A DNA stretch of 64,000 nt from Pseudomonadota bacterium (lineage in GTDB: Bacteria; UBA10199; 2-02-FULL-44-16; JBDRGF01): contig JBDRGF010000033.1 in NCBI GenBank assembly GCA_043818055.1, positions 32,001-96,000 of the forward strand, in the 5' to 3' direction. Below, one piece after another: positions 1-64,000 of the stretch. The position numbers were made by a program, and so were the translations under genes. The first letter of the stretch is position 1. The number at the start of each line of letters is the position of its first letter. The notes under the pieces are model-generated. The model saw nothing but the letters and a program-made list of their open reading frames with translations, did no database searches and was not told the DNA's origin.

Positions 1-497
1 CTTAAAATCTGAATGTGAATATCCCCACGACAGATTCTCCTTATCACAAAGCTCCTCCTCCATGTATACCGCCAAACTTTCACTCATCACACTATAAAGG
101 CCTAACAATTACAAGCCACTTAGCTTTTTTAAAGACATTCCAATCTTGAAAAGCATGCATCAATTCATGTGCTATTGTAGAACAAATATTATTTTTAGAA
201 ATAGCTTCAGATGTTGTAATTTGATTGAAGCTATTAAGCATATGCGTAACATCAAACTCAACAATCCCTCTTAAAATCGTATTCTCTGCTGAAAATTTAG
301 AAACAACATGCGCAGCTGCATCTTTCAAGCTTCTAAAATTGACTTCTACAACATCTACCAAACCAAATCCCTTTGGATAATCTTTTATGTTCAACGCATC
401 ATTTTGCGTAAAGGACAATCCGCTCCAATTCAACCGGAGTTTTTGGGGAACCTATCCGATTTCTAAACCCGCCCCAGAGACCATTAGACACTCTCAT
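1..497 (-). pseudogene. Probable frameshifted zinc-metallopeptidase-like (HExxH) gene, running off the window edge
   Basis: ORF 92-433 contains IAHELMHAFQ. A different frame just downstream reads SESLAVYMEEE, resembling the third Zn-ligand Glu helix. A third frame starts at ATG 497. Confidence 0.35.
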
Positions 498-558
498 AAT
501 GTTGCGCTAGTTAAAAATAAATCTTTTTGAAAAATAACAGGTTGATATCATTAGAGAT

Positions 559-1227
559 TTACTGACTTGCCTTTAGAGAATATTCGGCGTCGAATTTATT
601 ATTTAGACCCTGGAATAGATCTGTGAATACGGGTTCCTCGTTTAACCTACAGAATTTTAAGGCCTTTTTGAGAAAATGGCCGGCTTCTTCAATCCCCCAT
701 CCCTTCCTGAGCACCCCTTCGAGCAGGCTTAAATCGATATTCTTGCCGGAGACGAAACCTTCAAAATCGTTTCCTGAAGACTTGACCAGCATCTCGACCG
801 CTTTGTGTTTGCTCCCCTTTTTTAAGTAAGCCAGCCCCATAGTCGTATATGCCTGATGAGCGAAAACCGGGTTGTTGGGTATGATATCGAGAACCTTTTT
901 GGCCTTGCGGATGGCTTGAGAATATTCGGCGAACTGTTCTATGAGAAGCCTGGCTGAAATTATCTTCAGAGCCGGGTCGTTTGGAAGAAGCTTTTCGGCC
1001 CGGTTGTAGTGACGCCACGCCTCTTTGAATTCCCCCTTCATCTTGAAGAGCACGCCGAGCACCGAATGATATAGTGCAATTGAGACTTCATCTTCAGCCT
1101 TGGATAGATTATTCAGAAGGAGTTTCTGGGCATCGTCATAATCTTTAGCCCCCATCAGTTCAAAAGCGCGCATGCAGACTGCGTTCGGATCGATGATCTG
1201 TTCATTGATATTCTGTTCTTCGATCAT
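559..1227 (-). CDS. Tetratricopeptide-repeat protein
   Basis: Repeated TPR-like helices (ALYHSVLGVLFKMKGEFKEAWRHYNRAEKLLP; AYTTMGLAYLKKG). Confidence 0.75.
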   Translation of the reverse strand: MIEEQNINEQIIDPNAVCMRAFELMGAKDYDDAQKLLLNNLSKAEDEVSIALYHSVLGVLFKMKGEFKEAWRHYNRAEKLLPNDPALKIISARLLIEQFAEYSQAIRKAKKVLDIIPNNPVFAHQAYTTMGLAYLKKGSKHKAVEMLVKSSGNDFEGFVSGKNIDLSLLEGVLRKGWGIEEAGHFLKKALKFCRLNEEPVFTDLFQGLNNKFDAEYSLKASQ

Positions 1228-1274
1228 AACAGCTCGAGAATATCAGTGAATTGAAAATGAAGCAAATCTTTTAA

Positions 1275-1365
1275 AACAAATTCCAAGCTCCAAAAAACTA
1301 ATTACTAAGTTTGGTTTTTGTAATTTGGAGCTTATTTGTTATTTGGAATTTGTAATTTGGAATTT
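1275..1365. repeat. Imperfect hairpin of ~7-nt tandem repeats (AATTTGG/TAATTTG type)
   Basis: Left arm acaaattccaagctccaaa pairs with right arm tttggagcttatttgttatttggaatttgt. Confidence 0.6.
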
Positions 1366-2132
1366 ACCAGAATGGTTATCATCTCCCCATGTATCAATCC
1401 GTTGCTGCAGAGAATCTCGGTTCCATAGAGATCATATGCTGAGCCATCGAACGATGTCACCGTTCCACCCGCCTCGCGGATGATCACGACACCTGCTGCC
1501 ATATCCCACGATTTTAAAAAGAGCTCCCAGAATCCATCGAGGCGACCGCACGCTACATATGCAAAATCGATCGAGGCAGCACCCGGGCGTCTCACCGCCC
1601 TTGCAGTCTTTATGAAATTGCGAAAATTATCGATGTTGTCGAGCTGATCCTCTTCCTGAACATTGTAGGCAAAGCCTGTGCCGAGCATGGCGTTCTTCAG
1701 AGGTTTGCGATCCGAAACATGAATCCGCTTGGAATTTAGAAAAGCCCCATTCCCCTTAACGGCATGAAAAAGCTCTCTTCTGATAGGATCGTATATCACG
1801 CCCATCACCAGCTCTCCTTTAAATTCAAGTGCGATGGATACTCCAAAGAATGGAAAGTTGTGGGCGTAATTTACAGTCCCATCGAGCGGGTCTATGATCC
1901 ATTTATAATCAGCACCTCTCTCATGACCGCTTCCTTCCTCGGCAAGAATATCGTGATCGGGAAATTTTTTTCTGATGGAATCGACGATCAGCCTCTCACA
2001 CGCCTTATCGACCTCCGTCACGAGATTGATCGCACCTTTAAATTCAATCGTATGATGTTTTTTAAGATTATCGAGCTGAATCTTTCCAGCCTTTTTCGCC
2101 AACTTCTGAGCCAGTTTCAAACAATCATTCAT
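1332..2132 (-). CDS. suhB: Inositol monophosphatase family protein
   Basis: WIIDPLDGTVNYAH and WDMAAG motifs; start taken at MNDCLK. Confidence 0.9.
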   Translation of the reverse strand: MNDCLKLAQKLAKKAGKIQLDNLKKHHTIEFKGAINLVTEVDKACERLIVDSIRKKFPDHDILAEEGSGHERGADYKWIIDPLDGTVNYAHNFPFFGVSIALEFKGELVMGVIYDPIRRELFHAVKGNGAFLNSKRIHVSDRKPLKNAMLGTGFAYNVQEEDQLDNIDNFRNFIKTARAVRRPGAASIDFAYVACGRLDGFWELFLKSWDMAAGVVIIREAGGTVTSFDGSAYDLYGTEILCSNGLIHGEMITILVNSKLQIPNNK

Positions 2133-2149
2133 AATTTTTCCTTTGATAA

Positions 2150-2797
2150 TCAGCAAGTCCTTGCAAGTGTGATGAGGTCAACCTGTTTTGCTCCACCCTT
2201 TTTTAAAACTTTTGCACATTCATTTACAGTGGCGCCGGTCGTTAAAACATCATCGATCAGCAGAATATTTCTTCCACTCAACTTATCAAGGGAATTATCA
2301 TCGACGGCATACAAACCCTTCTGATTCTCCAACCTCTCCTTCACATGCAGGCCTACCTGTTGTTTTCCTTTTATCACTCTTTTTAGCAGATGTAGATCGA
2401 CTTTTGTATCGATTCTTTTCCCAAGCTTCTTTGCGAGCTCAGCGGCAGGATTGTACCCGCGTGAGAATAGGCGGCGTTTGTATAGAGGCACAGGGATTAT
2501 CAAATCATAATCCCTCATCGACACTCGATCTGTGAGTTCCTTCACAAAAAAGGTCACAAGATAGAGCGCCGCTTCATATTTGAATTTGTGTATTGCGTGA
2601 GCGAGATCACCATCATAAGCAAAGAGCGATTCAGCGCGATCAAACCATCGCCTCATAAGATGCGGGGCATTGTAATCGCTCTCTATTTTGACAATTGCAG
2701 CATCGCAATCATCACACAATTCAAATTCATCCTGTCTGACATCGCACAGAGGACAGTGAGGGGGAAATATAAAATTTATCAGCGAATGAATTATCAT
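2150..2797 (-). CDS. comF: ComF family double zinc-ribbon/phosphoribosyltransferase protein
   Basis: FPPHCPLC...LCDDC, RGYNPA and LLIDDVLTTGAT motifs. Confidence 0.85.
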   Translation of the reverse strand: MIIHSLINFIFPPHCPLCDVRQDEFELCDDCDAAIVKIESDYNAPHLMRRWFDRAESLFAYDGDLAHAIHKFKYEAALYLVTFFVKELTDRVSMRDYDLIIPVPLYKRRLFSRGYNPAAELAKKLGKRIDTKVDLHLLKRVIKGKQQVGLHVKERLENQKGLYAVDDNSLDKLSGRNILLIDDVLTTGATVNECAKVLKKGGAKQVDLITLARTC

Positions 2798-2799
2798 TA

Positions 2800-2880
2800 C
2801 AAATTTCCAATTAACAATTCTCAATTAACAATTATTGATACATTGCGAATTGGTCATTGTTAATTGGAGATTGTTTATTT
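2800..2880. repeat. 7-mer tandem-repeat hairpin (CAATTAA/CAATTCT family)
   Basis: ccaattaacaattctcaattaacaat ... attggtcattgttaattggagattg; related copies at ~4441-4497 and ~58915-58995. Confidence 0.55.
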
Positions 2881-4425
2881 TAAAAGTGAATTTCCCGTCA
2901 TCTCCGCCGGCTTTTCTATTCCGAGAAGTCCTAGCATCGTCGGCGCGATATCGGCAAGCCCTCCTCCATCCTTTAATTCTCTTCGATCTCCACTGGCGAC
3001 ATATATCAGCGGAACGGGATTGATCGAATGGGCGGTCATCGCCGAGCCTTTTTTATCGAACATCTCCTCGCTGTTTCCATGATCGGCTGTTATCAAAAGT
3101 GCGCCTCCCATTTTCAAAACTTCCGGCACTATTTTGGAAAGACATTCATCCACTGTATGTACCGCTTTTTTTGCGGCCTCTAAAAATCCTGTATGACCGA
3201 CCATGTCGCCATTGGCGAAGTTGGCTACGATCACATCGTACTTGCCCGAATCGATCCTCTTCAAAAACTCCTCCGTAACCTCAAACGCGCTCATCTCAGG
3301 TTTTAAGTCGTACGTAGCGACCTCTCTGGGAGATGGTATCAGCGCCCTCTCTTCTCCCGGAAAGACTTTATCCTCTCCACCATTGAAGAAAAATGTGACG
3401 TGGGCATATTTTTCAGTCTCAGCGATTCTCAACTGCTTGAGGTTATGCGAGCTCAACACCTCGCCAAATATATTATGAAGTATTTTTTCACCGAAGGCAG
3501 TCTTCAGAGGAAGCTTGGGATCATATTTGGTCATGCAGATGAATTCCAAAAGTTTATGATACTCTCCCCTGTCGAAAAAATCGAAGTCGTCGAGCGCCAA
3601 CGCTTTTGTAAGCTGTCTCGCCCTGTCCGGCCTGAAGTTAAAGAAGATTACGGCGTCGCCATCTTTTACATTTGAAACGGGCATGCCATCTTCCACCATG
3701 ACTGAGGGCTCTATAAATTCATCGGTGATCTCTCGTTTGTAGGAATCCTTCACAGCATCGATGGCACTCTCAAATTTTAATCCCTCTCCAGAGACTATCG
3801 CCCTGTATGCCTTCTCGGTCCTATCCCATCTCGTGTCGCGATCCATCGCATAGTATCTTCCCATCACAGTCGCTATTCTCGCACCATCTGTAGCATCGAC
3901 CATCTCCTGCACTCTTTCGATATATTTAAAACCTGAATCGGGAGGCGAGTCCCTGCCATCTGTAAAGGCGTGAACTAAAATTTTATCGATCCCATGATCG
4001 TGAGCCAATTTTAAAAGAGCCTTCAGATGACCTATATGAGCATGAACACCTATATCCGAGCAGAGCCCCATCAGATGAAGTGTTCCTCCATTCGATTTTA
4101 ACTTCTTCATCAGATCGACTAAGTTTTCGTTATTGTAAAATGATCCATCCTCAATCGCTTTGTTGATGCGCGTAAAATCCTGATAGACGATTCTCCCCGC
4201 TCCGATGTTCAGGTGTCCCACCTCTGAATTTCCCATCGTCCCCTCTGGAAGACCGACGGCGAGCCCGCTCGTCTTGATGAGGGTGTGCGGATATTTTTTC
4301 CACATCTCATCCCAAAATGGAGTCTCGGCGAGCCTAATAGCATTACCCTCGCTCTTTTCGCTGTAGCCCCAACCATCGAGTATAATCAACACGACCGGCT
4401 TTAGAATAACGCTATTTTTTTTCAT
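2875..4425 (-). CDS. gpmI: 2,3-bisphosphoglycerate-independent phosphoglycerate mutase
   Basis: LIILDGWG, MGNSEVGH, AETEKYAHVTFF, DMVGHTG and TADHGN motifs. Confidence 0.97.
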   Translation of the reverse strand: MKKNSVILKPVVLIILDGWGYSEKSEGNAIRLAETPFWDEMWKKYPHTLIKTSGLAVGLPEGTMGNSEVGHLNIGAGRIVYQDFTRINKAIEDGSFYNNENLVDLMKKLKSNGGTLHLMGLCSDIGVHAHIGHLKALLKLAHDHGIDKILVHAFTDGRDSPPDSGFKYIERVQEMVDATDGARIATVMGRYYAMDRDTRWDRTEKAYRAIVSGEGLKFESAIDAVKDSYKREITDEFIEPSVMVEDGMPVSNVKDGDAVIFFNFRPDRARQLTKALALDDFDFFDRGEYHKLLEFICMTKYDPKLPLKTAFGEKILHNIFGEVLSSHNLKQLRIAETEKYAHVTFFFNGGEDKVFPGEERALIPSPREVATYDLKPEMSAFEVTEEFLKRIDSGKYDVIVANFANGDMVGHTGFLEAAKKAVHTVDECLSKIVPEVLKMGGALLITADHGNSEEMFDKKGSAMTAHSINPVPLIYVASGDRRELKDGGGLADIAPTMLGLLGIEKPAEMTGNSLLK

Positions 4426-4510
4426 CTATCTCCTCCAGTAACAACTAACAATATCCAATATTCAATTAAAACATTCCTTATTGTAAATTGGGAATTTTCG
4501 CTACACGCGA

Positions 4511-5542
<1,032 letters not shown>

Positions 5543-5774
5543 TTAAGTTTTACCCTTTAGATAACGAATAAAACCTCTGCACAAATTTGCACAATCCTGC
5601 GCCTTGTTAAAAGTTAAATCAAAGTCACCCTTATCAACATATCCTAAATCCAATGCAGCATATAAATGTGACTGCACTTCGATTGAAGATCGAGTAGCGA
5701 AATCTAAAAATATGCCCTACTAGTTCCCTGGCTGCCTTCCAACAATCCAAGTCTTCGAATCGTTCTATCTTCAT
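5543..5774 (-). pseudogene. Four-helix-bundle protein (TIGR02436/23S-IVP-like) remnant with internal deletion and frameshift
   Basis: N-terminal MKIERFEDLDCWKAARELV joins out of frame to FLDFATRSSIEVQSHLYAALDLGYV...RGFIRYLKGKT*. The central QIRRAAVSI..NIAEG segment is absent. Flanked by inverted 8-mer repeats. Confidence 0.75.
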
Positions 5775-5823
5775 TAACTTAAACACTCCTACACTTCTAC
5801 ACTTAAACACTTACTCACACACT

Positions 5824-5850
5824 AAAAAGCCCTCTTATTCAAAGAGGGCT
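5824..5850 (-). terminator. Rho-independent terminator after rpmA
   Basis: AGCCCTCTT stem, short loop, T-run on the minus strand. Confidence 0.7.
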
Positions 5851-5880
5851 CGATAAATTAAATAAGGGTTGTGATCACGT

Positions 5881-6141
5881 TCACGCTTGGGCCGGAAGAA
5901 CGCTTACCCATTGGCGCTTATTCCTGCCGATATGAAATTTTACAACACCATCGGCCGTGGCGAAGAGGGTGCAATCCTGTCCAATGCCTACATTTTTCCC
6001 GGGATGAAATTTGGTTCCACACTGTCTCACCAAAATGTTGCCGGCATTGACAACTTCGCCTCCAAAGCGCTTCACACCGCGACGCTGACCGTGACTATCT
6101 CTTCCGTTCTTTGCCGATCCACCTGATTTTTTATGTGCCAT
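5881..6141 (-). CDS. rpmA: 50S ribosomal protein L27
   Basis: [16 protein letters not shown]...[13 protein letters not shown]. Confidence 0.97.
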
Positions 6142-6195
6142 ACAAAACCTCTTGTGAAAATATTCGCAGTTTATTCAAACCGCTTTATAGTGATG

Positions 6196-6513
6196 TTAGA
6201 AAATAATTTTTTTGATCTTAACTTCGGTATAATCCTGACGATGTCCCTGTGTGCGACGATAGCCTTTGCGCTTCTTGCTCTTATAAACGATTATCTTCTT
6301 ACCTCTTCCGTGAGAGAGGATCTCGGCCTCGACCTTCGCGCCTTCAACCAGAGGGGTTCCGATTTTGATGTCCGCCCCGCCGTTGACCATCAAAACATTA
6401 TCAAAATTGAAAACCGCGCCCGGCTCGCCGGCAAGTTTTTCAATCCTGAGATCTTCACCCTCACTGATCTTATACTGTTTACCACCTGTTGAAATTATTG
6501 CGTACACGTTCAT
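6196..6513 (-). CDS. rplU: 50S ribosomal protein L21
   Basis: [12 protein letters not shown]...GHRQDYT; rplU-rpmA-obgE synteny. Confidence 0.97.
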
Positions 6514-6626
6514 GCTCCTTCACTCTCCCCCGAAAAGGTCATTTAAATCCAGGGATTCCTATCCTAAACCCACCCCCGCCGTCAAGGGGAAATATCAGAC
6601 CTAATGAAATGTTTTGTACATTTTTT

Positions 6627-6702
6627 TGTCATTCCCTTGATAAGCGGGAATCCAACATAAATTCAACCTAATCTGGATCCCGCATCGGGGTGCGGGATGA
6701 CA
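6627..6702. repeat. TGTCAT(T/C)CC...GGGA(A)TGACA REP-like composite palindrome
   Basis: tgtcattccc...gcgggaatcca ... tggatcccgc...gcgggatgaca; relatives at 44253-44325 and 50962-51166. Confidence 0.75.
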
Positions 6703-6931
6703 TTGTAGGCTCACAAAGCTGCCTTAAAATAAGTTGTTTTGCCCTTTATTGAGTTATAACTAATTGTGTCCAAAGGTCAGTAAATATTCAAAAACAGTGA
6801 TAAATAGTCGATAAATTGGTTTCAATTGCAATTAAAAAGCATTTTTATCAATAAATAACCAAATAATATACCATAAATTATGCCAAATCTTTAGGAATGA
6901 AGTTTTTTGACGAACTGGTGAATGAAGGGGA

Positions 6932-8446
6932 TTATTTTCCAGCTATGTCGAACTGTTCGATATGAGAATCTGGAGAGGCCTCGACAACTATCCTCTTACC
7001 CAGTTTAATTTCCAGCTTTTCCAATGAGTTACGCTCTTCATCGTACAGGACGGAGGCTATATTCGGATGGCATGTTACTACGATCTGCTTTGACTTGATT
7101 TCAGTCGCTTCTCTCATCAATTCCCTGAAAATTTCATAACATACGGTGGTCGGACTCTTTAAATACCCTTTTCCTTCGCAATAATGACAGGGGTTGGTGA
7201 GCTGGCGCCTAAGATCCTCCCTCGTCCTCTTTCTGGTCATCTCCACAAGGCCGATCTCGGAAATCTTTGTAATAGTCGTGCGCGCCTTGTCATCCTTGAG
7301 CGCCTCTCTCAGCGTGTTATAAACCTTCGTCCGGTTTGCCTGCCTCGTCATGTCGATGAAGTCGAGGATTATAATTCCACCGATATCTCTGAGCCTCAAC
7401 TGATATACGATCTCCTTTACCGCTTCGAGATTGGTCTTTAAGATAGTATCTTCGACATTCCTTCTCCCCACGAAACGACCGGTGTTGACATCTATCGCTG
7501 TTAGCGCCTCGGTCTGCTCGATGATGATGTATCCTCCGCTCTTGAGCCAGACCTTCTGGCCCAGAGCTCTCGTGATCTCTATCTCTATCCCTAAGGCATC
7601 GAATATCGGCTCGCTGCCGGTGTAGAGCTCCACCACATTTCTCTGCCTGGGCATGTACTCATTGACGAAATCGAGCACCCTCTCATAGGCATCCTGATCA
7701 TCTATGACCACTTTATCGATATCGGACGTGAAAAGGTCCCGCACAACGCGCGAGATCAGATCGAGCTCCTCCCTCAAAAGCGCTGGGGCTTTAACTGAAG
7801 GCTCCTTCTTCTCGAGATCCTTCCACATCTTCATCAGGAATTCCGCGTCGGCCTTGAGTTCCCTATCTCCTACTCCCTGAGAGACAGTTCTCACAATGAA
7901 TCCGCCACTCGCACCTCTGATCTTCATGATCAGCTTCTTCAGCCGATCGCGCTCTTCATCATTTCCTATCCTTCTCGATATTCCGATATGGTCGATGGTC
8001 GGCATATAGACGAGATAGCGTCCCGGCAGAGATATGTGCCCTGTGACCCTTGCGCCCTTTGTACCCATCGGGTCCTTCTCAACCTGAACCACTATCTCCT
8101 TCCCATCCTTCAGGAGATTTTCGATATATCTTTCACTCTTTACATGTTTTTTGGATATCGCCGCTTTTACATCATCGGTGATATTTGTGCCGATCACATC
8201 CTCTTCCATCCTCGCCAGATTGTCGACAACATCGGAGGCGTGCATGAAGGCTGTCCTGTCAAGTCCGATATCAACGAAGGCAGCTTGCATGCCGGGTAAA
8301 ACCCTGACAACCTTTCCTTTATATATGTTGCCGACGACCGGCCTTTCATTTGCACGGTCGATGAAAAATTCCGAGACGACTCCATTTTCAAGGCGCGCCA
8401 CCCTCGTCTCCCCTACGGTGACATTTATTATTAATTCATTAGGCAT
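6932..8446 (-). CDS. rng: Ribonuclease G / Rne-Rng family
   Basis: GNIYKGKV.RVLPGMQAAFVDIG, AIDVNTG, GGIIILDFIDM. Confidence 0.95.
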   Translation of the reverse strand: MPNELIINVTVGETRVARLENGVVSEFFIDRANERPVVGNIYKGKVVRVLPGMQAAFVDIGLDRTAFMHASDVVDNLARMEEDVIGTNITDDVKAAISKKHVKSERYIENLLKDGKEIVVQVEKDPMGTKGARVTGHISLPGRYLVYMPTIDHIGISRRIGNDEERDRLKKLIMKIRGASGGFIVRTVSQGVGDRELKADAEFLMKMWKDLEKKEPSVKAPALLREELDLISRVVRDLFTSDIDKVVIDDQDAYERVLDFVNEYMPRQRNVVELYTGSEPIFDALGIEIEITRALGQKVWLKSGGYIIIEQTEALTAIDVNTGRFVGRRNVEDTILKTNLEAVKEIVYQLRLRDIGGIIILDFIDMTRQANRTKVYNTLREALKDDKARTTITKISEIGLVEMTRKRTREDLRRQLTNPCHYCEGKGYLKSPTTVCYEIFRELMREATEIKSKQIVVTCHPNIASVLYDEERNSLEKLEIKLGKRIVVEASPDSHIEQFDIAGK

Positions 8447-9079
8447 CTAACTCCTCCACTCAACTTTAGTCTTCATTATCATAATATTCTCGTCTGTAAC
8501 TTTGAGCCCATGCTGGACAAATTCAGCAACCTTCAAACCGGGGCGCAAAGATCTTAAGGCAAGCTCTATCACACAACTTCGAACGACTGCAAGCTTCACA
8601 ACATACGAAACCAAATTTAATTTCAATGCCCTTTTCCCTCGCGTTATATCGACGATCATCTCCTTTGAATCGTTGAATCTATCAACTGCCGCTGACAACT
8701 CTTCATGATTCGAGTTGGGAAGGCTCACCTCATATGTGCTGCATGCAATAGACTCCTGAATCGAATTCACCTTTCCGTTGAGAATAGAGACCTCGACTGG
8801 AGACAAACCGCTCGGAAGAAATTTCTTCAAACCTTTTAGGATAGTATCACACTGCATCTCCGCTGTGAGTTCAACATCAAAAAATTCAACCCCGCTCTCC
8901 ATCCCAACAGAGAGAGCATCTCCCATGCTAACCCTGGGAAGCGGATGAAATCCCTCAGAGTATTTGAGCGGCATACGCGAAGCCCTGCACGCCCGACGAA
9001 TAATATCAGTCACTTCAAGGTGACCAAGCCAGCGTGCCGAAGATTCCTTCGTGTATTGAATGCGATATTTATAATTCAT
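8447..9079 (-). CDS. Radical SAM-linked protein (TIGR03936/DUF2344-like)
   Basis: WLGHLE...YSEGFHPLPRVSMGDALSVG motif; lies between a TIGR03960-type radical SAM gene and rng. Confidence 0.85.
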   Translation of the reverse strand: MNYKYRIQYTKESSARWLGHLEVTDIIRRACRASRMPLKYSEGFHPLPRVSMGDALSVGMESGVEFFDVELTAEMQCDTILKGLKKFLPSGLSPVEVSILNGKVNSIQESIACSTYEVSLPNSNHEELSAAVDRFNDSKEMIVDITRGKRALKLNLVSYVVKLAVVRSCVIELALRSLRPGLKVAEFVQHGLKVTDENIMIMKTKVEWRS

Positions 9080-9123
9080 TTTTGTTAGCGCATAGCGTTT
9101 AGCGGATAGCGGTTAGAAAACCT

Positions 9124-9471
9124 CTATTTAGGGTTTATCATTCTATACAGCATAGCGCCTACCTCTTTCATTAATTCCTCTAACAAATTTTCTTTACCAC
9201 TATAACCTAATTCCACGGCAATCATATATTGAGTTTCTAATTCACAGAGTGAACCATAAGCAACTGATAAAAATTGTTTATATTCTTTATTGTATTGCCT
9301 GCCATATCCCTCCGCAATATTTGAGGGTATAGAAACAGCTGCTCTCCTAATCTGTTGAACAAGGGAATACATTTCATGTTTCGGAAAATTATTGGTAATC
9401 TCATAGAATTCTAAAACCAATTTGTAAGATTTCTGCCACACAACAAGATCTTTAAAGCTATTTGTTTTCAT
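9124..9471 (-). CDS. Four-helix-bundle protein (TIGR02436/23S-IVP-like)
   Basis: FKDLVVWQKS...FPKHEMY..QIRRAAVSIPSNIAEG; flanked by inverted 7-mer repeats at 9085-9116 and 9481-9513. Confidence 0.9.
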   Translation of the reverse strand: MKTNSFKDLVVWQKSYKLVLEFYEITNNFPKHEMYSLVQQIRRAAVSIPSNIAEGYGRQYNKEYKQFLSVAYGSLCELETQYMIAVELGYSGKENLLEELMKEVGAMLYRMINPK

Positions 9472-9509
9472 TCTTTCTTTCCTATACGCTAAACGCTCTA
9501 CGCTATCCG

Positions 9510-11243
9510 CTATTTGCATATTCCACACTTCTTGCACCTTCCAATCTCACACATCGGGGTGAGTTTCGATTCTTTTGCCCTCTCCCATTCGCTCCAGAGA
9601 TATTCTTTTTTTAGATCGACGAAGATGTGATCCCATGGAAATTTGAAATCTTTGTCACACTCTTTTAGATAATCATCAACATCGATCTTCATCTCTTCAA
9701 AGGCTTGTCTCCACAGATCGAACCTGAAATGTTCATCCCACGCGTCGAATCTGCAGCCTAAGTCACATGCCCTTTCGATCAGTTTTGAGAGCTCCCTGCC
9801 GCCGCGGGAAAAGATGCCCTCCAACAGACTCATCTCGGGATTGTGCCACTTGTATTTTAAGCCCGGCCCCCTGAGATCCCTTTTTAATATGGCCTGTTTT
9901 CTCCTTGTCTCATCGATTGAAATCTGAGGGGCCCACTGAAAGGGGGTATGGGATTTGTGCACAAATGTCGAAGTCGAAACTGTAATATTGGGATGCCTGA
10001 TGTATTCTCTTCCGATCGAGAGGCATCTCTTTGCCAGCGCTGAAATGGCAAAGATCTCTTCATCCGTTTCACCCGGCAGGCCCAACATGAAATAGAGCTT
10101 GATATGATGCCAGCCCAATTCAAAGATCTTTTTCACAGACGCGAGAAGCTCTTCGTCATTATTGCCCTTGTTCATCATCCTTCTGAGCAACTCGGAAGCT
10201 GCCTCCGGAGCGAGTGTGAAGCTTGAAGAACGATCTTTTCCTAGCCGTTTCAAAATTTCATCGTTAAGCGCCTCCACTCTTAGTGAGGGCATGGAAATGT
10301 TGAAGGGAAGTTCCGATTGTCGTGCATCCACTGCCTGTAAAGCAGCGCTTAAGCCCCCCCAATCGCTGAGTGAGAGGGATAGAAACGAGAGGACATCGCA
10401 ACCGCTATTTTCCAGCTGAGCGATGGCGAGCCTGACAGCATCTTTCGACGATCTCTCACGCCATGGCCTGTAGATGAATCCTGCCTGACAAAATCTGCAT
10501 CCCCTCTTGCAACCTCTGGCCACCTCTACAATCGCCCTCTCATGCGTCGAACGATAGGGCACAATCGGACTTAAAGGGTATTTGGCATTGTCCAGATTTT
10601 CAATGTGTGCGCGCTTGATCTGTTTCTTGCTAAAATGATTGGGGACATAAACACCTGTGATATCACTTAAACCCGATAATATAGCATCTCTCTTACCTTT
10701 ATTATTACGGACGACCTCTCCGATCTTCAAGACGACATCTTCGCCATCCCCGATGACAATCGCATCAAAAAAATCAGCCACGGGCTCAGGGTTGAAAACA
10801 GAGCTTCCCCCTCCGATAACAACAGGATCTGAGTCCCCCCTCTGAATCGACCGCCTCGGAATGTGCGCGAGATCGAGGATGGTCAGAATATTTGTAAATG
10901 TCAGCTCATATGGCAGCGTGATGCCGATCACATCAAAATCGCGAAGCGGCTTTTGAGATTCGAGCGAAAAGAGGGGGATGCCCTCCTCTTTCAAATGGGA
11001 GGCCATATCGAGGCCGGGGACAAATGCCCTCTCGGCTAGCATCCAATCTTCATCATTTACTATATTATAGAGGATCGAAAGACCCAGGTGGCTCGTTCCG
11101 AGTTCGTAGATGTCAGGATAGATAAGGCAAAATTTGACTTTAGAATCATCCCAGTTTTTTTTACGCTCCCCCACCTCCCCACCTATGTAGCGGTATGGCT
11201 TTGAAACCTTGGGAAGTATCCTGTTTAATTTATCAGTTTTCAT
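9510..11243 (-). CDS. B12-binding radical SAM protein (TIGR03960-like)
   Basis: KPYRYIGGE, YPDIYELG.SHLG, RGCKRGCRFC, APEAAS. Confidence 0.88.
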   Translation of the reverse strand: MKTDKLNRILPKVSKPYRYIGGEVGERKKNWDDSKVKFCLIYPDIYELGTSHLGLSILYNIVNDEDWMLAERAFVPGLDMASHLKEEGIPLFSLESQKPLRDFDVIGITLPYELTFTNILTILDLAHIPRRSIQRGDSDPVVIGGGSSVFNPEPVADFFDAIVIGDGEDVVLKIGEVVRNNKGKRDAILSGLSDITGVYVPNHFSKKQIKRAHIENLDNAKYPLSPIVPYRSTHERAIVEVARGCKRGCRFCQAGFIYRPWRERSSKDAVRLAIAQLENSGCDVLSFLSLSLSDWGGLSAALQAVDARQSELPFNISMPSLRVEALNDEILKRLGKDRSSSFTLAPEAASELLRRMMNKGNNDEELLASVKKIFELGWHHIKLYFMLGLPGETDEEIFAISALAKRCLSIGREYIRHPNITVSTSTFVHKSHTPFQWAPQISIDETRRKQAILKRDLRGPGLKYKWHNPEMSLLEGIFSRGGRELSKLIERACDLGCRFDAWDEHFRFDLWRQAFEEMKIDVDDYLKECDKDFKFPWDHIFVDLKKEYLWSEWERAKESKLTPMCEIGRCKKCGICK

Positions 11244-11254
11244 GAGCACTCATC

Positions 11255-11283
11255 AATATCGGCCTCTCTCTTCAAAAGTTGTC
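11255..11283 (-). promoter_or_regulatory. Putative sigma28-like promoter (CAAC-N15-CCGATA)
   Basis: GACAACTTTTGAAGAGAGAGGCCGATATT on the minus strand; same motif at 32836-32864 and 49032-49060. Confidence 0.45.
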
Positions 11284-11521
11284 TACTTTTGTCATTGACC
11301 ATAAAAAACAGCAACCGATATTTTGACTACAAAACTTAATCGAATATTATAGCTTTTTTCAAAGCATGTTGACGCGCTGCTCTTTATCATGTATCACGAC
11401 CCAGATTTTTTCAGCAAATTGATTTCAGCTGCAAGGCGTCGTGACAAATTTTTGTTTTTTTATATTCTCGATAAAAATAACATTTAAAACCAATAACAAA
11501 ATGATGAAAGGAGGATGTTAA

Positions 11522-12364
11522 ATGTCAAACGGAAAATTGTTTCTAACACCAGCGGAGGTACACAAAGCGGTATGCGATGTAGGTGCGGTCAAGACACAGT
11601 TATCAGCCTTTAAGATGATTCTGCTTGGAATTCTGGCCGGCGTCTATATCGGCTTCGGAGCGCATCTTTGTACCACAGTTGTAACAGGGATTGCACCCTT
11701 GGTCGGTTTTGGCATCACAAAGTTTTTGGGCGGCGCGGTATTTAGCGTAGGCCTGATGCTTGTCGTCATCGCCGGTTCCGAGCTCTTCACAGGCAACTGC
11801 ATGATTCCTTCAGCATGTTGCCACGGCCACGCAAAGTGGAGCCACATGATGAAGAACTGGACACTGGTATTTGTGGGGAACCTTTTAGGTTCGCTTCTTT
11901 TGGTCATCATCATCTACAACACAGGGCTCACATCAAATGATACAGTCGGAGTGACAGCGTTAAAAATCGCTTATAGCAAGGTTCATCTTGATTTCTGGCC
12001 TGCACTCTTCAGAGGTATTTGCTGTAACTGGTTGGTGTGTCTGGCTGTTGTTATTGCAACTTCAGCTCAATCCGTCGCCGGCAAGGTATGGGGCATCTTT
12101 TTCCCGATCATGGCCTTCGTCGCTTCCGGTTTCGAACATAGCATTGCCAACATGTACTTCATCCCGGCTGGCATTCTTGCCAAGGGAACAGCAGCTGGCG
12201 CAGCGTTCGTAACAGCCAACAGCGGCGCTGATCTGTCAACTCTCAACTGGGTAAGCATGTGGGATAATATCATTCCGGTAACCATCGGAAACATCATCGG
12301 CGGAGCGTTCTTCGTCGGCATGTGGTACTGGTACATCTACATGAGAGATACAAAGAAGGCTTAA
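11522..12364 (+). CDS. Formate/nitrite transporter (FdhC/FocA family)
   Basis: GSELFTGN, GICCNWLVCLA, FEHSIANM, TIGNIIGG; strong RBS aaggagg. Confidence 0.93.
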   Translation: MSNGKLFLTPAEVHKAVCDVGAVKTQLSAFKMILLGILAGVYIGFGAHLCTTVVTGIAPLVGFGITKFLGGAVFSVGLMLVVIAGSELFTGNCMIPSACCHGHAKWSHMMKNWTLVFVGNLLGSLLLVIIIYNTGLTSNDTVGVTALKIAYSKVHLDFWPALFRGICCNWLVCLAVVIATSAQSVAGKVWGIFFPIMAFVASGFEHSIANMYFIPAGILAKGTAAGAAFVTANSGADLSTLNWVSMWDNIIPVTIGNIIGGAFFVGMWYWYIYMRDTKKA

Positions 12365-12390
12365 ATCTAAAGCTTGAACGAAAAACAAAG

Positions 12391-12421
12391 ACCCTCTTGG
12401 AGCAATCCAGGAGGGTTTTTT
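12391..12421 (+). terminator. Rho-independent terminator after the FNT gene
   Basis: accctcttgga-gcaa-tccaggagggt followed by a T-run. Confidence 0.8.
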
Positions 12422-12496
12422 GCTTATATGTCGGCTTTAAATTCTACTTGGAAATTAATGTAACATTTTTGATACATATGTACCAAAAATGTTACA

Positions 12497-13306
12497 TTAT
12501 CTTTGCCCGATATATTGAAAATCGTCACTTATACAAATTTCAGGAAGGTATGTTGCTCGGATTATCCTTTGTGGAATTTTTTGATCAAACAGTTGAAGCA
12601 AATATTTGAGAGTTCCTGCTATTCCGTGTTTATATTTATTGGCTTTCAAAATAATATCGTTATATTCAATTCCAATTGAAAAGCCTCGTTGGTGAATAAT
12701 CTCGTTATCTCTGTATCTCTGTAAAACTTTAAAATCCTCCCAAAATCTTTGACTTTTATCAAAAACAATTCCTGTGAATTTGGGAATCCAAAAGTCAATT
12801 TTATCATCAAAACCTACTTTCATCTCTTTTGAATCATTCAGGTTGTCATTTGGATAATTATCATTCCAAATTTGTGCTTTTTCATTGATAAACGCTTCAA
12901 TGCTTGCAACGCCAAATACTATCGCTGTTTGTATATCCTGAATTATTCCTATTTCAATTCCTGTGTAAAGTCTTGAGAGCGAATAATTAAAAGAATGCAT
13001 ATAAGGACTAAAAGCAATGATGCCCGGGGCTTCAATTGTTTGTCCGATCTCTTGTTTTGGTAGTAATGTTTTGCCGTTAAATTTTCCGAGTTCACAAGCA
13101 GCTGAGAAACTTCCACCTAGAACATCTTCTACTAATGGTACACCTTCGTGAAAATTCCTACATTTCTCGACTGTTTTATTAAATATTTCTCCAGAATATC
13201 CCTGGTCTATATACAGTTGAATGACATCATCGATATCACCAAACTTTTCAGGATCGTCACTTTGAGCTAATTCCAGAATTAATTGTTTTGTTGCATTGAC
13301 TGACAT
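12497..13306 (-). CDS. Hypothetical protein with possible HEPN-like C-terminal domain
   Basis: AIVFGVASIEAFIN helix and RDNEIIH (Rx5H) motif; AT-rich; start uncertain (13306 or 13345). Confidence 0.5.
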   Translation of the reverse strand: MSVNATKQLILELAQSDDPEKFGDIDDVIQLYIDQGYSGEIFNKTVEKCRNFHEGVPLVEDVLGGSFSAACELGKFNGKTLLPKQEIGQTIEAPGIIAFSPYMHSFNYSLSRLYTGIEIGIIQDIQTAIVFGVASIEAFINEKAQIWNDNYPNDNLNDSKEMKVGFDDKIDFWIPKFTGIVFDKSQRFWEDFKVLQRYRDNEIIHQRGFSIGIEYNDIILKANKYKHGIAGTLKYLLQLFDQKIPQRIIRATYLPEICISDDFQYIGQR

Positions 13307-13438
13307 TTTTTTAAAAGAAATTTTGTCATACAATAATTTTAACACACCATTTACTGCTTAACACTTATAACTTATATCAGCTCAACACCATACACATCGA
13401 CTCGTTAGTAAGTCACCAAAAATTCTAAAAGCACCAAA

Positions 13439-14638
13439 TTATTTTACAACAAATGTAACTTGACTACTTATACTCTTTAGCAACATGTTCAACTCCAGAT
13501 AACCATCTGTTTTTAAAATAAAATAACCAAATCTAGACGTAAGATCTACAAACTTTTTAACATAATCCCCTTTACTAACTCCTATATTCCACTCTACGAC
13601 TTTAGGATTGTTTAGTACTTCCAAATTTTTAATTTCTAGTAGTTGCCCTGACTTCGATGAAGTAAAATTATTAATGGCAGAAAGATACCTACTATTAACA
13701 TTTAAATTTACATGGCCATTAGTTAATACGTTAAGGTATGCTTCATAAAAATTAAACTGGTAGCTATTTGTTATCAAATCTGGCAATAGACTCCCTGGTA
13801 AACGCCCTGCGCATTCAACCAGAATAATTTTGTCATCTTGTAACATCCATTCAGCATGTAGCACTCCATTTTCTACTTCAAGTGCTTTCGCAAGTCTTGT
13901 TTGATTCTCAATAATTTTAGCTCTTTGTAAGGAATTGAGATCTTTAGGTACTATGCGAATTTGCTTCGTTGAATAATCTGTGACATTTAGAAATATTATT
14001 TCTTTATTCTTTACCAAACATTCTACACTTACCTCATTACCTTCAATAAACTCTTCAACCATGAATTCCCATTTTATCGGACGATCAACAACTAATGGTT
14101 CTGTGGCATTAACTGTTAAATTAAATGTTTTCTCAATGTCATTTGGTGAGGAGATTTTATTAACACCAATACTCCCATCACGATTAGCCGGTTTAAAAAT
14201 GACGGGAACATCCTCGAAAAAATCCTTCAATTCCTCAAGAGATTCAATTTTTTTAAACAAAGGAGAATTAATCCCTGCCTTCAAACACAGCTCACGCAAT
14301 GTTAATTTATTCGTTAAGCATTGAGCGGCTTTCTCCCCCAATCTTGGCAATCCCAATAATTCAGCAGCTCGGCTTGCTGCGAGCACTCCAGCTTCACGTG
14401 CCGCGACAACACCAGAAAATTTGACTTGTGCACTCCACTCTTTAACAACACTCAAATATTCTTCACTCTGATGATATTTCGCTAATTTCAGACCCTTTAT
14501 TGATGCAAACGCGTATTTCGATTTATCGTCTTTTAGATAAACGTCCTCTTCCTCAATTAAATATACGTTTATTTTAACGTTACTTTTTTCAAGGGCTCGA
14601 ATAAAATATCTTTGGCGACCAATCATTAATATATTCAC
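13439..14638 (-). CDS. ATP-grasp ligase (L-amino-acid-ligase-like)
   Basis: NKLTLR, IFKPANRDGSIGV, VEEFIEGNEVSVE, HAEW, VECAGRLPG. Confidence 0.85.
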   Translation of the reverse strand: MNILMIGRQRYFIRALEKSNVKINVYLIEEEDVYLKDDKSKYAFASIKGLKLAKYHQSEEYLSVVKEWSAQVKFSGVVAAREAGVLAASRAAELLGLPRLGEKAAQCLTNKLTLRELCLKAGINSPLFKKIESLEELKDFFEDVPVIFKPANRDGSIGVNKISSPNDIEKTFNLTVNATEPLVVDRPIKWEFMVEEFIEGNEVSVECLVKNKEIIFLNVTDYSTKQIRIVPKDLNSLQRAKIIENQTRLAKALEVENGVLHAEWMLQDDKIILVECAGRLPGSLLPDLITNSYQFNFYEAYLNVLTNGHVNLNVNSRYLSAINNFTSSKSGQLLEIKNLEVLNNPKVVEWNIGVSKGDYVKKFVDLTSRFGYFILKTDGYLELNMLLKSISSQVTFVVK

Positions 14639-16620
14639 TCTTTCCCTCCTAATTTGATTTCTTTCATAAGATGATCATAACCTTTTCTAATATTAGATAA
14701 TATTTCATTTAAATCCTCACGCAGAGGTTTTTGCGACAAATTTAATTTTCCATAAATAAATTCAGAGCAGGCTGGCACAAAGAGAAAGAGAATCCCAAGA
14801 AGATATTTCACAGCACGTTGAAGTATAATTTTTTCCCCATTTTCTAACTGCAAATCTTTTTCAAGCCAGACTCTTGGAATTGTTTTTCTTACAAGTGTCT
14901 CCACAACCAAGCGAGATTTAACATATTCAAACCGAGCTAAATGCTGGTCAATTTTATTAAGAACACCCACCAAATCAGTTACAACTTGCTTCAACAGCTT
15001 TTCATCGCCCCCCCCATTGATAAGTGTCTCGCCTTCGGCCATTGATGCAGACAAAATTAATTCAATGAAGTTATTGAGTTTCTTAGTCACATTATTGCCT
15101 AGTCTCAATTCAGCCTCAACTAAGGTACGATCTCGTCCAAGAGCAGTACCCAATGCCCACCATCTCACATTATCAGTCGAATACATATTAATATAAGGCG
15201 TAATATTTCCTGGCGAAAGAACTCTTTCTTTAAATGAATTACCATCTCCTTGTAAGTAACCATGAGAAACTATTATATCAGGTTTCAAAACCCAATCAAT
15301 CAAAGTGGAAAGAACAATTGTGCTATAATGCCAGCATTTTGCGCTTGCCAAACGATGAATCCTCACAATTTTCGATGGCACCTTTTTTAGCCTGCTGGCA
15401 ACTAAAGTGGCTGACATCGCTGCAACAAACATCGTATCCAAAACCATTATCTTCCCGTCCTCATTCTTATTGTCATTATTCCATACAATGTCACCATTTC
15501 CTAAAAATCCAAATGGACTCAAAACTCCAAATTTTCTAGATCTCGTAATGGGCCAATCATCACCTGTATCTGTCAAAAATTGGTGTAATATATTCAATCC
15601 CGTTTTGGGGTACCATTCAATTGATTGAGCGCTTGCCTTTATATCATTTATTTTATCTCGCAACTTAACAGTTACAGTAGGTTCGGAAGAGATTAACACC
15701 GTGTCATTACAGGTTTTATGTTTAGTCAGAAGCATGGAAATTTCCATCGTATCAGTAGAAATTTTCGGTAAAGGTATCTTTTGGAGCACTGATCGCGAAT
15801 AAATACTTATGCCAAGTTTCTTCATAGCTTTTTTGTGCAATGAGAAATACCAAGGTGATAGTTCGGGCCCAACTAGTACATATGAGTTGTTGGGAAAATT
15901 AGGCAAATAGGCTTTCAATACAGGAATCCTCGCATTGTTTATGACAAGAGGTTCCATTAAAGACATTTCTTTCATTGGTGATGAAACGGTTTGAATAAGA
16001 CAAGAAAAATATGAATCTTTTTTTTCTTCAGGTATGATCAGCTCAAAGCGTTTCCCCGAAACAGTTAGAGTATATTTGTTAATTACTCTTTTCTCATGGA
16101 TCTCATATAGCTGATGATGCAATACCTCTTTTCCACAACTTGGGCATCTCAATGAGTAACGAACGCCAGAATATATCAACCCTTTTTCCATTAATTCTTT
16201 ACATACATTATATGCTAAAATTTGAGTTTCCGACTGCACTGATGCATATTCATGGGACCAATGAGGAACATATCCTAAGCGTAAAAATTGTTTTTTTATC
16301 AATTTGATTCGATCCGCAACCTCATCATTGCACTGCTGCACATCGCCATCAAGAAGGTTTTCCAGCTCAATACTGTGACAGTCAAACCCCTGTGGCAACA
16401 AAACAGATATACCTTTTGATTCTAACCATAATGAATACGTCTCAGCTAAAACATGTGGAATAGCGTGATGAAGATGCAAAAACCGATCGGTGTATGGCGG
16501 TGGAGTGTCAATCAATACATCAACAGGCTCAAGCAAACTTCTATGGACGTTCTCCCACCGTTTTTGAGCATAGGCTTCGACATCAGACAAAATGATAGAT
16601 TTATTTGTTGAATAAAGCAT
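14635..16620 (-). CDS. Degenerate class Ia aminoacyl-tRNA-synthetase-like protein (ValRS-like paralog)
   Basis: DTPPPY..LHLHHA (HIGH-like), PQGFDCH, DWPITRSRKFG, VLDTMF. The KMSKS position reads ERVLSPGN. Confidence 0.72.
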   Translation of the reverse strand: MLYSTNKSIILSDVEAYAQKRWENVHRSLLEPVDVLIDTPPPYTDRFLHLHHAIPHVLAETYSLWLESKGISVLLPQGFDCHSIELENLLDGDVQQCNDEVADRIKLIKKQFLRLGYVPHWSHEYASVQSETQILAYNVCKELMEKGLIYSGVRYSLRCPSCGKEVLHHQLYEIHEKRVINKYTLTVSGKRFELIIPEEKKDSYFSCLIQTVSSPMKEMSLMEPLVINNARIPVLKAYLPNFPNNSYVLVGPELSPWYFSLHKKAMKKLGISIYSRSVLQKIPLPKISTDTMEISMLLTKHKTCNDTVLISSEPTVTVKLRDKINDIKASAQSIEWYPKTGLNILHQFLTDTGDDWPITRSRKFGVLSPFGFLGNGDIVWNNDNKNEDGKIMVLDTMFVAAMSATLVASRLKKVPSKIVRIHRLASAKCWHYSTIVLSTLIDWVLKPDIIVSHGYLQGDGNSFKERVLSPGNITPYINMYSTDNVRWWALGTALGRDRTLVEAELRLGNNVTKKLNNFIELILSASMAEGETLINGGGDEKLLKQVVTDLVGVLNKIDQHLARFEYVKSRLVVETLVRKTIPRVWLEKDLQLENGEKIILQRAVKYLLGILFLFVPACSEFIYGKLNLSQKPLREDLNEILSNIRKGYDHLMKEIKLGGKE

Positions 16621-18025
16621 AGGGTAATTCAGTTTTATCCATGTAATTCATTTTTTTATCCAGCTGTGTCAAATCCTTATCTAATCCTTGCCAACGCCAT
16701 GAATACACCCTCATAAAATCCTCTTCTGAATTAACTATTTTCGGAAGAATTTTAGAAAGAGCAAACATCTGCTTATAGCTAAAATCAAAGGAGGGATTTA
16801 TTTTCAGGTGATCCCATTCAAGGTTAGAATCAGCCAAGGAGATGGAGGTACCATATTTTTTTTCATAATGCTTCAAGTTTCTGAATATTTCAGCTCCGGG
16901 AAAGGCATATAACGCACTACAGGTCAGAAAACCGATCTTCTTTTTGTTCTTCAAAATAAATTCGATTGTCTTCGATAAGGTTTCAGGAGTTTCTCCGATA
17001 TAGCCAATGATGAAGTTGCACCACAACTTGACCCCATTCTCATAAAAAAGATCTATTAATTCTTGGGACCTACACAAGTATTCTTTTGGATTTCGTGTCT
17101 TATTCATCCGCAACAGGATCTCTTCGCTCGCAGATTCCACCCCAAAATACACGCTGGTTATGTCCAGTTGTTTTAGATACTCGATCCATTTTTCATAATT
17201 AATATCACATCTTGTATACGCTTGAATAAGCAATTTATCCTTATGCGGAATAAGGTTTTCTAATAACTTCAACGTATTGCTCTCATCCATTCCAAATGTT
17301 GAGCATCCAATATTAACAAACAATTTTTCTTCATTATAGAGTTTATAAACTTCCAGAATCTCTGCAATAACATTCTGCCATTTTTTAATTTTAATTTTTT
17401 GCTTTGAGTCACTGTTAACGCAAAAATTGCATCGAAATGGACACCCCCTACTCTCCTCAACAGTAGGAATTTTTTGTGAATAGTTATTTAACAACTTATA
17501 GTTCAATGATCCCAGCTGTTCGAATGACAAAGATTTAGGAGGATTTACAACAATTTTATTGTTCGATTTATACACCAAACCAGGTGAATTTAAATAATCA
17601 GAGTCAGGAAAATTCCTTATCAGGTGCAATACTGTGGACTCGCCTTCATCGAAACACGCATACTTCAACTCTGGAATTTGGCTAAAAACATTCTCCCTCA
17701 ATCCGATGACATGCTGCCCGCCAACGATAACAAGCGTCTCTTTGAAATCGCTAAGTGCCTTAACCGCCGTCATCAAAGAACCATAGGAAAAGGATGAAGT
17801 ACAATTGATCGCTATAATCTTTACTGTATTGTTTTTCACAAAATCCAGGAGCTCACTCAAAAAGTTCTTTTCATGTTGGAAATCGAGTAGTTTAACCTTG
17901 TAACCATTATTGTATACGTAACTCGCAATAGATAGTATCCCAACGTTGATATTATTCTTTGTGTGCTTTGGATAATTCGTTTCCACAAGAGGATCGATAA
18001 TTACCAAATCATATACTTCACTCAT
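16601..18025 (-). CDS. Cobalamin-binding radical SAM enzyme (class B methyltransferase-like)
   Basis: N-terminal B12-binding region (GILSIASY, IVGGQH, EGE), ESRGCPFRCNFC, FGVESAS, IIGYIGET. Confidence 0.88.
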   Translation of the reverse strand: MSEVYDLVIIDPLVETNYPKHTKNNINVGILSIASYVYNNGYKVKLLDFQHEKNFLSELLDFVKNNTVKIIAINCTSSFSYGSLMTAVKALSDFKETLVIVGGQHVIGLRENVFSQIPELKYACFDEGESTVLHLIRNFPDSDYLNSPGLVYKSNNKIVVNPPKSLSFEQLGSLNYKLLNNYSQKIPTVEESRGCPFRCNFCVNSDSKQKIKIKKWQNVIAEILEVYKLYNEEKLFVNIGCSTFGMDESNTLKLLENLIPHKDKLLIQAYTRCDINYEKWIEYLKQLDITSVYFGVESASEEILLRMNKTRNPKEYLCRSQELIDLFYENGVKLWCNFIIGYIGETPETLSKTIEFILKNKKKIGFLTCSALYAFPGAEIFRNLKHYEKKYGTSISLADSNLEWDHLKINPSFDFSYKQMFALSKILPKIVNSEEDFMRVYSWRWQGLDKDLTQLDKKMNYMDKTELPYALFNK

Positions 18026-18041
18026 AAAACCCTCGTTTCAA

Positions 18042-19154
18042 TTAATGTTGTTCAACATCATCAGAAGCTCCGCCATAGCAATCGTTGTTGTAGTTATATT
18101 TCATAATAGGACAAAGTGGTATAATGACATTTTCCTCACATCTCGGATCTTTGATATTGATTTTATCCTTAAGCAGTTTTGCATATCCGATGCATCCACC
18201 ACCACACAAATTCCAGTGTCGACAATCACCACACTCTGATTTGATATACGACCTGTTTAATTGCTTCCAATTGGAATCGTCACCAATGATATCTTTGAGT
18301 GCGTATTGATTGACATTACCGAGAACAATCGGAACATCGAGCCCAAAAACGCATGGATAAACATTACCATCGCAACGTATCATTATGTATGTCCTCGTTT
18401 TAAATATTTGACTACATCCACCACCACAACCACTAAACTCAGAAATATCGATATTGGGAGTTTCTTTCCATTTCATATACGCAGGCTCAATAATGATATC
18501 CACATCACCTATTCTCTTATTCTTTCTTTTTTCAAGGATCCGTTTTGAAATTTGTTCATATCCATTTAGATACTCTTCAGGTAAGATCCAAAGATCGGGA
18601 TATTTGGCTCCCCGCCCTATCGCTGAAAAATAAAACCCAGAAACACACCTAACCCCCAAATTGCTCAGTTTTTCGACCAAGCCCGGGAAAGTAAAAAGTG
18701 TCTTCTTATTTAAAACGGCGTTAACTCTAACCTTCCAATTTAGATTCAGTGCAACCGCAATAGCCTGCATTGCCTTTTCATAAGCACCTTTACCACGGAT
18801 ATAATCGTTAATTTCTTTGTCTGATGAATCAATGCTGATCATGATTGATTGAAGCCCTAATTCTGAAAGCTCTTCTGCATATTTCTGGCTGAGCAAAACG
18901 CCGTTTGTTTGAAGGCGCACCTCAATGTTCAAATCTTTACAGTAAGCAAGAACGATTTTCAGATCTTCTCTCAACAAGGGCTCACCACCAGTTAAGTGTA
19001 TATGTTCCATTCCAAGCTCTTTGGCTTGATTAATGACATCTATAATTTGGTCAGTAGAAAGCTCAGGCAACTTCAGTTCATTCGATGAAAAACAACAAAC
19101 CTTACAGCTAAGATTACACCTATTAGTCATATGAAGATCGAGTTCTTTAAGCAT
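18042..19154 (-). CDS. Radical SAM/SPASM-domain enzyme
   Basis: CNLSCKVC, TGGEPLLR, GNVYPC...CGDCRHWNLCGGGC...DPRC. Confidence 0.9.
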   Translation of the reverse strand: MLKELDLHMTNRCNLSCKVCCFSSNELKLPELSTDQIIDVINQAKELGMEHIHLTGGEPLLREDLKIVLAYCKDLNIEVRLQTNGVLLSQKYAEELSELGLQSIMISIDSSDKEINDYIRGKGAYEKAMQAIAVALNLNWKVRVNAVLNKKTLFTFPGLVEKLSNLGVRCVSGFYFSAIGRGAKYPDLWILPEEYLNGYEQISKRILEKRKNKRIGDVDIIIEPAYMKWKETPNIDISEFSGCGGGCSQIFKTRTYIMIRCDGNVYPCVFGLDVPIVLGNVNQYALKDIIGDDSNWKQLNRSYIKSECGDCRHWNLCGGGCIGYAKLLKDKINIKDPRCEENVIIPLCPIMKYNYNNDCYGGASDDVEQH

Positions 19155-20145
19155 CGGTAATACCTTTTTTGTATGCCTCCGCAGCGATAAGACAAAGTGA
19201 ATCAACACCCAATCCACCTCTCTCTATAAAACTGCTCGCGGGACATCCCTTTTTGCAGTTGGTTGAAAAATCACAATTCAAACAAGCTGTATTTGCATTT
19301 TTTATTGCCTCAGAACGAAACGCTTTTAGCTTCGACCAGGACTCCTTGCCCAACTGACTCAAAAGAATGCAAGGTAAAAATTCTCCTTTTGCATCAAGGG
19401 CAAATATCGAGTTGCCAGCATCACATTCACAAAAGGGCATATTTGAAATGGTCCTCTTTGTGTTAATTGTCAAAGATGTATATTTCTTTCTGCAGTCATT
19501 AAGTATTTTACTTAATTGTGCTTGTGTTGTTGCATTGGCAAGAAAATTACTTTTAGTATTGTATGGCATCAAACCTAATAGCGTAACGGACTCAACACCC
19601 AACTGATGACACATTGCTATTGTTTCTGTGAGCGTGGCCATTGTTTCTTCAGTCAACACAGAGATGATATGAATCATCAATCCATTCTTAATTAGCAATT
19701 CTATTGCCTTGATTGTCTTACCCCAAGCCCCAATCTGTTTTCTGTGTTTATCGTGAACGCTTGCATTTGAGCTTTCCAGCGAAACAGAGATTTCACTTAA
19801 ATAAGATGCTAATATTTTTACATTCCCTTCATTCACCAATGTTGCATTCGTACAGATATCCACATTAAAATTTGACTGATGCAATCTTTGGATGAGTTCC
19901 TCCAACCAAGGTAGCAAAAGTGGTTCACCCCCTGAAAGAATGACGTCTTTAATTCCTTGTCTTTTCAGAAATGGAATTGTGTTAAGCGCGTCTTCATAAC
20001 TCCATTCAGCAACCGATTGCCCATAGCGGTGACATGTCGGACAGTTCAAATTACACCTTGTCGTAAGCTCCCAAAGCAATCGTCTATCCGTGCTTTTGTT
20101 TGGGCTGCGGAAACAACATATGCTGTTGTAATAGTTGTCTGTCAT
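19147..20145 (-). CDS. Radical SAM/SPASM-domain enzyme
   Basis: WELTTRCNLNCPTC, SGGEPL, CDAG...LPC...CLNCDFSTNCKKGC...DSLC. Confidence 0.9.
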   Translation of the reverse strand: MTDNYYNSICCFRSPNKSTDRRLLWELTTRCNLNCPTCHRYGQSVAEWSYEDALNTIPFLKRQGIKDVILSGGEPLLLPWLEELIQRLHQSNFNVDICTNATLVNEGNVKILASYLSEISVSLESSNASVHDKHRKQIGAWGKTIKAIELLIKNGLMIHIISVLTEETMATLTETIAMCHQLGVESVTLLGLMPYNTKSNFLANATTQAQLSKILNDCRKKYTSLTINTKRTISNMPFCECDAGNSIFALDAKGEFLPCILLSQLGKESWSKLKAFRSEAIKNANTACLNCDFSTNCKKGCPASSFIERGGLGVDSLCLIAAEAYKKGITDA

Positions 20146-20155
20146 AGTAATTCCA

Positions 20156-21262
20156 TTAATATAAATGTGGATAAAAAATTAATGTTGGCAAATACCCATC
20201 ATGTATCGAAATCCGATTTGAAACATTCATGTCCTTTAACTCTGGTAATTCAGAAAGATCTACGTTGCTATTTTCACGAAACGGACAGTAAGGATCCCTT
20301 TCGGATAACGCGTTATAATAAAGTATTCTTCGATCCTTGACCCCTCCTTTACACGTTGTCTCAAATTCACACTCCTTGCACAATGCAGGCTTTACAGTTT
20401 CACGCAGTAATGCAAATTGCTGCCTCTCTCCAATTCGATCAAGAATCTGATTTTCAAGAATACTACCAGCTATCCAATCCCTTCCGACCAAATAGGTTGA
20501 CGGCGTGATATCGCCGGTTGGCAAAATTCTTAAACTTGAAACACCAGACATATCATCAGAAATTCGAGATTGTTTAAAAATACTTGAAAAGAGAGGATCT
20601 GAAAGTACAGCAACTTTGTAACGTTTCATTATCCATGAAAGAGCTTTATAGACTGTCTTTGAAGAAGGGGGAGATAACCGATTATTCGTAGGACGAAATA
20701 GATTAATGCGCACCATGGCATTGTGCTGTGATGCTACATCAAAAATCCCTTTTAAATTTTCTTTGGTGAGGGTATCCTCAATTCCAATCATTACTATCGT
20801 GCTTTTAATATTAGCTTGTGTGCAAAAATCTAAAGTTCCAATCGCCCACTCAAAAGCGCTTTCATGTCCTCTTATTTTATTGTGTTTGTTTGGATTTGAG
20901 TAGTCAAGAGATACATCAATTTCATTTATACATCTGCTCACTAGATTTTGATAGAATGAGTCATTTTTCACGACTTCAAACAAATAACCATTTGTTGTAA
21001 GTGCCTGTAATATATTAGGAAAATACTTACGCGCATAATCAATTAAATCGAACCAAATTGGAGTTAGAGCATTTTCTCCTGTGCCGTAGTTTATTGAATC
21101 AATATAATTGTGATTATTAGAAATAAAATTTCGTAATGTATCTAAATTAAGAGTATCCTTACCTTCTCGCGCATCAATGCTGTAACAAAATGAACATCTC
21201 ATGTTACATGCTTTTGTGATTCCCCATCCAATTTGCCATTTAGTTCCCAACTGACAATTCAT
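20156..21262 (-). CDS. Radical SAM/SPASM-domain enzyme (partly degenerate SPASM)
   Basis: CNMRCSFC, YGTGEN, CKECEFETTCKGG...DPYC. Confidence 0.88.
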   Translation of the reverse strand: MNCQLGTKWQIGWGITKACNMRCSFCYSIDAREGKDTLNLDTLRNFISNNHNYIDSINYGTGENALTPIWFDLIDYARKYFPNILQALTTNGYLFEVVKNDSFYQNLVSRCINEIDVSLDYSNPNKHNKIRGHESAFEWAIGTLDFCTQANIKSTIVMIGIEDTLTKENLKGIFDVASQHNAMVRINLFRPTNNRLSPPSSKTVYKALSWIMKRYKVAVLSDPLFSSIFKQSRISDDMSGVSSLRILPTGDITPSTYLVGRDWIAGSILENQILDRIGERQQFALLRETVKPALCKECEFETTCKGGVKDRRILYYNALSERDPYCPFRENSNVDLSELPELKDMNVSNRISIHDGYLPTLIFYPHLY

Positions 21263-21319
21263 AATTACTTACCCCAAATATTATTTTGTAACAGATAAAT
21301 CAATCAACCTTAAACACTC

Positions 21320-21335
21320 GCAAAAATTATGCCAA
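21320..21335 (-). promoter_or_regulatory. Sigma54 (-24/-12) promoter of the radical SAM operon
   Basis: TTGGCATAATTTTTGC has exact GG-N10-GC spacing, ~58 bp upstream of the ATG at 21262. Confidence 0.75.
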
Positions 21336-21407
21336 AATGGTAAAAAACATAACCATTTGAAATTATACTTGTTTTTTTTAAAAATCGTTAATAACAATTA
21401 ATTATTT

Positions 21408-21445
21408 GTCCAAAAAATCGGACTCGAGAGTCCAGAAAATCAGAC
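21408..21445. promoter_or_regulatory. Putative tandem upstream activator sites for a sigma54 enhancer-binding protein
   Basis: GTCCaaaaaatcGGAC and GTCCagaaaatcAGAC, 22 bp apart; IHF-like TTTCAAATGGTTA (minus strand, ~21350-21362) lies between them and the promoter. Confidence 0.5.
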
Positions 21446-21499
21446 ACTCCAGATCGAACGGTTATATCAAAGGATGGATTTTAATAAAAAATTAAACAA

Positions 21500-23008
21500 T
21501 TATATTTTCTTCCATTCTGTCTTTTGAGAAGTATCTCTAATCTCAATTCCTAAGTCTCGTAACATGTTGCGAATTCGATCCGCTTGTTTGAAGTTCTTTG
21601 TTTTGCGAGCTTCATTTCTCTCTGAAATGAGATTTTCAATTTTTCGGATGAAATTAGCATCCACCTCTTCGACTCCATAGTCAAAAATAACGCCTAGAAT
21701 GGAATCAAAAACTTTTAAAACCTGTAAACAAGTTTTAGCTTGTTCTTTTGAAAGCATACCAACTGAATTTATTTTTGTCACAAAATTAAAAACGTACGCC
21801 AAACTCCCTGATATATTTAAATTATCATTTAAAGAATCGACAAACCCAGTTTGTGCTTCACAGCAGATCTTAGAAATATTAACCTCAACATCCTCATGGA
21901 TCGAACCCTTCTCGTATGCAAGCAACTTGTCCCTCAATTCCACCAAACGGTTAATGTTGCTTTTCGCTTGGCCTAGCGAAGTTAATGTAAAATTCATAGT
22001 TTGAGCATAATGCGTTGTCATGAGTGCCCACCTGATTGCAAGAGGATGATGTCCCATATTGATTAGATCTCGAATTGTATAAAAATTACCCTTTGACTTA
22101 CTCATCTTTTCGCCATCCACAAGCAAGAACTTCGCGTGTATCCAGTAATTGACGAAAGGTGCACCATTAGCACACATGGATTGAGCTATTTCGCATTCAT
22201 GATGCGGAAACTTATTATCCTCTCCACCAGTATGAATATCGATCGTATCGCCTAGCAATTCCTTTATCATAGCCGAACATTCTATGTGCCAGCCTGGAAA
22301 ACCGACACCCAACTCAGTCTCCCACTTCATAATATGCGTGTCGTCCTTCTTCCAAAGTGCGAAATCATAAGGATTTCTTTTAATGGCGGACTTAATTTCA
22401 TCTATGCGCCCGCCAGCTCCCGTCTTTAAAGATTCCATGGTATTATTTGACAAACGACCGTATTCCTTAAATGAAGAAATATCAAAATAATATGCGCCAT
22501 CAGATGCCTTATACGCATAGCCCTTGTCGATAAGAGCTTTAATCATCTTAACCATTGTATCGATATGTTCAGTCGCTCTTGGAAAACTCATCGGCTTTTT
22601 AAGATTGAGGGCATTAAAATCTTCCTTGAATGCTTTGATATAAAAGTCAGCAACATCCCATGGAGACTTAAAATCAAGATCCTTATATCCCTCCTTGCGA
22701 CCAGCTTTTTTCGATTTCAGCTGATTTACAGCGAGAGTCATTTTATCCTCTCCGCCACCTTCAGGGAAATCATCGTTAGTCATGTGACCTACATCGGTTA
22801 TATTCATAACTTGCTGCACTTCATATCCGTTTTGCTCCAAAACTCTCCGAAGCAAATCAGCCATAAGAAAGGTTCTAAAATTACCGATGTGAGCATAGTC
22901 ATAGACTGTAGGACCACAATTATACATCTTAACAATAGGATGACTGATAGCTCTGAATGGAGTTAGGCTGTTTGTGAAACTATTATATAATGTCAGTTCC
23001 TTAGTCAT
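21500..23008 (-). CDS. cysS: Cysteine--tRNA ligase (island-encoded, possibly a second copy)
   Basis: CGPTVYDYAHIGN, DFALWK, PGWHIECSAM, FPHHECE, KMSKS all intact. Confidence 0.95.
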   Translation of the reverse strand: MTKELTLYNSFTNSLTPFRAISHPIVKMYNCGPTVYDYAHIGNFRTFLMADLLRRVLEQNGYEVQQVMNITDVGHMTNDDFPEGGGEDKMTLAVNQLKSKKAGRKEGYKDLDFKSPWDVADFYIKAFKEDFNALNLKKPMSFPRATEHIDTMVKMIKALIDKGYAYKASDGAYYFDISSFKEYGRLSNNTMESLKTGAGGRIDEIKSAIKRNPYDFALWKKDDTHIMKWETELGVGFPGWHIECSAMIKELLGDTIDIHTGGEDNKFPHHECEIAQSMCANGAPFVNYWIHAKFLLVDGEKMSKSKGNFYTIRDLINMGHHPLAIRWALMTTHYAQTMNFTLTSLGQAKSNINRLVELRDKLLAYEKGSIHEDVEVNISKICCEAQTGFVDSLNDNLNISGSLAYVFNFVTKINSVGMLSKEQAKTCLQVLKVFDSILGVIFDYGVEEVDANFIRKIENLISERNEARKTKNFKQADRIRNMLRDLGIEIRDTSQKTEWKKI

Positions 23009-23145
23009 AGTGTTTTAATAACTATAATGAAGTCCATGTGATTGTCTATATCAAAAATTTGTTTTTTATATGGTGGCTTGACAGAAAATAGAGAAACTGT
23101 CACTAATAAGCGCATATCCTTATTGGAAAGGGTTTTTAAAAAACT

Positions 23146-24324
23146 ATGAATTTTATATACACATTTTTGAAACCAGCTCAAAGCAATTTTGAATTGTTGA
23201 AGAAATGGAGTACCATTTCGATTTACAATCCAGAAAATCCCGTAGTAGTTAAAATCACAGTTCCTTTAGGCGAAGTCTTTCAGAAGAATCAATTTGTTTT
23301 AATTGGGAATTCTCTCACAGGAGAGTATAAAAAAGCGATTAGTTCAGCTGCTATCAAGGGATACGAACTGTTACGAAACTCAGCTGAACAAGCGATCAAG
23401 CTTAAAACTCACACAGAAGTTTCGGATCCACACGGACAAATTGTAAAAACCTTTGATGAAGCCGCCAAACTCATTATGGAGCAATTGACACTTTTAGAAA
23501 AAACGGAATCCACAGATGCATTTCAAATTATAATTCCGCTTCAATTAGATACTTCTATTCAATTTAAAAACATGACAAGTCTACAGATCAAAAAAATGCT
23601 AGAGGCTGGCTGGAAAAGTGTAATTGTGCCAAGTGGTGCAATTGAACAACATGGCCCCCACTTGCCAATGAACACTGATATCTATTTAGCAACGGTGCTT
23701 TCAAATTTAATAGCTCAGGAATTAGGAATGATGTTAGTCTCATATGGAATTGCTCCCGGATGCTCTGACAATCATCTTCCTTTTGCCGGCACGCTATCGT
23801 TGGACCAAGATACATTCAAATCTGTACTAAAGAGGATGACTCGCAATTTGATCTCTCATGGTTTCAAAGAAATCATACACTTTCCTTTCCATGGAGGTAA
23901 TTTTAATCCAACTCAAGAAGCAATTAGAGAGCTGAGAGCCGAATTTGAAACACAAAAAATCAAAATTATAGGCCCAAAACAAGGCAGTATGGACAAGAAA
24001 GACTTTTTTAATACCCTAGAATCTGCTTTGCATATACACTTTCCTGACAAACCTGATGACTGGCACGCAGGTTGTATTGAAACATCGATGATGCTATATG
24101 CTGATCCTTTTCTTGTAAGAAAGGAATTGGTCGAAGTTGGTTACACTGGAAAACCAATCCCGTCTGAAATTGTGAACCGAGAAGGTCTTAATAAGTATAC
24201 GGCTAACGGCATTTGGGGGGATCCAGTTGGATATAGCATAGAATTAGGTGCTTTAATCTTTCGAAAACTGATTGCCAGAGCTATCCAACATATAGAATCT
24301 GAAAGAAACAAAAACGTTACCTAG
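23146..24324 (+). CDS. Creatininase-family amidohydrolase with ~140-aa unknown N-terminal extension
   Basis: GAIEQHGPHLPMNTD, FAGTLSL, HGGN, DWHAGCIETS, NGIWGDP. Confidence 0.85.
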   Translation: MNFIYTFLKPAQSNFELLKKWSTISIYNPENPVVVKITVPLGEVFQKNQFVLIGNSLTGEYKKAISSAAIKGYELLRNSAEQAIKLKTHTEVSDPHGQIVKTFDEAAKLIMEQLTLLEKTESTDAFQIIIPLQLDTSIQFKNMTSLQIKKMLEAGWKSVIVPSGAIEQHGPHLPMNTDIYLATVLSNLIAQELGMMLVSYGIAPGCSDNHLPFAGTLSLDQDTFKSVLKRMTRNLISHGFKEIIHFPFHGGNFNPTQEAIRELRAEFETQKIKIIGPKQGSMDKKDFFNTLESALHIHFPDKPDDWHAGCIETSMMLYADPFLVRKELVEVGYTGKPIPSEIVNREGLNKYTANGIWGDPVGYSIELGALIFRKLIARAIQHIESERNKNVT

Positions 24325-24370
24325 TTACAAGCTATAACTTTTTTTTAAATTTAGCTAAGTTGAATATATC

Positions 24371-25639
24371 ATGATAAAGAAACTGTTATCGATTCCCACC
24401 TTATATAAAAAAGCTCCAAAGGAAATATACATTCTCGCTTTGTCTAGAATAATTAACAGCTCAGGCAATTTTGTTTATCCCTTTCTAGCCCTCTTTATTA
24501 CACAAAAATTACAGCTATCTGCGAAAACAGCGGGAACGGCTGTTCTTCTTGTTTCAATTGCTTCGATTCTTGGCACATTAGTTGGTGGGAAACTAACGGA
24601 TCATAGTCGGCTTGGTCGGAAAAAAATTATGATTATCGCACAATTCTTTTGTGCCATAAACTTAATTCTGTGTACTCAGTTCGCCCATTCATACATAATT
24701 TTATTCTTTATTTTTATTTCACATTTTTTCCATGGAATCTTTAGCCCAGCAAATAAAGCAATGGCAATAGACTTGACGGATAAAAACAATAGGTATCCTT
24801 CATTCTCCTTAATTTATTTGGGACATAATATAGGCTGTTCTATAGGACCTCTTTTAGCTGGTTTTCTATTTAAAAATTATATCATGTGGTTATTTATTGG
24901 AGACGCACTAACTACACTTATTTCAGCTTTAATCATTGCAATATTTCTACATGAAACGCGTCCATCAAACGAGAAGATAGAGTCGAGCTACACAAAACAA
25001 TCACAGGAACGAGCCGAACAAGGCAATGTCTTTGTCAGTTTATTTAAAAGACCCAACCTCTTGTTTTTTGTTGTATTACTTATCATTCTACAAATTGTTT
25101 ATTCTCAGCGACATTTTTCACTTCCATTGCAGTTAAATCTCATTTATGGAAATACTGAAGGTCCAATTCTTTTTGGAACTATGATGACAATAAATTCATT
25201 GTTTGTGATCGCTTTTACTACCATAATCACTTCATTCACAAACAAGTTCAATCCTCTTATAAATGAATCTATCGCTAGCATATTTTATGCTCTGGGATTC
25301 GGAATGATCATTTTCACCCACTCTATTCCGTTCTTCATAATTTCTACATCTCTATGGACAATTGGTGAAATTCTATATTCCACCAATTCTTCTGTTTATA
25401 TCGCTAACCACACTCCTATTTCACATAGAGGAAGATTTAATGCGATTATACCCTTAGCAATGTATGTTGGATATGGACTTGGTCCATTATTAATGGGAAA
25501 AGTTATCGAATTACATAATCTCCAATATGTATGGATATCAACTTTTCTCCTAGCATCATTCGCAGCTTTTGCATTATGGACATTGCACATCTTAGAAAAA
25601 ACAAAACTGCAAACTGTGTTTAATAATGTTTCCAATTGA
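24371..25639 (+). CDS. MFS transporter (probable exporter)
   Basis: About 12 hydrophobic segments, GGKLTD..LGRKK motif A, NIGCSIGPLLAG, HRGRF. Confidence 0.9.
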   Translation: MIKKLLSIPTLYKKAPKEIYILALSRIINSSGNFVYPFLALFITQKLQLSAKTAGTAVLLVSIASILGTLVGGKLTDHSRLGRKKIMIIAQFFCAINLILCTQFAHSYIILFFIFISHFFHGIFSPANKAMAIDLTDKNNRYPSFSLIYLGHNIGCSIGPLLAGFLFKNYIMWLFIGDALTTLISALIIAIFLHETRPSNEKIESSYTKQSQERAEQGNVFVSLFKRPNLLFFVVLLIILQIVYSQRHFSLPLQLNLIYGNTEGPILFGTMMTINSLFVIAFTTIITSFTNKFNPLINESIASIFYALGFGMIIFTHSIPFFIISTSLWTIGEILYSTNSSVYIANHTPISHRGRFNAIIPLAMYVGYGLGPLLMGKVIELHNLQYVWISTFLLASFAAFALWTLHILEKTKLQTVFNNVSN

Positions 25640-25682
25640 GAATGCAATTTTGCGATAATCTTTTAGAAAGAGTGAATTTTGT

Positions 25683-26879
25683 ATGAAAGAAAATATACTA
25701 ATTTTGAATAACGCCAGATATGAGCACTACTATAAGAATAAAAAACCAATTATTGACTATAATCGTTACAACGTTTTTTTTATAACAAAAAAAGAATACG
25801 CTGCTGAAATTCCAGATAATGATTACTCAGAACTTCACTCCATCAATATGAGTGACAGCGACGCTGTATTCGAATTAGCAAGAAATATTCATTTAAGGTA
25901 TTTTATCAATCGTGTCATTGCACTATCCGAAAGTAACATTTTGGATGCAGCACGAATTAGAGAATTTTGTGGGTGTAAAGGAATGCCATTTAACCAAGTG
26001 CTAATATTAAGAGATAAATGTTTAATGAAAGAATACCTCAGTGGTAAAGGAATTAACGTCCCTGCATTTAAAAAATTATACTCAACTCAGAATGCCATAG
26101 AGTTTTACCAATTATATGGTAGAGTTGTGATCAAACCTGCGTTAGGAATGGGATCAAAGAATACCTACATTATTGATACAGAGACTAAGTTCAACTTAGC
26201 GTTAAAATGTATTAATAATAGCATTCTTGATTACGAAATTGAGGAATTTGTTGATGGAGATATGTATCATTGCGATTCCATCATAGTGGATGGACATGTT
26301 AAACTATGTAGCGTTAGTAAATATCTTGATTCCACATGCGGTTATTTAGAGAGTCAACCACTTGCATCAGTTATGGAAGATGACGAAAACATCTGCTCTA
26401 GGTTACAGACTTTTAACAGCATGATTCTTAAAGCTTTCGGCATCAAAAATGATGTTACACATCTTGAGGTCTTCTATAAGGATTCTAATATCGTATTTTG
26501 TGAAATTGCAATAAGAACAGGAGGGGGAGGAATTATTGATTCAGTTGAGCAGAAATATTCAATCAATCTCATGGAAACCCATCTCAAACTCCAACTTTCA
26601 CAATGTGAAAAATTACAACTATGTAGCAGAGATCTTTACAGTGGATTTGTTATGTTTTATGCGAAACCAGGGATAGTAGTCAATATTACACCGGCCGATA
26701 AATTTAATCAGGAATGGATATCTAAATTTAAAGTCTACATCAAAAAAGGCGATCGAGTCATTTTACCAAAATATAATGGAAAACCAGCCGCCATAGTAAT
26801 CATCGTTGGAAAGACGAAAGACGATTTGATCAATAAAGTTGAATGGGTAAAAAGCAATTTCAGAATTAGCTACATTTAA
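25683..26879 (+). CDS. ATP-grasp ligase (L-amino-acid-ligase-like)
   Basis: RDKCLMK, VIKPALGMGS, IEEFVDG, HLEVF, FCEIAIRTGG. Confidence 0.85.
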   Translation: MKENILILNNARYEHYYKNKKPIIDYNRYNVFFITKKEYAAEIPDNDYSELHSINMSDSDAVFELARNIHLRYFINRVIALSESNILDAARIREFCGCKGMPFNQVLILRDKCLMKEYLSGKGINVPAFKKLYSTQNAIEFYQLYGRVVIKPALGMGSKNTYIIDTETKFNLALKCINNSILDYEIEEFVDGDMYHCDSIIVDGHVKLCSVSKYLDSTCGYLESQPLASVMEDDENICSRLQTFNSMILKAFGIKNDVTHLEVFYKDSNIVFCEIAIRTGGGGIIDSVEQKYSINLMETHLKLQLSQCEKLQLCSRDLYSGFVMFYAKPGIVVNITPADKFNQEWISKFKVYIKKGDRVILPKYNGKPAAIVIIVGKTKDDLINKVEWVKSNFRISYI

Positions 26880-27017
26880 AAACATTTATTTGTTCTTTCA
26901 CCACTAGTACCGAATAAATTAAAAACAAGCGCTGTTTGAATCGATGACGGTGTGATATTCTGATGCTTGAAGCGGCGTTTAAAATCATAAGATTTCAATG
27001 TCAAATATTACCACTCA

Positions 27018-28058
27018 TCACCCCACCAGTTCAATTCTTTCACCCTCTGTCAACTCACCAAATGAATTTATCGCATGTTCAGCAAGCCCCATTTTTCTAG
27101 CAACTCTGATATATTCTTCCACATTTGAAGGATCGACTGCGACAAGCAATCCACCCGATGTCTGCGGGTCGGCTAAAATCTTTTGATTCTCCCCTGTGAG
27201 ACCTTCGACATGATGGCCATAGCTCCTAACATTTCGAAATGTTCCTCCGGGACAGCACTCTTTGTCGAGATAGTATTCAACTTCTTTAAGCAGAGGGACA
27301 TCATCAACTCTAATTACAGCTTTGAGCTTCGATCCTTGAGCCATTTCAAGGAGATGTCCCAAGAGTCCAAACCCGGTGACGTCGGTCATCGCGTGCACAC
27401 ATGATAGCTTTCCAAAGGCCTCACCTGCGCGATTCAATGCTGTCATTATCTCTACCGCTTTTCCTTCATCTGTCGGCTTTAGCACTCCGTGTTTTTGGGC
27501 GCTCGTGAGGATGCCTATACCAAGCGGCTTTGTGAGAAATAAAAGGTCCCCTGCCTTTGCGCCGTCATTTCTTTTTATATGGGCCTTTTTTATGGTGCCG
27601 TTCACGGCCAATCCAAATATCGGCTCAGGTGAATCAATGCTGTGTCCGCCGGCCAGCGGAATGTTCGCATCTTTGCAGACTTCGCTAGCCCCCCTCATCA
27701 CCTCCCTTGCAACATCGGGTGATAATTTATCTATCGGCCAGCCCAGGATCGATATCGCAAGGATCGGAGTCCCTCCCATCGCATACACGTCGCTGATCGA
27801 ATTCGTTGCAGCTACCCTGCCGAAATCGTATGGATCATCGACGATCGGCATGAAGAAATCGGTCGTACTGATCAGCGCCTCTCCGTTCCCCAGATCGACA
27901 ACGGCGGCATCATCCTTGCTCTCGTTGCCAACGATGAGATTTGGGAATTTCGTGTTGTTTTTCCCCTCTAAGATCTTCTCCAGCACATCAGGCGCGATCT
28001 TGCACCCGCACCCTGCCCCGTGGCTGTATTGTGTCAGTCGAACATTTTTTTTATCCAT
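27018..28058 (-). CDS. selD: Selenide, water dikinase (Cys-type)
   Basis: [51 protein letters not shown]. Confidence 0.97.
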
Positions 28059-28169
28059 AACGTTTTCTACCTTTTTTCTCAAGACTGTTCGAAAATGCTG
28101 AGGGAGTTCACCCGCCTCAACTTCCCCGTTATGCAACGGGAGAAGCCTTGTCAAGAGAAGTGATTCTGA

Positions 28170-30473
28170 TCAAAAATTTGGTATCAATCTTAGCTCTTCG
28201 ACAGCTTTATCATCTATTATACTTCCAAACCTATCTATCGGCTCGACAAGGGCTTCTAAAATTGTAAGTGGGTCTTCAACCTTTCCGATCGAAACTTTTT
28301 CTTTGTAAAGTTTTGTTAAATTATATTGAAGCTCCTTGAGAAATTTTGACAGTTCATCTCCATTTGAATAAATGGCGCTCTGTGGTTTTAATGGAGATGA
28401 TATTTTCCATTCACTATCGATAGCCTCCTGAAACAATTTTGTGAACTTATCAATCATTGCCATTAGTTCATCAACAGCCGGGTTGTTTTGTCTATATTTC
28501 GACAGTATGTGTTTATATTTTAACAAATCTTTTGTGATCGATTCTCTCAATGATCTCAAAGGTAACTGGCCGGAGGTCCTTCTGATCATATCCCTTTTAT
28601 TGATTAAACCCTGAACGACCCATTTAATCTCCCTTGGTATTTGATTTCTATAATACGATTCAATTGAATTAATGATGTGAAAGGTCGAAACATTGGATAT
28701 AGTCAATGGGGTGATTTTTTGATCATTCGTCTCAGCTTCAAGTTGGGTTCTTCTCTTGTTCAGTTCATTTTGATATTGTCCTCCCATGACATAAAGAAGG
28801 TTAACGGCCAAATACCTATCTTTTGTTGGGGTTCTACCGTCGCTGGCTATTCTGAAAAGCAACTCGAAAAACTCATTATTATATTCCAACGTGCCAAACT
28901 CATTAATATAATGTGTAAACCAATGTAAAATAGCAAAAAGCTCATCATGATCTCTAGATGGAATAATCATTAAATCGGAGTTTTTTAATAAGTTGATTAC
29001 ATATTTAAACCGCTCAACTTCTGGCAGACGCCATATGAGTTTTGAAAATTGATTTAAAATTCTCATTCTTGAATTACGTGATCGCTCCGCCATGTGAGAA
29101 TAGTTAGAAATAGCCATTCCTAAATTACCAGATTGTTCCTCGTTGAATGTTTCTATGATTTTATCCAGATGACCACGAAGATATTCCATATTGTCAATAT
29201 TTGATTCGACGCCAAATTTAAATGGAAGGCCAGCATTATTTCCAACTTTTGACAGTGTGGCGGGATCCTTAAAATGAGTATATGGATCAGCGCAACTTTT
29301 TGAAAATAGCTTTGAAATCAATGTTTTTGCTTGTCCTGTCTTGTCATCATAAGAAATAGTGTTGAGAAAAAGAAAAAATAAAAGATGGGTTGAATTTGCG
29401 ATATCTAGAATTTCATTCAAGGGTTCGTTTGATCTCTCGCAAAAGTTGGATATCTGTTCGATTGCTTCAGAAATCAAACCATCCCTGTCAGGATACGAAT
29501 AACCATTCAACACGGCGAATATTGCAAGTCGCAACCGTTGTTCTTTGTCCTTTGTTGCGGAAATAAGTTTTTGAAATAGCATTTCGTCGATTAGCAGATG
29601 AGGGTGACAGAAGGCCTGTTGCCATATAGTGCCAGATTCATATCCATATGTTGATTCATATATAATTCTGTTGAAAGTTTGGAAATCAAGGCTTTCAGAC
29701 TCTAAATGATTTCCTATAATAATTTTGGACAACTTCTTTTTGATTGCGATTTGTACTTTTTCAGAAAACTTTGAGAGCATCATTAGTAAATCAGGTTGGT
29801 TTAAGATACCAACCCAAATATCTCGACTACCTGATACATCAAGTACATATTTTTCAAACTCCTTATCGTAGCCCAATTGAAGGGCAAGGACACCTAGTTT
29901 ATGGATGTTTTCGTCACTGTATAGTAGTTCTAAAAGTTGGCTAAAATCTTCTTGAGCAATAAACAAACCTTCGTCAAAGTAGTTGCCTAATATGTGATCA
30001 AAATACTTTTGTAGTGTAAGTCTATCTGCTGATCTAATGGCCTGGGCAATGATATTGTTTTTCAATGCGCTAGATCTTTTTGCTGATTGAGATAGCAAGT
30101 CATCTTCCTTACGTATGTATGCAAATAAATGATAACTTCCGACCGCCTCCCCACCATGGTCTTCGACAATTTTTTTAACAAGGGACGTGTCAAACCCTCC
30201 CTCGAATAGGAGTTCCATAAAACCGGGTGCGGTATAGTTAGAGGCATTTGAAGGTTGCAATAGATCTCTGGCTATTTCAGAAAGCAGGTCGTCGATGATT
30301 TTTTCACAATTTGTGATTTTGAGCTCTTGCAAAACATGATCGCATTTCATCATTTTAAGAAGCAGTATTGAATGTCCTGTTAATACGTTTGAACATATCA
30401 AATTTTTTAACGATTCTGCTATAACTGTACGTGATGCTGGATAATGCAAGATGTAATCTGAGATATTTGACAA
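28170..30473 (-). CDS. Hypothetical helical protein; probably the C-terminal part of the upstream gene
   Basis: 767-codon ORF with a weak TTG start; the frame stays open upstream past the stop of 30601-32826. Confidence 0.55.
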   Translation of the reverse strand: MSNISDYILHYPASRTVIAESLKNLICSNVLTGHSILLLKMMKCDHVLQELKITNCEKIIDDLLSEIARDLLQPSNASNYTAPGFMELLFEGGFDTSLVKKIVEDHGGEAVGSYHLFAYIRKEDDLLSQSAKRSSALKNNIIAQAIRSADRLTLQKYFDHILGNYFDEGLFIAQEDFSQLLELLYSDENIHKLGVLALQLGYDKEFEKYVLDVSGSRDIWVGILNQPDLLMMLSKFSEKVQIAIKKKLSKIIIGNHLESESLDFQTFNRIIYESTYGYESGTIWQQAFCHPHLLIDEMLFQKLISATKDKEQRLRLAIFAVLNGYSYPDRDGLISEAIEQISNFCERSNEPLNEILDIANSTHLLFFLFLNTISYDDKTGQAKTLISKLFSKSCADPYTHFKDPATLSKVGNNAGLPFKFGVESNIDNMEYLRGHLDKIIETFNEEQSGNLGMAISNYSHMAERSRNSRMRILNQFSKLIWRLPEVERFKYVINLLKNSDLMIIPSRDHDELFAILHWFTHYINEFGTLEYNNEFFELLFRIASDGRTPTKDRYLAVNLLYVMGGQYQNELNKRRTQLEAETNDQKITPLTISNVSTFHIINSIESYYRNQIPREIKWVVQGLINKRDMIRRTSGQLPLRSLRESITKDLLKYKHILSKYRQNNPAVDELMAMIDKFTKLFQEAIDSEWKISSPLKPQSAIYSNGDELSKFLKELQYNLTKLYKEKVSIGKVEDPLTILEALVEPIDRFGSIIDDKAVEELRLIPNF

Positions 30474-30600
30474 CCAATATCGGAGCTTTATTTGAGTCTC
30501 ATCTCTGAGATGATCATTAAACCTATCCCTCCAAATTAATTTTGAACTTAAATCGTTGTCTTTATTAAATAGTCTAAAAAGTTCATGCCATTTTTTAAAG

Positions 30601-32826
30601 TTAGTCCCAATCGATTTCTGCTTGGATTATCTTGATTATCTCTTCATCGCTAGGGTCTATCAGTTCAGACAATGAACTAATTGTGTCTATATCTAGCTTG
30701 TTTTTAAGCGAATTGAGCTTTTTAATAATTTCTTGATTGCTTGACACTATCTTCCAAGCAGCTCTGTAATAAACTTTAGTATCATCGAGCCTTTTGAGAA
30801 AATCCCGTCCAGACAGACCTTTTAAATAATCAATAAATATTAAAATAATATCTTCGTCTGGACACAAGAACGCGGCAGCGGGATTATTTTGTATAATGAT
30901 TCTTATTAGATGTTTTACTGCTTCTTTGACCTTCGAGTGTCCTGATTTGTATAGAATTGCTAGCTCGCTTAAATATTCTTCGAGGCCATAATAAAGCGAA
31001 GAAAGAAATTTAATATCTTCGTTCTTCTTTCGATTTCTATTAAACAGTCCTCTTATATCTGTTGGAGAGTGCTCTTCAGCACCAAAGGCGGTTTCAATCG
31101 AAAAGGGATATATGCTTCTTCTGTCATCTGTCAGCAGAAAATTCAAAGTTGTTGCATGCGTAGTTGCACTTGTGACCTTTGGTTCGGATACACTTACTCC
31201 ACCTGAAAATATTACAGAAAAACCAAGGTGTGCAAATATCTCCCTGGTGACTATTGCAAAACCATCACATTTAACCTTGTATTTTAATCTCCTCGTCTTT
31301 TTACATATTTTCGAGCAGTGTTTATGAATAAATTCTAAGAGAATGACTTGAGAATGCTCTCTTTCTCCTAGAAATTCTCCATATCTTTCAACAAAATTAT
31401 CTGCGTAATCTCTATTGTAGGCCAAGTCAAAATCATATTCGTACCAAGAGCCAACATGTTCAATCACCTCTTCTAGACATTCTCCTAATTGCAATGATCC
31501 TCTCAAAATTCTTGAATTCATGGCTTCTATAAATTTTCTCGTTGGTTCAGGCCACTCATCTAATTTTGAATCCGGGCGCGTCAATGACATCAGCTCTGGA
31601 GGATCACCCCAAAAAGCTCCCCAATAATTGAAGCCAGATGCCTCTCGCGGCACTTCGAGAATTTTAAATGAATAAAAAAGGTCTCTTTTCTCTGTCATCT
31701 CTGGAATTTCAATGAATGTTAGATGCTGGTATTTTGTCGGTCTGAAGTCCCAGCCTTGCAAACCTTCTATCCTTATCGTTTCAGGTTCTATTTGAGCGGC
31801 GAATGGCTGTGGCAACAGAATGCGCCTCTTTTCGCCCGCTTCAATTTGGATTTTTACGGTTACCCTTTTAGGTTCTACTCTAAACAATGACCACAATTCA
31901 TCCGGCGCATTGGGAAGCGAGGGGGATAATGCATTGTGAATCTCCTCGATTTTTTTGCATGCTGCCTCGAATTCCTCTTCTGTGCAGGAATCAGGTTTTT
32001 CAAGGGGAGAGCTATGAAAAAATTGGTGATTATTGTATTCATTGCCTGAACCCAAAAATTCGAATCCCTCTACTATTGTAAAAAAATGCATGTCTTGCTG
32101 GCTTAAACTAAAAGGTGCCGATTCTGGAGATTCAACTTGTTGAGCATTATCTAAGCTCTGACCTTCGGTCACTCCGGCAGACAATTGTTCTATGCCGATT
32201 TCAGGCATTTCAGTTTCGAGGATTTGCATTGTCTCTTCCTGCTTTGTTTGTTGATTTATTATTTTATCAAACAGAAGAGGGACTGCGTCTGAGATTGGAT
32301 TGTGTAAAATTGAATTCAGCTTTTTGATTCTGGAGTACAATAAAGTCTGATCTTGATGTGGCAGGCTCAAAAACAAATTAATTAAATCTTCAAAACTACT
32401 TTTTGTATTGTGAGAATGGCTGACCCCCAAATTAAATTTATTCCCCTCTCGCCAAAATCGGAGAGAGATTTCCCCTTCCGGCAATTCAATTGAAGATGTT
32501 AACGACTCATCTGGAGATATTTGGTTAAGATCTTCGAATAAACTTTCTAAGTCACTCGCACAAAAAATACTGACAATTTTTTCCCTTAAATTCATCCCTT
32601 CCCAGATTTCCGAAACAGATTCAAATTCACAACTATGTTGAAGTATTGAAAGAGAACTTTGTCTTTTTGAAACTAACCGTGCAGGGATGGTTAATGTTGC
32701 AGAAGGTTCTTTTAGAGAATATGAGGATAATGATGAATATGCAGCTGGTTTAGCAATTCCCCCTTCAAAAGAGGGCAACTGTGGAACAATCATCGCATAT
32801 GTTGTTGTATGGAGGCATTTGACCAT
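30601..32826 (-). CDS. Hypothetical protein with transglutaminase-like (Cys-His) domain
   Basis: KVKCDGFA...AHLGF..GG...THAT pattern resembles the transglutaminase-like core; low-complexity N-terminus. Confidence 0.55.
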   Translation of the reverse strand: MVKCLHTTTYAMIVPQLPSFEGGIAKPAAYSSLSSYSLKEPSATLTIPARLVSKRQSSLSILQHSCEFESVSEIWEGMNLREKIVSIFCASDLESLFEDLNQISPDESLTSSIELPEGEISLRFWREGNKFNLGVSHSHNTKSSFEDLINLFLSLPHQDQTLLYSRIKKLNSILHNPISDAVPLLFDKIINQQTKQEETMQILETEMPEIGIEQLSAGVTEGQSLDNAQQVESPESAPFSLSQQDMHFFTIVEGFEFLGSGNEYNNHQFFHSSPLEKPDSCTEEEFEAACKKIEEIHNALSPSLPNAPDELWSLFRVEPKRVTVKIQIEAGEKRRILLPQPFAAQIEPETIRIEGLQGWDFRPTKYQHLTFIEIPEMTEKRDLFYSFKILEVPREASGFNYWGAFWGDPPELMSLTRPDSKLDEWPEPTRKFIEAMNSRILRGSLQLGECLEEVIEHVGSWYEYDFDLAYNRDYADNFVERYGEFLGEREHSQVILLEFIHKHCSKICKKTRRLKYKVKCDGFAIVTREIFAHLGFSVIFSGGVSVSEPKVTSATTHATTLNFLLTDDRRSIYPFSIETAFGAEEHSPTDIRGLFNRNRKKNEDIKFLSSLYYGLEEYLSELAILYKSGHSKVKEAVKHLIRIIIQNNPAAAFLCPDEDIILIFIDYLKGLSGRDFLKRLDDTKVYYRAAWKIVSSNQEIIKKLNSLKNKLDIDTISSLSELIDPSDEEIIKIIQAEIDWD

Positions 32827-33109
32827 AACGTAATTATTATCGGCTGATTTCTGATAAAGTTGTCAATAGGATGGAAAAAACAGAGAATATGCCCTAACAA
32901 TGCCTCTTAAAATCAGCTCGGTCGTCACAAAATAATTGACGATGGGGGGGGCATATGGGTATTATCCGTGACTCAAAAAACGCCAAATAACCTAGCACCT
33001 CATCTATAAAATTCTTTATAGTGAGGAAGGGCACAAGTGCTCGTAACAATTTAATATTTATTATATACCACCTGTGGTAATTAAATTGACGAAGCACTAG
33101 GAGACGCAG

Positions 33110-34828
33110 ATGATATCCAAAGAAATCGAAAATAAAATCAACGAATTAGCAAAAAAATATCCAAAAAAAGAGTCGGCGCTCATGCCGGCACTCGATCTCG
33201 TACAACGCAGCAATAAAAACCTCCTATCACATGAGGATATCAAAGAGACCGCACGCGTTGTCGGGGTGACTGAAAGCAAAGCTTTTGGCGTCGCAACTTA
33301 TTACACGATGTATAACACGGAAAAAGTCGGGAAATTTAATCTACAGATCGACACGAATATCCCGGGTTTCTTGACCGGTGCGAACGAAATACTCGAACAC
33401 CTCAGGAAAAAACTCTCAATCGATGCCGGCGAGACCACAAAGGATGGTATGTTCACCCTCTCAATCGTTGAAGATCTTGGTTCATGCGGCACCTGCCCTG
33501 TGATGCAGGTCAACGACACATATTACGAAAATCTGACAATCGAAAAGGTGGACAAGATCATAGATGAGCTGAAAAAGGACAAAACGCCTGAACCGGACAC
33601 GACAGCGAACTGGGGATCCGAGTGCAAGATACTCCTAAAAAACATGGGAGAGAAAAATTCGACGAGCATCGAAACATACAAGAATAGCGGTGGCTACACA
33701 GCCCTTGCCAAAGCCCGCAAGATGAAACCTGCCGACATCGTTCAGGTGGTGAAGGAATCGATGATCAGAGGTCGCGGCGGTGCAGGTTTCGCGGCCGGGG
33801 TCAAGTGGGGATTTTTACCCAAGGATGATTCCCGTCCAATCTACCTTGTCTGCAATGCCGATGAAGGGGAGCCGGGAACATTCAAGGATCGCCAGATCAT
33901 GCAATATGATCCACACCTTCTGATAGAGGGAATCGCGATCACCGCCTACGCTATAGGATCGAAAAAGGCATTCATCTATATAAGAGGTGAGTTCCGCTGG
34001 ATCGCCGACATACTCGAAACGGCCATTGAACGTGCTAAGGCAGAGGGGATGCTCGGGGATCTGGACATCGTAGTTCATAAAGGGGCAGGATCATACGTCT
34101 GCGGCGAAGAGACAGCGCTGATCGAATCTATAGAGGGCAAGCGCGGCAATCCGAGAAACAAGCCGCCATTTCCTGCGAATATCGGCCTCTACGATTGTCC
34201 CACTATCGTAAATAATGTCGAGACGCTTGCGTGCATTCCATACATCATCGAAAATGGCGCAGAGGCTTTTAAAAAGATCGGAAATGCAAAGAACTCAGGG
34301 CCGAAGCTCTACGGCGTAAGCGGCCATGTAGAAAAACCTGGTGTATATGAATATCCGCTTGGAACACCGCTTGAAAAGATTCTCAAAGCAGCAGGTGGCG
34401 TGAAGGGAAAATTAAAAGCTGTAATAGTCGGAGGATTATCGGTCCCGATATTGCGCGCCGATGAGGTCAAGGATCTCAAGATGGATTTTGACGACTGCTT
34501 AGCGCATGGCACTATGCTCGGTTCCGGCGGTATCATGGTGATCAACGATACCATATCGATTCCTGAGTTAGCGCTGAGAACTATCAAATTCTACGCTCAC
34601 GAATCGTGTGGCCAGTGCGTCCCGTGTCGCGATGGCAGTTCTGTGATAAAGAATATATTGAAAAGGCTGATTGCGGGCCAAGCAAAAAAAGAGGAGATCG
34701 ACCAGATTTTATCCATGTGTAAGACGATAAAGGGTCTCACACTCTGCCCAACCGGCGACGCGTTCGCAATGCCTATAGAGGCTATGATTGAGAAATTTAG
34801 AGAAGAGTTTGAGGGATTAATAAAATAA
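33110..34828 (+). CDS. Fused NuoE-like/NuoF-like NAD(H)-binding diaphorase subunit of formate dehydrogenase
   Basis: SALMPAL..Q / VATYYTMY (NuoE-like), then RGRGGAGF, CNADEGEPGTFKDR, YVCGEETAL, ESCGQCVPCR (NuoF). Confidence 0.9.
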   Translation: MISKEIENKINELAKKYPKKESALMPALDLVQRSNKNLLSHEDIKETARVVGVTESKAFGVATYYTMYNTEKVGKFNLQIDTNIPGFLTGANEILEHLRKKLSIDAGETTKDGMFTLSIVEDLGSCGTCPVMQVNDTYYENLTIEKVDKIIDELKKDKTPEPDTTANWGSECKILLKNMGEKNSTSIETYKNSGGYTALAKARKMKPADIVQVVKESMIRGRGGAGFAAGVKWGFLPKDDSRPIYLVCNADEGEPGTFKDRQIMQYDPHLLIEGIAITAYAIGSKKAFIYIRGEFRWIADILETAIERAKAEGMLGDLDIVVHKGAGSYVCGEETALIESIEGKRGNPRNKPPFPANIGLYDCPTIVNNVETLACIPYIIENGAEAFKKIGNAKNSGPKLYGVSGHVEKPGVYEYPLGTPLEKILKAAGGVKGKLKAVIVGGLSVPILRADEVKDLKMDFDDCLAHGTMLGSGGIMVINDTISIPELALRTIKFYAHESCGQCVPCRDGSSVIKNILKRLIAGQAKKEEIDQILSMCKTIKGLTLCPTGDAFAMPIEAMIEKFREEFEGLIK

Positions 34829-34921
34829 ATGCTGTGCGCTATGGGCTTTGCGCCATGCGTTTTAAAAGCGCATAGCGCACGACACAAAACGCATAGCAGT
34901 TCATTTTTAAGGAGGAAATAC

Positions 34922-37660
34922 ATGAGTAGCAAAATCAACATCGATGGAAGGAGTTGCAACTTTGAGGGGGCGAAAACCATCCTTGAGGTCGCACGCGACA
35001 ATCACATCTACATCCCGAGCTTGTGCTACCACAAAAAGACAGGGCCGGCTAGCATGTGTCGCGTCTGCGTTGTAGAGGTGGATGGCATGAGAGGGCTTCA
35101 GACTGCTTGTTCGGTGGAGGCCAAAGATGGCATGACGGTCAAAACCGACACACCAAAGGTAATAGAAGCGAGAAAACTCGTAGTAAATCTACTCCTCGTA
35201 AATGGCCATCACAACTGTCTATCCTGTGAACAGAATGGCGAATGTGAGCTTCAGGAGGCTGCATATAAGCTTGGAATAGAAGAGCCGTCATTCGTTGTCG
35301 ACGAGGGGACAAAGACAAAGGATGAGTCGAGTGAGATGATCATCCGCGACGGCAACAGATGCATACAGTGTGGCCGTTGCATCAAGGGATGCAATACAAC
35401 TGTCGTCAACGAAGTGCTCGATTTCGGCTACCGCGCCGATTCGACAAAGGTGATCTGCGATGATGACCTCGCGATGGGAGATTCTTCCTGTGTCCAGTGC
35501 GGCGAGTGTTCGCAGCTCTGTCCGGTTGGCGCGATCACAGACAAGAAAGCCCATGGAAAGGGTCGTCCCTGGGAATTAAAAAAGGTCGATACGGTTTGCA
35601 CATATTGTGGAGTTGGCTGTCAGCTGACGCTGCATGTCGATGAATGGAAAAATGAGATCGTGAAAGTAACAGGTGTCGATGGGGCACCTCCAAATGACGG
35701 CATGCTCTGCGTGAAGGGGCGTTACGGTTATGAGTTTGTAAACAGCCCAGAAAGGCTTACCACCCCGTTGATCAGAAACAGCAAAGGTGAGTTTGAAAAT
35801 GCGACTTGGGAAGAGGCTATAAACTTCATCGCAAAAAAGTTAAATGATATTAAGCAAAAACATGGTTCGAACAGCATAACGGGCCTTGCTTCCGCCAAGG
35901 TGACAAATGAAGAGAACTTCCTATTTCAGAAGTTCATGAGAAAGGAGGTGGGCACAAATAACGTTGATCATTGTGCCCGGCTCTGACACTCCGCCACGGT
36001 GGCCGGTCTGGCTACCTCACTCGGTTCAGGCGCTATGACAAACGACATCGCAGGTATCAAGAATGCCGATGTCATTCTAATAACGGGTTCTGATACATCA
36101 GCAGCTCATCCAGTTATCGCTGCCCGCATCAAGCAGGCTGTGCGATTTGGAAAAACAAAGCTCATCGTCATCGATCCGAAAGAGATCAAGATGGCCGAAT
36201 ACGCAACCATCTATGCAAGGCAGAGATGCGGCACGGATGTCGCAGTATTAAACGGTATCATGCATGTGATGATCAAGAACGGTTGGTACGACAAGGCATA
36301 CGTCGAAGAGCGATGCGAAGGATTTGAAGAGCTGAAAAAAGAGGTCGAGAACTATCCTCCGGAAAAGGTTGAAAAGATATCCGGCGTCCCAGCAAAGCAG
36401 ATAGAAGAGATAGCAGAACTTTTTGGCAAGGCCGAAACCGCGAGCCTCTTCTATGCGATGGGAATCACACAGCATACGACCGGCGTCGATAACGTCTGGT
36501 CAACTGCCAATCTGCAGATGCTCTGCGGCAACCTTGGAAAGGATGGCGGAGGCGTCAATCCACTCAGAGGCCAATCAAACGTACAGGGTGCTTGCGATAT
36601 GGGTGGGCTTCCGAATGTCTTTCCGGGATATCAAAAAGTTATCGATGAAAATGCAGTAGCAAAATTTGAAAAGGCCTGGAACTGCAAGCTTTCGAATAAA
36701 GTCGGACTAACTGTGACAGAGATGCTTGGTGGCGCTCACGATGGAAAGGTGAAGGCGATCTATTGCATGGGAGAAAATCCGATGCTCTCAGATCCTGATC
36801 TCACGCACGCAAAAGAGGCGCTCGAAAAATTAGAGCTGCTAGTCGTTCAGGATCTCTTCATTACAGAGACTGCAGAACTTGCTCATGTAATCTTGCCGGC
36901 TGCAACTTTTGCCGAAAAAGAGGGGCATTACACTAATACAGAGCGAAGGGTGCAGCGTTTGAGAAAAGCCGTCAACTCTCCTGGAGAAACAAAACAGGAT
37001 TGGATGATCATACAGGATATCGCAAACGCGATGGGTGGCGAATGGAAGTATCAATCGGTAAAGGATATAACCGATGAAGTTTGTCAGCTCACTCCACAAT
37101 ATGGTGGCATCACATGGGAGAGAACGGAGAAGATCAGTTTGCAATGGCCATGCCCGACAACGGAACATCCGGGCACACCATACCTTCATAAAGGGAAATT
37201 TGCACGCGGCAAGGGACTTATGAAGGCTATACCATTCAAAGAGCCGGCTGAGCTGCCTGATGAAGAGTATCCACTTGTTATGACGACAGGCCGAGTACTG
37301 GAACATTTTCACACGGGAACCATGACAAGAAAGACTCAAGGGCTAAATAACTTAGCAGGCCCGATGGTCATGATCTCTGTCGAAGATGCCGAAAGCCTGG
37401 GAATTAAAAACAGCGAACTCGTGAAAGTCACCACGCGTCGTGGCGAAATTCACACACCTGCTTTTGTAACAAGAAGAATCGGCAAGGGAACGATTTACAT
37501 CCCGTTCCATTATAAGGAAGCTGCGGCTAATTTGTTGACCAATCCGGTCGTAGATCCGGTGGCCAAGATTCCAGAATACAAGGCCTGTTCTGCACGCGTC
37601 GAAAAATTAAATGGAGAAATAGCTGATTCACCTTCGTGTAGAATCGGAAGGGTTAAATAG
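34922..37660 (+). CDS. fdhA: Selenocysteine-containing formate dehydrogenase alpha subunit (NuoG-like Fe-S N-terminus); TGA 35984-35986 read as Sec
   Basis: ORF-track pieces 34829-35986 and 35999-37660 share a frame and join as DHCARL-U-HSATVAGL. Fe-S motifs CYH..CRVC, CIQCGRC, CVQCGEC, CTYCGVGC; PLRGQSNVQG; RBS aggagg before ATG 34922. Confidence 0.95.
35998..36016 (+). promoter_or_regulatory. Bacterial SECIS hairpin
   Basis: GGTGGCC-GGTCT-GGCTACC stem-loop starting 11 nt after the in-frame TGA. Confidence 0.8.
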
Positions 37661-37664
37661 GTCA

Positions 37665-38108
37665 ATGGTTAAAATTGATATCGACACCATATTTCTCAAG
37701 GCAATAGAAAAGGAAGAAAAATCTTCAAAATTCTATTCCGACTTATCGGAAAAATCGAAAGATGAATCTTTAAAGATTTTTTTTAAGGAGCTCTCTCAGG
37801 ATGAGCTGTCACATAAAAATTATTTGGAAAATCTCAGAAAAAATCCTCGCCTGATAACCAGGATAAATGAGAACTACGACGACATAATTTCAATTATTGA
37901 TTCTTCCCCTCCTGAATTTAATCCAAATATGAATATCATGGATGCTTTTAAACTCGCCATAAATAAAGAGGAAGAAGCTGCTCTCCTTTATAATTCTTTG
38001 GTCAGCCGCGTCGATGATCCTGAAGCCGTTAAAATTATCAAATACCTGGCGAATATGGAGATGGGACACAGAAGTAAACTTGAAGGCATACTCCTCACGT
38101 TTAAATAA
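37665..38108 (+). CDS. Rubrerythrin-like ferritin-fold diiron protein
   Basis: AIEKE..FY...DELSH and AINKE..LY...MEMGH (ExxH pairs). Confidence 0.8.
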   Translation: MVKIDIDTIFLKAIEKEEKSSKFYSDLSEKSKDESLKIFFKELSQDELSHKNYLENLRKNPRLITRINENYDDIISIIDSSPPEFNPNMNIMDAFKLAINKEEEAALLYNSLVSRVDDPEAVKIIKYLANMEMGHRSKLEGILLTFK

Positions 38109-38129
38109 CAATCCCAAAGGAGAATTTAT

Positions 38130-38588
38130 ATGGATAAGATTGAAATGGAAAAAATATTTTCGACAGCAATCGACAGAGAGATTGAGGCCTACGAATTTTA
38201 TAAGGATGTCGCAACCAGGATTGATAACAAGGAAGTAAAAACGGTCTTTGAGCAGCTCGCGAAGGAGGAGATGGGACACAAGGATATGCTTGAATCACTA
38301 AAAAATGATCCGACAAAGATGATGAAGATCACCCCTCCTGCTGCAGATTACAAGGTCGCTGAAGCCACAGAGTTGCCCCCCTTGAGCACCGACATGAAGC
38401 CAGCGGATGCCATAGCGCTTGCCATGAAGAAGGAAGAGGCGGCTGTTGAATTCTATCGCGGGATGGCTGCCGGAGCAGAAGAGAGTAGTATCAAAGATAT
38501 GTTCGAAAATTTAGCCAACATGGAACTCGGTCACAAGCATCGACTGGAGAATGTCTTCGTTGAGATTGGGTATCCGGAGGTGTTTTAA
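38130..38588 (+). CDS. Rubrerythrin-like ferritin-fold diiron protein
   Basis: AIDREIEAYEFY...EEMGH and AMKKE...MELGH. Confidence 0.85.
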   Translation: MDKIEMEKIFSTAIDREIEAYEFYKDVATRIDNKEVKTVFEQLAKEEMGHKDMLESLKNDPTKMMKITPPAADYKVAEATELPPLSTDMKPADAIALAMKKEEAAVEFYRGMAAGAEESSIKDMFENLANMELGHKHRLENVFVEIGYPEVF

Positions 38589-38626
38589 AAGCAGTGTAGG
38601 AGTGTTGAAGTGTTTGAGTAAGGGCT

Positions 38627-40210
38627 CTAATTTTTATCTTCCTTTGCTTTATTTAGTATCCTCCTATCCCCCACCCTCATCGTTGTACCTTCGGAATCGT
38701 AGCGGGATAGAAGTAAGAGACAAAATTTTCTGTTTGCGCCGATAAGATCTCTAAACTCGGCTACTGTCATACCAGAGGGTGTTGATTTTAAAGCCTCAAC
38801 AAGTTTTTTTCTGAATTCATCCACAATGGAAGCATGTATATAATTTCCTTCTATGGAATAAACCCTGCCTTTTTTTACAAGGGAGTTGAGTACGAATTTT
38901 AATCTTCCTTTATCAATTCCCTTCCCCTTGGATATCTCTATGAGTTCAGATTCAAGAGGCGTTTTGGTTCCACAATCGGCAAGCAGTTTCTCTACGAAAT
39001 TCAATTCATCAGTTGACGCCTCATCTATTTTCCTTAGCAGCCTTTCCACAGCTGGCGGTGAGACAACCGATTCTACAGCCTCTCCTCTTGCTACTCTATT
39101 AATTCTCTCAATCAGCGCCTTTGTCCTTCGCCTGTGATGTAGAGGATTTGAATCGATAATTTCACCGGCACCTATGGTCATATCACCGGATGAATTCCGC
39201 ATTATAAATTTATCCCCTTTTGCGATCGCACATGGCGTGGGAAGATGTATTTGAGCGATAGCACGCTCATCTCCCTTGAGTCTGTTCCTGTCTATCAGAT
39301 GCACCTTCGCCATCGATTCGAATGTTCCAAGGTGAAAGGTGACATTGCTCCATAGGCTCAGGGCTTTGGATGATCGAAATAATTTTATCTTTGCATCGAC
39401 CATTTGGGTGGTTTCAAGTGCCCTGTTTGAAATAAGCTGTCCTCGTCTGAACCCATCGAGTTTGAATCCGGGAATATTGATCGACGCACGATCTCCCGCA
39501 ACCACTTCGTCAACCTGAGTACGATCCCTCTCAATCCTTCTAATCCTGTGACTCTTTCTATCTCCAGGAATTACGAAGATCTCCTGATTTGACTCAAGCC
39601 TCCCACTCAGAACTGAGCCATTAAAAACCGCTCCAAAGCCCTGGACATAAAATGCCCTATCTATAAACATCCTGAAATCCCCTCCTTGAGGGCGTTCTGG
39701 AATTGATTTTATAATTTCAGATATGGTTGATTTGAGCTCGTCGATACCAAATCCGGATGTTGATGACACCTGAATGATCGGCGCGTTCTTTAGAAAAGTC
39801 TCATCAGTTAATTTTTTGATATCATTTTTCGCAATTGAGATCATTTCATCATCGGCCAGATCGCATTTGGTGAGCACAACTATCCCGGATTTTATTGAGA
39901 GGGCATCCATGATTTCGATGTGCTCCCTTGTTTGAGGCATGACTCCTTCATTTGCTGCAACGACCAATAATCCAAAATCGATCCCGCTCGCTCCAGCTAC
40001 CATGTTATGAATAAAATCCTTGTGGCCGGGGACATCGATGATGCCGACCTTATCATCTCCGAGTGTTAGATGGGTAAATCCCAGGTTGATCGTAATTCCG
40101 CGTTTTTTTTCTTCAGGATGGGTATCACAGTCAAAACCTGTAAGGGCTTTTACCAGAGCTGTTTTACCGTGATCGACATGACCGGCTGTGCCGAGTATTA
40201 TATGTTTCAT
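38627..40210 (-). CDS. selB: Selenocysteine-specific elongation factor (short form)
   Basis: GTAGHVDHGKT, RGITINLGF, DVPGH, C-terminal RDLIGANRKF...RVGDRR winged helix. Confidence 0.93.
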   Translation of the reverse strand: MKHIILGTAGHVDHGKTALVKALTGFDCDTHPEEKKRGITINLGFTHLTLGDDKVGIIDVPGHKDFIHNMVAGASGIDFGLLVVAANEGVMPQTREHIEIMDALSIKSGIVVLTKCDLADDEMISIAKNDIKKLTDETFLKNAPIIQVSSTSGFGIDELKSTISEIIKSIPERPQGGDFRMFIDRAFYVQGFGAVFNGSVLSGRLESNQEIFVIPGDRKSHRIRRIERDRTQVDEVVAGDRASINIPGFKLDGFRRGQLISNRALETTQMVDAKIKLFRSSKALSLWSNVTFHLGTFESMAKVHLIDRNRLKGDERAIAQIHLPTPCAIAKGDKFIMRNSSGDMTIGAGEIIDSNPLHHRRRTKALIERINRVARGEAVESVVSPPAVERLLRKIDEASTDELNFVEKLLADCGTKTPLESELIEISKGKGIDKGRLKFVLNSLVKKGRVYSIEGNYIHASIVDEFRKKLVEALKSTPSGMTVAEFRDLIGANRKFCLLLLSRYDSEGTTMRVGDRRILNKAKEDKN

Positions 40211-41649
40211 AATCTAATAGATGTAGGGGCAGACCCCCGTGTCTGCCCGAGGGCTGACGCATAAGAAGATGAGACAGAATCACAAATATATTCCATATTT
40301 TCTTCGAAAACTGTAAACACGTCTAAAATAAAATTTCCCTTACGTAATACTCCAATGATAGGATGATCTGATTTTAGAAGTTTATAGTAAAATTGTTCGG
40401 CGAGCTTCGCGTCCTTTGATTTTGAAGATTGATCGAATTCAATTTTTACGGCGAAACTTTTCAATTTCAAATTTGGCAGTGAACCTCCACCTACCTGTGC
40501 AAAACTGTCGACTACTTTGCATCTCACACCGGCTTTCGTAAGTTCGTTTTGAAAACTCGAGGCCAATGCATTTAGCTCCTTATCAGAACGATTCAACATC
40601 GAAAAGAGGGGGTTCGATTTAAGAAGGCTATTTTCATCAAGATACTCTCTACATGCTGCGGAGAGTATCGCCAGTGTCAGTTTGCCAACTCTTAGAGCCC
40701 TCATCATCGGGGCTTTATCGAGTTTTCGTATCAAGGCATTCCTTCCCGCTACGACACCACCCTGGGGTCCTCCGAGAAGTTTATCACAGCTGAATGTAAC
40801 AAGGTCAGCGCCACTTTCCAGGGCTGATTTTACATTCGGTTCGTCATTCATGGGAAGGCCATCAATATTCTTGAGCAATCCGGAACCTATATCATATAAC
40901 AGTAGCAAATTATTAGAATGCGCGAGTTTGGAGAGGTCATTCACATCCACATCCTCTGTGAAACCTTGAATTGTGTAATTGGATGTATGTGCCTTGAATA
41001 TCATCCCTGTCTTAGGCGTGATCGCATCTTCGAAATCTTTTATGCGCGTCTTGTTAGTCGCTCCAACTTCGACCATCTTCACACCAGCCGCCCTCATAAT
41101 CTCGGGGATGCGAAATGATCCTCCGATTTCGATGAGTTCGCCACGGGAAATTATTATCTCCTTTCCCCTGGTCAAAGTATTTAATGCCAGAATTATTCCA
41201 GCTGCATTATTGTTGACTACGATTGCATCTTCAGCACCTGTAAGATATTTGATGAGCTCAGTTACATGTATACTTCGACTTCCGCGCTTTCCATTTTCAA
41301 GGTCGAACTCTAAGTTTGAATAACCTGTGAGAATTTCAACAGCATCCTCAACAGCCTTTCTCCCAATCGGCGCCCGTCCCAAATTGGTATGAAGGACGAC
41401 GCCAGTAGCGTTGATGACAGGCTTTAGTGATTTGCCAGCGATAGATTCTACCAGCTCTTTAACCTTTGAAACCAGCTGATCATCTGTGGATGCCTGTTTT
41501 TCGGATTGTATCTCGACTCTTGCAACATTAATCGAACTACGCACCGCATAGGTGACAAGCTCCCTGCCATATTCTTCCGACAGGGCTTTAATCTCAGGAT
41601 ACTCAAGCACCCTATCCACTCCCGGCAATTTCCTAAATTCATTTCCCAT
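40207..41649 (-). CDS. selA: L-seryl-tRNA(Sec) selenium transferase
   Basis: VINATGVVLHTNLGRA, VNNNAA, SRGELIEIGGSFRIP, FSCDKLLGGPQ. Confidence 0.97.
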   Translation of the reverse strand: MGNEFRKLPGVDRVLEYPEIKALSEEYGRELVTYAVRSSINVARVEIQSEKQASTDDQLVSKVKELVESIAGKSLKPVINATGVVLHTNLGRAPIGRKAVEDAVEILTGYSNLEFDLENGKRGSRSIHVTELIKYLTGAEDAIVVNNNAAGIILALNTLTRGKEIIISRGELIEIGGSFRIPEIMRAAGVKMVEVGATNKTRIKDFEDAITPKTGMIFKAHTSNYTIQGFTEDVDVNDLSKLAHSNNLLLLYDIGSGLLKNIDGLPMNDEPNVKSALESGADLVTFSCDKLLGGPQGGVVAGRNALIRKLDKAPMMRALRVGKLTLAILSAACREYLDENSLLKSNPLFSMLNRSDKELNALASSFQNELTKAGVRCKVVDSFAQVGGGSLPNLKLKSFAVKIEFDQSSKSKDAKLAEQFYYKLLKSDHPIIGVLRKGNFILDVFTVFEENMEYICDSVSSSYASALGQTRGSAPTSIRL

Positions 41650-41718
41650 ATGTAATAAATTATTTCCTTAATAACTTACGCACTCAAGCACTTCTACACT
41701 TAAACACTGTTTTTCTTG

Positions 41719-41810
41719 CAGAGAGGGCAGGAATCGAACCTGCCACAGACGGTTTTATCCGGCCGCTACTGGCTTTGAAGGCCAGCTAAAACACCAGTTT
41801 ATTCCTCTCT
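41719..41810 (-). tRNA. selC: tRNA-Sec (anticodon UCA)
   Basis: CTGGC-CTTCAAA-GCCAG anticodon arm, long variable arm, GCAGG-TTCGATT-CCTGC T-arm, G discriminator; directly upstream of selA; CCA not encoded. Confidence 0.93.
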
Positions 41811-41990
41811 ATTCATGCCGACTTATGTGGAATCAACATAACTTTAATTCCTGGTCAATATAAATTCTATTTATGGAGATTTAAAAAATATTTAGGTGGT
41901 CGAATAAATCATGAATTACAACAGGTTAGAAAGGATGATCTCAGGGTTGAAATTTGACAAAGGGAGATAAAAGGAGCAAAATCTGCTTTA

Positions 41991-42163
41991 GATTTTTGAA
42001 AACTTAAGCACGGGGACAGAGATTTGAATTAAGAATGCTCTCACTTCCCAGGGGGTGAAATAAATTTCATTTACTGGAGAAAAGTGTAACAGTTCTTTGC
42101 GCCAAAGGGAGGCTTGCGGCTGCTTCAAACCCTGTTCCCCGTGTTTAAGTTTTCAAAACAATC
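41991..42163 (+). ncRNA. Candidate structured RNA or MITE forming a long imperfect hairpin
   Basis: 41994-42028 pairs with 42124-42158 and inner stems also pair; TTGACA-N17-CAAAAT at 41954-41982 just upstream. Confidence 0.35.
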
Positions 42164-42233
42164 AGTTAATATTTTCAATCAGTTATTCCTTAATACATGA
42201 AATTTTGAACCGTTCAAGAGATTTTAGTGATTT

Positions 42234-43022
42234 TTATTCTTTTGAGGATAAAATTAACTGTTTATTCTCGTCCATAATTTCAAAATTGTTTAAATATATC
42301 AAATGCATATACTTTGCCTTGTCATAATTATTTTTTCTGTTATCAACAATAAAATTCGAAACTGCTGAATGCAAATTACTTATCTGTTCCGTTAAATAGT
42401 ATAATTGAGACTCTGTAAACCAATTCAAATGAATTCTTGAAATCACTTTATTACTAGAACCATGTGATTGGTTGGGACTTTTAAAATATCTTTTAAAAAC
42501 CGGTTCGTGTATCCTTAAAAATGTTTTAATAAACTTTTTTGACCTTCCCAATTGATATCTTGTATGTGTTGGGGGATTTATCAATAGTTTCCCGTCCGGC
42601 CTACAAATCACGACGTCTTTTCTCTTGAGCATTTCAATTAACTCTGCAACTTGTTTCTTCTTATCTGAAAAACATTCAACAATTTCTTCCTTGGAAAGTG
42701 GCCACTTCAATAGAAGAATCATAATGTAAACAGAAATCTCACTTGTACACCAGGCATCAGACTCCTCCTCCTCAAAAATATACAGCCTGTTATCCGGCCT
42801 CATAGTTTCGGAAAAGATGTCCGATATTTCAATATTAAGAAACGAACAGATGCTATCCAACTGAGAGATGCTCATTTTGGATTCACATTTAAACATGCGA
42901 GAAATTAACGAAGGGGTTAGCTGCAAAGCTGCGGCTAAATCCTTTCTTCTAAGGCCTTTTAGCTTAATAATTTCGTCCAACCTTTTGCAAACTTTATTTT
43001 GTAGCGCTATATTGTCTTTCAT
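42234..43022 (-). CDS. XRE-family HTH transcriptional regulator with C-terminal domain of unknown function
   Basis: GLRRKDLAAALQLTPSLISRMF HTH. Confidence 0.75.
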   Translation of the reverse strand: MKDNIALQNKVCKRLDEIIKLKGLRRKDLAAALQLTPSLISRMFKCESKMSISQLDSICSFLNIEISDIFSETMRPDNRLYIFEEEESDAWCTSEISVYIMILLLKWPLSKEEIVECFSDKKKQVAELIEMLKRKDVVICRPDGKLLINPPTHTRYQLGRSKKFIKTFLRIHEPVFKRYFKSPNQSHGSSNKVISRIHLNWFTESQLYYLTEQISNLHSAVSNFIVDNRKNNYDKAKYMHLIYLNNFEIMDENKQLILSSKE

Positions 43023-43184
43023 TAGCCGTTCTCCTTCTTACATGACAAAAGATTCAATTGCAAGCACTAAATTGAATATCTTTCAACTTGCAAATCTCAT
43101 TCAACTTTTTCTTGACCTAACCGTGTAAATAACATAATCAGCCAAGATGCAAAATATCACTAATAGCGAGTTTGAGAGGTATCA

Positions 43185-44198
43185 ATGAAAACTTGTTTTG
43201 ACAAGGAGAAAAAGGACATCCTGATGGGGGAGTTGGATAACATAGATGTATCATCGCGCATCGTTGGAAAAAGCAAAAACTTGACAGGGTTGCTTCAGAA
43301 GGCACGCATGGTAAAGGGACATCACGACGCCAACGTCCTGATCGAAGGCGAGAGCGGCACGGGGAAGGAATTGCTGGCGAGATACATCCATAGTCTTGAA
43401 GGTGATACAAAACGGCCGCTGATTGTTGTGAATTGTGCGGCTATTCCGGAAAATCTGATCGAATCTGAGTTGTTTGGTCATGAAAGAGGCTCCTTCACAG
43501 GGGCTACAAAGAAAAAAATTGGGAAATTCGCCTTAGCCGACGAGGGAGATGTCTTTCTCGATGAGATCAGCACCTTAAAAATCGAAACACAGGCAAAGCT
43601 TTTGAGAGTATTGCAAGAGAAAGAATTCTGTCCAATAGGCAGCAATTTCCCCGTGAGATCAAGTTTTCGGGTGATAGCTGCATCCAATGAGAATCTGGAA
43701 ATGATGATTGCTCAGGGCAGGTTTCGCTTAGATCTGTACCACCGCCTGAAGATCATAACACTGACAACGCCGCCCCTCAGAGATCGAAAAGAGGACATAG
43801 AAGCGCTCGTTTTGTATTTTCTAAAAAAGTTCAGCGCACAAGGTAAATTAAAGAAGATATCAAAATCGACAATTGAAAAGCTAAAGAAATACGATTGGCC
43901 AGGGAATATAAGAGAACTAGAAAATGTGATTCACAACGCAGCGATATTCACAGAGAGCTATTTTATAGAAGAAAACGACATCTCGATTCCAGCTCGCACA
44001 TCAGCTGCTCACACAGGAATGATGAATCTTTCACCTATGGTAACAGGCACCGTCATGCCACTGAAAACACTTCTTTCAAAGATTGAGAGAGAGTATATAA
44101 AAGAGTCTATCAGCTTTATGAATGGCGAGAAGGCAAAAGCCGCAAAGCATCTTGGCATTGGCAGAACGACGCTCTTTACAAAGTTGAAGAAAATGTAA
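43185..44198 (+). CDS. Sigma54-dependent activator (AAA+ and Fis HTH) lacking an N-terminal sensor domain
   Basis: GESGTGKE, ESELFGHERGSFTGA, FLDEI, RFRLDLYHRL, WPGNIREL, C-terminal HTH. Confidence 0.92.
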   Translation: MKTCFDKEKKDILMGELDNIDVSSRIVGKSKNLTGLLQKARMVKGHHDANVLIEGESGTGKELLARYIHSLEGDTKRPLIVVNCAAIPENLIESELFGHERGSFTGATKKKIGKFALADEGDVFLDEISTLKIETQAKLLRVLQEKEFCPIGSNFPVRSSFRVIAASNENLEMMIAQGRFRLDLYHRLKIITLTTPPLRDRKEDIEALVLYFLKKFSAQGKLKKISKSTIEKLKKYDWPGNIRELENVIHNAAIFTESYFIEENDISIPARTSAAHTGMMNLSPMVTGTVMPLKTLLSKIEREYIKESISFMNGEKAKAAKHLGIGRTTLFTKLKKM

Positions 44199-44343
44199 CT
44201 ATTCAGGTACCCTGATAACATATTGAAATGATTGACGTTGTATAACCCTGTTTGTCATCCCCGACTTGATCGGGGATCCAGGAAAGCCTTATTGTATTTG
44301 GATTCCCGCCTACGCTGAAATGACAGATACCTGAATAGTTACA
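44194..44343. mobile_element. MITE-like element with 16-bp perfect terminal inverted repeats enclosing a REP-like palindrome
   Basis: tgtaactattcaggta / tacctgaatagttaca; internal tgtcatcccc...tgaca at 44253-44325. Confidence 0.7.
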
Positions 44344-44563
44344 AAGTTTTTTGAATATCAGATGGCCTCATTACCCAACTTTCATTTATAAGTCCATAAA
44401 AAAATTTTATAGACCTTTCCTCTTATCATAAATTATTCTCATAATATAACCGCCCGCTACACAAAAAACTAAGAATATCATATAGTTACATATAGTATCC
44501 CAACCTCTCAAATAGTCATTTGCCCTTGCAGAATTCCCCTTTTCAAAGTACTAAATCTATAAA

Positions 44564-45151
44564 ATGAAGATAGATTTTGAAGCATTCATACTTGCCGGGG
44601 GAAAATCTAGCCGATTCGGCTCTAACAAGGCGCTCGTCAAACTCAATGAGGAAACCCTGCTTGAAATCATACTCGGAAAGCTAAGGCAAATTTTTCCAAA
44701 GGTTACAATTGTTGTTAAAGATTCCGCACAGGTCACAACACTAAAAATTGACCATATCGTGGACAACCATCAATACCCGGGTGCCCTTGCCGGGATTGCG
44801 ACTGCCCTTTCCACAGCTAAAGCCCAGAAAATTTTTATTGTCTCATGCGACCAGCCACTGATCGATCACAAGGTGATCGATAAAATTCTTCAAAACGCGG
44901 GAGATGAGGAATTGTTGCTCCCGGTTGTCGATGGATTCAAACAACCGCTGCAAGCCCTATATGATAAAAAAGCATATCTTAAGTTGCCCGGCGACTTGAA
45001 TGCTGCGCTTCCTGATTTTACCTGTAAGTTGATCACGAGGCAGATGCTCCGAGGTGAGTTTTGCGGGATCCCAAATTTTGAGAAGTCCTTTGTCAACGTC
45101 AACACACAAAGCGACTTTGAACGCGTCAAAAGAATATGGAGAAACCTATGA
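44564..45151 (+). CDS. mobA: Molybdenum cofactor guanylyltransferase
   Basis: ILAGGKSSRFGSNKA, VSCDQP, QPLQALY, NVNT. Confidence 0.88.
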   Translation: MKIDFEAFILAGGKSSRFGSNKALVKLNEETLLEIILGKLRQIFPKVTIVVKDSAQVTTLKIDHIVDNHQYPGALAGIATALSTAKAQKIFIVSCDQPLIDHKVIDKILQNAGDEELLLPVVDGFKQPLQALYDKKAYLKLPGDLNAALPDFTCKLITRQMLRGEFCGIPNFEKSFVNVNTQSDFERVKRIWRNL

Positions 45152-46026
45152 AAAAAATATTAAAACTAACCCTATGTATTGCTATGATTTTTAGCAGCTC
45201 AATTGCGTTTGCCAAAGAAAAAGCAATAATCCTGGCAACAACTACAAGCACTGAAAACTCAGGACTTCTGGACTACATTCATCCCGATTTCACTCAAAAA
45301 ACAGGGATTAAGGTCAAAGTCGTTGCTAAGGGGACAGGCGCCGCACTCAAGATGGCGATGGATGGGAATGCCGATATTGTAATGGCGCACGCAAAGAATC
45401 GTGAGTTAAAATTCGTAGAAGAGGGATATGGAATAGACAGACATGAATTCATGCATAACGATTTTATCATAGTCGGACCTGCGAGCGATCCGGCAGACAT
45501 TTATGGAATGACAGATGCGGCATCAGCGTTGTCTAAAATTGCAAAATTTAAGAAGACCCCCTTTATCTCGCGGGGTGATAACTCCGGCACTCATATCAAA
45601 GAGCAACAGCTCTGGAAGAATTCGACAGCTGATCTAATAGAAGATAATCAAGATGTAATGGCAGAAGGTCAAATAAAGAACGTAAAATCTATTAGGCCAA
45701 AAGGGAGATGGTATCTCTCCGTCGGCCAGGGCATGGCAAAGACATTTGGAATCGCCTATGAAAAGAATGCCTATACTATAATAGATAGAGGCACCTTTAT
45801 CGCGCTATCCGATAAATATAAGCTCAAAATCATGGTGGAGGGAGATCCAAAGCTCTTCAATCAATATTCGATCATGGCCGTCAATCCAAAGAAATATCCG
45901 CACGTGAAATATAAATACTCAAAAAAATATATAGACTGGATCCTCTCTCCTTCGACTCTGAAGATGATTGCGAACTACAAGATCAAGGGAGAGCAGCTCT
46001 TTTTTCCTGAAAAGATGCCCGATTGA
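45148..46026 (+). CDS. tupA: Tungstate ABC transporter substrate-binding protein
   Basis: Signal peptide, LATTTSTENSGLL (TTTS motif), FISRGDNSGTH. Confidence 0.9.
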   Translation: MKKILKLTLCIAMIFSSSIAFAKEKAIILATTTSTENSGLLDYIHPDFTQKTGIKVKVVAKGTGAALKMAMDGNADIVMAHAKNRELKFVEEGYGIDRHEFMHNDFIIVGPASDPADIYGMTDAASALSKIAKFKKTPFISRGDNSGTHIKEQQLWKNSTADLIEDNQDVMAEGQIKNVKSIRPKGRWYLSVGQGMAKTFGIAYEKNAYTIIDRGTFIALSDKYKLKIMVEGDPKLFNQYSIMAVNPKKYPHVKYKYSKKYIDWILSPSTLKMIANYKIKGEQLFFPEKMPD

Positions 46027-46057
46027 TTAAACTGCATCTTCAAAAATTTTTCTTTAA

Positions 46058-46190
46058 ATATAGCTGCCGCAAAACGCACTCTCTATTTTGTAGGGGCGGC
46101 CCCCTGTGGCCGCCCGCGGGTAAGCACGGGGGCTTCCCCCTACATCAATAAATTATACAAAACGGACAATTTGTTTTGCGGTAGCTATAT
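46058..46190. mobile_element. MITE-like element (18-bp IR, 1 mismatch) enclosing a GTAG-type REP doublet
   Basis: atatagctgccgcaaaac / gttttgcggtagctatat; internal gtaggggcggcccc...cccctac at 46090-46143. Confidence 0.65.
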
Positions 46191-46217
46191 CTGATCAAAC
46201 TATGATAAAAGGACGAA

Positions 46218-46910
46218 ATGTTTTTGGATTCTATACAACAAGCCCTGCTCAACATCACAAACCTCAACCCTGAACTACTAAACATCGTTTTGAGGTCGCT
46301 CCTGCTCGCTACAACATCGACTTTTGTTGCGGCGATCGTCGGCATATCGCTTGGAATATCGATCGCCAGATCCAATTTTTCAGGAAAGAGACTTATCATT
46401 TCCCTCATCAACACAGGAATGGCATTTCCAACAGTTGTAGTGGGCATTGTCCTCTACTGCATCCTCTCCAAAAACGGCCCCCTTGGAATTTATTCCCTCC
46501 TCTATACAAAAATAGCAATAATTCTGGGGCAGATAGTTTTAGGGCTGCCCATCGTCATAGCGATAACGATCAGCTCCATCTCCCATCTCGACAAAAATCT
46601 CTTTAAACTTATCGACATCTTCAATGCCCGGGGAAGCCTTAAGCTTTTTACTATACTAAAAGAGGCCAGATTTGGAATCATTACTGCAATCGTCGCCTGC
46701 TTCGGAAGGGTGATAGCAGAGGTTGGAGTATCGATGATACTGGGCGGCAATATCAAAGAATACACCCGCACGATGACGACAGCGATCGCGCTCGAACACG
46801 ACAAGGGGGAACTATCATTGGCCCTGGCACTTGGAATTATCCTCCTTTGCATATCGCTTGGCGTCAACATCCTCTTTCAACACTATAAGCCCCATGAAAG
46901 GGAAGCATGA
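46218..46910 (+). CDS. tupB: Tungstate ABC transporter permease
   Basis: PTVVVG, FGRVIAEVG, GGNIKEYTRTMTTAIAL. Confidence 0.9.
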   Translation: MFLDSIQQALLNITNLNPELLNIVLRSLLLATTSTFVAAIVGISLGISIARSNFSGKRLIISLINTGMAFPTVVVGIVLYCILSKNGPLGIYSLLYTKIAIILGQIVLGLPIVIAITISSISHLDKNLFKLIDIFNARGSLKLFTILKEARFGIITAIVACFGRVIAEVGVSMILGGNIKEYTRTMTTAIALEHDKGELSLALALGIILLCISLGVNILFQHYKPHEREA

Positions 46911-47905
46911 TCGAGATAAACGGACTGACAATTTCAAAGGGATCAAAAAAGATACTCGACATCGATCACTTAAAACTCGAATCCGGGAAGGTCACAGCGA
47001 TATTGGGACCCAACGGCTCCGGTAAAACAACGCTCCTCGAGACTATAGCCCTCCTCAACAGGGATGAGCTATCAAAAATCAAATTTGACGGAAGCGATAT
47101 CACACTTGAAAATCTTCCCCAGTTAAAAAGATCTATTGCGCTCCTGTTGCAAAGGCCGACGCTATTTGAATCTCCGGTCATCGACAACGTCTGCTTCGGC
47201 CTGATCGCCAAGGGCTTTTCCAAAAGAGAGGCTACTCCCCGGGCGATTGAGATGTTAAAAAGACTTGGCATCGATCATATATCAAAAAGAACCCCCACCT
47301 CGCTATCAGGCGGGGAACGGCAGAGGGTCTGCCTAGCCGCTCTTCTCGTTTTAAAACCAAAATGGTTGCTATTGGATGAACCATTTTCAAACATCGATAC
47401 AGAAAATCGCGAGATGTTCAAAAGGCTGATCACAGAGCTATCCAAAGTAGGCGTCGGGGTGATATACTCGAGCCATAGAGTTCCAGAGGCGGTTCTCCTC
47501 TCCGACCATATCTATCACCTTTATGAAGGCAGGCTTTCCGAAGAGGTGATGGAGAATGTATTCACTGTCGAGATCCTCAAAGAGGGGGAAGAGAGATTCT
47601 TCGAGCTTGCCAGAAAACAAAGGATCTACATAGCAGATGATCTTGAGGGAATCTGTCGAATCTCGATCGATCCCAAAAATCTGATACTCTCCCTGAAGCC
47701 ATTCAAATCGAGCGCTAGAAATATGCTGATCGGAAAGGTGATATCGATATCCTCTCATCACGATCTCGTTCGGGTCGAAATGGATGCAGGAATCCCTCTC
47801 CATGCGATCATAACGCACCAATCGTTGGAGGAATTGAAGCTCATCCCAGAGAAGAACATCATAGTCTCATTCAAGGCGACTGCTATTAAGGTGATCAAGA
47901 TTTGA
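46907..47905 (+). CDS. tupC: Tungstate ABC transporter ATPase with C-terminal TOBE domain
   Basis: GPNGSGKT, LSGGERQR, LLDEP, SSARN...FKATA. Confidence 0.88.
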   Translation: MIEINGLTISKGSKKILDIDHLKLESGKVTAILGPNGSGKTTLLETIALLNRDELSKIKFDGSDITLENLPQLKRSIALLLQRPTLFESPVIDNVCFGLIAKGFSKREATPRAIEMLKRLGIDHISKRTPTSLSGGERQRVCLAALLVLKPKWLLLDEPFSNIDTENREMFKRLITELSKVGVGVIYSSHRVPEAVLLSDHIYHLYEGRLSEEVMENVFTVEILKEGEERFFELARKQRIYIADDLEGICRISIDPKNLILSLKPFKSSARNMLIGKVISISSHHDLVRVEMDAGIPLHAIITHQSLEELKLIPEKNIIVSFKATAIKVIKI

Positions 47906-47961
47906 TTTAGACATAAGTCATATCATGTGCTATCATTCGCAAAAATAAAAAGGGGGGATAT

Positions 47962-48423
47962 ATGAATTTTAAAAGGATCTTAATCGCAACGGTCGTAGTA
48001 ACAATCGTAAACGCACTCTTTGGCTGGCTCACATGCGGCTGGCTCTTCAACTGGGTATATCAGCTGGAGCCGGTGAACGTCTGGATCGCTGAGGCTGAGA
48101 TGACCCCGACTTTCATGCTCTGGGCAAATTTGGGAAGCTTAGTCATCGCCTTTTTGTTCGTACTGATCTTCGCCCGCCTTCAGGATTGCCTTCCAGGTAA
48201 ATGCCGATGCTGTAGGGGTATATCGTATGGCGTGATCGTGTGGCTGCTGGGCGTGCTTCCAGGCATGTTCTCGATCTACATGTTCATGAACATAAATAAA
48301 ACCGTGCCGATCTACTTGGCGCTGAGCGGACTGGTCAGAATGTTGATCTTGGGTGGAATAACAGGTCTAATCGTCAACAAGAAGGTAGAAGGTGAAAGCT
48401 GCTGCTGCGGTTCTGGTAAATAA
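47962..48423 (+). CDS. Four-TM membrane protein of unknown function
   Basis: Four hydrophobic helices, G-rich RBS. Confidence 0.7.
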   Translation: MNFKRILIATVVVTIVNALFGWLTCGWLFNWVYQLEPVNVWIAEAEMTPTFMLWANLGSLVIAFLFVLIFARLQDCLPGKCRCCRGISYGVIVWLLGVLPGMFSIYMFMNINKTVPIYLALSGLVRMLILGGITGLIVNKKVEGESCCCGSGK

Positions 48424-48444
48424 CAAAACAATCAATTGATTTGC

Positions 48445-48474
48445 AAAAAGGCCGCTATCAATAGCGGCCTTTTT
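48445..48474. terminator. Bidirectional intrinsic terminator
   Basis: aaaaaggccgctat-ca-atagcggccttttt between convergent genes. Confidence 0.8.
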
Positions 48475-48491
48475 AGTACAAAAGATATCTT

Positions 48492-48983
48492 CTATTTTTT
48501 TAAATCTTTAGAATCAATTTTAATTTCTAAATCCTTAGGATCGATATTAATCTTCACTTCCGGGCAATCAAATTCCAACATTTCGATATGTTCACCGCTT
48601 CTGATCAATGCGTCCGTAACCTTCTGCGAAAATTTCTCCATATCTTTCAACATTTTTATGATCGCACGATCCTCTAACGTCGGTTTTGAAGTTGGCTTGG
48701 ATGTCGGGGCAGGTCTGCTTGTCGGCTTTGACGTTGATTGTTTTGTTACCTGCTCTGGGGTTTTTAGATATCTTCCAGGTTTAAAACGAGGCTCAAACTG
48801 ACTTAAGTTAAACGAATCCATTTCGATATGTTCCGATACCATCGGCTTAGACTTTTCCAAAGACTCTAAGTACCGAGAAATCTGATCGTCATTCAACGAT
48901 ACAGGTTTAGAGATCGGCTTTCTCTTTTTCACCGGCTGTGATGCTGGTGCTTTTACCTTCACTGGTTTTGCTTTAATCTTCAT
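48492..48983 (-). CDS. Hypothetical K/P/S/T-rich protein
   Basis: RBS aaggag before MKIKAK; internal (P)TSK repeats; preceded by a sigma28-like motif. Confidence 0.55.
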   Translation of the reverse strand: MKIKAKPVKVKAPASQPVKKRKPISKPVSLNDDQISRYLESLEKSKPMVSEHIEMDSFNLSQFEPRFKPGRYLKTPEQVTKQSTSKPTSRPAPTSKPTSKPTLEDRAIIKMLKDMEKFSQKVTDALIRSGEHIEMLEFDCPEVKINIDPKDLEIKIDSKDLKK

Positions 48984-49101
48984 AAAATTCTCCTTTTTAA
49001 AATTTCCCCCAGAATTGTTATCTATACTACCATTATCGGGTGAAAGTACAAAAATGTTGCTAGCATTATGTAAAAAAAATAAAGGCAATAATATCAATGC
49101 G

Positions 49102-50319
49102 TTACATAACCAAAAATTGCACCTGATCGCCCGATTTAAACCCATCTCTCTTTTCAGGGTAGAACACAAGAGCATTGCCTCTAGATAGAAGGCTTAAAGA
49201 CTGGGAGCTTTGGTTATCGAAGATTTCGAGGTTATATCGATCATCTTCAAGCTTATATCTTCCCATCAAAAATGAGGTTCTGTCTGACTTATATTTTAGA
49301 TCGGAAGTCAATATTCCCTCATAAAATTTCGGATAGCAATCCGCTGTATTCATTCCCGAGAGCCTGTCCACAACTCCCTTAACAACAACCTCACACAACA
49401 CAGCGACGGAGACCGGATTGCCGGGGAGGCCGAGAAAAACCTGATTATTTTTTTTCGCTAAGAGCAGAGGCCTGCCGGGCTTTATTTTGGCGCGCCAGAA
49501 GATGATCTTCCAACCGAGCTCTTCAAGGCATGGCCTAATATAGTCCCTCTCCCCCATCGAAACACCGCCGGTAGAAATTATCAAACCGTTCCCTAACAAC
49601 TCTGCTTTTTGAATTGTTTCTTTGAGCTTTTCCTTCGTATCACCAGCGTTGCCCATATATTTTACATCAATCCCCCACTCCCTGAATTTAAGATCGAGAA
49701 ATACTCTGTTACTATTGATAATCGCATCGCCTCTAGGATTCTCATCCACAATTTCGTCACCAGTTGTAAAAAAAACGACCTGGGGTTTTGGATAAACACT
49801 TAGATGCGTTATTCCTTGTGTATATAAGTTTGCGATGTCGGCGGGTTGAAGCCTTTTGTTTTTTGGAATTAGCGCGTCGCCCTTTTTTGTATCGTTGTCG
49901 AATTTACGAATATTCGCCCACGTTTTTGGCATGAAGTCGAAGTTAACTATGTTGCCATCACCCTTTGAGTTTTCAACAGGTATGACGGCGTTGCAGTTGG
50001 GAGGAATTCGGGCGCCGGTCATGATTTTCACGCAGCAGCCTGGAGGTATTTCGCCGTTGTAATTTTGTCCGGCAAACGACTCGTCGCTGACTCTGAACGC
50101 CTGTCGTTCAATTGGTGCATCGCTCTTGATGTCATGTGTGTTGATCGCCCAGCCATCCATGGCCGAGTTATCAAATCCCGGTACATCACGAAGGGTTTTG
50201 ATTTCAGCGCTCGTGACTAAACCGGCAGCTTCACTAACGGGAATCGATATTGGATTTCCCGGTTGAGCAGCATCGATGCATTCGTTTAGAACTTCTTTGT
50301 AGGTGATGTTTTGTTTCAT
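49102..50319 (-). CDS. moeA: Molybdopterin molybdenum/tungsten transferase
   Basis: FDNSAMDGWA, IMTGA, TGDE, TGGVSMGERD, KPGRP, LPGNPVS. Confidence 0.93.
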   Translation of the reverse strand: MKQNITYKEVLNECIDAAQPGNPISIPVSEAAGLVTSAEIKTLRDVPGFDNSAMDGWAINTHDIKSDAPIERQAFRVSDESFAGQNYNGEIPPGCCVKIMTGARIPPNCNAVIPVENSKGDGNIVNFDFMPKTWANIRKFDNDTKKGDALIPKNKRLQPADIANLYTQGITHLSVYPKPQVVFFTTGDEIVDENPRGDAIINSNRVFLDLKFREWGIDVKYMGNAGDTKEKLKETIQKAELLGNGLIISTGGVSMGERDYIRPCLEELGWKIIFWRAKIKPGRPLLLAKKNNQVFLGLPGNPVSVAVLCEVVVKGVVDRLSGMNTADCYPKFYEGILTSDLKYKSDRTSFLMGRYKLEDDRYNLEIFDNQSSQSLSLLSRGNALVFYPEKRDGFKSGDQVQFLVM

Positions 50320-50332
50320 AATTTCTTCTGTG

Positions 50333-50441
50333 GCTATTCGAAAATAGTATTAATGTAGGGGTCGGCCCCTGTGCCGACCCTTAAAAACGGGCAACCACAG
50401 GGGGTTGCCCCTACAAAAAACAAAACATATTTTCGAACAGC
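50333..50441. mobile_element. MITE-like element (14-bp IR, 1 mismatch) enclosing a GTAG-type REP doublet
   Basis: gctattcgaaaata / tattttcgaacagc; internal gtaggggtcggcccc...gcccctac at 50355-50414. Confidence 0.6.
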
Positions 50442-50450
50442 TTGAAGCGG

Positions 50451-50945
50451 TTACACCGTCTCATCTTTACAATCGCTCACCTCTCCCTTGAGCACTTTGA
50501 TCGCGTGGGGGAGGAGCGGTTTTAAAATTTCGAACGACTCAATGACGCTCTTTGGCTTCCCCGGCAGGTTTATTACGAGCGTCTTGCCGATCGTGCCCGC
50601 AACACCGCGCGTGATCGGGGCGTAGGGTGTGATTTTTAGGCTCTCCATCATAAGATATGTGATGATGTTGTCTGCCCGACGTTCCAAAAGGGAAAGGGTC
50701 ACCTCCGGCGTCCTGTCGCTTGGCGCAAATCCAGTACCACCACTAGTCAAAAGCAGATCGCACTCTCCCACCAGCCCTAAAATCCCTTCATTGATCCGCC
50801 TTTTTTCGTCCGGAACAACTTTAGTAGCAGAGAGGATAAAGACCTCATCCATTTCGATATGTTCTTCAAATAAAGGGATCGTTTCATCGGGGCGCGATCC
50901 GGTGAATGCCCTGTCGCTCACTATGAGAAGTCCAACTTTAATCAT
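50451..50945 (-). CDS. mog: Molybdopterin adenylyltransferase (MogA/MoaB family)
   Basis: VSDR, VPDE, TSGGTGFAPSDRTPE, NLPGKP. Confidence 0.88.
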   Translation of the reverse strand: MIKVGLLIVSDRAFTGSRPDETIPLFEEHIEMDEVFILSATKVVPDEKRRINEGILGLVGECDLLLTSGGTGFAPSDRTPEVTLSLLERRADNIITYLMMESLKITPYAPITRGVAGTIGKTLVINLPGKPKSVIESFEILKPLLPHAIKVLKGEVSDCKDETV

Positions 50946-50961
50946 AATATTTCCTCTAAAA

Positions 50962-51166
50962 TGTCATCCCTGCGAACAGACTGTGTCATAATTCAAATTT
51001 TACATATAATGTCATTCTGAGCGAAGCGAAGAATCTTGTGATTTCGGATACTTAAGATCCTTCACTTTGTTCAGGATGACACCAAAAACCAATTATGACA
51101 CAGTCTGGAAGGCAGGGATCCAGTCTTATGTCTATTATATGGATTCCCGCCTTCGCGGGAATGACA
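50962..51166. mobile_element. Nested repeat: REP interrupted by a 131-bp MITE (17-bp perfect IR, GAA target duplication) that itself contains a REP
   Basis: gcGAA|cagactgtgtcataatt...aattatgacacagtctg|GAAggcagggatcc. Confidence 0.8.
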
Positions 51167-51587
51167 ACAGGGGCACACCCTCTTTCACAACTCCACCCGT
51201 CACCACCTTTGCAAATACACCCTCTATCGGCATCACACAGGTGCCGACCGTTTTTGCGATGTGGCATGGATGATGGCATTCTTTGCCGATCTGGGTGATC
51301 TCAAGTTCGACCACATCACCTAATTTCAAACGTGTGCCGACGGGTAAGGTGTAAAGGGAGATGCCCTCTGTGATAACATTTTCGCCAAAGGCCCCAGCTG
51401 CAACCGTAATCCCCTTCTCAACAACTTTTTTTATGCTCTCCGAAGCGATGAGGCTCACCTGCCTCTCACTTCCCGCGTGTGCATCACCTTCAATGCCAAA
51501 GTCCTTAATGAACGTCACCTCATTGACAGGGGACTTCGTCGTTCCTTTTTTCAAACTCGTGCAGAGATTAACGACGGTAGCTGCCAC
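51135..51587 (-). CDS. MOSC-domain protein
   Basis: GIEGDAHAG..RQVSL, GAFGEN, TQIGKECH..C, CVMP.EGVFAKV. Confidence 0.88.
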   Translation of the reverse strand: MAATVVNLCTSLKKGTTKSPVNEVTFIKDFGIEGDAHAGSERQVSLIASESIKKVVEKGITVAAGAFGENVITEGISLYTLPVGTRLKLGDVVELEITQIGKECHHPCHIAKTVGTCVMPIEGVFAKVVTGGVVKEGVPLLSFPRRRESI

Positions 51588-52047
51588 TTGCACCTCCCTC
51601 TTTGCTGATGAGGCGCACCGGCCCAATCTCAATCCCTCTATCGAGTGCCTTGCACATATCGTATATGGTGAGCGCGGCGACAGAAACTCCTGTCAGCGCC
51701 TCCATCTCGACGCCTGTCTTGCCAGTTAGTTTAGATGTGCATGTGATTCGAATCTGGTCGACATCCTCGAGCACATCAAAGTTCAAGTCGATGTGTTCGA
51801 TCGACAGCGGATGACAAAGGGGGATCAGCTCCGCTGTCTTTTTCACCGCCTGAATGCCTGCGATTTTCGCGGTAGAGAGCACATCGCCCTTTTTCACATT
51901 GTTATCGACTATCGCTTTGAGCGTCTCTTTCGAGAGCTTCACAAAACCCTCTGCGGTAGCTATCCTGTAAGTATTCTGTTTATCCTGAACATCGACCATG
52001 GAGGCTTTCCCCTTCGCGTCGATATGAGTGAGACTTTCTTTCATCAT
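51568..52047 (-). CDS. moaC: Cyclic pyranopterin monophosphate synthase
   Basis: LTHID..G.ASMVDV, KKGDVL, LIPLCHP, TGVEMEAL, YDMCKA. Confidence 0.96.
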   Translation of the reverse strand: MMKESLTHIDAKGKASMVDVQDKQNTYRIATAEGFVKLSKETLKAIVDNNVKKGDVLSTAKIAGIQAVKKTAELIPLCHPLSIEHIDLNFDVLEDVDQIRITCTSKLTGKTGVEMEALTGVSVAALTIYDMCKALDRGIEIGPVRLISKEGGASGSYRR

Positions 52048-53012
52048 CCACCTACCTCTTTCATCGGGTGACATATTCTTTTCGGTTCTTCCAGCTTATC
52101 CCTTATCCTCTGAAGCTGATCACGCTTTAACGACACGATACTCTCAACACCTTGAGAGAGAAGCCTCTTATTTCCTATCATCTTTTTAAGATCTACGACT
52201 TCGCTGGATCGCAGACATGTCTTTGCGACCCCCTTTGATGTGAGGCGCAGCTTCGCACAATCGTCGCAGAATTTGTCGGAGTTTGGTGAAATAAAACCGA
52301 TCGACCCCAAGGCCTCCGGAATACGAAAGACCTTCACATGCGTCCCATCGTTGGATCTGATGGATGACATAAGCTCACCGAATTCACTTATCAGAATTTT
52401 TTTAATCTCATCGCTTGAGATAAAGCGTCTGCTCCACTCTTCGTCTGATTCGCCCTGTTGCATAAGCTCGATGAAACGAAGGTTGATCTTGTGAGCAGTT
52501 GTGAGTTTTGATAGCTTCACTATCTCAGATTCGTTGACCCCTTTTATAATGACCGTATTCAGCTTGATCGGCGAAAAACCAATTTTAAGCGCCTCTTCAA
52601 CCGAACCCCAAACATCTCCTAAGAGATCCTGTCCTGAGAGCTCTCGATAGATCTTCTCACACAGCGCATCGAGGCTGAACGTGATGCGCTTCAAACCCGC
52701 GGCGTATAGATCTTTGAGATAAGGCCTTGCAAGCGTCCCATTTGTGGTGATCGATATATCCGTGAGGGGTAATTTTTTAAGCTGACCTATAAAATCTACG
52801 AGCCCCTCTCTGCAGAATGGCTCACCGCCGGTGATCTTGACGCGATGAATGCCGTGCTTTGAAAATTCTCCAACGATCTCGTAAAGTTCATCCCACGAGA
52901 GATAGTCGTCACTAATCTGTTTCTCACGTTTATTAGGTGAGCAATAGAGACAGTTGAGATTGCAATAATCGGTCACGGATATCCGCAATGTGTCTATTTT
53001 AAGAGCTTTCAT
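52044..53012 (-). CDS. moaA: GTP 3',8-cyclase
   Basis: LRISVTDYCNLNCLYC, TGGEP, RFIELM, FCDDC..LRL...CL, C-terminal GG. Confidence 0.93.
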   Translation of the reverse strand: MKALKIDTLRISVTDYCNLNCLYCSPNKREKQISDDYLSWDELYEIVGEFSKHGIHRVKITGGEPFCREGLVDFIGQLKKLPLTDISITTNGTLARPYLKDLYAAGLKRITFSLDALCEKIYRELSGQDLLGDVWGSVEEALKIGFSPIKLNTVIIKGVNESEIVKLSKLTTAHKINLRFIELMQQGESDEEWSRRFISSDEIKKILISEFGELMSSIRSNDGTHVKVFRIPEALGSIGFISPNSDKFCDDCAKLRLTSKGVAKTCLRSSEVVDLKKMIGNKRLLSQGVESIVSLKRDQLQRIRDKLEEPKRICHPMKEVGG

Positions 53013-53111
53013 GGCGACAATGGGAATAGCATATGCATGATATGATGCAAGAGGAGAATCTCTTGAAGAGAGCAAAATTTCGCAAAAGATGCTTGTTTTT
53101 TTCTTTTTTTC

Positions 53112-54914
53112 ATGAAAAAGCCTAAAACCCTTAAGGCGCAAACATCAACGAGCAGTATAACTGCCGCCAAGGAGAACAACATGGCATTTTTATCAACACG
53201 AATATCCCCATCGGTAATACAACGTATGCGAGAGGTGGCGCCACCCGAAATGAGCGCCCATCTTTTAAGCCTCTCCATGACCAAATTATCAAACGCGCTG
53301 TTATCCTCTGGAAAACCGCTCAAAGCGACCTTATACGGAACATGCCTTGAAAATGCCGGCTGTGGCACAAGCTGTGATTCGATTCTGCTTAACACTCCGG
53401 ATCGCGTCTTTCATGACCTGAATTGTCTGCTACAAGGTATAAAGGATTCAAAGATCAGGGAATGCGACATACGCACCCTTACAGAAGGGGTTTCGATTGC
53501 AGATATCTCGGGGGATTATATTCCACAAGCCCTCGTCTTTCAGACCTTTGGAGCCTTAACACTTTTTGCCTTCGATGAGTTGATCGGATCCTATCTGGCA
53601 AAAGAGATGAGTTCTATGGCGCGCATGTTCGAACAGATAGCTACCGCAGAGGATTATAACTTCTCCAATGACGTACTGATGCAACACCTCAAAAAAATTG
53701 GCAATATCCAATTTTTATTTCATGAAATACAAAACTGTGACAGAAATTCGCTTGCGTTCAGAACACATATAGTAGGTGCGCACCTAGTCTCTCTTACGAT
53801 ACAACTATTTCATCCCGAACCTTTTCTATTTAAAACTGCGCTTCTCGATAAACTTGAATACATTTCCTTAGAAGATGCAGTTGTGCATGTAACCGACATA
53901 CTCGAAGAGGTTCATCGAAAAATTCCAGCAAAAATTGTGGGCGTCAGAGGTTTTCATTCAATCAAAGAGGCCTTAATTATGGGACTCAAAAAACAAATGA
54001 AAAATATTAAAAAGGATTTAACGCCTGACGAAAAGAGAATTTTCGACCCAAATCAGGTTCGCATGCACGTCGACGAATATGGACGCATTTTCTTTCAAAT
54101 AAATGGCTTTGGCGGTTACGGGAGTAAAATCATTCTTGAGGTTCAACACAAAAAAAATGGTGAACACCCCTTCCTAGATCTACGTTTTCATCCATTTCCA
54201 TCGACACTTACAAGACTATCCAGGCCGTGCGATCTCGAACAGATGGAAAGCTATAGAAATGGCAACAGCAGATCGATGGCAATAAAAACTGGCATATTCA
54301 GTCGATACGTCTCTACCTTCAACTTTAATATCAAGCCAAAAGATGTTACTGAAGCGCTCGATAACTATACAAAACGGTTTCGTCAAAGCAAAGGTATTAA
54401 ACCTTTCATAATTCAATTCAAATGGAATACTCCGAGCAGCAACGATCAACACGGCATTTCATTGCCAGCTAATGTATTTCTCGCTGGCCAACAGAAACCA
54501 GTTTTAGGGGAATTTTTGATCAAACGTGATAAAGATGGCAAAGAACACTGCCTTTTTATAGATTCAGAGGAGCTCGCTGCCACAGCCAAGTCTGATATTT
54601 TAGAGATCGAAGTGGACAGCATGATATACGACAACACTCCGTTGATACAGCTTCTCAAAAAAGCTTTATACCCGATGGGAATAACAGAAGAATCAGAGAT
54701 CGAAGAGAGCATCTATTTGTTCTTCAGAACAATTCATAAATATCTCGAAGAGCGCATAGATATGACGAATAGAAACATCGGAGAGTTTCAATATAAAACA
54801 TCGTATCAAGACGACCAAACTACGATTCAGATTTTTGACAATGGCAATATTGTACTCAAGATCGACATTTGCATCAATGATGAGGAGATCATACTAACAC
54901 CTCTTGATCTGTAA
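53112..54914 (+). CDS. Hypothetical protein (600 aa)
   Basis: Long ORF with no recognised motif; start uncertain. Confidence 0.6.
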   Translation: MKKPKTLKAQTSTSSITAAKENNMAFLSTRISPSVIQRMREVAPPEMSAHLLSLSMTKLSNALLSSGKPLKATLYGTCLENAGCGTSCDSILLNTPDRVFHDLNCLLQGIKDSKIRECDIRTLTEGVSIADISGDYIPQALVFQTFGALTLFAFDELIGSYLAKEMSSMARMFEQIATAEDYNFSNDVLMQHLKKIGNIQFLFHEIQNCDRNSLAFRTHIVGAHLVSLTIQLFHPEPFLFKTALLDKLEYISLEDAVVHVTDILEEVHRKIPAKIVGVRGFHSIKEALIMGLKKQMKNIKKDLTPDEKRIFDPNQVRMHVDEYGRIFFQINGFGGYGSKIILEVQHKKNGEHPFLDLRFHPFPSTLTRLSRPCDLEQMESYRNGNSRSMAIKTGIFSRYVSTFNFNIKPKDVTEALDNYTKRFRQSKGIKPFIIQFKWNTPSSNDQHGISLPANVFLAGQQKPVLGEFLIKRDKDGKEHCLFIDSEELAATAKSDILEIEVDSMIYDNTPLIQLLKKALYPMGITEESEIEESIYLFFRTIHKYLEERIDMTNRNIGEFQYKTSYQDDQTTIQIFDNGNIVLKIDICINDEEIILTPLDL

Positions 54915-54965
54915 AACGCTTTAGATTGATTTTGTAATTGGATTAACTTAAGTTATCTATCGCTT

Positions 54966-55745
54966 ATGGAAAATTTTATCAAACAAATTGTGAACCACTA
55001 TGACGACGGTGATCTTTCAGAAAAAACACGTCAGATTGTCGTTGAGGAGCCGCTAGAGATTCATGTTCAGGGAAAACCTTATTCCATATTGATGCGCACG
55101 CCTGGAGATGAATTGGCGCTTGTTGCCGGTTTTTGTTTGAGCGAAGGGTTGATTGATAGCCATGACGACCTTTCATCGATCGGCTATTGCAAGGATATCG
55201 ATAGCAACAGGATTCTAGTTCAGCTCACTGAAAAGAGGGAAAAGCTCGTTTCAAAGCTCCTCCAAAGAAGCTCTTTCAGATCACAAACCAGCTGTGGTCT
55301 TTGTGGCAAGGAGATGATAGACGATATCTGCACAGAGTTTAATAAAATCGAAAAAATTAATGTTAAACCAGAAATATTGATAAGACTTCAGGATGATCTT
55401 AAAAAGAGACAAAAACTTTTCAAAGAGACAGGCGGAACACATGGCGCTCTGATATCCGACGCGGATGGAATTTTTTTGTCCTTTGCAGAGGATGTCGGGC
55501 GTCATAACGCATTCGATAAAGCGATCGGCAATCTCATTTTGGAGAAAAAACTGAATAAAGCAAAGATAGCCTTGCTATCGAGCAGGGGAAGTTTCGAGAT
55601 GATTCAAAAAGCCGCTCGCGCCAACATTCCGGTTGTCGTTTGCGTATCGGCCCCGACGAGCCTTGCCATAGAGCTGGCAAAAAAGGCGGGCGTTAAACTG
55701 ATAGGTTTTTTAAGAGGCAATAGTTACAATATTTATTGCGATTGA
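54966..55745 (+). CDS. fdhD: Formate dehydrogenase accessory sulfurtransferase
   Basis: EEPLEI, MRTPG, SCGLCG, TGGTH, EDVGRHNAFDK, SAPTSLA. Confidence 0.95.
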   Translation: MENFIKQIVNHYDDGDLSEKTRQIVVEEPLEIHVQGKPYSILMRTPGDELALVAGFCLSEGLIDSHDDLSSIGYCKDIDSNRILVQLTEKREKLVSKLLQRSSFRSQTSCGLCGKEMIDDICTEFNKIEKINVKPEILIRLQDDLKKRQKLFKETGGTHGALISDADGIFLSFAEDVGRHNAFDKAIGNLILEKKLNKAKIALLSSRGSFEMIQKAARANIPVVVCVSAPTSLAIELAKKAGVKLIGFLRGNSYNIYCD

Positions 55746-56098
55746 GTTCTTTTTTTGAATATCACAACACCATGAGGAGACATCAATGATACAAAGAGGT
55801 TGCGATCCACTTCGAATCATCTCTGCCAATACGCTCAGAGCTTCGCCACTTGGAGAGGCTCTTTTTTCCATTGTTGCTTACGATCATAAAGATTTGGAAT
55901 TATATAGAAATGCTGCTTTTTTTGATCAGAACGAACCCTACAACAAAAGATTTAGACATCAAACTTGGATTAGAAAGTTTGCACAACATTCAAAACGAAG
56001 CTCTGAATTCGGTATTCGGAGGAACGGTGACATTTTCGCAGATACAATTCCCCCTTCTATGTCCACTGACTGGAAAGATCACAATCGGCTGGAGGAGT

Positions 56099-57643
56099 TC
56101 AGATTTTACCAACCTTGTTCTTTAGTGCTTTTTTGTTTTTAAGTCCGTTCACAAATTCCTGCCACTGCACCGATCCAAAAAACTCCTTCAGGTCATCTGT
56201 AGTCTTTCGCGCCTTCAACTGAAAGTTTTGACTTACACTTTGAAGACCTGTTTCGGTCGATTGATACATCTCCTTCAGATGGTTCTGAAATCCTTTGGTG
56301 GCCTTTTTAGCCTTTTTCGACATGCGATATCCATACGACCTCACCGCCATCGTTATAACATCGAAGCGATTCAAACAGGCAAAAAGTCTTGGGATTGAAT
56401 AGAATCGTATCATCGCTCTGACCGTCTCCTTTTGAAGTTCAAACATGCTGATCTTCTTGGGCTTAAATACCACATGATGCGCATCATAATATCCCCAGTC
56501 GCGGGAGATGAGTCGCCCCTCCGCCTCCATCTTGTTAAAGACTGGAGTTCCCGGCAGTGGGGTCAGGATTAAAAACTGCACGGTCGTTAAATCAATTTTT
56601 TTAGCAAATTTTAGCGTCTCTTTGATCGTATTCCTATCGTCATCATCTGCGCCAAAGATGAACATGCCGTGAGTTTTGATACCCGCTTTTTTTATGATAC
56701 CGATTGCCTTCTCGATCTCCTCCACAGTCTGCCCTTTATTTAGAGCCTTCAGAGTCTTGGGATTGGCCGACTCGAGACCTATATAGACGTAATGACAATT
56801 TGACTCCTTCATGAGAGTTAGCAGTTCTTCGTCCCATGCGATATCGATTCTCACTTGAGACATCCATCGCGGTGTTATTTTTTGTTTGATCATCTCACGC
56901 AGAAGCTCCTTCGTCCTCTCCTTGTTGGCCGCGAAGTTGTCATCATAGAAAAAGACCCATTCTGGTTTCTTCGCTTTGAGTTCGGCAATAACCCTTTGAG
57001 TCGAACGAAATCTATAACGGCGGCCGAACATCTGAGTCACCGAGCAGAAGTTGCAGCCGAACGGACATCCTCTGGATGTGATGACTGGCGTGACGCTTAA
57101 ATCCTTATCCTCTATCCCCTTCCCTTTGATCAAAGTTAGATCGGGATCGGGCAACGAATCGAGTTCAGGGCATGTTGTCGGCAAAGGATTTTCATGATAG
57201 ATCTTGCCGATATTATATGAAAGGCCAGCCACATTTTCAAAACCGCTATTTTTATTCAACGCCTCGATAAATGGGATGATGGTCTCTTCAGCCTCGCCGC
57301 GCAAAACAAAATCGCAGTGTTTGAGCGCCTCTTTGGGAAGAAACGAAACATGAGGTCCACCCATGAATACAGGGATACCGGCCAGTCTTGCCTGACGCGC
57401 CATCTCATAGGCCCTTGGGGCCGTGGATGTGATCGTCGAGATGCCAACAGCATCTGCAGTCAACACATCCTCAAAATCGATCCCCTTATAATCTTCGACA
57501 TAAACGAGAGCATCGTATCCGGCATTTTTAAGGATAGTCGCAAGCTGAACAGTTCCAAGGCGAGGCAACCCCCACTTAGAGTAAACATGCGACCCGGGCG
57601 ATTTTGGTTCGAGGAAAATGATCTTATTAAGCACTTGTTTCAT
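56099..57643 (-). CDS. Cobalamin-binding radical SAM protein
   Basis: LPRLG, GGPHVS, GEAE, TSRGCPFGCNFC, FYDDNF, IGLES, TPLPGT. Confidence 0.88.
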   Translation of the reverse strand: MKQVLNKIIFLEPKSPGSHVYSKWGLPRLGTVQLATILKNAGYDALVYVEDYKGIDFEDVLTADAVGISTITSTAPRAYEMARQARLAGIPVFMGGPHVSFLPKEALKHCDFVLRGEAEETIIPFIEALNKNSGFENVAGLSYNIGKIYHENPLPTTCPELDSLPDPDLTLIKGKGIEDKDLSVTPVITSRGCPFGCNFCSVTQMFGRRYRFRSTQRVIAELKAKKPEWVFFYDDNFAANKERTKELLREMIKQKITPRWMSQVRIDIAWDEELLTLMKESNCHYVYIGLESANPKTLKALNKGQTVEEIEKAIGIIKKAGIKTHGMFIFGADDDDRNTIKETLKFAKKIDLTTVQFLILTPLPGTPVFNKMEAEGRLISRDWGYYDAHHVVFKPKKISMFELQKETVRAMIRFYSIPRLFACLNRFDVITMAVRSYGYRMSKKAKKATKGFQNHLKEMYQSTETGLQSVSQNFQLKARKTTDDLKEFFGSVQWQEFVNGLKNKKALKNKVGKI

Positions 57644-57690
57644 ATTTTAAGTTTATACCTTAGTAGCATCATTATACTTAATCTGGAATG

Positions 57691-57753
57691 TTATGCGCTA
57701 TGAGCTTTGCGCCGTGCGTTTTAAACACAGAGCGCATGACGCATAGCCTAGCA
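57691..57753. repeat. 7-mer-repeat hairpin (TATGCGC/GCGCATA family); near-copy at 34831-34899
   Basis: tatgcgctatgagctttgcgccgtgcgttttaaa...gcgcatgacgcatagc vs tgtgcgctatgggctttgcgccatgcgttttaaaagcgcatagcgcac. Confidence 0.65.
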
Positions 57754-57754
57754 C

Positions 57755-58852
57755 TTAATTTGCAAATCGAAATTGAATAATATCACCATCTCTGACTATA
57801 TAGTCGTGTCCCTCTATGCGAAGCAACCCTTTTTCTTTTAACACATGTTCATCATTGAACTTCATCAATTCTGAATAATTATAGACAATCGCTTTTACAA
57901 AACCCTTTTCGAAATCTGTATGAATCTTTCCTGCGGCTTGGGGCGCCTTTGTCCCGCTTTCCACCGTCCAAGCCTTCACCTCGGAACTCTCCTTTGTAAA
58001 GAAAGTAACAAGATTGAGGAGCGAGTATCCTGCGCGTATTATCTCCTCGAGGCTCGAATGCTCAATTCCGAGCTCCTTTCTGTAAGCAGCCCTCTCGCCG
58101 GCGGGTAGATCGGCAATCTCCTCCTCTATCTCCGCTGATATTTTCAGAAGTTGATCGCTGCGCTTGTTACAGAACGCTTCAAGCGCTTTCAAAGCAGGTC
58201 CACCATCGTTCAATTCGCTCTCACCGATATTGGCTATGAAAAAGACCGGTTTATCAGTGATCGTTGCAATCTCAACACCCTCGATTTTAAGTTCATGAAT
58301 GATTCCGGCACAATTCTTGAGCAGCCGCCCCTCTTCGAGAGTTTGTTTTAAAATTCCCATCTGTTCAAGCTGGTGCTTGATCCTTTTATCGCCACTTTTT
58401 GCGGATTTTAAAATCCTGTCCAGCTGCTTATTGATAATTTCGAGATCGGCCAGCATCATCTCGGTTTCAACGACACCGACATCCCTAACGGGATCGACGC
58501 TCTCATACTGATGAGGAATATCCGGATTCTCAAAACACCTCACAACATGCGCGATGGCATCTACATTTCTGATATTCCCTAAAAATTTATTCCCCAGCCC
58601 CTCTCCCTTGTGCGCACCGGCAACGAGACCGGCGATATCGACGAATTCTATATGAGTGTTTACAACCCGATCAGGTTTGAATATCTTTGCTATATCGTCG
58701 AGACGCACATCCGGCACACTCACCACACCCGTATTGTGATCGGTGGTGCAAAAGGGATAGCTCTCCGCCGGCACATGCTGCGCCGTCAAAGCATTGAAAA
58801 TAGTAGATTTACCGACATTCGGAAGACCTACTATGCCACAGTTAAAGCCCAT
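57755..58852 (-). CDS. ychF: Redox-regulated ATPase YchF
   Basis: GIVGLPNVGKST.FNALT, DIAGLV.GA..GEGLGNKFL, AAGKIHTDFEKGF. Confidence 0.96.
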   Translation of the reverse strand: MGFNCGIVGLPNVGKSTIFNALTAQHVPAESYPFCTTDHNTGVVSVPDVRLDDIAKIFKPDRVVNTHIEFVDIAGLVAGAHKGEGLGNKFLGNIRNVDAIAHVVRCFENPDIPHQYESVDPVRDVGVVETEMMLADLEIINKQLDRILKSAKSGDKRIKHQLEQMGILKQTLEEGRLLKNCAGIIHELKIEGVEIATITDKPVFFIANIGESELNDGGPALKALEAFCNKRSDQLLKISAEIEEEIADLPAGERAAYRKELGIEHSSLEEIIRAGYSLLNLVTFFTKESSEVKAWTVESGTKAPQAAGKIHTDFEKGFVKAIVYNYSELMKFNDEHVLKEKGLLRIEGHDYIVRDGDIIQFRFAN

Positions 58853-59049
58853 ACACTTCTTCATGCCCTAATTGAAATCAGATGACAAGCAGTGAGGTGA
58901 ATTCATTATAAATAGCCAATTATCAATTTCTAATTAACAATTTATATGAGGATGTTTTTTAATTGGATATTGAATATTGTTAATTGGATATTGCTTTATA
59001 AAGCTAATTGTCCCTTGTAATCAGCAAAATATGTGTTAATCAATCTCTT

Positions 59050-60360
59050 ATGCAAAGCGTCCATCTCATAAGCCTTGGATGTTCGAAAAATCTTGTAGAT
59101 TCGGAGGTTATGCTTGGGAGCCTTCTGAACGCGGGCTTTGTTCTGGCTGCAGATCCGAAAGTGGCAGAGATCATTATCGTCAATACCTGCGCTTTCATAG
59201 ATGAGGCCAAGGAGGAGGCGATCGACACCATCCTCGAAGCGGCTAAATTTAAAAGGGAGGGTGCGTGTAAATATCTGATCGTAACGGGATGCCTCGCGCA
59301 GAGATATCAGGACGAACTGGTCGAATTGCTTCCGGAGGTTGATCTCTTTGTAGGCACTGGGGAGTTTCCGAAAATCGCATCGCTCATCAAAGATATAGAA
59401 AATGCAGATAAGCTAAATATCGGGACCCCTGAATTTCTCTACGATCATGAGTCTCAGCGCGTTTCTCTTACAAAACCCCATCTTGCTTACGTCAAGATAG
59501 CAGAGGGTTGCTCCAACAATTGCAGCTACTGCGCCATACCAAAAATCAGAGGAAGGTACAGAAGCAGGGACACCGAATCTGTCATCTCTGAGGTGAAGAA
59601 TCTATTAAATAGAGGCGTTAAAGAGATCAACCTGATAGCACAGGATACGACTGCCTTTGGTTCAGATTTGAAATCAGAGCATAAACTCACACACCTTTTG
59701 AATAGGCTGAATGATCTTCCCGATAAAAAATGGATTCGGCTTTTGTACACATACCCCAATTCGATAACGAAGGAGCTTTTGGATATTGTTAATTCTAAAA
59801 ACGACATCGTCCCATATCTCGACATACCTGTTCAGCATATAAGCGATAAGATATTGACCTGCATGCGGCGCAGAGGAAACAGCGAGGAATTGAGAAGGCT
59901 ATTCACATTGATTCGCAAATACTATCCGAACATATTTTTGAGGACGACTGTCATGGTTGGATTTCCGGGAGAGGGCAAAAAGGAATTCGATGAGCTCATA
60001 AAATTCGTGACGGAGTTTGAATTCGATCATCTGGGATGCTTTGTCTTTTCGCCGCAGGATGGAACTTCCGCCGCGAAGATGAAGGGGCATGTGAATAAAG
60101 AGATAGCGATTGCGAGACGCAATACAATAATGGATCTACAGAGGGAGATTTCGGAAAAGAGACTGGAAGCACTGATAGGCAAAGACCTCGAAGTCCTCTT
60201 CGAAGGTGAGAGTGCGAGGCACGCGGGTCAGGCCCCGGATGTCGATGGCATAGTCGAGATCGAAGGAAAGCTCCCGAAGGCGGGAGAATTCGTCAAAGTC
60301 AAAATAACATCCTCGTCTGATTACGATTTGACAGGCACAATCTCAGGCTTGACATCTTAA
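59050..60360 (+). CDS. rimO: Ribosomal protein S12 methylthiotransferase
   Basis: SLGCSKNLVDSE, NTCAFI, KIAEGCSNNCSYCAIP, APDVDG. Confidence 0.95.
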   Translation: MQSVHLISLGCSKNLVDSEVMLGSLLNAGFVLAADPKVAEIIIVNTCAFIDEAKEEAIDTILEAAKFKREGACKYLIVTGCLAQRYQDELVELLPEVDLFVGTGEFPKIASLIKDIENADKLNIGTPEFLYDHESQRVSLTKPHLAYVKIAEGCSNNCSYCAIPKIRGRYRSRDTESVISEVKNLLNRGVKEINLIAQDTTAFGSDLKSEHKLTHLLNRLNDLPDKKWIRLLYTYPNSITKELLDIVNSKNDIVPYLDIPVQHISDKILTCMRRRGNSEELRRLFTLIRKYYPNIFLRTTVMVGFPGEGKKEFDELIKFVTEFEFDHLGCFVFSPQDGTSAAKMKGHVNKEIAIARRNTIMDLQREISEKRLEALIGKDLEVLFEGESARHAGQAPDVDGIVEIEGKLPKAGEFVKVKITSSSDYDLTGTISGLTS

Positions 60361-60424
60361 ACACAATATTGTCAATCTCCACAGGTTTTCAACTCAAAAA
60401 AATTGAAATCATCGGGGGAGAGAC

Positions 60425-62596
60425 ATGCATCACATCATTGGATATCCAATCGGGGCAGGGGCTTACTCACAAATTCTTTACAAACCAAACGCTATTACGA
60501 ATCGAATACCGCCTGAAATATCCCCATCGATCACCGAAACAAACGAGACTCCTTTTACAAACGAACTACAAAAGAGCATTTTAACTGACAATTTACAAAC
60601 CAGCGGTTTATTTTCTCCCGAAACTCCACAGCTACCTACAAATCGCATACCCGCCCCAAGCTTTATCGATACGACCTTTGAGTCTCTAGCCTTAACACTC
60701 GAAGGGGCTTTTGATGCTGGAAAACGCGTCGCAAATCAACTTGTCGAATCCGCACAGCATTTTGCAGGTACATTGTCTGATAATTTTGATTCGATACCTT
60801 TCAAACAAAAGCTTGGTTTTACCGCCATAACGGCCTCCACGCTTCTGATTGGATGCAACCTCTCCCCTGATCTATCTCAAGCCTTGAAGAATGCCTTCAT
60901 TCAGGCCTTCGGCGGATTAGGAATTTTTTTCCTCGGCATGAAGATGATGTCGGATGGATTAGAAAATGCTGCAGAAGGCAAACTGCAAAAAATTATTCAA
61001 AAATGCACCGACAATGTTTTATTGGGGACTACAGTCGGAGCAGGGTTAACTGCAATTATTCAATCGAGCTCAGCACTTTCTATGATGGTCATCAGCGCCA
61101 TCCAAGCAAGGATTATGACTCTAAGGCAAGGCATCAGCTTGATGTTTGGAGCTAACATCGGCACCACAATGACTGGAATCTTACTCTCCTTAAAAGCCTC
61201 CAGTCTAGCGCTTCCACTTATTGGAGTTGGAGTACTTGCAAATCAATTTTTACCAGATAAAAAAGTTATCCTAAAAAATGCTGGGCTTGCTTTAGCTGGA
61301 CTTGGTGCCGTCTTTCTTGGCATGAAATTTATGTCAGCGGGATTTAAAGATACCGTTATCAAAGAGGCTCTGAGCACTTTCTTCTCAACCATGTCTGGAA
61401 ATAATCATTGGGAAATTTTTTTATGCATTTTCTCAGGAACCGTTGCCACAGCCGTTGTTCAATCATCATCAGCAACCTTGGGAATCGTTCTTGCTCTGAC
61501 CAAAGCTGGCGTAATTAATTTTAACACAGCTGCAGCACTGGTCTTTGGGCTTAATATCGGCACAGTAATAACGGCTTTCTTAGCAGTAGCAAGGCCGGGG
61601 ACCTCTGTTGAAGCAAGAAGGTTGGCCGCATCCCATCTTCTCTTCAATACATTGGGAACAGCAATGCTATTTCCGATTGCTCCATTTTATATCAGCTCGT
61701 TTCATGATATTTCCACCTACCTTGGCATCGACAATCCGGTTAAACAGGTGGCGGCCTTTCACTTGGGTTTTAATGCACTCGCAACAACCTGCTTTCTACC
61801 CATGATCAATTACTTTCAAAGATTCGTTGAATGGATTTTGCCAGATAAAAATATTGAAGATGACCCCTTTGGAATGAGTGCCCTACACGAATCGTTGCTA
61901 GTTACTCCAGATATAGCGGTGTTGGCTTCACACAAAGTTATGACAAGCCTGAGTTTGCCTCTAGTAACAAGCTACGCTGATCTAGAAAAGTTTTTAATTG
62001 GAAAATCGGGTGAGGATATTCAAGCTGCAATAGATGAAATCCGAGCATTGGAAGAGGGCTCTGACGAAGTCAAAAAAAGACTTAAAAAATGGGGGAAAGA
62101 TGCAGTTCCGCCTGAGCTCAGAGATCTATTCGATCAACAGATCATTACAGCAGGACTGGAGGGCATATTCGACGGACCTAAACGTATTATAAAAGCACTT
62201 CTATCACTTTATGCAAACGACATATCCATTCCTGACGAATCAAGAGAATCTATGTTAAATGTTCACAACGCTACTGTTGAATTCGTATTACATGTAAACA
62301 CACTCCTTCACTCTCGAGACCTTTCAGAGATATCAGACGATACGAAGGCTGATATAAGATTGAATATTGCTAGAGAACGAATAACAATCCGAAAACTTAT
62401 CAACTCTCACAAAGAAAACCACAACTTACGACTCAGTGGAGATAACGGGAGCAATAAGGCTCATATTGCAGTAAATATTAAATTTATTGAAATCATGGAT
62501 CTCTATGAACAGATCGCTAGGCGAGCAAAGAACATAGCCGATGCACTTATTGGGAAAAGGACAATTAATAACAAAAGTCTATTGCAAAAATCCTGA
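60425..62596 (+). CDS. Na/Pi cotransporter family protein with long N-terminal extension
   Basis: GGLGIFFLGM, IQSSSA and VQSSSA repeats, GANIGTT, GLNIGT, PhoU-like helical tail. Confidence 0.85.
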   Translation: MHHIIGYPIGAGAYSQILYKPNAITNRIPPEISPSITETNETPFTNELQKSILTDNLQTSGLFSPETPQLPTNRIPAPSFIDTTFESLALTLEGAFDAGKRVANQLVESAQHFAGTLSDNFDSIPFKQKLGFTAITASTLLIGCNLSPDLSQALKNAFIQAFGGLGIFFLGMKMMSDGLENAAEGKLQKIIQKCTDNVLLGTTVGAGLTAIIQSSSALSMMVISAIQARIMTLRQGISLMFGANIGTTMTGILLSLKASSLALPLIGVGVLANQFLPDKKVILKNAGLALAGLGAVFLGMKFMSAGFKDTVIKEALSTFFSTMSGNNHWEIFLCIFSGTVATAVVQSSSATLGIVLALTKAGVINFNTAAALVFGLNIGTVITAFLAVARPGTSVEARRLAASHLLFNTLGTAMLFPIAPFYISSFHDISTYLGIDNPVKQVAAFHLGFNALATTCFLPMINYFQRFVEWILPDKNIEDDPFGMSALHESLLVTPDIAVLASHKVMTSLSLPLVTSYADLEKFLIGKSGEDIQAAIDEIRALEEGSDEVKKRLKKWGKDAVPPELRDLFDQQIITAGLEGIFDGPKRIIKALLSLYANDISIPDESRESMLNVHNATVEFVLHVNTLLHSRDLSEISDDTKADIRLNIARERITIRKLINSHKENHNLRLSGDNGSNKAHIAVNIKFIEIMDLYEQIARRAKNIADALIGKRTINNKSLLQKS

Positions 62597-62674
62597 CAAC
62601 TCGTACAGGATCGCACAATACATTTTACCATTGTAAATCACACAACAGGTGCGTATATATATCATCGCTTTTAA

Positions 62675-62747
62675 GCGTCCGTGGCTCAACGGATAGAGCA
62701 TCGGTCTTCGGAACCGAGGGTTACAGGTTCGAGTCCTGTCGGACGCG
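62675..62747 (+). tRNA. tRNA-Arg (anticodon UCG)
   Basis: GCGTCCG/CGGACGC acceptor stem, GCTC-AACGGATA-GAGC D-arm, TCGGT-CTTCGGA-ACCGA anticodon arm, ACAGG-TTCGAGT-CCTGT T-arm. Confidence 0.93.
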
Positions 62748-62953
62748 CAATATATATAGAGGACTCGAAAAGAGCCCGAAGGGCTCTAAGTTCGACGACC
62801 TCCCGACAGTATGGTTTATCTCATGCTGAAGTGTCGGCGATGCTTTATTCGCCGACGCCCTGTCGGACGCGCAACGATTTTCCGCAAGGAAAATCGAGAA
62901 AATAGAAAATGGTTGATCGAAAATTGAGGTAAAACCAAAGGAAAACACAAACC

Positions 62954-63262
62954 ATGACAATCCTAGCCTACCTAATAATCGCCCTATCAAAGGTGATCGG
63001 CCTAATAATCAACATCTACACATTCATAGTCATAATCGCAGCTCTAATCAGCTGGGTCAGCCCCGATCCACACAATCCAATCGTAAAGCTGGTATATGGC
63101 CTCACCTGGCCGGTGTTCGCACGGATAAGGCGCTTCCTTCCAGAACCACTGAGACGCTTACCGATAGACATATCCCCGATAATCGTACTGATTTTATTAG
63201 TTTTGATAGATACGATAGTAGTTGGAATGCTTTATAATTACGGCACTCGCATGATGCACTAA
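62954..63262 (+). CDS. yggT: YggT family membrane protein
   Basis: ALISWVSPDPHNPIV...T.P...IDISPII. Confidence 0.88.
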   Translation: MTILAYLIIALSKVIGLIINIYTFIVIIAALISWVSPDPHNPIVKLVYGLTWPVFARIRRFLPEPLRRLPIDISPIIVLILLVLIDTIVVGMLYNYGTRMMH

Positions 63263-64000
63263 GAGGAGGTCTTTATCGACTTCTTCACGTTCTTCGCCTC
63301 TTCACGCAAAAACTGCATGAACTGAATTGCAGCCTTGGGAAGTTTCTCATCTTTCCGATAGATGAGACCCACCGAGCGCTTGGCCTCGGTTTTGATGGGA
63401 AGCTGAAATATTCTCTTGTTCCTGAGATCGTCAAAAACAGTGTAATAAGGCACAAGTGAGATTCCCATCCCTGCTTCGATCATAGCGACTATAGCGGCGA
63501 TTTTCCTCACTTCGACGATATTTCTCGGTACGAACTTCAACATAGCGGTCACTTCATCGATGAGAGAGCGCGTCTTGGCGTATCTCGGGAAGATGACAAA
63601 ATTCTTCGACTCGAGCTCACTGACCTTCTTTATCTTTTTATCTTTTTCAGAGCCTACAAATATCAGGGGCTCTTCAAACAGGACTTCAATTCCCAGAGAT
63701 TTAGGGGCATCATCTACAACACAGATGCCAAAATCCACCTCATGTTCCTCCAGGCTTCTTATCACAAATGCACTGGCATTGATAGATGGGTACAGGAGTA
63801 TATCCTCGTTCACTTTAAGCAGCTTTTTCATCGCAGGGGATGCGATCGAAAAGGCGACAGAGTCGATCATCGAAAATCGCAAAGTCTCTTTCAGCCTTAG
63901 CTCCTTATCCATAAAAAACTGGTCGATTTCATCGATCTTTTTGAGAGCCCCCTTGGCCATAGTGTAGAGTTGTTCCCCCTCAGGTGTGAGCTCAATGCCA
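63259..64000 (-). CDS. LysR-family transcriptional regulator (N-terminus outside the window)
   Basis: ELTPEG.QLY at the window edge, VDFGI, MIEAGMGISLVP substrate-binding domain. Confidence 0.8.
   Translation of the reverse strand, partial: GIELTPEGEQLYTMAKGALKKIDEIDQFFMDKELRLKETLRFSMIDSVAFSIASPAMKKLLKVNEDILLYPSINASAFVIRSLEEHEVDFGICVVDDAPKSLGIEVLFEEPLIFVGSEKDKKIKKVSELESKNFVIFPRYAKTRSLIDEVTAMLKFVPRNIVEVRKIAAIVAMIEAGMGISLVPYYTVFDDLRNKRIFQLPIKTEAKRSVGLIYRKDEKLPKAAIQFMQFLREEAKNVKKSIKTSS

Follow-up and report, generated by a model that had tools for sequence, protein, structure and literature searches.

A low-GC island with radical SAM enzymes, a degenerate ValRS-like protein and a spare CysRS as a candidate source of a masked aminoacyl-nucleoside

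Described systems with synthetase-like transferases

In the ascamycin cluster, the transferase AcmF, which is without activation residues, is accompanied by AcmD, an additional intact synthetase (available part of PMC12945691). The biosynthesis of albomycin/SB-217452 involves the transferase AbmF, the spare synthetase AbmK, the radical SAM enzymes AbmM and AbmJ, and the kinase AbmG (PMC8323819, PMC12691670, in the parts available). In agrocin-type clusters, the spare synthetase that goes with the transferase belongs to a different family (same part of PMC8323819). SbzA, of SB-203207 biosynthesis, is a class Ia synthetase-like enzyme that transfers the aminoacyl group of a tRNA to a small molecule (parts of PMC12945691 and PMC6331615). 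The island described here, which encodes a degenerate synthetase-like putative transferase accompanied by a spare synthetase, follows the same logic as the clusters for albomycin, ascamycin and agrocin. The island is part of a 64,000-nucleotide stretch of DNA, referred to as the window.

Like the ascamycin cluster, the island combines a degenerate synthetase-like protein with an extra intact synthetase, and a truncated AlaRS of three related loci (L027, L031 and L042) has AcmF-type domain content, as far as the available part of the source describes it. Unlike ascamycin, the predicted transferase is a class I, ValRS-derived protein, the spare synthetase is a CysRS, four radical SAM enzymes and two ligases are present, and there are no sulfamate genes among the family matches of the block. 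Proposed likenesses to albomycin, within the available parts of its sources, are radical SAM nucleoside tailoring, an amide-forming transferase, a spare synthetase for both donation and immunity, and an uptake carrier; the related locus L069 additionally has a kinase. The island differs from albomycin in having no siderophore NRPS, in a mask that would be a ligase-made peptide, and in a predicted target other than SerRS. AbmM was the sole Abm protein compared, and its matches are generic, both in structure (to rSAM1, Z 12.9, rank 21) and in sequence (E 8e-18 and 8e-16). The likeness to agrocin 84 (pAgK84) lies in its combination of the synthetase-like AgnA and a LeuRS spare with radical SAM, NUDIX and amidohydrolase-family genes. 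Searching pAgK84 with 12 window proteins by tblastn yielded no Agn orthologues and two generic matches, namely of the ValRS-like protein to LeuS (E 2e-9) and of rSAM3 to the pAgK84 radical SAM protein (E 0.007). SbzA retains HYGH/AMSKA and doubles as the resistance copy, according to the available parts of its sources, whereas the ValRS-like protein of the window has lost its motifs and a separate CysRS exists.

Clusters of the bacilysin and dapdiamide type combine ligases of the L-amino-acid ligase (LAL) type with an MFS exporter. This combination is found in the island as well, but the warhead genes are not shared, and the island adds a radical SAM cassette and synthetases. The ligases are not equivalogs of BacD (57 versus 850) or DdaF (35 versus 840) by NCBIfam. 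A blasticidin-type pathway was also considered and rejected, as no glycosyltransferase or hydrolase family, to which BlsD and BlsM would correspond, is among the matches of the block; the match to BlsE, at 12-14% identity, does not exceed that to peptide-acting SPASM enzymes. Prokaryotic viperin was rejected as well, with 56 bits for rSAM2 and 38 bits for rSAM1 against 180, and PADLOC matches that span only part of the model.

Composition and gene content of the island

The ten ORFs listed in the earlier note are present at their positions and match the families assigned to them. Together with a 282-aa ORF that the note had omitted, they form an island of 11 ORFs (12497-26879) with a GC content of 0.359, compared to 0.433 for the genome. 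It is bounded by FNT and selD, both with a GC content of 0.493, and is thus located and AT-rich as the note had described. The GC content of the block falls in the lowest 0.14% of 1,411 windows of the same size and is lower than expected by chance. Runs of ten ORFs that are all at or below 0.395 GC occur 3 times in 774, and two of the three are this block. Past selD, the stretch from 28.2 to 33 kb is also AT-rich (GC 0.368). DNA runs X1 and X2 cover the island and its flanks at similar depth. A diverged population carries pieces of both island halves, and its coverage reveals purifying selection, with 27 of 38 changes silent across five genes from both halves. The family of rSAM1, the lead radical SAM enzyme, was not found in 21 other genomes of the same order. 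The 282-aa ORF (12497-13345, minus strand) matches no family and is likely a passenger of the island; its RDNEIIH sequence resembles a HEPN motif.

Six minus-strand genes are tightly coupled, as previously noted. The junctions comprise a 10-nt gap (rSAM1/rSAM2), an 8-nt overlap (rSAM2/rSAM3, if rSAM3 starts at ATG 19154), a 16-nt gap (rSAM3/B12 enzyme), a 20-nt overlap (B12 enzyme/ValRS-like protein), and a 4-nt overlap at 14635-14638 (ValRS-like protein/ligase 1). The last reads GTGA, not ATGA as first reported, and the start codon of ligase 1 is a GTG preceded by AGGAGG. A promoter-like site upstream of rSAM1 (21362-21391, minus strand) is a consensus match only (10 of 12 positions), and promoter-like sites are not enriched over shuffled sequences. 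A terminator-like hairpin (21434-21419) follows cysS, which looks separately transcribed, giving three apparent transcription units.

The four radical SAM enzymes are encoded in succession on the minus strand. rSAM1 (20156-21262, 368 aa) has a SPASM fold in its predicted structure (pLDDT 91) and belongs to a distinct uncharacterised family with a C-terminal HDGYLPTxxF motif and 572 matches in a sequence search. It retains C295/298/304/326, while the usual first auxiliary-cluster cysteines are replaced, a feature that makes it worth studying in itself; it contains no RRE domain. rSAM2 (19147-20145, 332 aa) carries an N-terminal CCFR motif and twitch-type cysteines C241/C259, mostly the only ones retained in its relatives. 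rSAM3 (18042-19154, 370 aa, longest frame to 19217) has the C-terminal motif PLCPIxKxN..GGxS and is the sole Pfam SPASM match, so that the earlier count of three SPASM proteins holds for rSAM3, for rSAM1 in fold without the usual cysteines, and hardly for rSAM2. The B12-binding radical SAM enzyme (16601-18025, 474 aa) scores best against a PhpK-type NCBIfam model, with 100 bits against a cut-off of 600. In structure searches, the top matches are anSME, SuiB, ChlB, CteB, and SkfB, and such peptide- or protein-acting SPASM enzymes rank no lower than BlsE, which acts on a nucleoside.

The ValRS-like protein (14635-16620, minus strand, 661 aa) adopts a ValRS fold (TM 0.79 to ValRS models) and retains a helical anticodon-type domain, but HIGH is changed to HLHH, KMSKS to SFKER, and the editing TTRPE is gone. 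With these losses and 113 bits against a cut-off of 738, it does not qualify as a valine–tRNA ligase. Its sole true orthologue, P0122, is 38% identical and shows the same motif losses. From its sequence, it is predicted to be an aminoacyl transferase. The spare CysRS encoded by cysS (21500-23008, minus strand, 502 aa) is intact in HIGN, zinc ligands, KMSKS, and anticodon domain, and scores 463 bits against the TIGR00435 cut-off of 340. It is 32% identical to the housekeeping CysRS on contig C125; normal ValRS, IleRS, and LeuRS are likewise encoded elsewhere in the host genome. The expectation that synthetase paralogs in the cluster act as donors or resistance copies is in line with an intact spare CysRS beside a degenerate ValRS-like protein. 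Spare cysS genes also occur elsewhere: in genome G010, one lies next to a cysteine-synthase-like ORF with no such cluster, and one is present in 502 plasmid records of Klebsiella.

In family profiles, the two ATP-grasp proteins are similar to L-amino-acid ligases. Ligase 1 (13439-14638, minus strand, 399 aa) scores 36 for LAL_C2 against a cut-off of 29.4, and its nearest plasmid relatives lie inside ligase and MFS clusters of the amino-acid-warhead type. Ligase 2 (25683-26879, plus strand, 398 aa) scores 25, under the cut-off, and is 24% identical to ligase 1. Between cysS and ligase 2, the plus strand encodes a creatininase-family amidohydrolase (23146-24324, 392 aa), which retains the metal-ligand motifs and has a 140-aa N-terminal part that matches no Pfam family, and a predicted MFS exporter (24371-25639, 422 aa). 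Enzymes acting on nucleotides, such as kinases, NUDIX proteins, or phosphorylases, are not among the family matches of the block. Only cysS passes an NCBIfam cut-off, so that the block matches no cofactor or housekeeping pathway that has been characterised. Taken with the ligase and MFS relatives, the spare CysRS, and the degenerate ValRS-like protein, this agrees with the earlier description of an undescribed, acquired small-molecule cluster.

Related loci

The neighbourhoods of 75 rSAM1 relatives were compared, drawn from the best 80 of 184 matches; many of the loci stop at contig edges. The recurring part is the radical SAM cassette. None of these loci has all ten genes, and relatives of the ligases, amidohydrolase, MFS transporter, or CysRS were found at none of the 75. 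Conserved co-occurrence, as earlier proposed, is therefore not observed, and that half is tied to the cassette by position and composition only.

Nucleotide-handling enzymes are encoded within 6 kb of rSAM1 at 57 of 75 loci (43 of the 75 form one kin group), or in 13 of 23 sequence groups, compared to 0 of 16 host radical SAM neighbourhoods (2 of 16 under a wider definition), where the control used a stricter E-value (1e-12 versus 1e-5) and two neighbour labels are weak matches. Kinases, pyrophosphatases, and deaminases are found as neighbours, and a HelD-like helicase at 24 of 75 loci. The contexts of rSAM1 are many and varied; at L015, L022, L037, and L040 it lies beside glycosyltransferase or deacetylase genes instead. 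The rSAM2 type is present at 8 of the 75 loci.

A surplus synthetase adjoins the cassette in three other lineages. L069, the nearest relative with visible context, has the order rSAM1, rSAM2, rSAM3, degenerate GlnRS, thymidylate kinase, and intact GlnRS, with the housekeeping GlnRS on a separate contig; its rSAM3 falls into the same 42-member clade as that of the island (SH 100, quick tree). At L027, L031, and L042, which represent one lineage, the gene immediately ahead of rSAM3 encodes a truncated AlaRS whose motifs are altered, and the housekeeping AlaRS is present elsewhere. At L020, the gene for a spare ValRS lies two genes ahead of rSAM1; this locus is the only one of the 43 loci in the largest kin group with a same-strand synthetase within 6 kb. 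An rSAM3 of at least 190 bits is found at 4 of the 75 loci, all four with an adjacent synthetase-type gene; at the rSAM3-type loci L028, L041, and L071, no neighbour is synthetase-like.

Proposed product and alternative explanations

The island may well make an exported, peptide-masked aminoacyl-nucleoside that inhibits a tRNA synthetase, possibly CysRS, a proposal to which we give about an even chance. Judging from the neighbours of their families, rSAM1 to rSAM3 and the B12 enzyme would remodel a nucleotide of the cell to give a modified core that bears a free amine. The ValRS-like protein has lost the activation motifs and presumably cannot activate an amino acid itself; as a presumed transferase similar to AcmF and AbmF, it would transfer one to the core, with a charged tRNA or an adenylate as the source. 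Further amino acids, added by the two ligases, would form a peptide mask, and the prodrug would be exported by the MFS transporter. The spare CysRS could serve as cysteinyl donor, confer resistance to the product, or both, like AbmK, in which case CysRS would be the target. The role of the amidohydrolase is the weakest part of the scheme: it might tailor the base or cleave the product for self-protection. In favour of the scheme are the motif losses shared with P0122, the surplus synthetases at L069, at L020, and in the lineage of L027, the nucleotide-handling neighbours of rSAM1, the described precedents, and the purifying selection on genes of both halves. Against it stand the lack of a nucleotide enzyme in the block, the absence of its ligases, amidohydrolase, MFS transporter, and CysRS from the 75 loci, the loci with other kinds of neighbours, the large share of one kin group among the loci, the structural ranking of peptide- and protein-acting SPASM enzymes, the apparently separate transcription of cysS, the spare cysS genes elsewhere, and the mismatch between a ValRS-derived putative transferase and a spare CysRS.

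The earlier note proposed an unusual small warhead that is ligated to amino acids and exported. In an alternative along these lines, the radical SAM enzymes would produce a warhead without a nucleoside, either a non-canonical amino acid or a phosphonate-like compound, which the ligases would build into a bacilysin-like di- or tripeptide, and the spare CysRS would discriminate against the analogue. LAL-type ligases with an MFS transporter, the plasmid relatives of ligase 1, the PhpK-type best model of the B12 enzyme, the lack of a nucleotide enzyme in the block, and a precedent for a tripeptide made by two ligases (available part of PMC13149037) are consistent with it. The PhpK score is far below its cut-off, though, no PEP mutase is among the Pfam matches of the block, and a ValRS-like protein of tRNA-binding size would be redundant alongside two ligases. 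As the genes next to the radical SAM families suggest a warhead derived from a nucleotide, with a synthetase as the target, we consider this explanation unlikely, while a small-molecule cluster as such is upheld.

Somewhat less probable is a mosaic in which the six-gene operon, cysS, the unit of amidohydrolase, MFS transporter, and ligase, and the 282-aa ORF, whether acquired jointly or one after another, do not contribute to a single compound. The division into three apparent transcription units, the terminator-like site that follows cysS, the absence of the right half from all 75 loci, the varied contexts of rSAM1, and the commonness of spare cysS genes would fit such a mosaic. Against it stand the uniformly low GC of all 11 ORFs, the pieces of both halves in the diverged population, the presence of a ligase and the synthetase-like gene inside the left operon, and the spare synthetases beside the cassette in L069 and L020.

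It is quite improbable that a peptide, protein, or tRNA is the substrate of the SPASM enzymes in a RiPP-like or mycofactocin-like pathway, with the creatininase-type enzyme releasing a piece and the synthetase-like protein adding a residue. The best structural matches and a combination reminiscent of MftC/MftE suggest this, but MftC (67-121 versus 265) and MftE (115 versus 172) models are not reached, the block contains no RRE domain and no precursor-like ORF in its gaps, and an exporter with two small-molecule ligases fits poorly. Slightly less probable still is a viperin-like intracellular chain-terminating nucleotide analogue, directed against phages or polymerases and stored or detoxified by aminoacylation, for which the kinase, pyrophosphatase, deaminase, and HelD-like neighbours, the HEPN-like ORF, and the formation of 4'-thiothymidine by a radical SAM enzyme, kinase, and triphosphatase (available part of PMC12691670) speak, while viperin models hit the generic core only, and neither a kinase nor HelD accompanies the exporter and ligases of the window.

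The masked aminoacyl-nucleoside might be one instance of a broader arrangement. Tentatively, and with some doubt, the cassette could be a portable factory for nucleoside warheads that is re-aimed in each lineage by a recruited, degraded synthetase (ValRS here, GlnRS in L069, AlaRS in L027, L031, and L042), in many cases next to an intact spare synthetase that would serve as donor or as shield. The product would be a peptide-masked cysteinyl-adenylate mimic here and a glutaminyl one in L069; no natural inhibitor of CysRS or GlnRS was found in the literature searched. If true, pathways to aminoacyl-nucleosides in uncultured bacteria from groundwater and gut would form a family, based on three radical SAM families without a characterised member, in which synthetases were turned into transferases repeatedly and independently. 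The spare synthetase would then indicate a testable target, CysRS here and GlnRS in L069. The compact versions, L069 with six genes and L027 with five or six, make the idea directly testable.

The low-GC island and its maintenance

The block lies in an island of eleven consecutive ORFs with low GC content (12497-26879), bounded by FNT and selD (27018-28154). All ten ORFs claimed in the earlier note were found as described, and their assigned families were matched, namely three radical SAM proteins, a B12 radical SAM protein, a class I synthetase, a CysRS, a creatininase, an MFS protein, and two ATP-grasp ligases. Among these, cysS is the only gene scoring above an NCBIfam cut-off. The six minus-strand genes are tightly coupled: two junctions are short gaps (10 and 16 nt), and at the other three the genes overlap, by 8, 20, and 4 nt. 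The 4-nt overlap is present, but reads GTGA and not ATGA as first described. The block is also AT-richer than its flanks, as the eleven ORFs have a GC content of 0.326-0.393 versus 0.493 for FNT and selD. The block (0.359) ranks in the lowest 0.14% of 1,411 windows, the genome being at 0.433. An orphan ORF of 282 aa inside the island (12497-13345, minus strand) carries RDNEIIH, a HEPN-like motif, and the amidohydrolase has an N-terminal extension of 140 aa (23146-23565, plus strand) that matches no Pfam family. The block contains no Rfam element and no tRNA, and promoter and terminator predictions are no more numerous there than in shuffled sequences.

The island is genuine and has been acquired and maintained. 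Its depth in the DNA runs X1 and X2 is similar to that of the flanks. Contigs of the RNA run X3 cover 29 of 30 bins evenly and extend over the flanks, a pattern that DNA carry-over could produce as well as transcription. In a diverged population sampled by run X6, 27 of the 38 listed changes are silent, versus 26% expected (p about 1e-8); these 38 are a lower bound (at least 38), with four further rows outside the tally. They fall in the genes of the B12 radical SAM protein, rSAM3, rSAM1, and the MFS protein, while the rSAM2 region is covered and has no listed change inside. The small-share runs X5 and X7-X9 do not enter this tally. Of the other genomes in the order, 21 were searched with an rSAM1 profile (16 of them at least 90% complete), and none gave a match. 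No strict empty site was found. In the related genome G018, FNT adjoins selD, but the arrangement is divergent and the selD only 41% identical.

The radical SAM cassette and its neighbourhoods

The family of rSAM1 comprises 572 proteins and is marked by an HDGYLPT motif at the C-terminus. Its predicted model (pLDDT 91) has a SPASM fold and is closest to anSME (Z 25.9), SuiB, ChlB, CteB, SkfB, and BlsE (Z 21.6), at 12-18% identity. Neither the predicted folds nor PDB profile searches point to a particular substrate. Four late cysteines are invariant in all 45 rows of the family alignment, whereas in 44 of them a serine stands where the first cysteine of the auxiliary cluster would usually be.

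A genome scan, keeping the best 80 of 184 rSAM1 relatives, yielded 75 loci, to which all of the following locus counts refer. An rSAM2-type gene is present at eight and an rSAM3-type gene at seven, with L069 and L028 containing both. The neighbourhood search proposed for conserved co-occurrence of the ten genes found the full cluster at no other locus; relatives of the ligases, amidohydrolase, MFS protein, and CysRS occur at 0 of the 75. Neighbours, as read from 133 proteins chosen among 1,098 ORFs, in most cases a single one for each cluster, are phosphorylases, pyrophosphatases, NUDIX proteins, nucleotide kinases, deaminases, B12 radical SAM proteins, and HelD-like helicases. At 57 of the 75 loci, or in 13 of 23 sequence groups joined at 60% identity, a same-strand nucleotide enzyme is encoded no more than 6 kb away. 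In the host control, they accompany 0 of 16 radical SAM neighbourhoods (2 of 16 by a wider definition), with 76 of 104 ORFs scanned at a stricter E-value and 23 presumed radical SAM proteins and five short ORFs omitted. Some rSAM1 groups have sugar-polymer genes instead (L015, L022, L037, L040).

A cassette common in gut bacteria surrounds rSAM1 at L016, L017, L019, L024, L026, L029, L030, and their kin. It comprises LysR, rSAM1, a purine/MTA phosphorylase, a weakly matched deoxyribosyltransferase-like protein, a P-loop kinase-like protein, a B12 radical SAM protein, a pyrophosphatase, and a HelD-like helicase, the last being present at 24 of the 75 loci. The product may be a nucleoside analogue that targets RNA polymerase, in which case the helicase would serve as rescue.

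In the plasmid collection, rSAM1 relatives share only 20-27% identity, rSAM2 has no match, and rSAM3 has generic matches only. Distant rSAM1 relatives were seen on plasmids of Enterococcus (L093:10350-17717), Streptomyces clavuligerus (L094:13145-18238), and Phaeobacter (L095:11890-21362), in small clusters with a pyrophosphatase, an AMP-binding protein, a phosphotransferase, or an MFS or MATE protein.

rSAM3 has about 63 close clusters, and in a quick tree it falls with the L069 copy into one 42-member clade (SH 100). This clade was found in 1/401, 1/399 (two genomes unscored), 0/5, 0/351, and 0/351 genomes of random samples, the single match being G022, the genome carrying L069. Scanning IMG/VR with the rSAM3 alignment returned 35 distant radical SAM proteins, none both full-length and close. 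The rSAM1 cluster P0098 (53 members) and the rSAM3 cluster P0165 (54 members) probably share contigs of one frequently sampled organism, because their largest contigs have the same sizes (276860, 289765, 37179, 97509).

Degenerate and spare synthetases

The 661-aa ValRS-like protein is predicted to adopt a ValRS fold, with a TM of 0.79 between predicted models across about 625 residues. It has HLHH in place of HIGH and SFKER in place of KMSKS, and the TTRPE motif is absent. Its only true orthologue among 1.84 billion representatives, P0122, has the same losses at 38% identity, which suggests a maintained new function. This would most simply be aminoacyl transfer without activation. The third-best match, P0268, was rejected as an orthologue, as it keeps HMGH and TTRPE. 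A metagenome scan with the orthologous pair gave eight loci, and all six aligned are ordinary ValRS. The host genome has ordinary ValRS, IleRS, and LeuRS. Its housekeeping cysS is located on contig C125 in an apparent ispD-ispF-cysS run (labels assigned by eye), with which the intact CysRS of the cluster shares 32% identity. Of 22 genomes examined in the order, 2 have two cysS copies. In Klebsiella, a cysS-like gene is found in 502 plasmid records, often unannotated.

Synthetases recur beside the cassette. The six-gene cassette of L069 (L069:9980-17620) encodes, in order, rSAM1, rSAM2, rSAM3, a degenerate GlnRS-like protein (498 aa, altered in residues of the pocket and of the KMSKS region), thymidylate kinase, and an intact GlnRS. 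The housekeeping GlnRS is on another contig and 54% identical, and the GC content of the cassette is 0.279 versus 0.371 upstream. No other cassette of the family would be simpler to test. Three further cassettes of a single lineage (L027:6646-13377, L031:5236-13352, and L042:306-8420) have the order truncated AlaRS, rSAM3, zinc dehydrogenase, rSAM1, B12 radical SAM, and peptidase E, preceded in L031 and L042 by a RelA/SpoT gene. The truncated AlaRS (418-423 aa) has altered motifs, and a housekeeping AlaRS is encoded elsewhere. At L020, a spare ValRS lies near rSAM1, but this is the case at only one of the 43 loci of its group (best 80 of 184 relatives); it is of the PRK13208 kind, the best-scoring model for the ValRS-like protein of the window. 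Thus, four lineages including the window have a synthetase, degenerate in three and each time of another family. L028, L041, and L071 have an rSAM3-type gene and no synthetase.

Putative pathway and related clusters

In published pathways, a synthetase-like transferase works together with a spare synthetase (PMC12945691, PMC8323819). AcmF of ascamycin is a truncated AlaRS-like protein without activation residues, taking Ala-tRNA from AcmD (PMC12945691). In albomycin biosynthesis, the substrate of AbmF is seryl-adenylate, and AbmK serves as donor and immunity protein (PMC8323819). In agrocin-type clusters, AgnA and AgnC1 occur with a synthetase from a different family, namely LeuRS or, in putative clusters, MetRS (PMC8323819). 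By analogy, the island would follow the logic of the ascamycin, albomycin, and agrocin clusters. Gene content, motif loss, the spare status of the synthetases, the neighbourhood statistics, and selection are established by the analysis, whereas we infer each chemical step and the target: the radical SAM cassette would rework a nucleotide, the ValRS-like protein would aminoacylate it, the two ligases would add a peptide mask, and the MFS protein would export the masked product, with CysRS acting as donor or resistance copy. Precedents are 4'-thiothymidine, made by a radical SAM enzyme, a kinase, and a triphosphatase (PMC12691670), and a two-ligase tripeptide (PMC13149037).

Several observations speak against this model. 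The block contains no nucleotide enzyme, and its right half was never seen with the cassette elsewhere (75 loci, best 80 of 184 relatives). Furthermore, cysS appears to be a transcription unit of its own, spare cysS genes exist elsewhere without such clusters, and the putative transferase and the spare synthetase are of different families. The agn cluster has a similar logic, but the island is no member of it, and it belongs to none of the blasticidin, mycofactocin, viperin, BacD, and DdaF families. In searches of the open full-text literature, judged by titles and abstract openings, no description of the cassette, of a ValRS-derived transferase, or of a natural CysRS inhibitor came up. CysRS paralogues are given only for mycothiol and UGA decoding in the available portion of PMC9437257.

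Ligase 1 has its closest relative (37.5%) in a Bacillus plasmid cluster (L142:4729-15374) with three ATP-grasp proteins, aminodeoxychorismate genes, a peptidase U32, and an MFS protein. Elsewhere in the window, a tRNA-Sec is located at 41718-41811; no connection between the island and selenium emerged. Two long AT-rich ORFs of 767 and 741 aa follow beyond selD (28170-32826, minus strand); the former matches nothing in Pfam, NCBIfam, or PADLOC, and the latter nothing in PADLOC. The host also has two further runs rich in radical SAM genes: L147 (G000:C75:18190-31290), with two MFS proteins, a methyltransferase, and a radical SAM protein, and L148 (G000:C159:31215-44315), in which several B12 radical SAM proteins are encoded within a low-GC run of glycosyltransferases.

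Follow-up and report, generated by a model that had tools for sequence, protein, structure and literature searches.

The cysS gene studied here, which encodes a cysteinyl-tRNA synthetase (CysRS), lies in a 14.5-kb island (positions 12401–26900) of the 64,000-nucleotide stretch of DNA from a groundwater bacterium that we analysed (the window). A left arm of biosynthetic genes runs from 21262 down to 12497, a right arm occupies 23146–26879, and cysS sits between them (Table 1). The GC content of the island is 0.357, compared with 0.433 for the genome; just two of 683 genome segments of this length, with the island's own contig included, have a GC content as low as 0.362. The flanking genes, focA and selD, are host-type. 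In all four relatives that have it, focA adjoins formate dehydrogenase or selenocysteine genes, in differing orders, indicating that the island interrupts this block. None of these four relatives provides a clean empty site. No convincing repeats were found at the island boundaries, no integrase among its genes, and no tRNA or RNA family within it, and PADLOC returned generic radical SAM matches only. The island is likely biosynthetic and horizontally acquired.

Table 1. Genes and intergenic regions of the island and its immediate flanks (window positions)
Feature	Position	Strand	Basis or remark
Formate/nitrite transporter focA, left flank, host-type	11522..12364	+	GC3s 0.54
282-aa protein, no known family	12497..13345	-	Lowest GC3 of the island
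ATP-grasp ligase with L-amino-acid-ligase C2 domain	13439..14638	-	Domain match
Degenerate ValRS/IleRS-fold protein, 661 aa	14635..16620	-	Fold and motif comparison
B12-binding radical SAM enzyme, likely methyltransferase	16601..18025	-	Below all family cut-offs
Radical SAM/SPASM enzyme C	18042..19217	-	Family match
Radical SAM/SPASM-type enzyme B	19147..20145	-	Family match
Radical SAM/SPASM enzyme A	20156..21262	-	Uncharacterised family
AT-rich gap between cysS and left arm, 237 bp	21263..21499	-	Consensus matches only
Second full-length CysRS, foreign origin	21500..23008	-	TIGR00435, motifs, trees
Region between divergent starts of cysS and right arm, 137 bp	23009..23145	.	Sigma-70-like site
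Creatininase/MftE-family amidohydrolase, metal motifs present	23146..24324	+	Family match
MFS transporter, likely exporter	24371..25639	+	Family match
Second ATP-grasp ligase	25683..26879	+	24% identical to first
selD, right flank, host-type	27018..28154	-	GC3s 0.49

The radical SAM A family comprises 574 matches, the named ones in Bacillota, Chloroflexota, and Fusobacteriota. Its members carry an invariant C-terminal HDGYLPTxF motif and have neither a named family nor a solved relative. The two ATP-grasp ligases have weak BacD and DdaF matches that fall far below the family cut-offs. The creatininase-family protein begins with ∼140 residues (23146–23580, + strand) that match nothing in Pfam or NCBIfam. 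Pathway membership of the 282-aa protein is uncertain, and its predicted structure (pLDDT 32) is too poor for use. No nucleoside-handling enzyme is recognisable among the island genes, and the gaps between them contain no convincing precursor ORF.

Two intergenic regions border cysS. The divergent region upstream holds a sigma-70-like site (TAGACA-16-TATAGT), but such sites were found 48 times against 57 expected, so this one is no better than chance. In the AT-rich gap downstream, a hairpin and T run (21434–21419) and a promoter-like site (21391–21362), both consensus matches only, suggest a possible transcript boundary, and the cysS transcript may thus be separate from that of the left arm. 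In an RNA run, 28 of the 30 island bins are covered, that of cysS among them, but by assembled contigs rather than expression reads.

Several further features of this genome deserve mention. At the left island edge, a near-perfect 44-bp palindrome (12456–12499; 22-nt arms, 95%) comes just after a hairpin and T run 3′ of focA, and the loose end of one contig from the RNA run falls within it, at 12461. Two large low-GC genes at 28170–32826 (- strand) lack a Pfam match and have a paralogous pair on contig C137 (32–39% identity). The formate dehydrogenase alpha subunit (34829–37660, + strand) is encoded by two ORFs separated by 12 bp, with selA, selB, selD, and tRNA-Sec (41718–41808) nearby; the two ORFs are probably one selenoprotein read through UGA. 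Finally, contig C159 carries at least seven radical SAM matches close together at about 34.8–46.5 kb, three of them B12-type, and this group is possibly a second biosynthetic cluster.

Sequence and origin of the island CysRS

The island gene encodes a complete CysRS of 502 aa, which scores 462.8 bits against the cysS model TIGR00435 (cut-off 340) over residues 5–501. An earlier note on this DNA, made from the sequence alone, described the catalytic and zinc-ligand motifs as intact, the base composition as that of the island, and the gene as lying between two biosynthetic arms, all of which hold. In an alignment to E. coli CysRS (1li5_A), the island enzyme has HIGN at 40–43 and KMSKS at 301, and its residues C31, C244, H269, and E273 correspond to the zinc ligands C28, C209, H234, and E238. 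The tryptophan and histidines of the cysteine pocket (W240, H241, H259, and H270) are kept, and R464, R468, D477, R480, and D492 correspond to R423, R427, D436, R439, and D451 of the anticodon domain; we take the E. coli residues to have these zinc, pocket, and anticodon roles. The C-terminal anticodon-binding domain is also matched by PF23493. Since motifs, pocket, and anticodon residues are all kept, the island enzyme is by sequence a normal tRNA-charging CysRS. An MshC-like ligase is ruled out by the anticodon domain and by a score of 227 bits against the MshC model TIGR03447, below its cut-off of 485.

The HIGN motif and HHECE (in place of HHENE) are common to the island enzyme and 17 aligned relatives and are therefore traits of this CysRS subfamily, whose motifs in the island protein read NITDVGH and GGEDNxFPHHECEIAQ. 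The island CysRS departs from its clade at seven of 165 conserved columns, compared with 5–13 departures in ten relatives and 28 in an eleventh. It thus displays no excess change at conserved sites, and no resistance signature was found at these columns.

The composition of cysS falls within the island range, at a GC content of 0.383 and a GC3s of 0.334 (13th and 14th percentiles of 1684 genome ORFs), although few of the 11 island genes are less extreme. Its codon score (+0.012) is exceeded by roughly 14–21% of genome genes, and only two island genes have a weaker island-like score. The corresponding values for the housekeeping cysS are 0.455 and 0.503.

This housekeeping gene lies on another contig of the host genome (G000:C125:32258–33721) and was found by the search for a second cysS that the earlier note had proposed. 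Its product is 32% identical to the island CysRS. The locus has the order carD-ispD-ispF-cysS, with neighbour names read from the sequences, and the same order is present in the relative G010. In a quick tree of 70 rows, the housekeeping copy clusters with 13 of 14 host-phylum sequences. The island copy instead belongs to a clade of 12 members (support 98) that is placed among sequences from Planctomycetota, Patescibacteria, and archaea, and its branch is somewhat longer (0.52, versus 0.33–0.46 for three of four sisters). With a subset of 24 rows, the AU test rejects both a clade of island and housekeeping copies (p = 4e-37) and a clade of the island copy with the host phylum (p = 3e-61). No island-type CysRS was found in the 92 other host-phylum genomes at E ≤ 1e-85. 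The case that the earlier note had named against itself, a sole, vertically inherited cysS, is rejected by the C125 copy and the AU test. As the vertically inherited gene is on C125, the island cysS is an extra copy of foreign origin.

The class that includes G061 (locus L016, titled Pseudobdellovibrionaceae) was represented by 131 genomes, and close relatives of the island CysRS occur in three of them, namely G061 (53%), G062 (60%), and G063 (61%). In each of these genomes, for which completeness is not given, the island-like CysRS is the only cysS above the cut-off, and it lies outside biosynthetic clusters of the island type. The G062 and G063 genes have a common context unrelated to the island, and none of the three genomes has close homologues of four tested island genes. 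The closest relatives are thus apparent housekeeping genes in variable surroundings, and a dedicated clade of cluster-type CysRS is unsupported. In two scans of sequence collections with the clade alignment, most of the matches listed were cysS genes of Planctomycetota, Patescibacteria, and archaea. Of 175 loci compared, only the window's own had a cluster-like set of island homologues. On plasmids there was no close CysRS, the best match being 39%. Second full-length copies are rare: one was found among 60 relatives (in G010), and none in the donor-like class (131 genomes, E ≤ 1e-40). The G010 gene (L005, G010:C403:1140–2431) is foreign in type and directly follows a cysteine-synthase-like gene, besides a canonical copy.

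The ValRS-fold partner and the occurrence of the cluster

The 661-aa protein of the left arm has a TM score of 0.79 to ValRS models but falls far below the Val, Ile, and Leu family cut-offs; its own predicted structure (pLDDT 43) is too poor for use. Only one close homologue was found, P0122 (38%). In both proteins, HLHH replaces HXGH, the KMSKS loop has become xxFKE (NSFKE in the island protein), and the threonine-rich and GTG motifs of the CP1 editing domain are gone. The island protein retains a helical anticodon-type domain, and the host genome has its own ValRS, IleRS, and LeuRS. As judged from its motifs, the protein is a repurposed synthetase; known from two sequences, it arguably stands out as the island's most novel gene product. 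According to the available part of one study, the third-position glycine of HXGH packs against and accommodates adenine, and a histidine there abolishes IleRS1 activity but is tolerated in IleRS2 (PMC10485003). This tolerance suggests that the ValRS-fold partner may activate its own amino acid. ValRS misactivates cysteine, from which comes the idea that the protein might accept cysteine or methylated cysteine; the literature in the form accessible to us offered no support for such use.

Outside the Bacillota and Chloroflexota, where the radical SAM A family is commonest, a search with its profile (E ≤ 1e-40) across 92 + 301 + 131 + 401 genomes and viral contigs revealed no further copy of the cluster. 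The profile matched one of 93 host-phylum genomes (the host itself), none of 301, none of 131, and one of 401, the last a distant match in an unrelated context; matches to viral contigs were weak only. Two plasmid matches (26%) belong to other clusters without a synthetase. The ATP-grasp ligases matched 77 plasmid records, and all five neighbourhoods examined are small-molecule clusters with an MFS gene, four of them with several ATP-grasp-type genes and none with a synthetase listed.

Near-identical island DNA occurs in groundwater and biofilm sequencing runs (10 runs of six studies). Four compared runs cover 30, 30, 28, and 17 of 30 bins, and the one that matches best is perhaps from the source sample itself. 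A diverged strain is present in one run, where 38 differences affect 37 codons in the MFS gene and three of the radical SAM genes (38 of the 40 listed differences were used, from low-depth contigs). Twenty-seven of these codons are synonymous and 10 non-synonymous, with no stop and none in cysS. These neighbouring cluster genes are under purifying selection.

Possible roles of the island CysRS

We tentatively favour, with somewhat less than even confidence, a reading in which the island CysRS would supply activated cysteine to the pathway and perhaps also provide immunity, by analogy with AbmK of albomycin and AcmD of ascamycin. Like any CysRS, it would make Cys-AMP and Cys-tRNA(Cys). The ValRS-fold protein would then serve as a transferase, passing the cysteinyl group on to a small acceptor (compare the pairs AbmF/AbmK and AcmF/AcmD), the four radical SAM enzymes would build or tailor an unusual residue, the warhead, and the two ATP-grasp ligases would add amino acids as carrier residues to give a short peptide. 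The MFS protein could export this product, and the creatininase-like enzyme might trim or deprotect an amide. Should the product block the housekeeping enzyme, the island CysRS would also give immunity.

One argument for this donor role is the presence of an intact CysRS together with a synthetase-like protein, for which the available parts of the literature provide precedents. In albomycin, AbmF receives seryl-adenylate from AbmK, which also confers resistance (PMC8323819, PMC9032320), and in ascamycin, AcmF is provided with Ala-tRNA by AcmD, which is also the more resistant enzyme (PMC12945691). As in such systems, the island holds a second copy of distinct origin in a cluster with a synthetase-like enzyme and an exporter; the partner is of the Val/Ile family, however, rather than that of CysRS. 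Because second cysS copies are rare, a chance landing in the middle of a cluster with a synthetase-like protein is less likely. The MFS-containing clusters in all five ATP-grasp plasmid neighbourhoods and the purifying selection on the cluster genes also count in its favour. Against a donor role we count the nearest relatives, which are sole cysS genes outside clusters, the lack of a second cluster copy in the genomes searched, the family mismatch, the lack of a recognisable nucleoside enzyme among the island genes and of a synthetase in the plasmid clusters, the possible transcript boundary after cysS, and the unremarkable divergence at conserved columns. The CysRS itself is ordinary, the cluster is a singleton from an uncultured organism, and it is by location and by analogy that cysS is linked with the pathway.

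The earlier note held that the product derives from cysteine or Cys-tRNA or else inhibits CysRS. A pathway or immunity role is plausible, but that statement omitted a further option, that of a housekeeping cysS of the donor lineage carried in with the island or inserted into it, redundant and without a part in the pathway. Such a passenger, which we judge somewhat unlikely, has to be considered because the nearest relatives look like housekeeping genes and the genomes searched yielded no further cluster copy. It would agree with the ordinary divergence of cysS, its possible separate transcript, its codon score (weakest of the island but for two), and the second cysS of G010 beside a cysteine-synthase-like gene. 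The central position of cysS, its sharing of the 137-bp divergent region with the right arm, the rarity of second copies, and the synthetase-derived protein in the same island all speak against it. Moreover, resistant synthetases are often ordinary enzymes from another lineage, ∼30% identical to the housekeeping copy, according to the part of one source available to us (PMC9437257).

Immunity alone, with no donor function, is a reading that we consider unlikely. Here a cysteine antimetabolite or Cys-AMP mimic would be made independently of the CysRS, the ValRS-fold protein would activate a substrate of its own, which may be methylated, and the foreign enzyme would simply be insensitive, as AgnB2 is in agrocin 84. 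With its full anticodon domain, the island CysRS could replace the housekeeping enzyme, and the 32% identity between the two copies matches known pairs of sensitive and resistant enzymes in the same part of that source (PMC9437257). The ATP-grasp ligases and MFS protein are suggestive of a peptide-delivered warhead. On the other side stand the missing resistance signature at the conserved columns and the lack of recognised nucleoside enzymes in the island, and no natural CysRS inhibitor was found in the literature, seen mostly as titles and abstracts and with few subscription journals. A bolder form of the donor reading appears doubtful to us: the product would be a peptide-delivered CysRS inhibitor, and the borrowed CysRS, besides conferring immunity, would load a new ValRS-derived transferase across synthetase families.

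The earlier note also drew an analogy with 3-thiaglutamate (pearlin) clusters, where it took dedicated CysRS genes to occur; in such a pathway, Cys-tRNA would be used on a scaffold peptide. An intact CysRS could make Cys-tRNA, and SPASM enzymes and MftE-like hydrolases are common in peptide-derived pathways. The PEARL families PF04738 and PF14028 (Lant_dehydr_N/C), however, have no match in the 93.6%-complete host genome (a search without a positive control) or among the island genes, the TglH family PF05114 has none in the host genome (one of 14 control genomes matched), and the island gaps lack a convincing precursor ORF. With neither PEARL nor TglH found in these searches, the pearlin analogy is largely refuted, and we regard it as very improbable. 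An assembly or binning artefact that placed the island or cysS in the wrong organism is equally improbable. The genome is metagenome-assembled (93.6% complete, 2.7% contamination) and no contig of the compared runs spans the whole island; nonetheless, the island lies within a 116-kb contig with host-type genes on both sides, runs of two studies (one perhaps the source sample) cover all 30 bins and both flanks with near-identical contigs, and one run contig joins the 5′ end of cysS to the divergent gap. A CysRS*-type system that inserts cysteine at UGA codons, suggested by the position of the island in a formate dehydrogenase and selenocysteine block with selD, selA, selB, and tRNA-Sec in the window, merits almost no credence, as enzymes of that type, described in the accessible part of PMC9437257, have no anticodon domain and are accompanied by selC* and selB*, whereas the island CysRS has a complete domain, selA, selB, and selD are single-copy with no extra selB* or selC*, and the one tRNA-Sec found is of the ordinary type.

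Comparison with known systems

Extra synthetases in biosynthetic clusters are a known kind, as far as the available parts of two sources describe them (PMC9437257, PMC13518217), and for several antibiotics they have given a clue to the target or to the building block. The cysteine case, if true, would mean either a natural CysRS inhibitor or a new route by which a ValRS-derived enzyme feeds cysteine into a pathway of radical SAM and ATP-grasp enzymes. A cluster that combines an extra CysRS with a ValRS-like enzyme was not found in the literature, which was covered mostly as titles and abstracts with few subscription journals.

The enzyme itself resembles the Planctomycetota-type housekeeping CysRS subfamily in motifs, tree position, and domain set, but it is a second copy within an island, whereas the subfamily member is the sole cysS in its genomes. 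The 3-thiaglutamate tgl cluster would likewise use Cys-tRNA; its descriptions, in the parts available, list tglA, B, E, F, G, H, and I and name no CysRS gene (PMC9016710, PMC10989515), and no PEARL, TglHI, or scaffold peptide was found here. Among ATP-grasp short-peptide clusters, that of fuscazine has two ATP-grasp ligases, as does the island, and a MetRS-like enzyme (PMC13149037, seen in part). Compared with fuscazine and with the bacilysin and dapdiamide types, the island lacks a hydrazine cassette and has an intact extra CysRS.

Given the ValRS-fold neighbour, the albomycin and ascamycin pattern fits better than the analogies of the earlier note. Agrocin 84, as far as the sources at hand describe it, shares with the island an intact extra synthetase (AgnB2, a resistant LeuRS), a synthetase-like protein (AgnA), and an exporter. 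There AgnB2 provides immunity with no donor role shown, the product is a nucleotide, the synthetases are of other families, and no ATP-grasp and SPASM set is described. In ascamycin, an intact extra synthetase (AcmD) likewise stands beside a degenerate synthetase-like protein (AcmF), but both derive from class II AlaRS and the acceptor is a nucleoside sulfamate (PMC12945691, in the part available); the island pairs CysRS with a class I Val/Ile-family protein and has no recognised nucleoside genes. Albomycin, in the available descriptions, combines an extra synthetase that is both donor and immunity enzyme (AbmK, SerRS2), the synthetase-like, amide-forming AbmF, and a radical SAM enzyme. The island differs from it in lacking a PLP transaldolase or epimerase, a siderophore NRPS, and a nucleoside kinase, and its ValRS-fold protein is likened to AbmF by role in the proposed scheme, not by sequence comparison.

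Follow-up and report, generated by a model that had tools for sequence, protein, structure and literature searches.

The canonical tRNA-Sec of Escherichia coli has an 8/5 fold, a 2-nt linker and an encoded CCA end. A form with 7 + 5 pairs and one linker nucleotide missing, the Cloacimonetes type (Mukai et al. 2016), is described in Santesmasses et al. 2017, where 47 further bacterial 12-bp tRNA-Sec genes, most of them bulged, are given, and where most other 7/5 cases, those of Gammaproteobacteria included, show a bulge or an additional base in the linker (PMC5330540). In Aeromonas salmonicida, which has been used with allo-tRNA and is compared here by description only, a 12-bp branch is recognised by SelA too and a Cys codon is recoded, whereas the tRNA treated here reads UGA (PMC10778597). 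The fifth and sixth D-stem pairs have been reported to help SelA (PMC7609411).

Canonical SelB contains four winged-helix domains, WH1 to WH4 (PMC4605307; PMC8124441). In the structure described by Itoh (2015), WH3-4 lie on the SECIS, varying SECIS distances are accommodated by the WH2-WH3 hinge, WH1 is held firmly on D3 and, in a docking model, WH1-2 touch 16S helix 16 (PMC4605307). The contact that domain 4 makes with the SECIS is described as persisting through all steps (Rodnina review, PMC5311926). WH3-4 of E. coli SelB are given as residues 488-614 (bioRxiv 10.1101/2025.02.04.636165).

The window analysed here, which is the whole 64,000-nucleotide stretch of DNA, contains the genes selC, selA and selB, all in one direction (Table 1), with a 4-nt overlap between selB and the selA stop. 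The tRNA-Sec is read as 7/5 with a 1-nt linker and CCA not encoded, and the SelB has two winged-helix domains where the canonical protein has four. A first-pass annotation of this DNA had proposed a further SelA/SelB/tRNA system of the 12-bp type; this proposal is supported, as a 12-bp tRNA-Sec adjoins selA and selB. The loss of two SelB domains had escaped that annotation. The 7/5 Cloacimonetes-type tRNA-Sec, SelA and the SelB without WH1-2 are likely to insert Sec at the single UGA of a formate dehydrogenase (FDH).

Table 1. Coordinates of the selenocysteine genes, the FDH genes and their parts in the window
Feature	Position	Strand	Details
selD, selenophosphate synthetase	27018..28154	minus	Cys form, no internal stop; TIGR00476 436 bits
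NuoE-NuoF-like fusion	33110..34828	plus	likely NAD-linked FDH partner subunit (putative role)
FDH alpha subunit	34829..37660	plus	single in-frame TGA (35984-35986) in the catalytic Sec/Cys site; 860.6 bits against TIGR01591 with read-through
Predicted SECIS hairpin	35998..36016	plus	7-bp stem, 5-nt loop; starts 11 nt behind the TGA
selB, compact, 527 aa	38627..40210	minus	D1-D3, spacer helix, linker, WH3-WH4; TIGR00475 345 bits, cut-off 242; Pfam; alignments; model
Linker in place of WH1-WH2	39014..39088	minus	SelB residues ~375-399; pLDDT under 50 at 378-395
selA, selenocysteine synthase, 480 aa	40207..41649	minus	TIGR00474 539 bits, cut-off 268; starts 70 nt after G73
selC, tRNA-Sec(UCA), 7/5 fold	41719..41810	minus	A1 = 41810, G73 = 41719, anticodon 41778-41776
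Acceptor 5' strand	41804..41810	minus	7/7 pairs with 41726-41720, A1-U72
1-nt linker A8 (41803) and D-arm	41787..41803	minus	4-nt loop
Long variable arm	41745..41766	minus	8 positions, one C.U mismatch, 6-nt loop
T-stem, 5 bp	41743-41739 / 41731-41727	minus	read from the sequence

Structure of the compact SelB

Domains D1-D3 and WH3-4 of the window SelB align with those of Aquifex aeolicus SelB (4ZU9) and E. coli SelB (5LZB). Winged-helix domains 1 and 2 (~115 aa) are absent, a low-confidence linker of ~25 residues stands in their place, and the SECIS-binding domains 3 and 4 are kept. The alignment shows a single gap after SelB residue ~383, corresponding approximately to E. coli residues 369-491; as WH3-4 begin at residue 488 in the E. 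coli numbering, the lost part is WH1 + WH2. The gap region holds 14 residues in the window SelB versus 124-170 in the full-length homologues aligned. An AlphaFold2 model based on a 9-row alignment (mean pLDDT 79.4, pTM 0.64) contains D1-D3, a spacer helix at residues 364-374 and two winged-helix domains that follow a disordered linker. The invariant G-domain residues, the GTPase motifs and the WH4 residues, including the arginines, have been retained. An engineered E. coli SelB(1-487) has half of domain 4 removed, as has the window SelB, but it lacks WH3-4 and keeps WH1-2, which is the reverse of the present case (bioRxiv 10.1101/2025.02.04.636165). No description of a SelB without WH1-2 was found in the set of papers searched, and an earlier mention is possible.

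A second compact SelB, P0122 (515 aa), was identified by a search with residues 300-527 of the window SelB. The gap recurs in P0122, where the linker sequence differs and 8 residues of WH3 are lost as well. The two proteins are 71% identical overall (N part 74%, C part 72%), are sisters at 100/100 when the gap columns are left out, and are separated by ~0.35 substitutions per site. Among the best 150 of 2416 matches in a 50%-cluster library, P0122 stands on top and is the only full-length protein that matches in one stretch, and no third compact SelB was present among the 36 matches of a search with P0122. The spacing between the flanking domains, D3 and WH3, was surveyed in 209 SelB proteins, 172 of which contain both domains; the two compact forms have values of 69 and 77, two unrelated proteins have 124, and 168 of the 172 have at least 170.

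Two SelB proteins of 550 aa (P0173 and P0174, one labelled Gaiellaceae) show a separate, partial shortening of WH1-2 on another branch. Two others, P0344 (825 aa) and P0358 (819 aa), have a response-regulator receiver domain (PF00072) in addition.

Formate dehydrogenase and proposed function of the compact SelB

The predicted SECIS of the FDH gene has G23/U24 in its loop (counted from the U of UGA), in the same register as E. coli fdhF; the SECIS distance is the same as in E. coli despite the ~115 residues gone from SelB. A crude scan for selenoproteins recognised only the FDH, and no second one was recognisable among the best 90 of 223 candidates. The TGA is kept in four of five relatives tested, while the genome G010 has TGC. 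The tRNA-Sec of G010 (L013 / L080, G010:C24) carries U33C and a C.A mismatch in the T-stem, neither of which is found in the window tRNA-Sec, and its selA and selB frames are open. Judged from these sequences, the Sec system of G010 is apparently in decay, and this single case suggests that the tRNA-Sec decays once the Sec codon of FDH is lost. In one metatranscriptome run (0.15 of words present), contigs closely matching parts of fdh, selB and selA were detected, whereas none of its RNA contigs lay over the tRNA-Sec gene at 90% likeness.

In the proposed pathway, RNase P would cut the tRNA before A1 and the CCA-adding enzyme would complete its 3' end, as in the known pathway. SerRS would charge it with serine via G73 and the long variable arm, and SelA would convert the Ser-tRNA using selenophosphate from SelD. 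The compact SelB would bind the SECIS with WH3-WH4 and would reach the A site via a flexible tether of ~25 residues, not via the WH1-WH2 spacer, so that the linker would act as a longer hinge. Fully extended, this linker could span ~85 Å (an estimate at 3.5 Å per residue), which is in principle enough to replace two small domains.

The compact SelB is probably functional. Its frame, GTPase motifs and WH4 arginines are kept in two diverged organisms, which argues for selection. Against this stand the lost helix 16 contact, the loss of 8 residues from WH3 in P0122 and the weak D-stem; in particular, as WH1 is fixed on D3 and WH1-2 touch helix 16 in the docking model of the canonical protein, the loss of WH1-2 could impair delivery. 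The further reading, that this is a natural, working, minimal bacterial SelB in which a short flexible tether replaces WH1-2, the domains credited with positioning the factor on the 30S shoulder, and that a leash joining WH3-4 to the GTPase is all that SECIS-directed recoding requires, is evenly balanced between acceptance and doubt. A working compact SelB would show that WH1-2 are dispensable, and the protein makes it testable whether WH1-WH2 form a needed, rigid, ribosome-contacting spacer or a mere tether. A smaller SelB could also help to build Sec-insertion systems; if the proposal is true, the compact SelB, the 12-bp tRNA and its SelA make up an unusually small natural Sec-insertion kit.

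The strongest alternative, itself rather unlikely, accepts the tRNA as described and takes the compact SelB to be crippled, the system being in decay or the Sec-tRNA being delivered weakly or by EF-Tu. The loss of ~115 aa from a region in which 168 of 172 homologues keep a spacing of at least 170 residues speaks for it, as does the crude scan with its single recognised selenoprotein. In a reporter, Sec was still inserted by E. coli SelB lacking WH3-4 (bioRxiv 10.1101/2025.02.04.636165), so that tethering by domain 4 is not required in every case. EF-Tu could be able to deliver a 12-bp tRNA whose acceptor resembles that of tRNA-Ser. A G.U wobble at 49-65 repels EF-Tu, and this T-stem pair is G-C in the window tRNA versus G.U in E. 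coli selC; however, G49-C65 is common to all 18 aligned tRNAs of the type, and most of their loci, where readable, have a four-domain SelB. The open frame, the GTPase motifs and WH3-4 have survived the divergence from P0122, the C part being no less conserved than the N part, and the FDH has retained its UGA and SECIS alongside a tRNA free of the G010 lesions. A functional compact SelB is preferred over a crippled one.

The tRNA-Sec gene and its acceptor register

The tRNA-Sec gene was called by both ARAGORN (anticodon tca) and Rfam RF01852 (58.5 bits, cut-off 47); for RF01852 it is the sole match above the cut-off among the 10 listed in the 2.93-Mb genome. The UCA anticodon, G73, the long variable arm and the 4-nt D-loop are all present as hallmarks of tRNA-Sec. 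The fold has z = -3.12, and equal stability was reached in one of 200 shuffles. The annotation's 7-bp acceptor (AGAGAGG/CCTCTCT with A1-U72), 5-bp T-stem and G discriminator are borne out by the pairs in Table 1. Its short, AU-rich D-stem had to be refined, as the D-arm has six positions, of which only four are Watson-Crick pairs and the other two U.U and A.A. The D-arm of the homologues has 4-6 pairs, and 10 of 18 aligned sequences form its outer pair. Six of the seven acceptor pairs are the same as in three tRNA-Ser genes found in the host genome. A promoter scan gave 11 sites versus 7.3 +/- 3.0 expected by chance.

From A1 to the anticodon loop there are 32 nt in E. coli selC and 30 in the window gene, and from the T-stem to G73 there are 8 and 7 nt, respectively; the window tRNA thus lacks an acceptor pair and a linker nucleotide. 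The 7/5 fold together with the missing linker nucleotide fits the definition of the Cloacimonetes type (PMC5330540), of which the window tRNA is very probably a further case, the type itself being already described. The likeness extends to the 7 + 5 helix without bulge, the linker one nucleotide short and G73; the window host differs in belonging to another lineage (its kin are labelled Deltaproteobacteria or Pseudomonadota bacterium), and its D-stem is weaker and its SelB compact. Three other classes were considered and rejected. The bulged or 7a-type 7/5 tRNA-Sec of Gammaproteobacteria, Clostridiales and Spirochaetes does not fit, since the window tRNA has no bulge or extra linker base and forms 7/7 pairs in a gap-free alignment. 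Canonical 8/5 tRNA-Sec needs 8 nt between the T-stem and G73, where the window has 7. The 8/4 tRNA-Sec, selC* tRNA-Cys and allo-tRNA (8/4 or 9/3; PMC5389517) are incompatible with a T-stem of 5 bp, and the eighth pair would be A.C.

The 7/5 register (12 bp) of the tRNA-Sec is almost certain. Every one of the genome's 44 remaining tRNA genes has C74 directly after N73; this end is CAA in 23 of them, CCA is encoded in 10 and not encoded in 34, and a PF01743 nucleotidyltransferase is present in the host genome. G73 of the tRNA-Sec gene is followed by C-A-A (41718-41716), hence CCA is not encoded, and the gene matches the C74 pattern of the genome only if the G is position 73, which favours the 7/5 register. 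Among 20 distinct homologous genes (the window included), G73 is present in 19, the remaining one ending at a contig end, and four encode G-CCA in the same register.

Eighteen sequences (the 20-gene set minus three cut or truncated rows, plus L013) were aligned without gaps. Pairing is seen in 97.6% of the acceptor cells and in 98.9% of those of the 5-bp T-stem, and compensating columns with changes on both sides occur at two of the seven acceptor positions and at four in the D-stem. The pattern used for the metagenome search fixed the anticodon loop, the variable arm and the T 5' strand, so invariance in those parts is partly built in, and only the acceptor and the D-arm are free evidence. 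Throughout the type, the first pair of the acceptor is weak, with A1.C72 in L088, L098 and L100 and G1.U72 in three others. In L087:1950-2025 (minus strand), a tRNA copy without the acceptor 5' strand and the D-arm lies directly before selA and looks like an insertion or integration remnant in selC.

It is improbable that the mature tRNA starts one base earlier, the case in which the first-pass annotation would have given up the 12-bp reading. Either U-1 would pair with G73 atop the seven pairs, as in tRNA-His, or a true 8/5 tRNA would be closed by a U.G pair and have C as its discriminator. U 41811 is indeed paired with G73 (41719) in both the MFE and the centroid fold, and a -1:73 pair is possible in 16 of the 18 sequences (U.G in 13, C-G in three). 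The 8/5 form, however, gives C73 followed by A-A, contrary to the C74 of all the other tRNA genes, and is impossible in the four homologues with G-CCA, and the base at -1 is A or G in two homologues. A pyrimidine at this position is ordinary in the genome, being found in 31 of the 44 other tRNA genes and in 9 of the 13 with G73, against 16 of 18 tRNA-Sec (Fisher p = 0.19). An extra U-1 would, in addition, leave the 12 nt from the start of the T-stem to G73 unchanged.

Relatives of the system and neighbouring genes

Of 93 genomes of the phylum, seven, which all belong to one order, contain this tRNA and selA, and eight contain selB; in G072 selB is matched, but no tRNA-Sec scores above the cut-off. 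A link between the 12-bp tRNA and the compact SelB was considered and rejected, as SelB is 638-694 aa long in all five relatives of the order that were measured (from the first possible start) and in the complete metagenome SelBs. A compact SelB is not a requirement of the 12-bp tRNA, since four domains are retained in relatives that have this tRNA. That selB is short through an error of assembly, or that WH1-WH2 are encoded by a separate gene, is extremely unlikely: the assembly is in 166 contigs and 93.6% complete, and no RNA contig spans the SelB junction, but P0122, from another source, shares the deletion with another linker sequence, which excludes an assembly error as its origin, and a WH1-2 profile run over six frames of the genome gave a best E of 0.21, against 1e-14 to 1e-43 for the SelB of relatives.

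Among the best 120 of 7998 SelA homologues, four carry a Cloacimonetes label, and the labels Aminicenantes, Chitinivibrionales, Margulisiibacteriota and Bacteroidota are also represented; these proteins match at 50-61%. In a tree of 50 rows, partly picked as top hits and placed by a quick search without bootstrap, the window SelA falls into a branch of 37 rows (SH-aLRT 99) with all 17 other SelA from loci with this tRNA and the four Cloacimonetes-labelled proteins; a SelA phylogeny had been suggested in the first-pass annotation. The SelA labelled Aminicenantes, Chitinivibrionales, Margulisiibacteriota and Bacteroidota belong to the same branch, and the SelA P0030, from a contig as long as that of P0122, is not a sister of the window SelA in this tree. 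A scan of the genome collection with SelA found only distant SelA (26-44%), which were used as the outgroup; tRNA-Sec was readable in 3 of 16 of their loci and was 8/5 with CCA in all three. Judged from its single cognate tRNA, the window SelA would accept a 12-bp branch. The tRNA adds a lineage to the known type and the locus provides one more SelA for 12-bp engineering.

Several other genes are present in the window. Two tandem ferritin/rubrerythrin-like genes (37665-38588, weak NCBIfam matches) lie between fdh and selB. A cluster at 44564-52074 fits a W- or Mo-dependent FDH; from their translations, its genes are presumably molybdopterin-cofactor-like, together with what we take to be a tungstate ABC transporter (45136-47905). 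Another cluster (13439-26879) has a biosynthetic look and, going by the translations, is assumed to encode two ATP-grasp-like and four radical-SAM-like proteins and a transporter. The translations also point to what are presumably a truncated tRNA-synthetase-like protein (14635-16620) and a CysRS-like gene (21500-23008).
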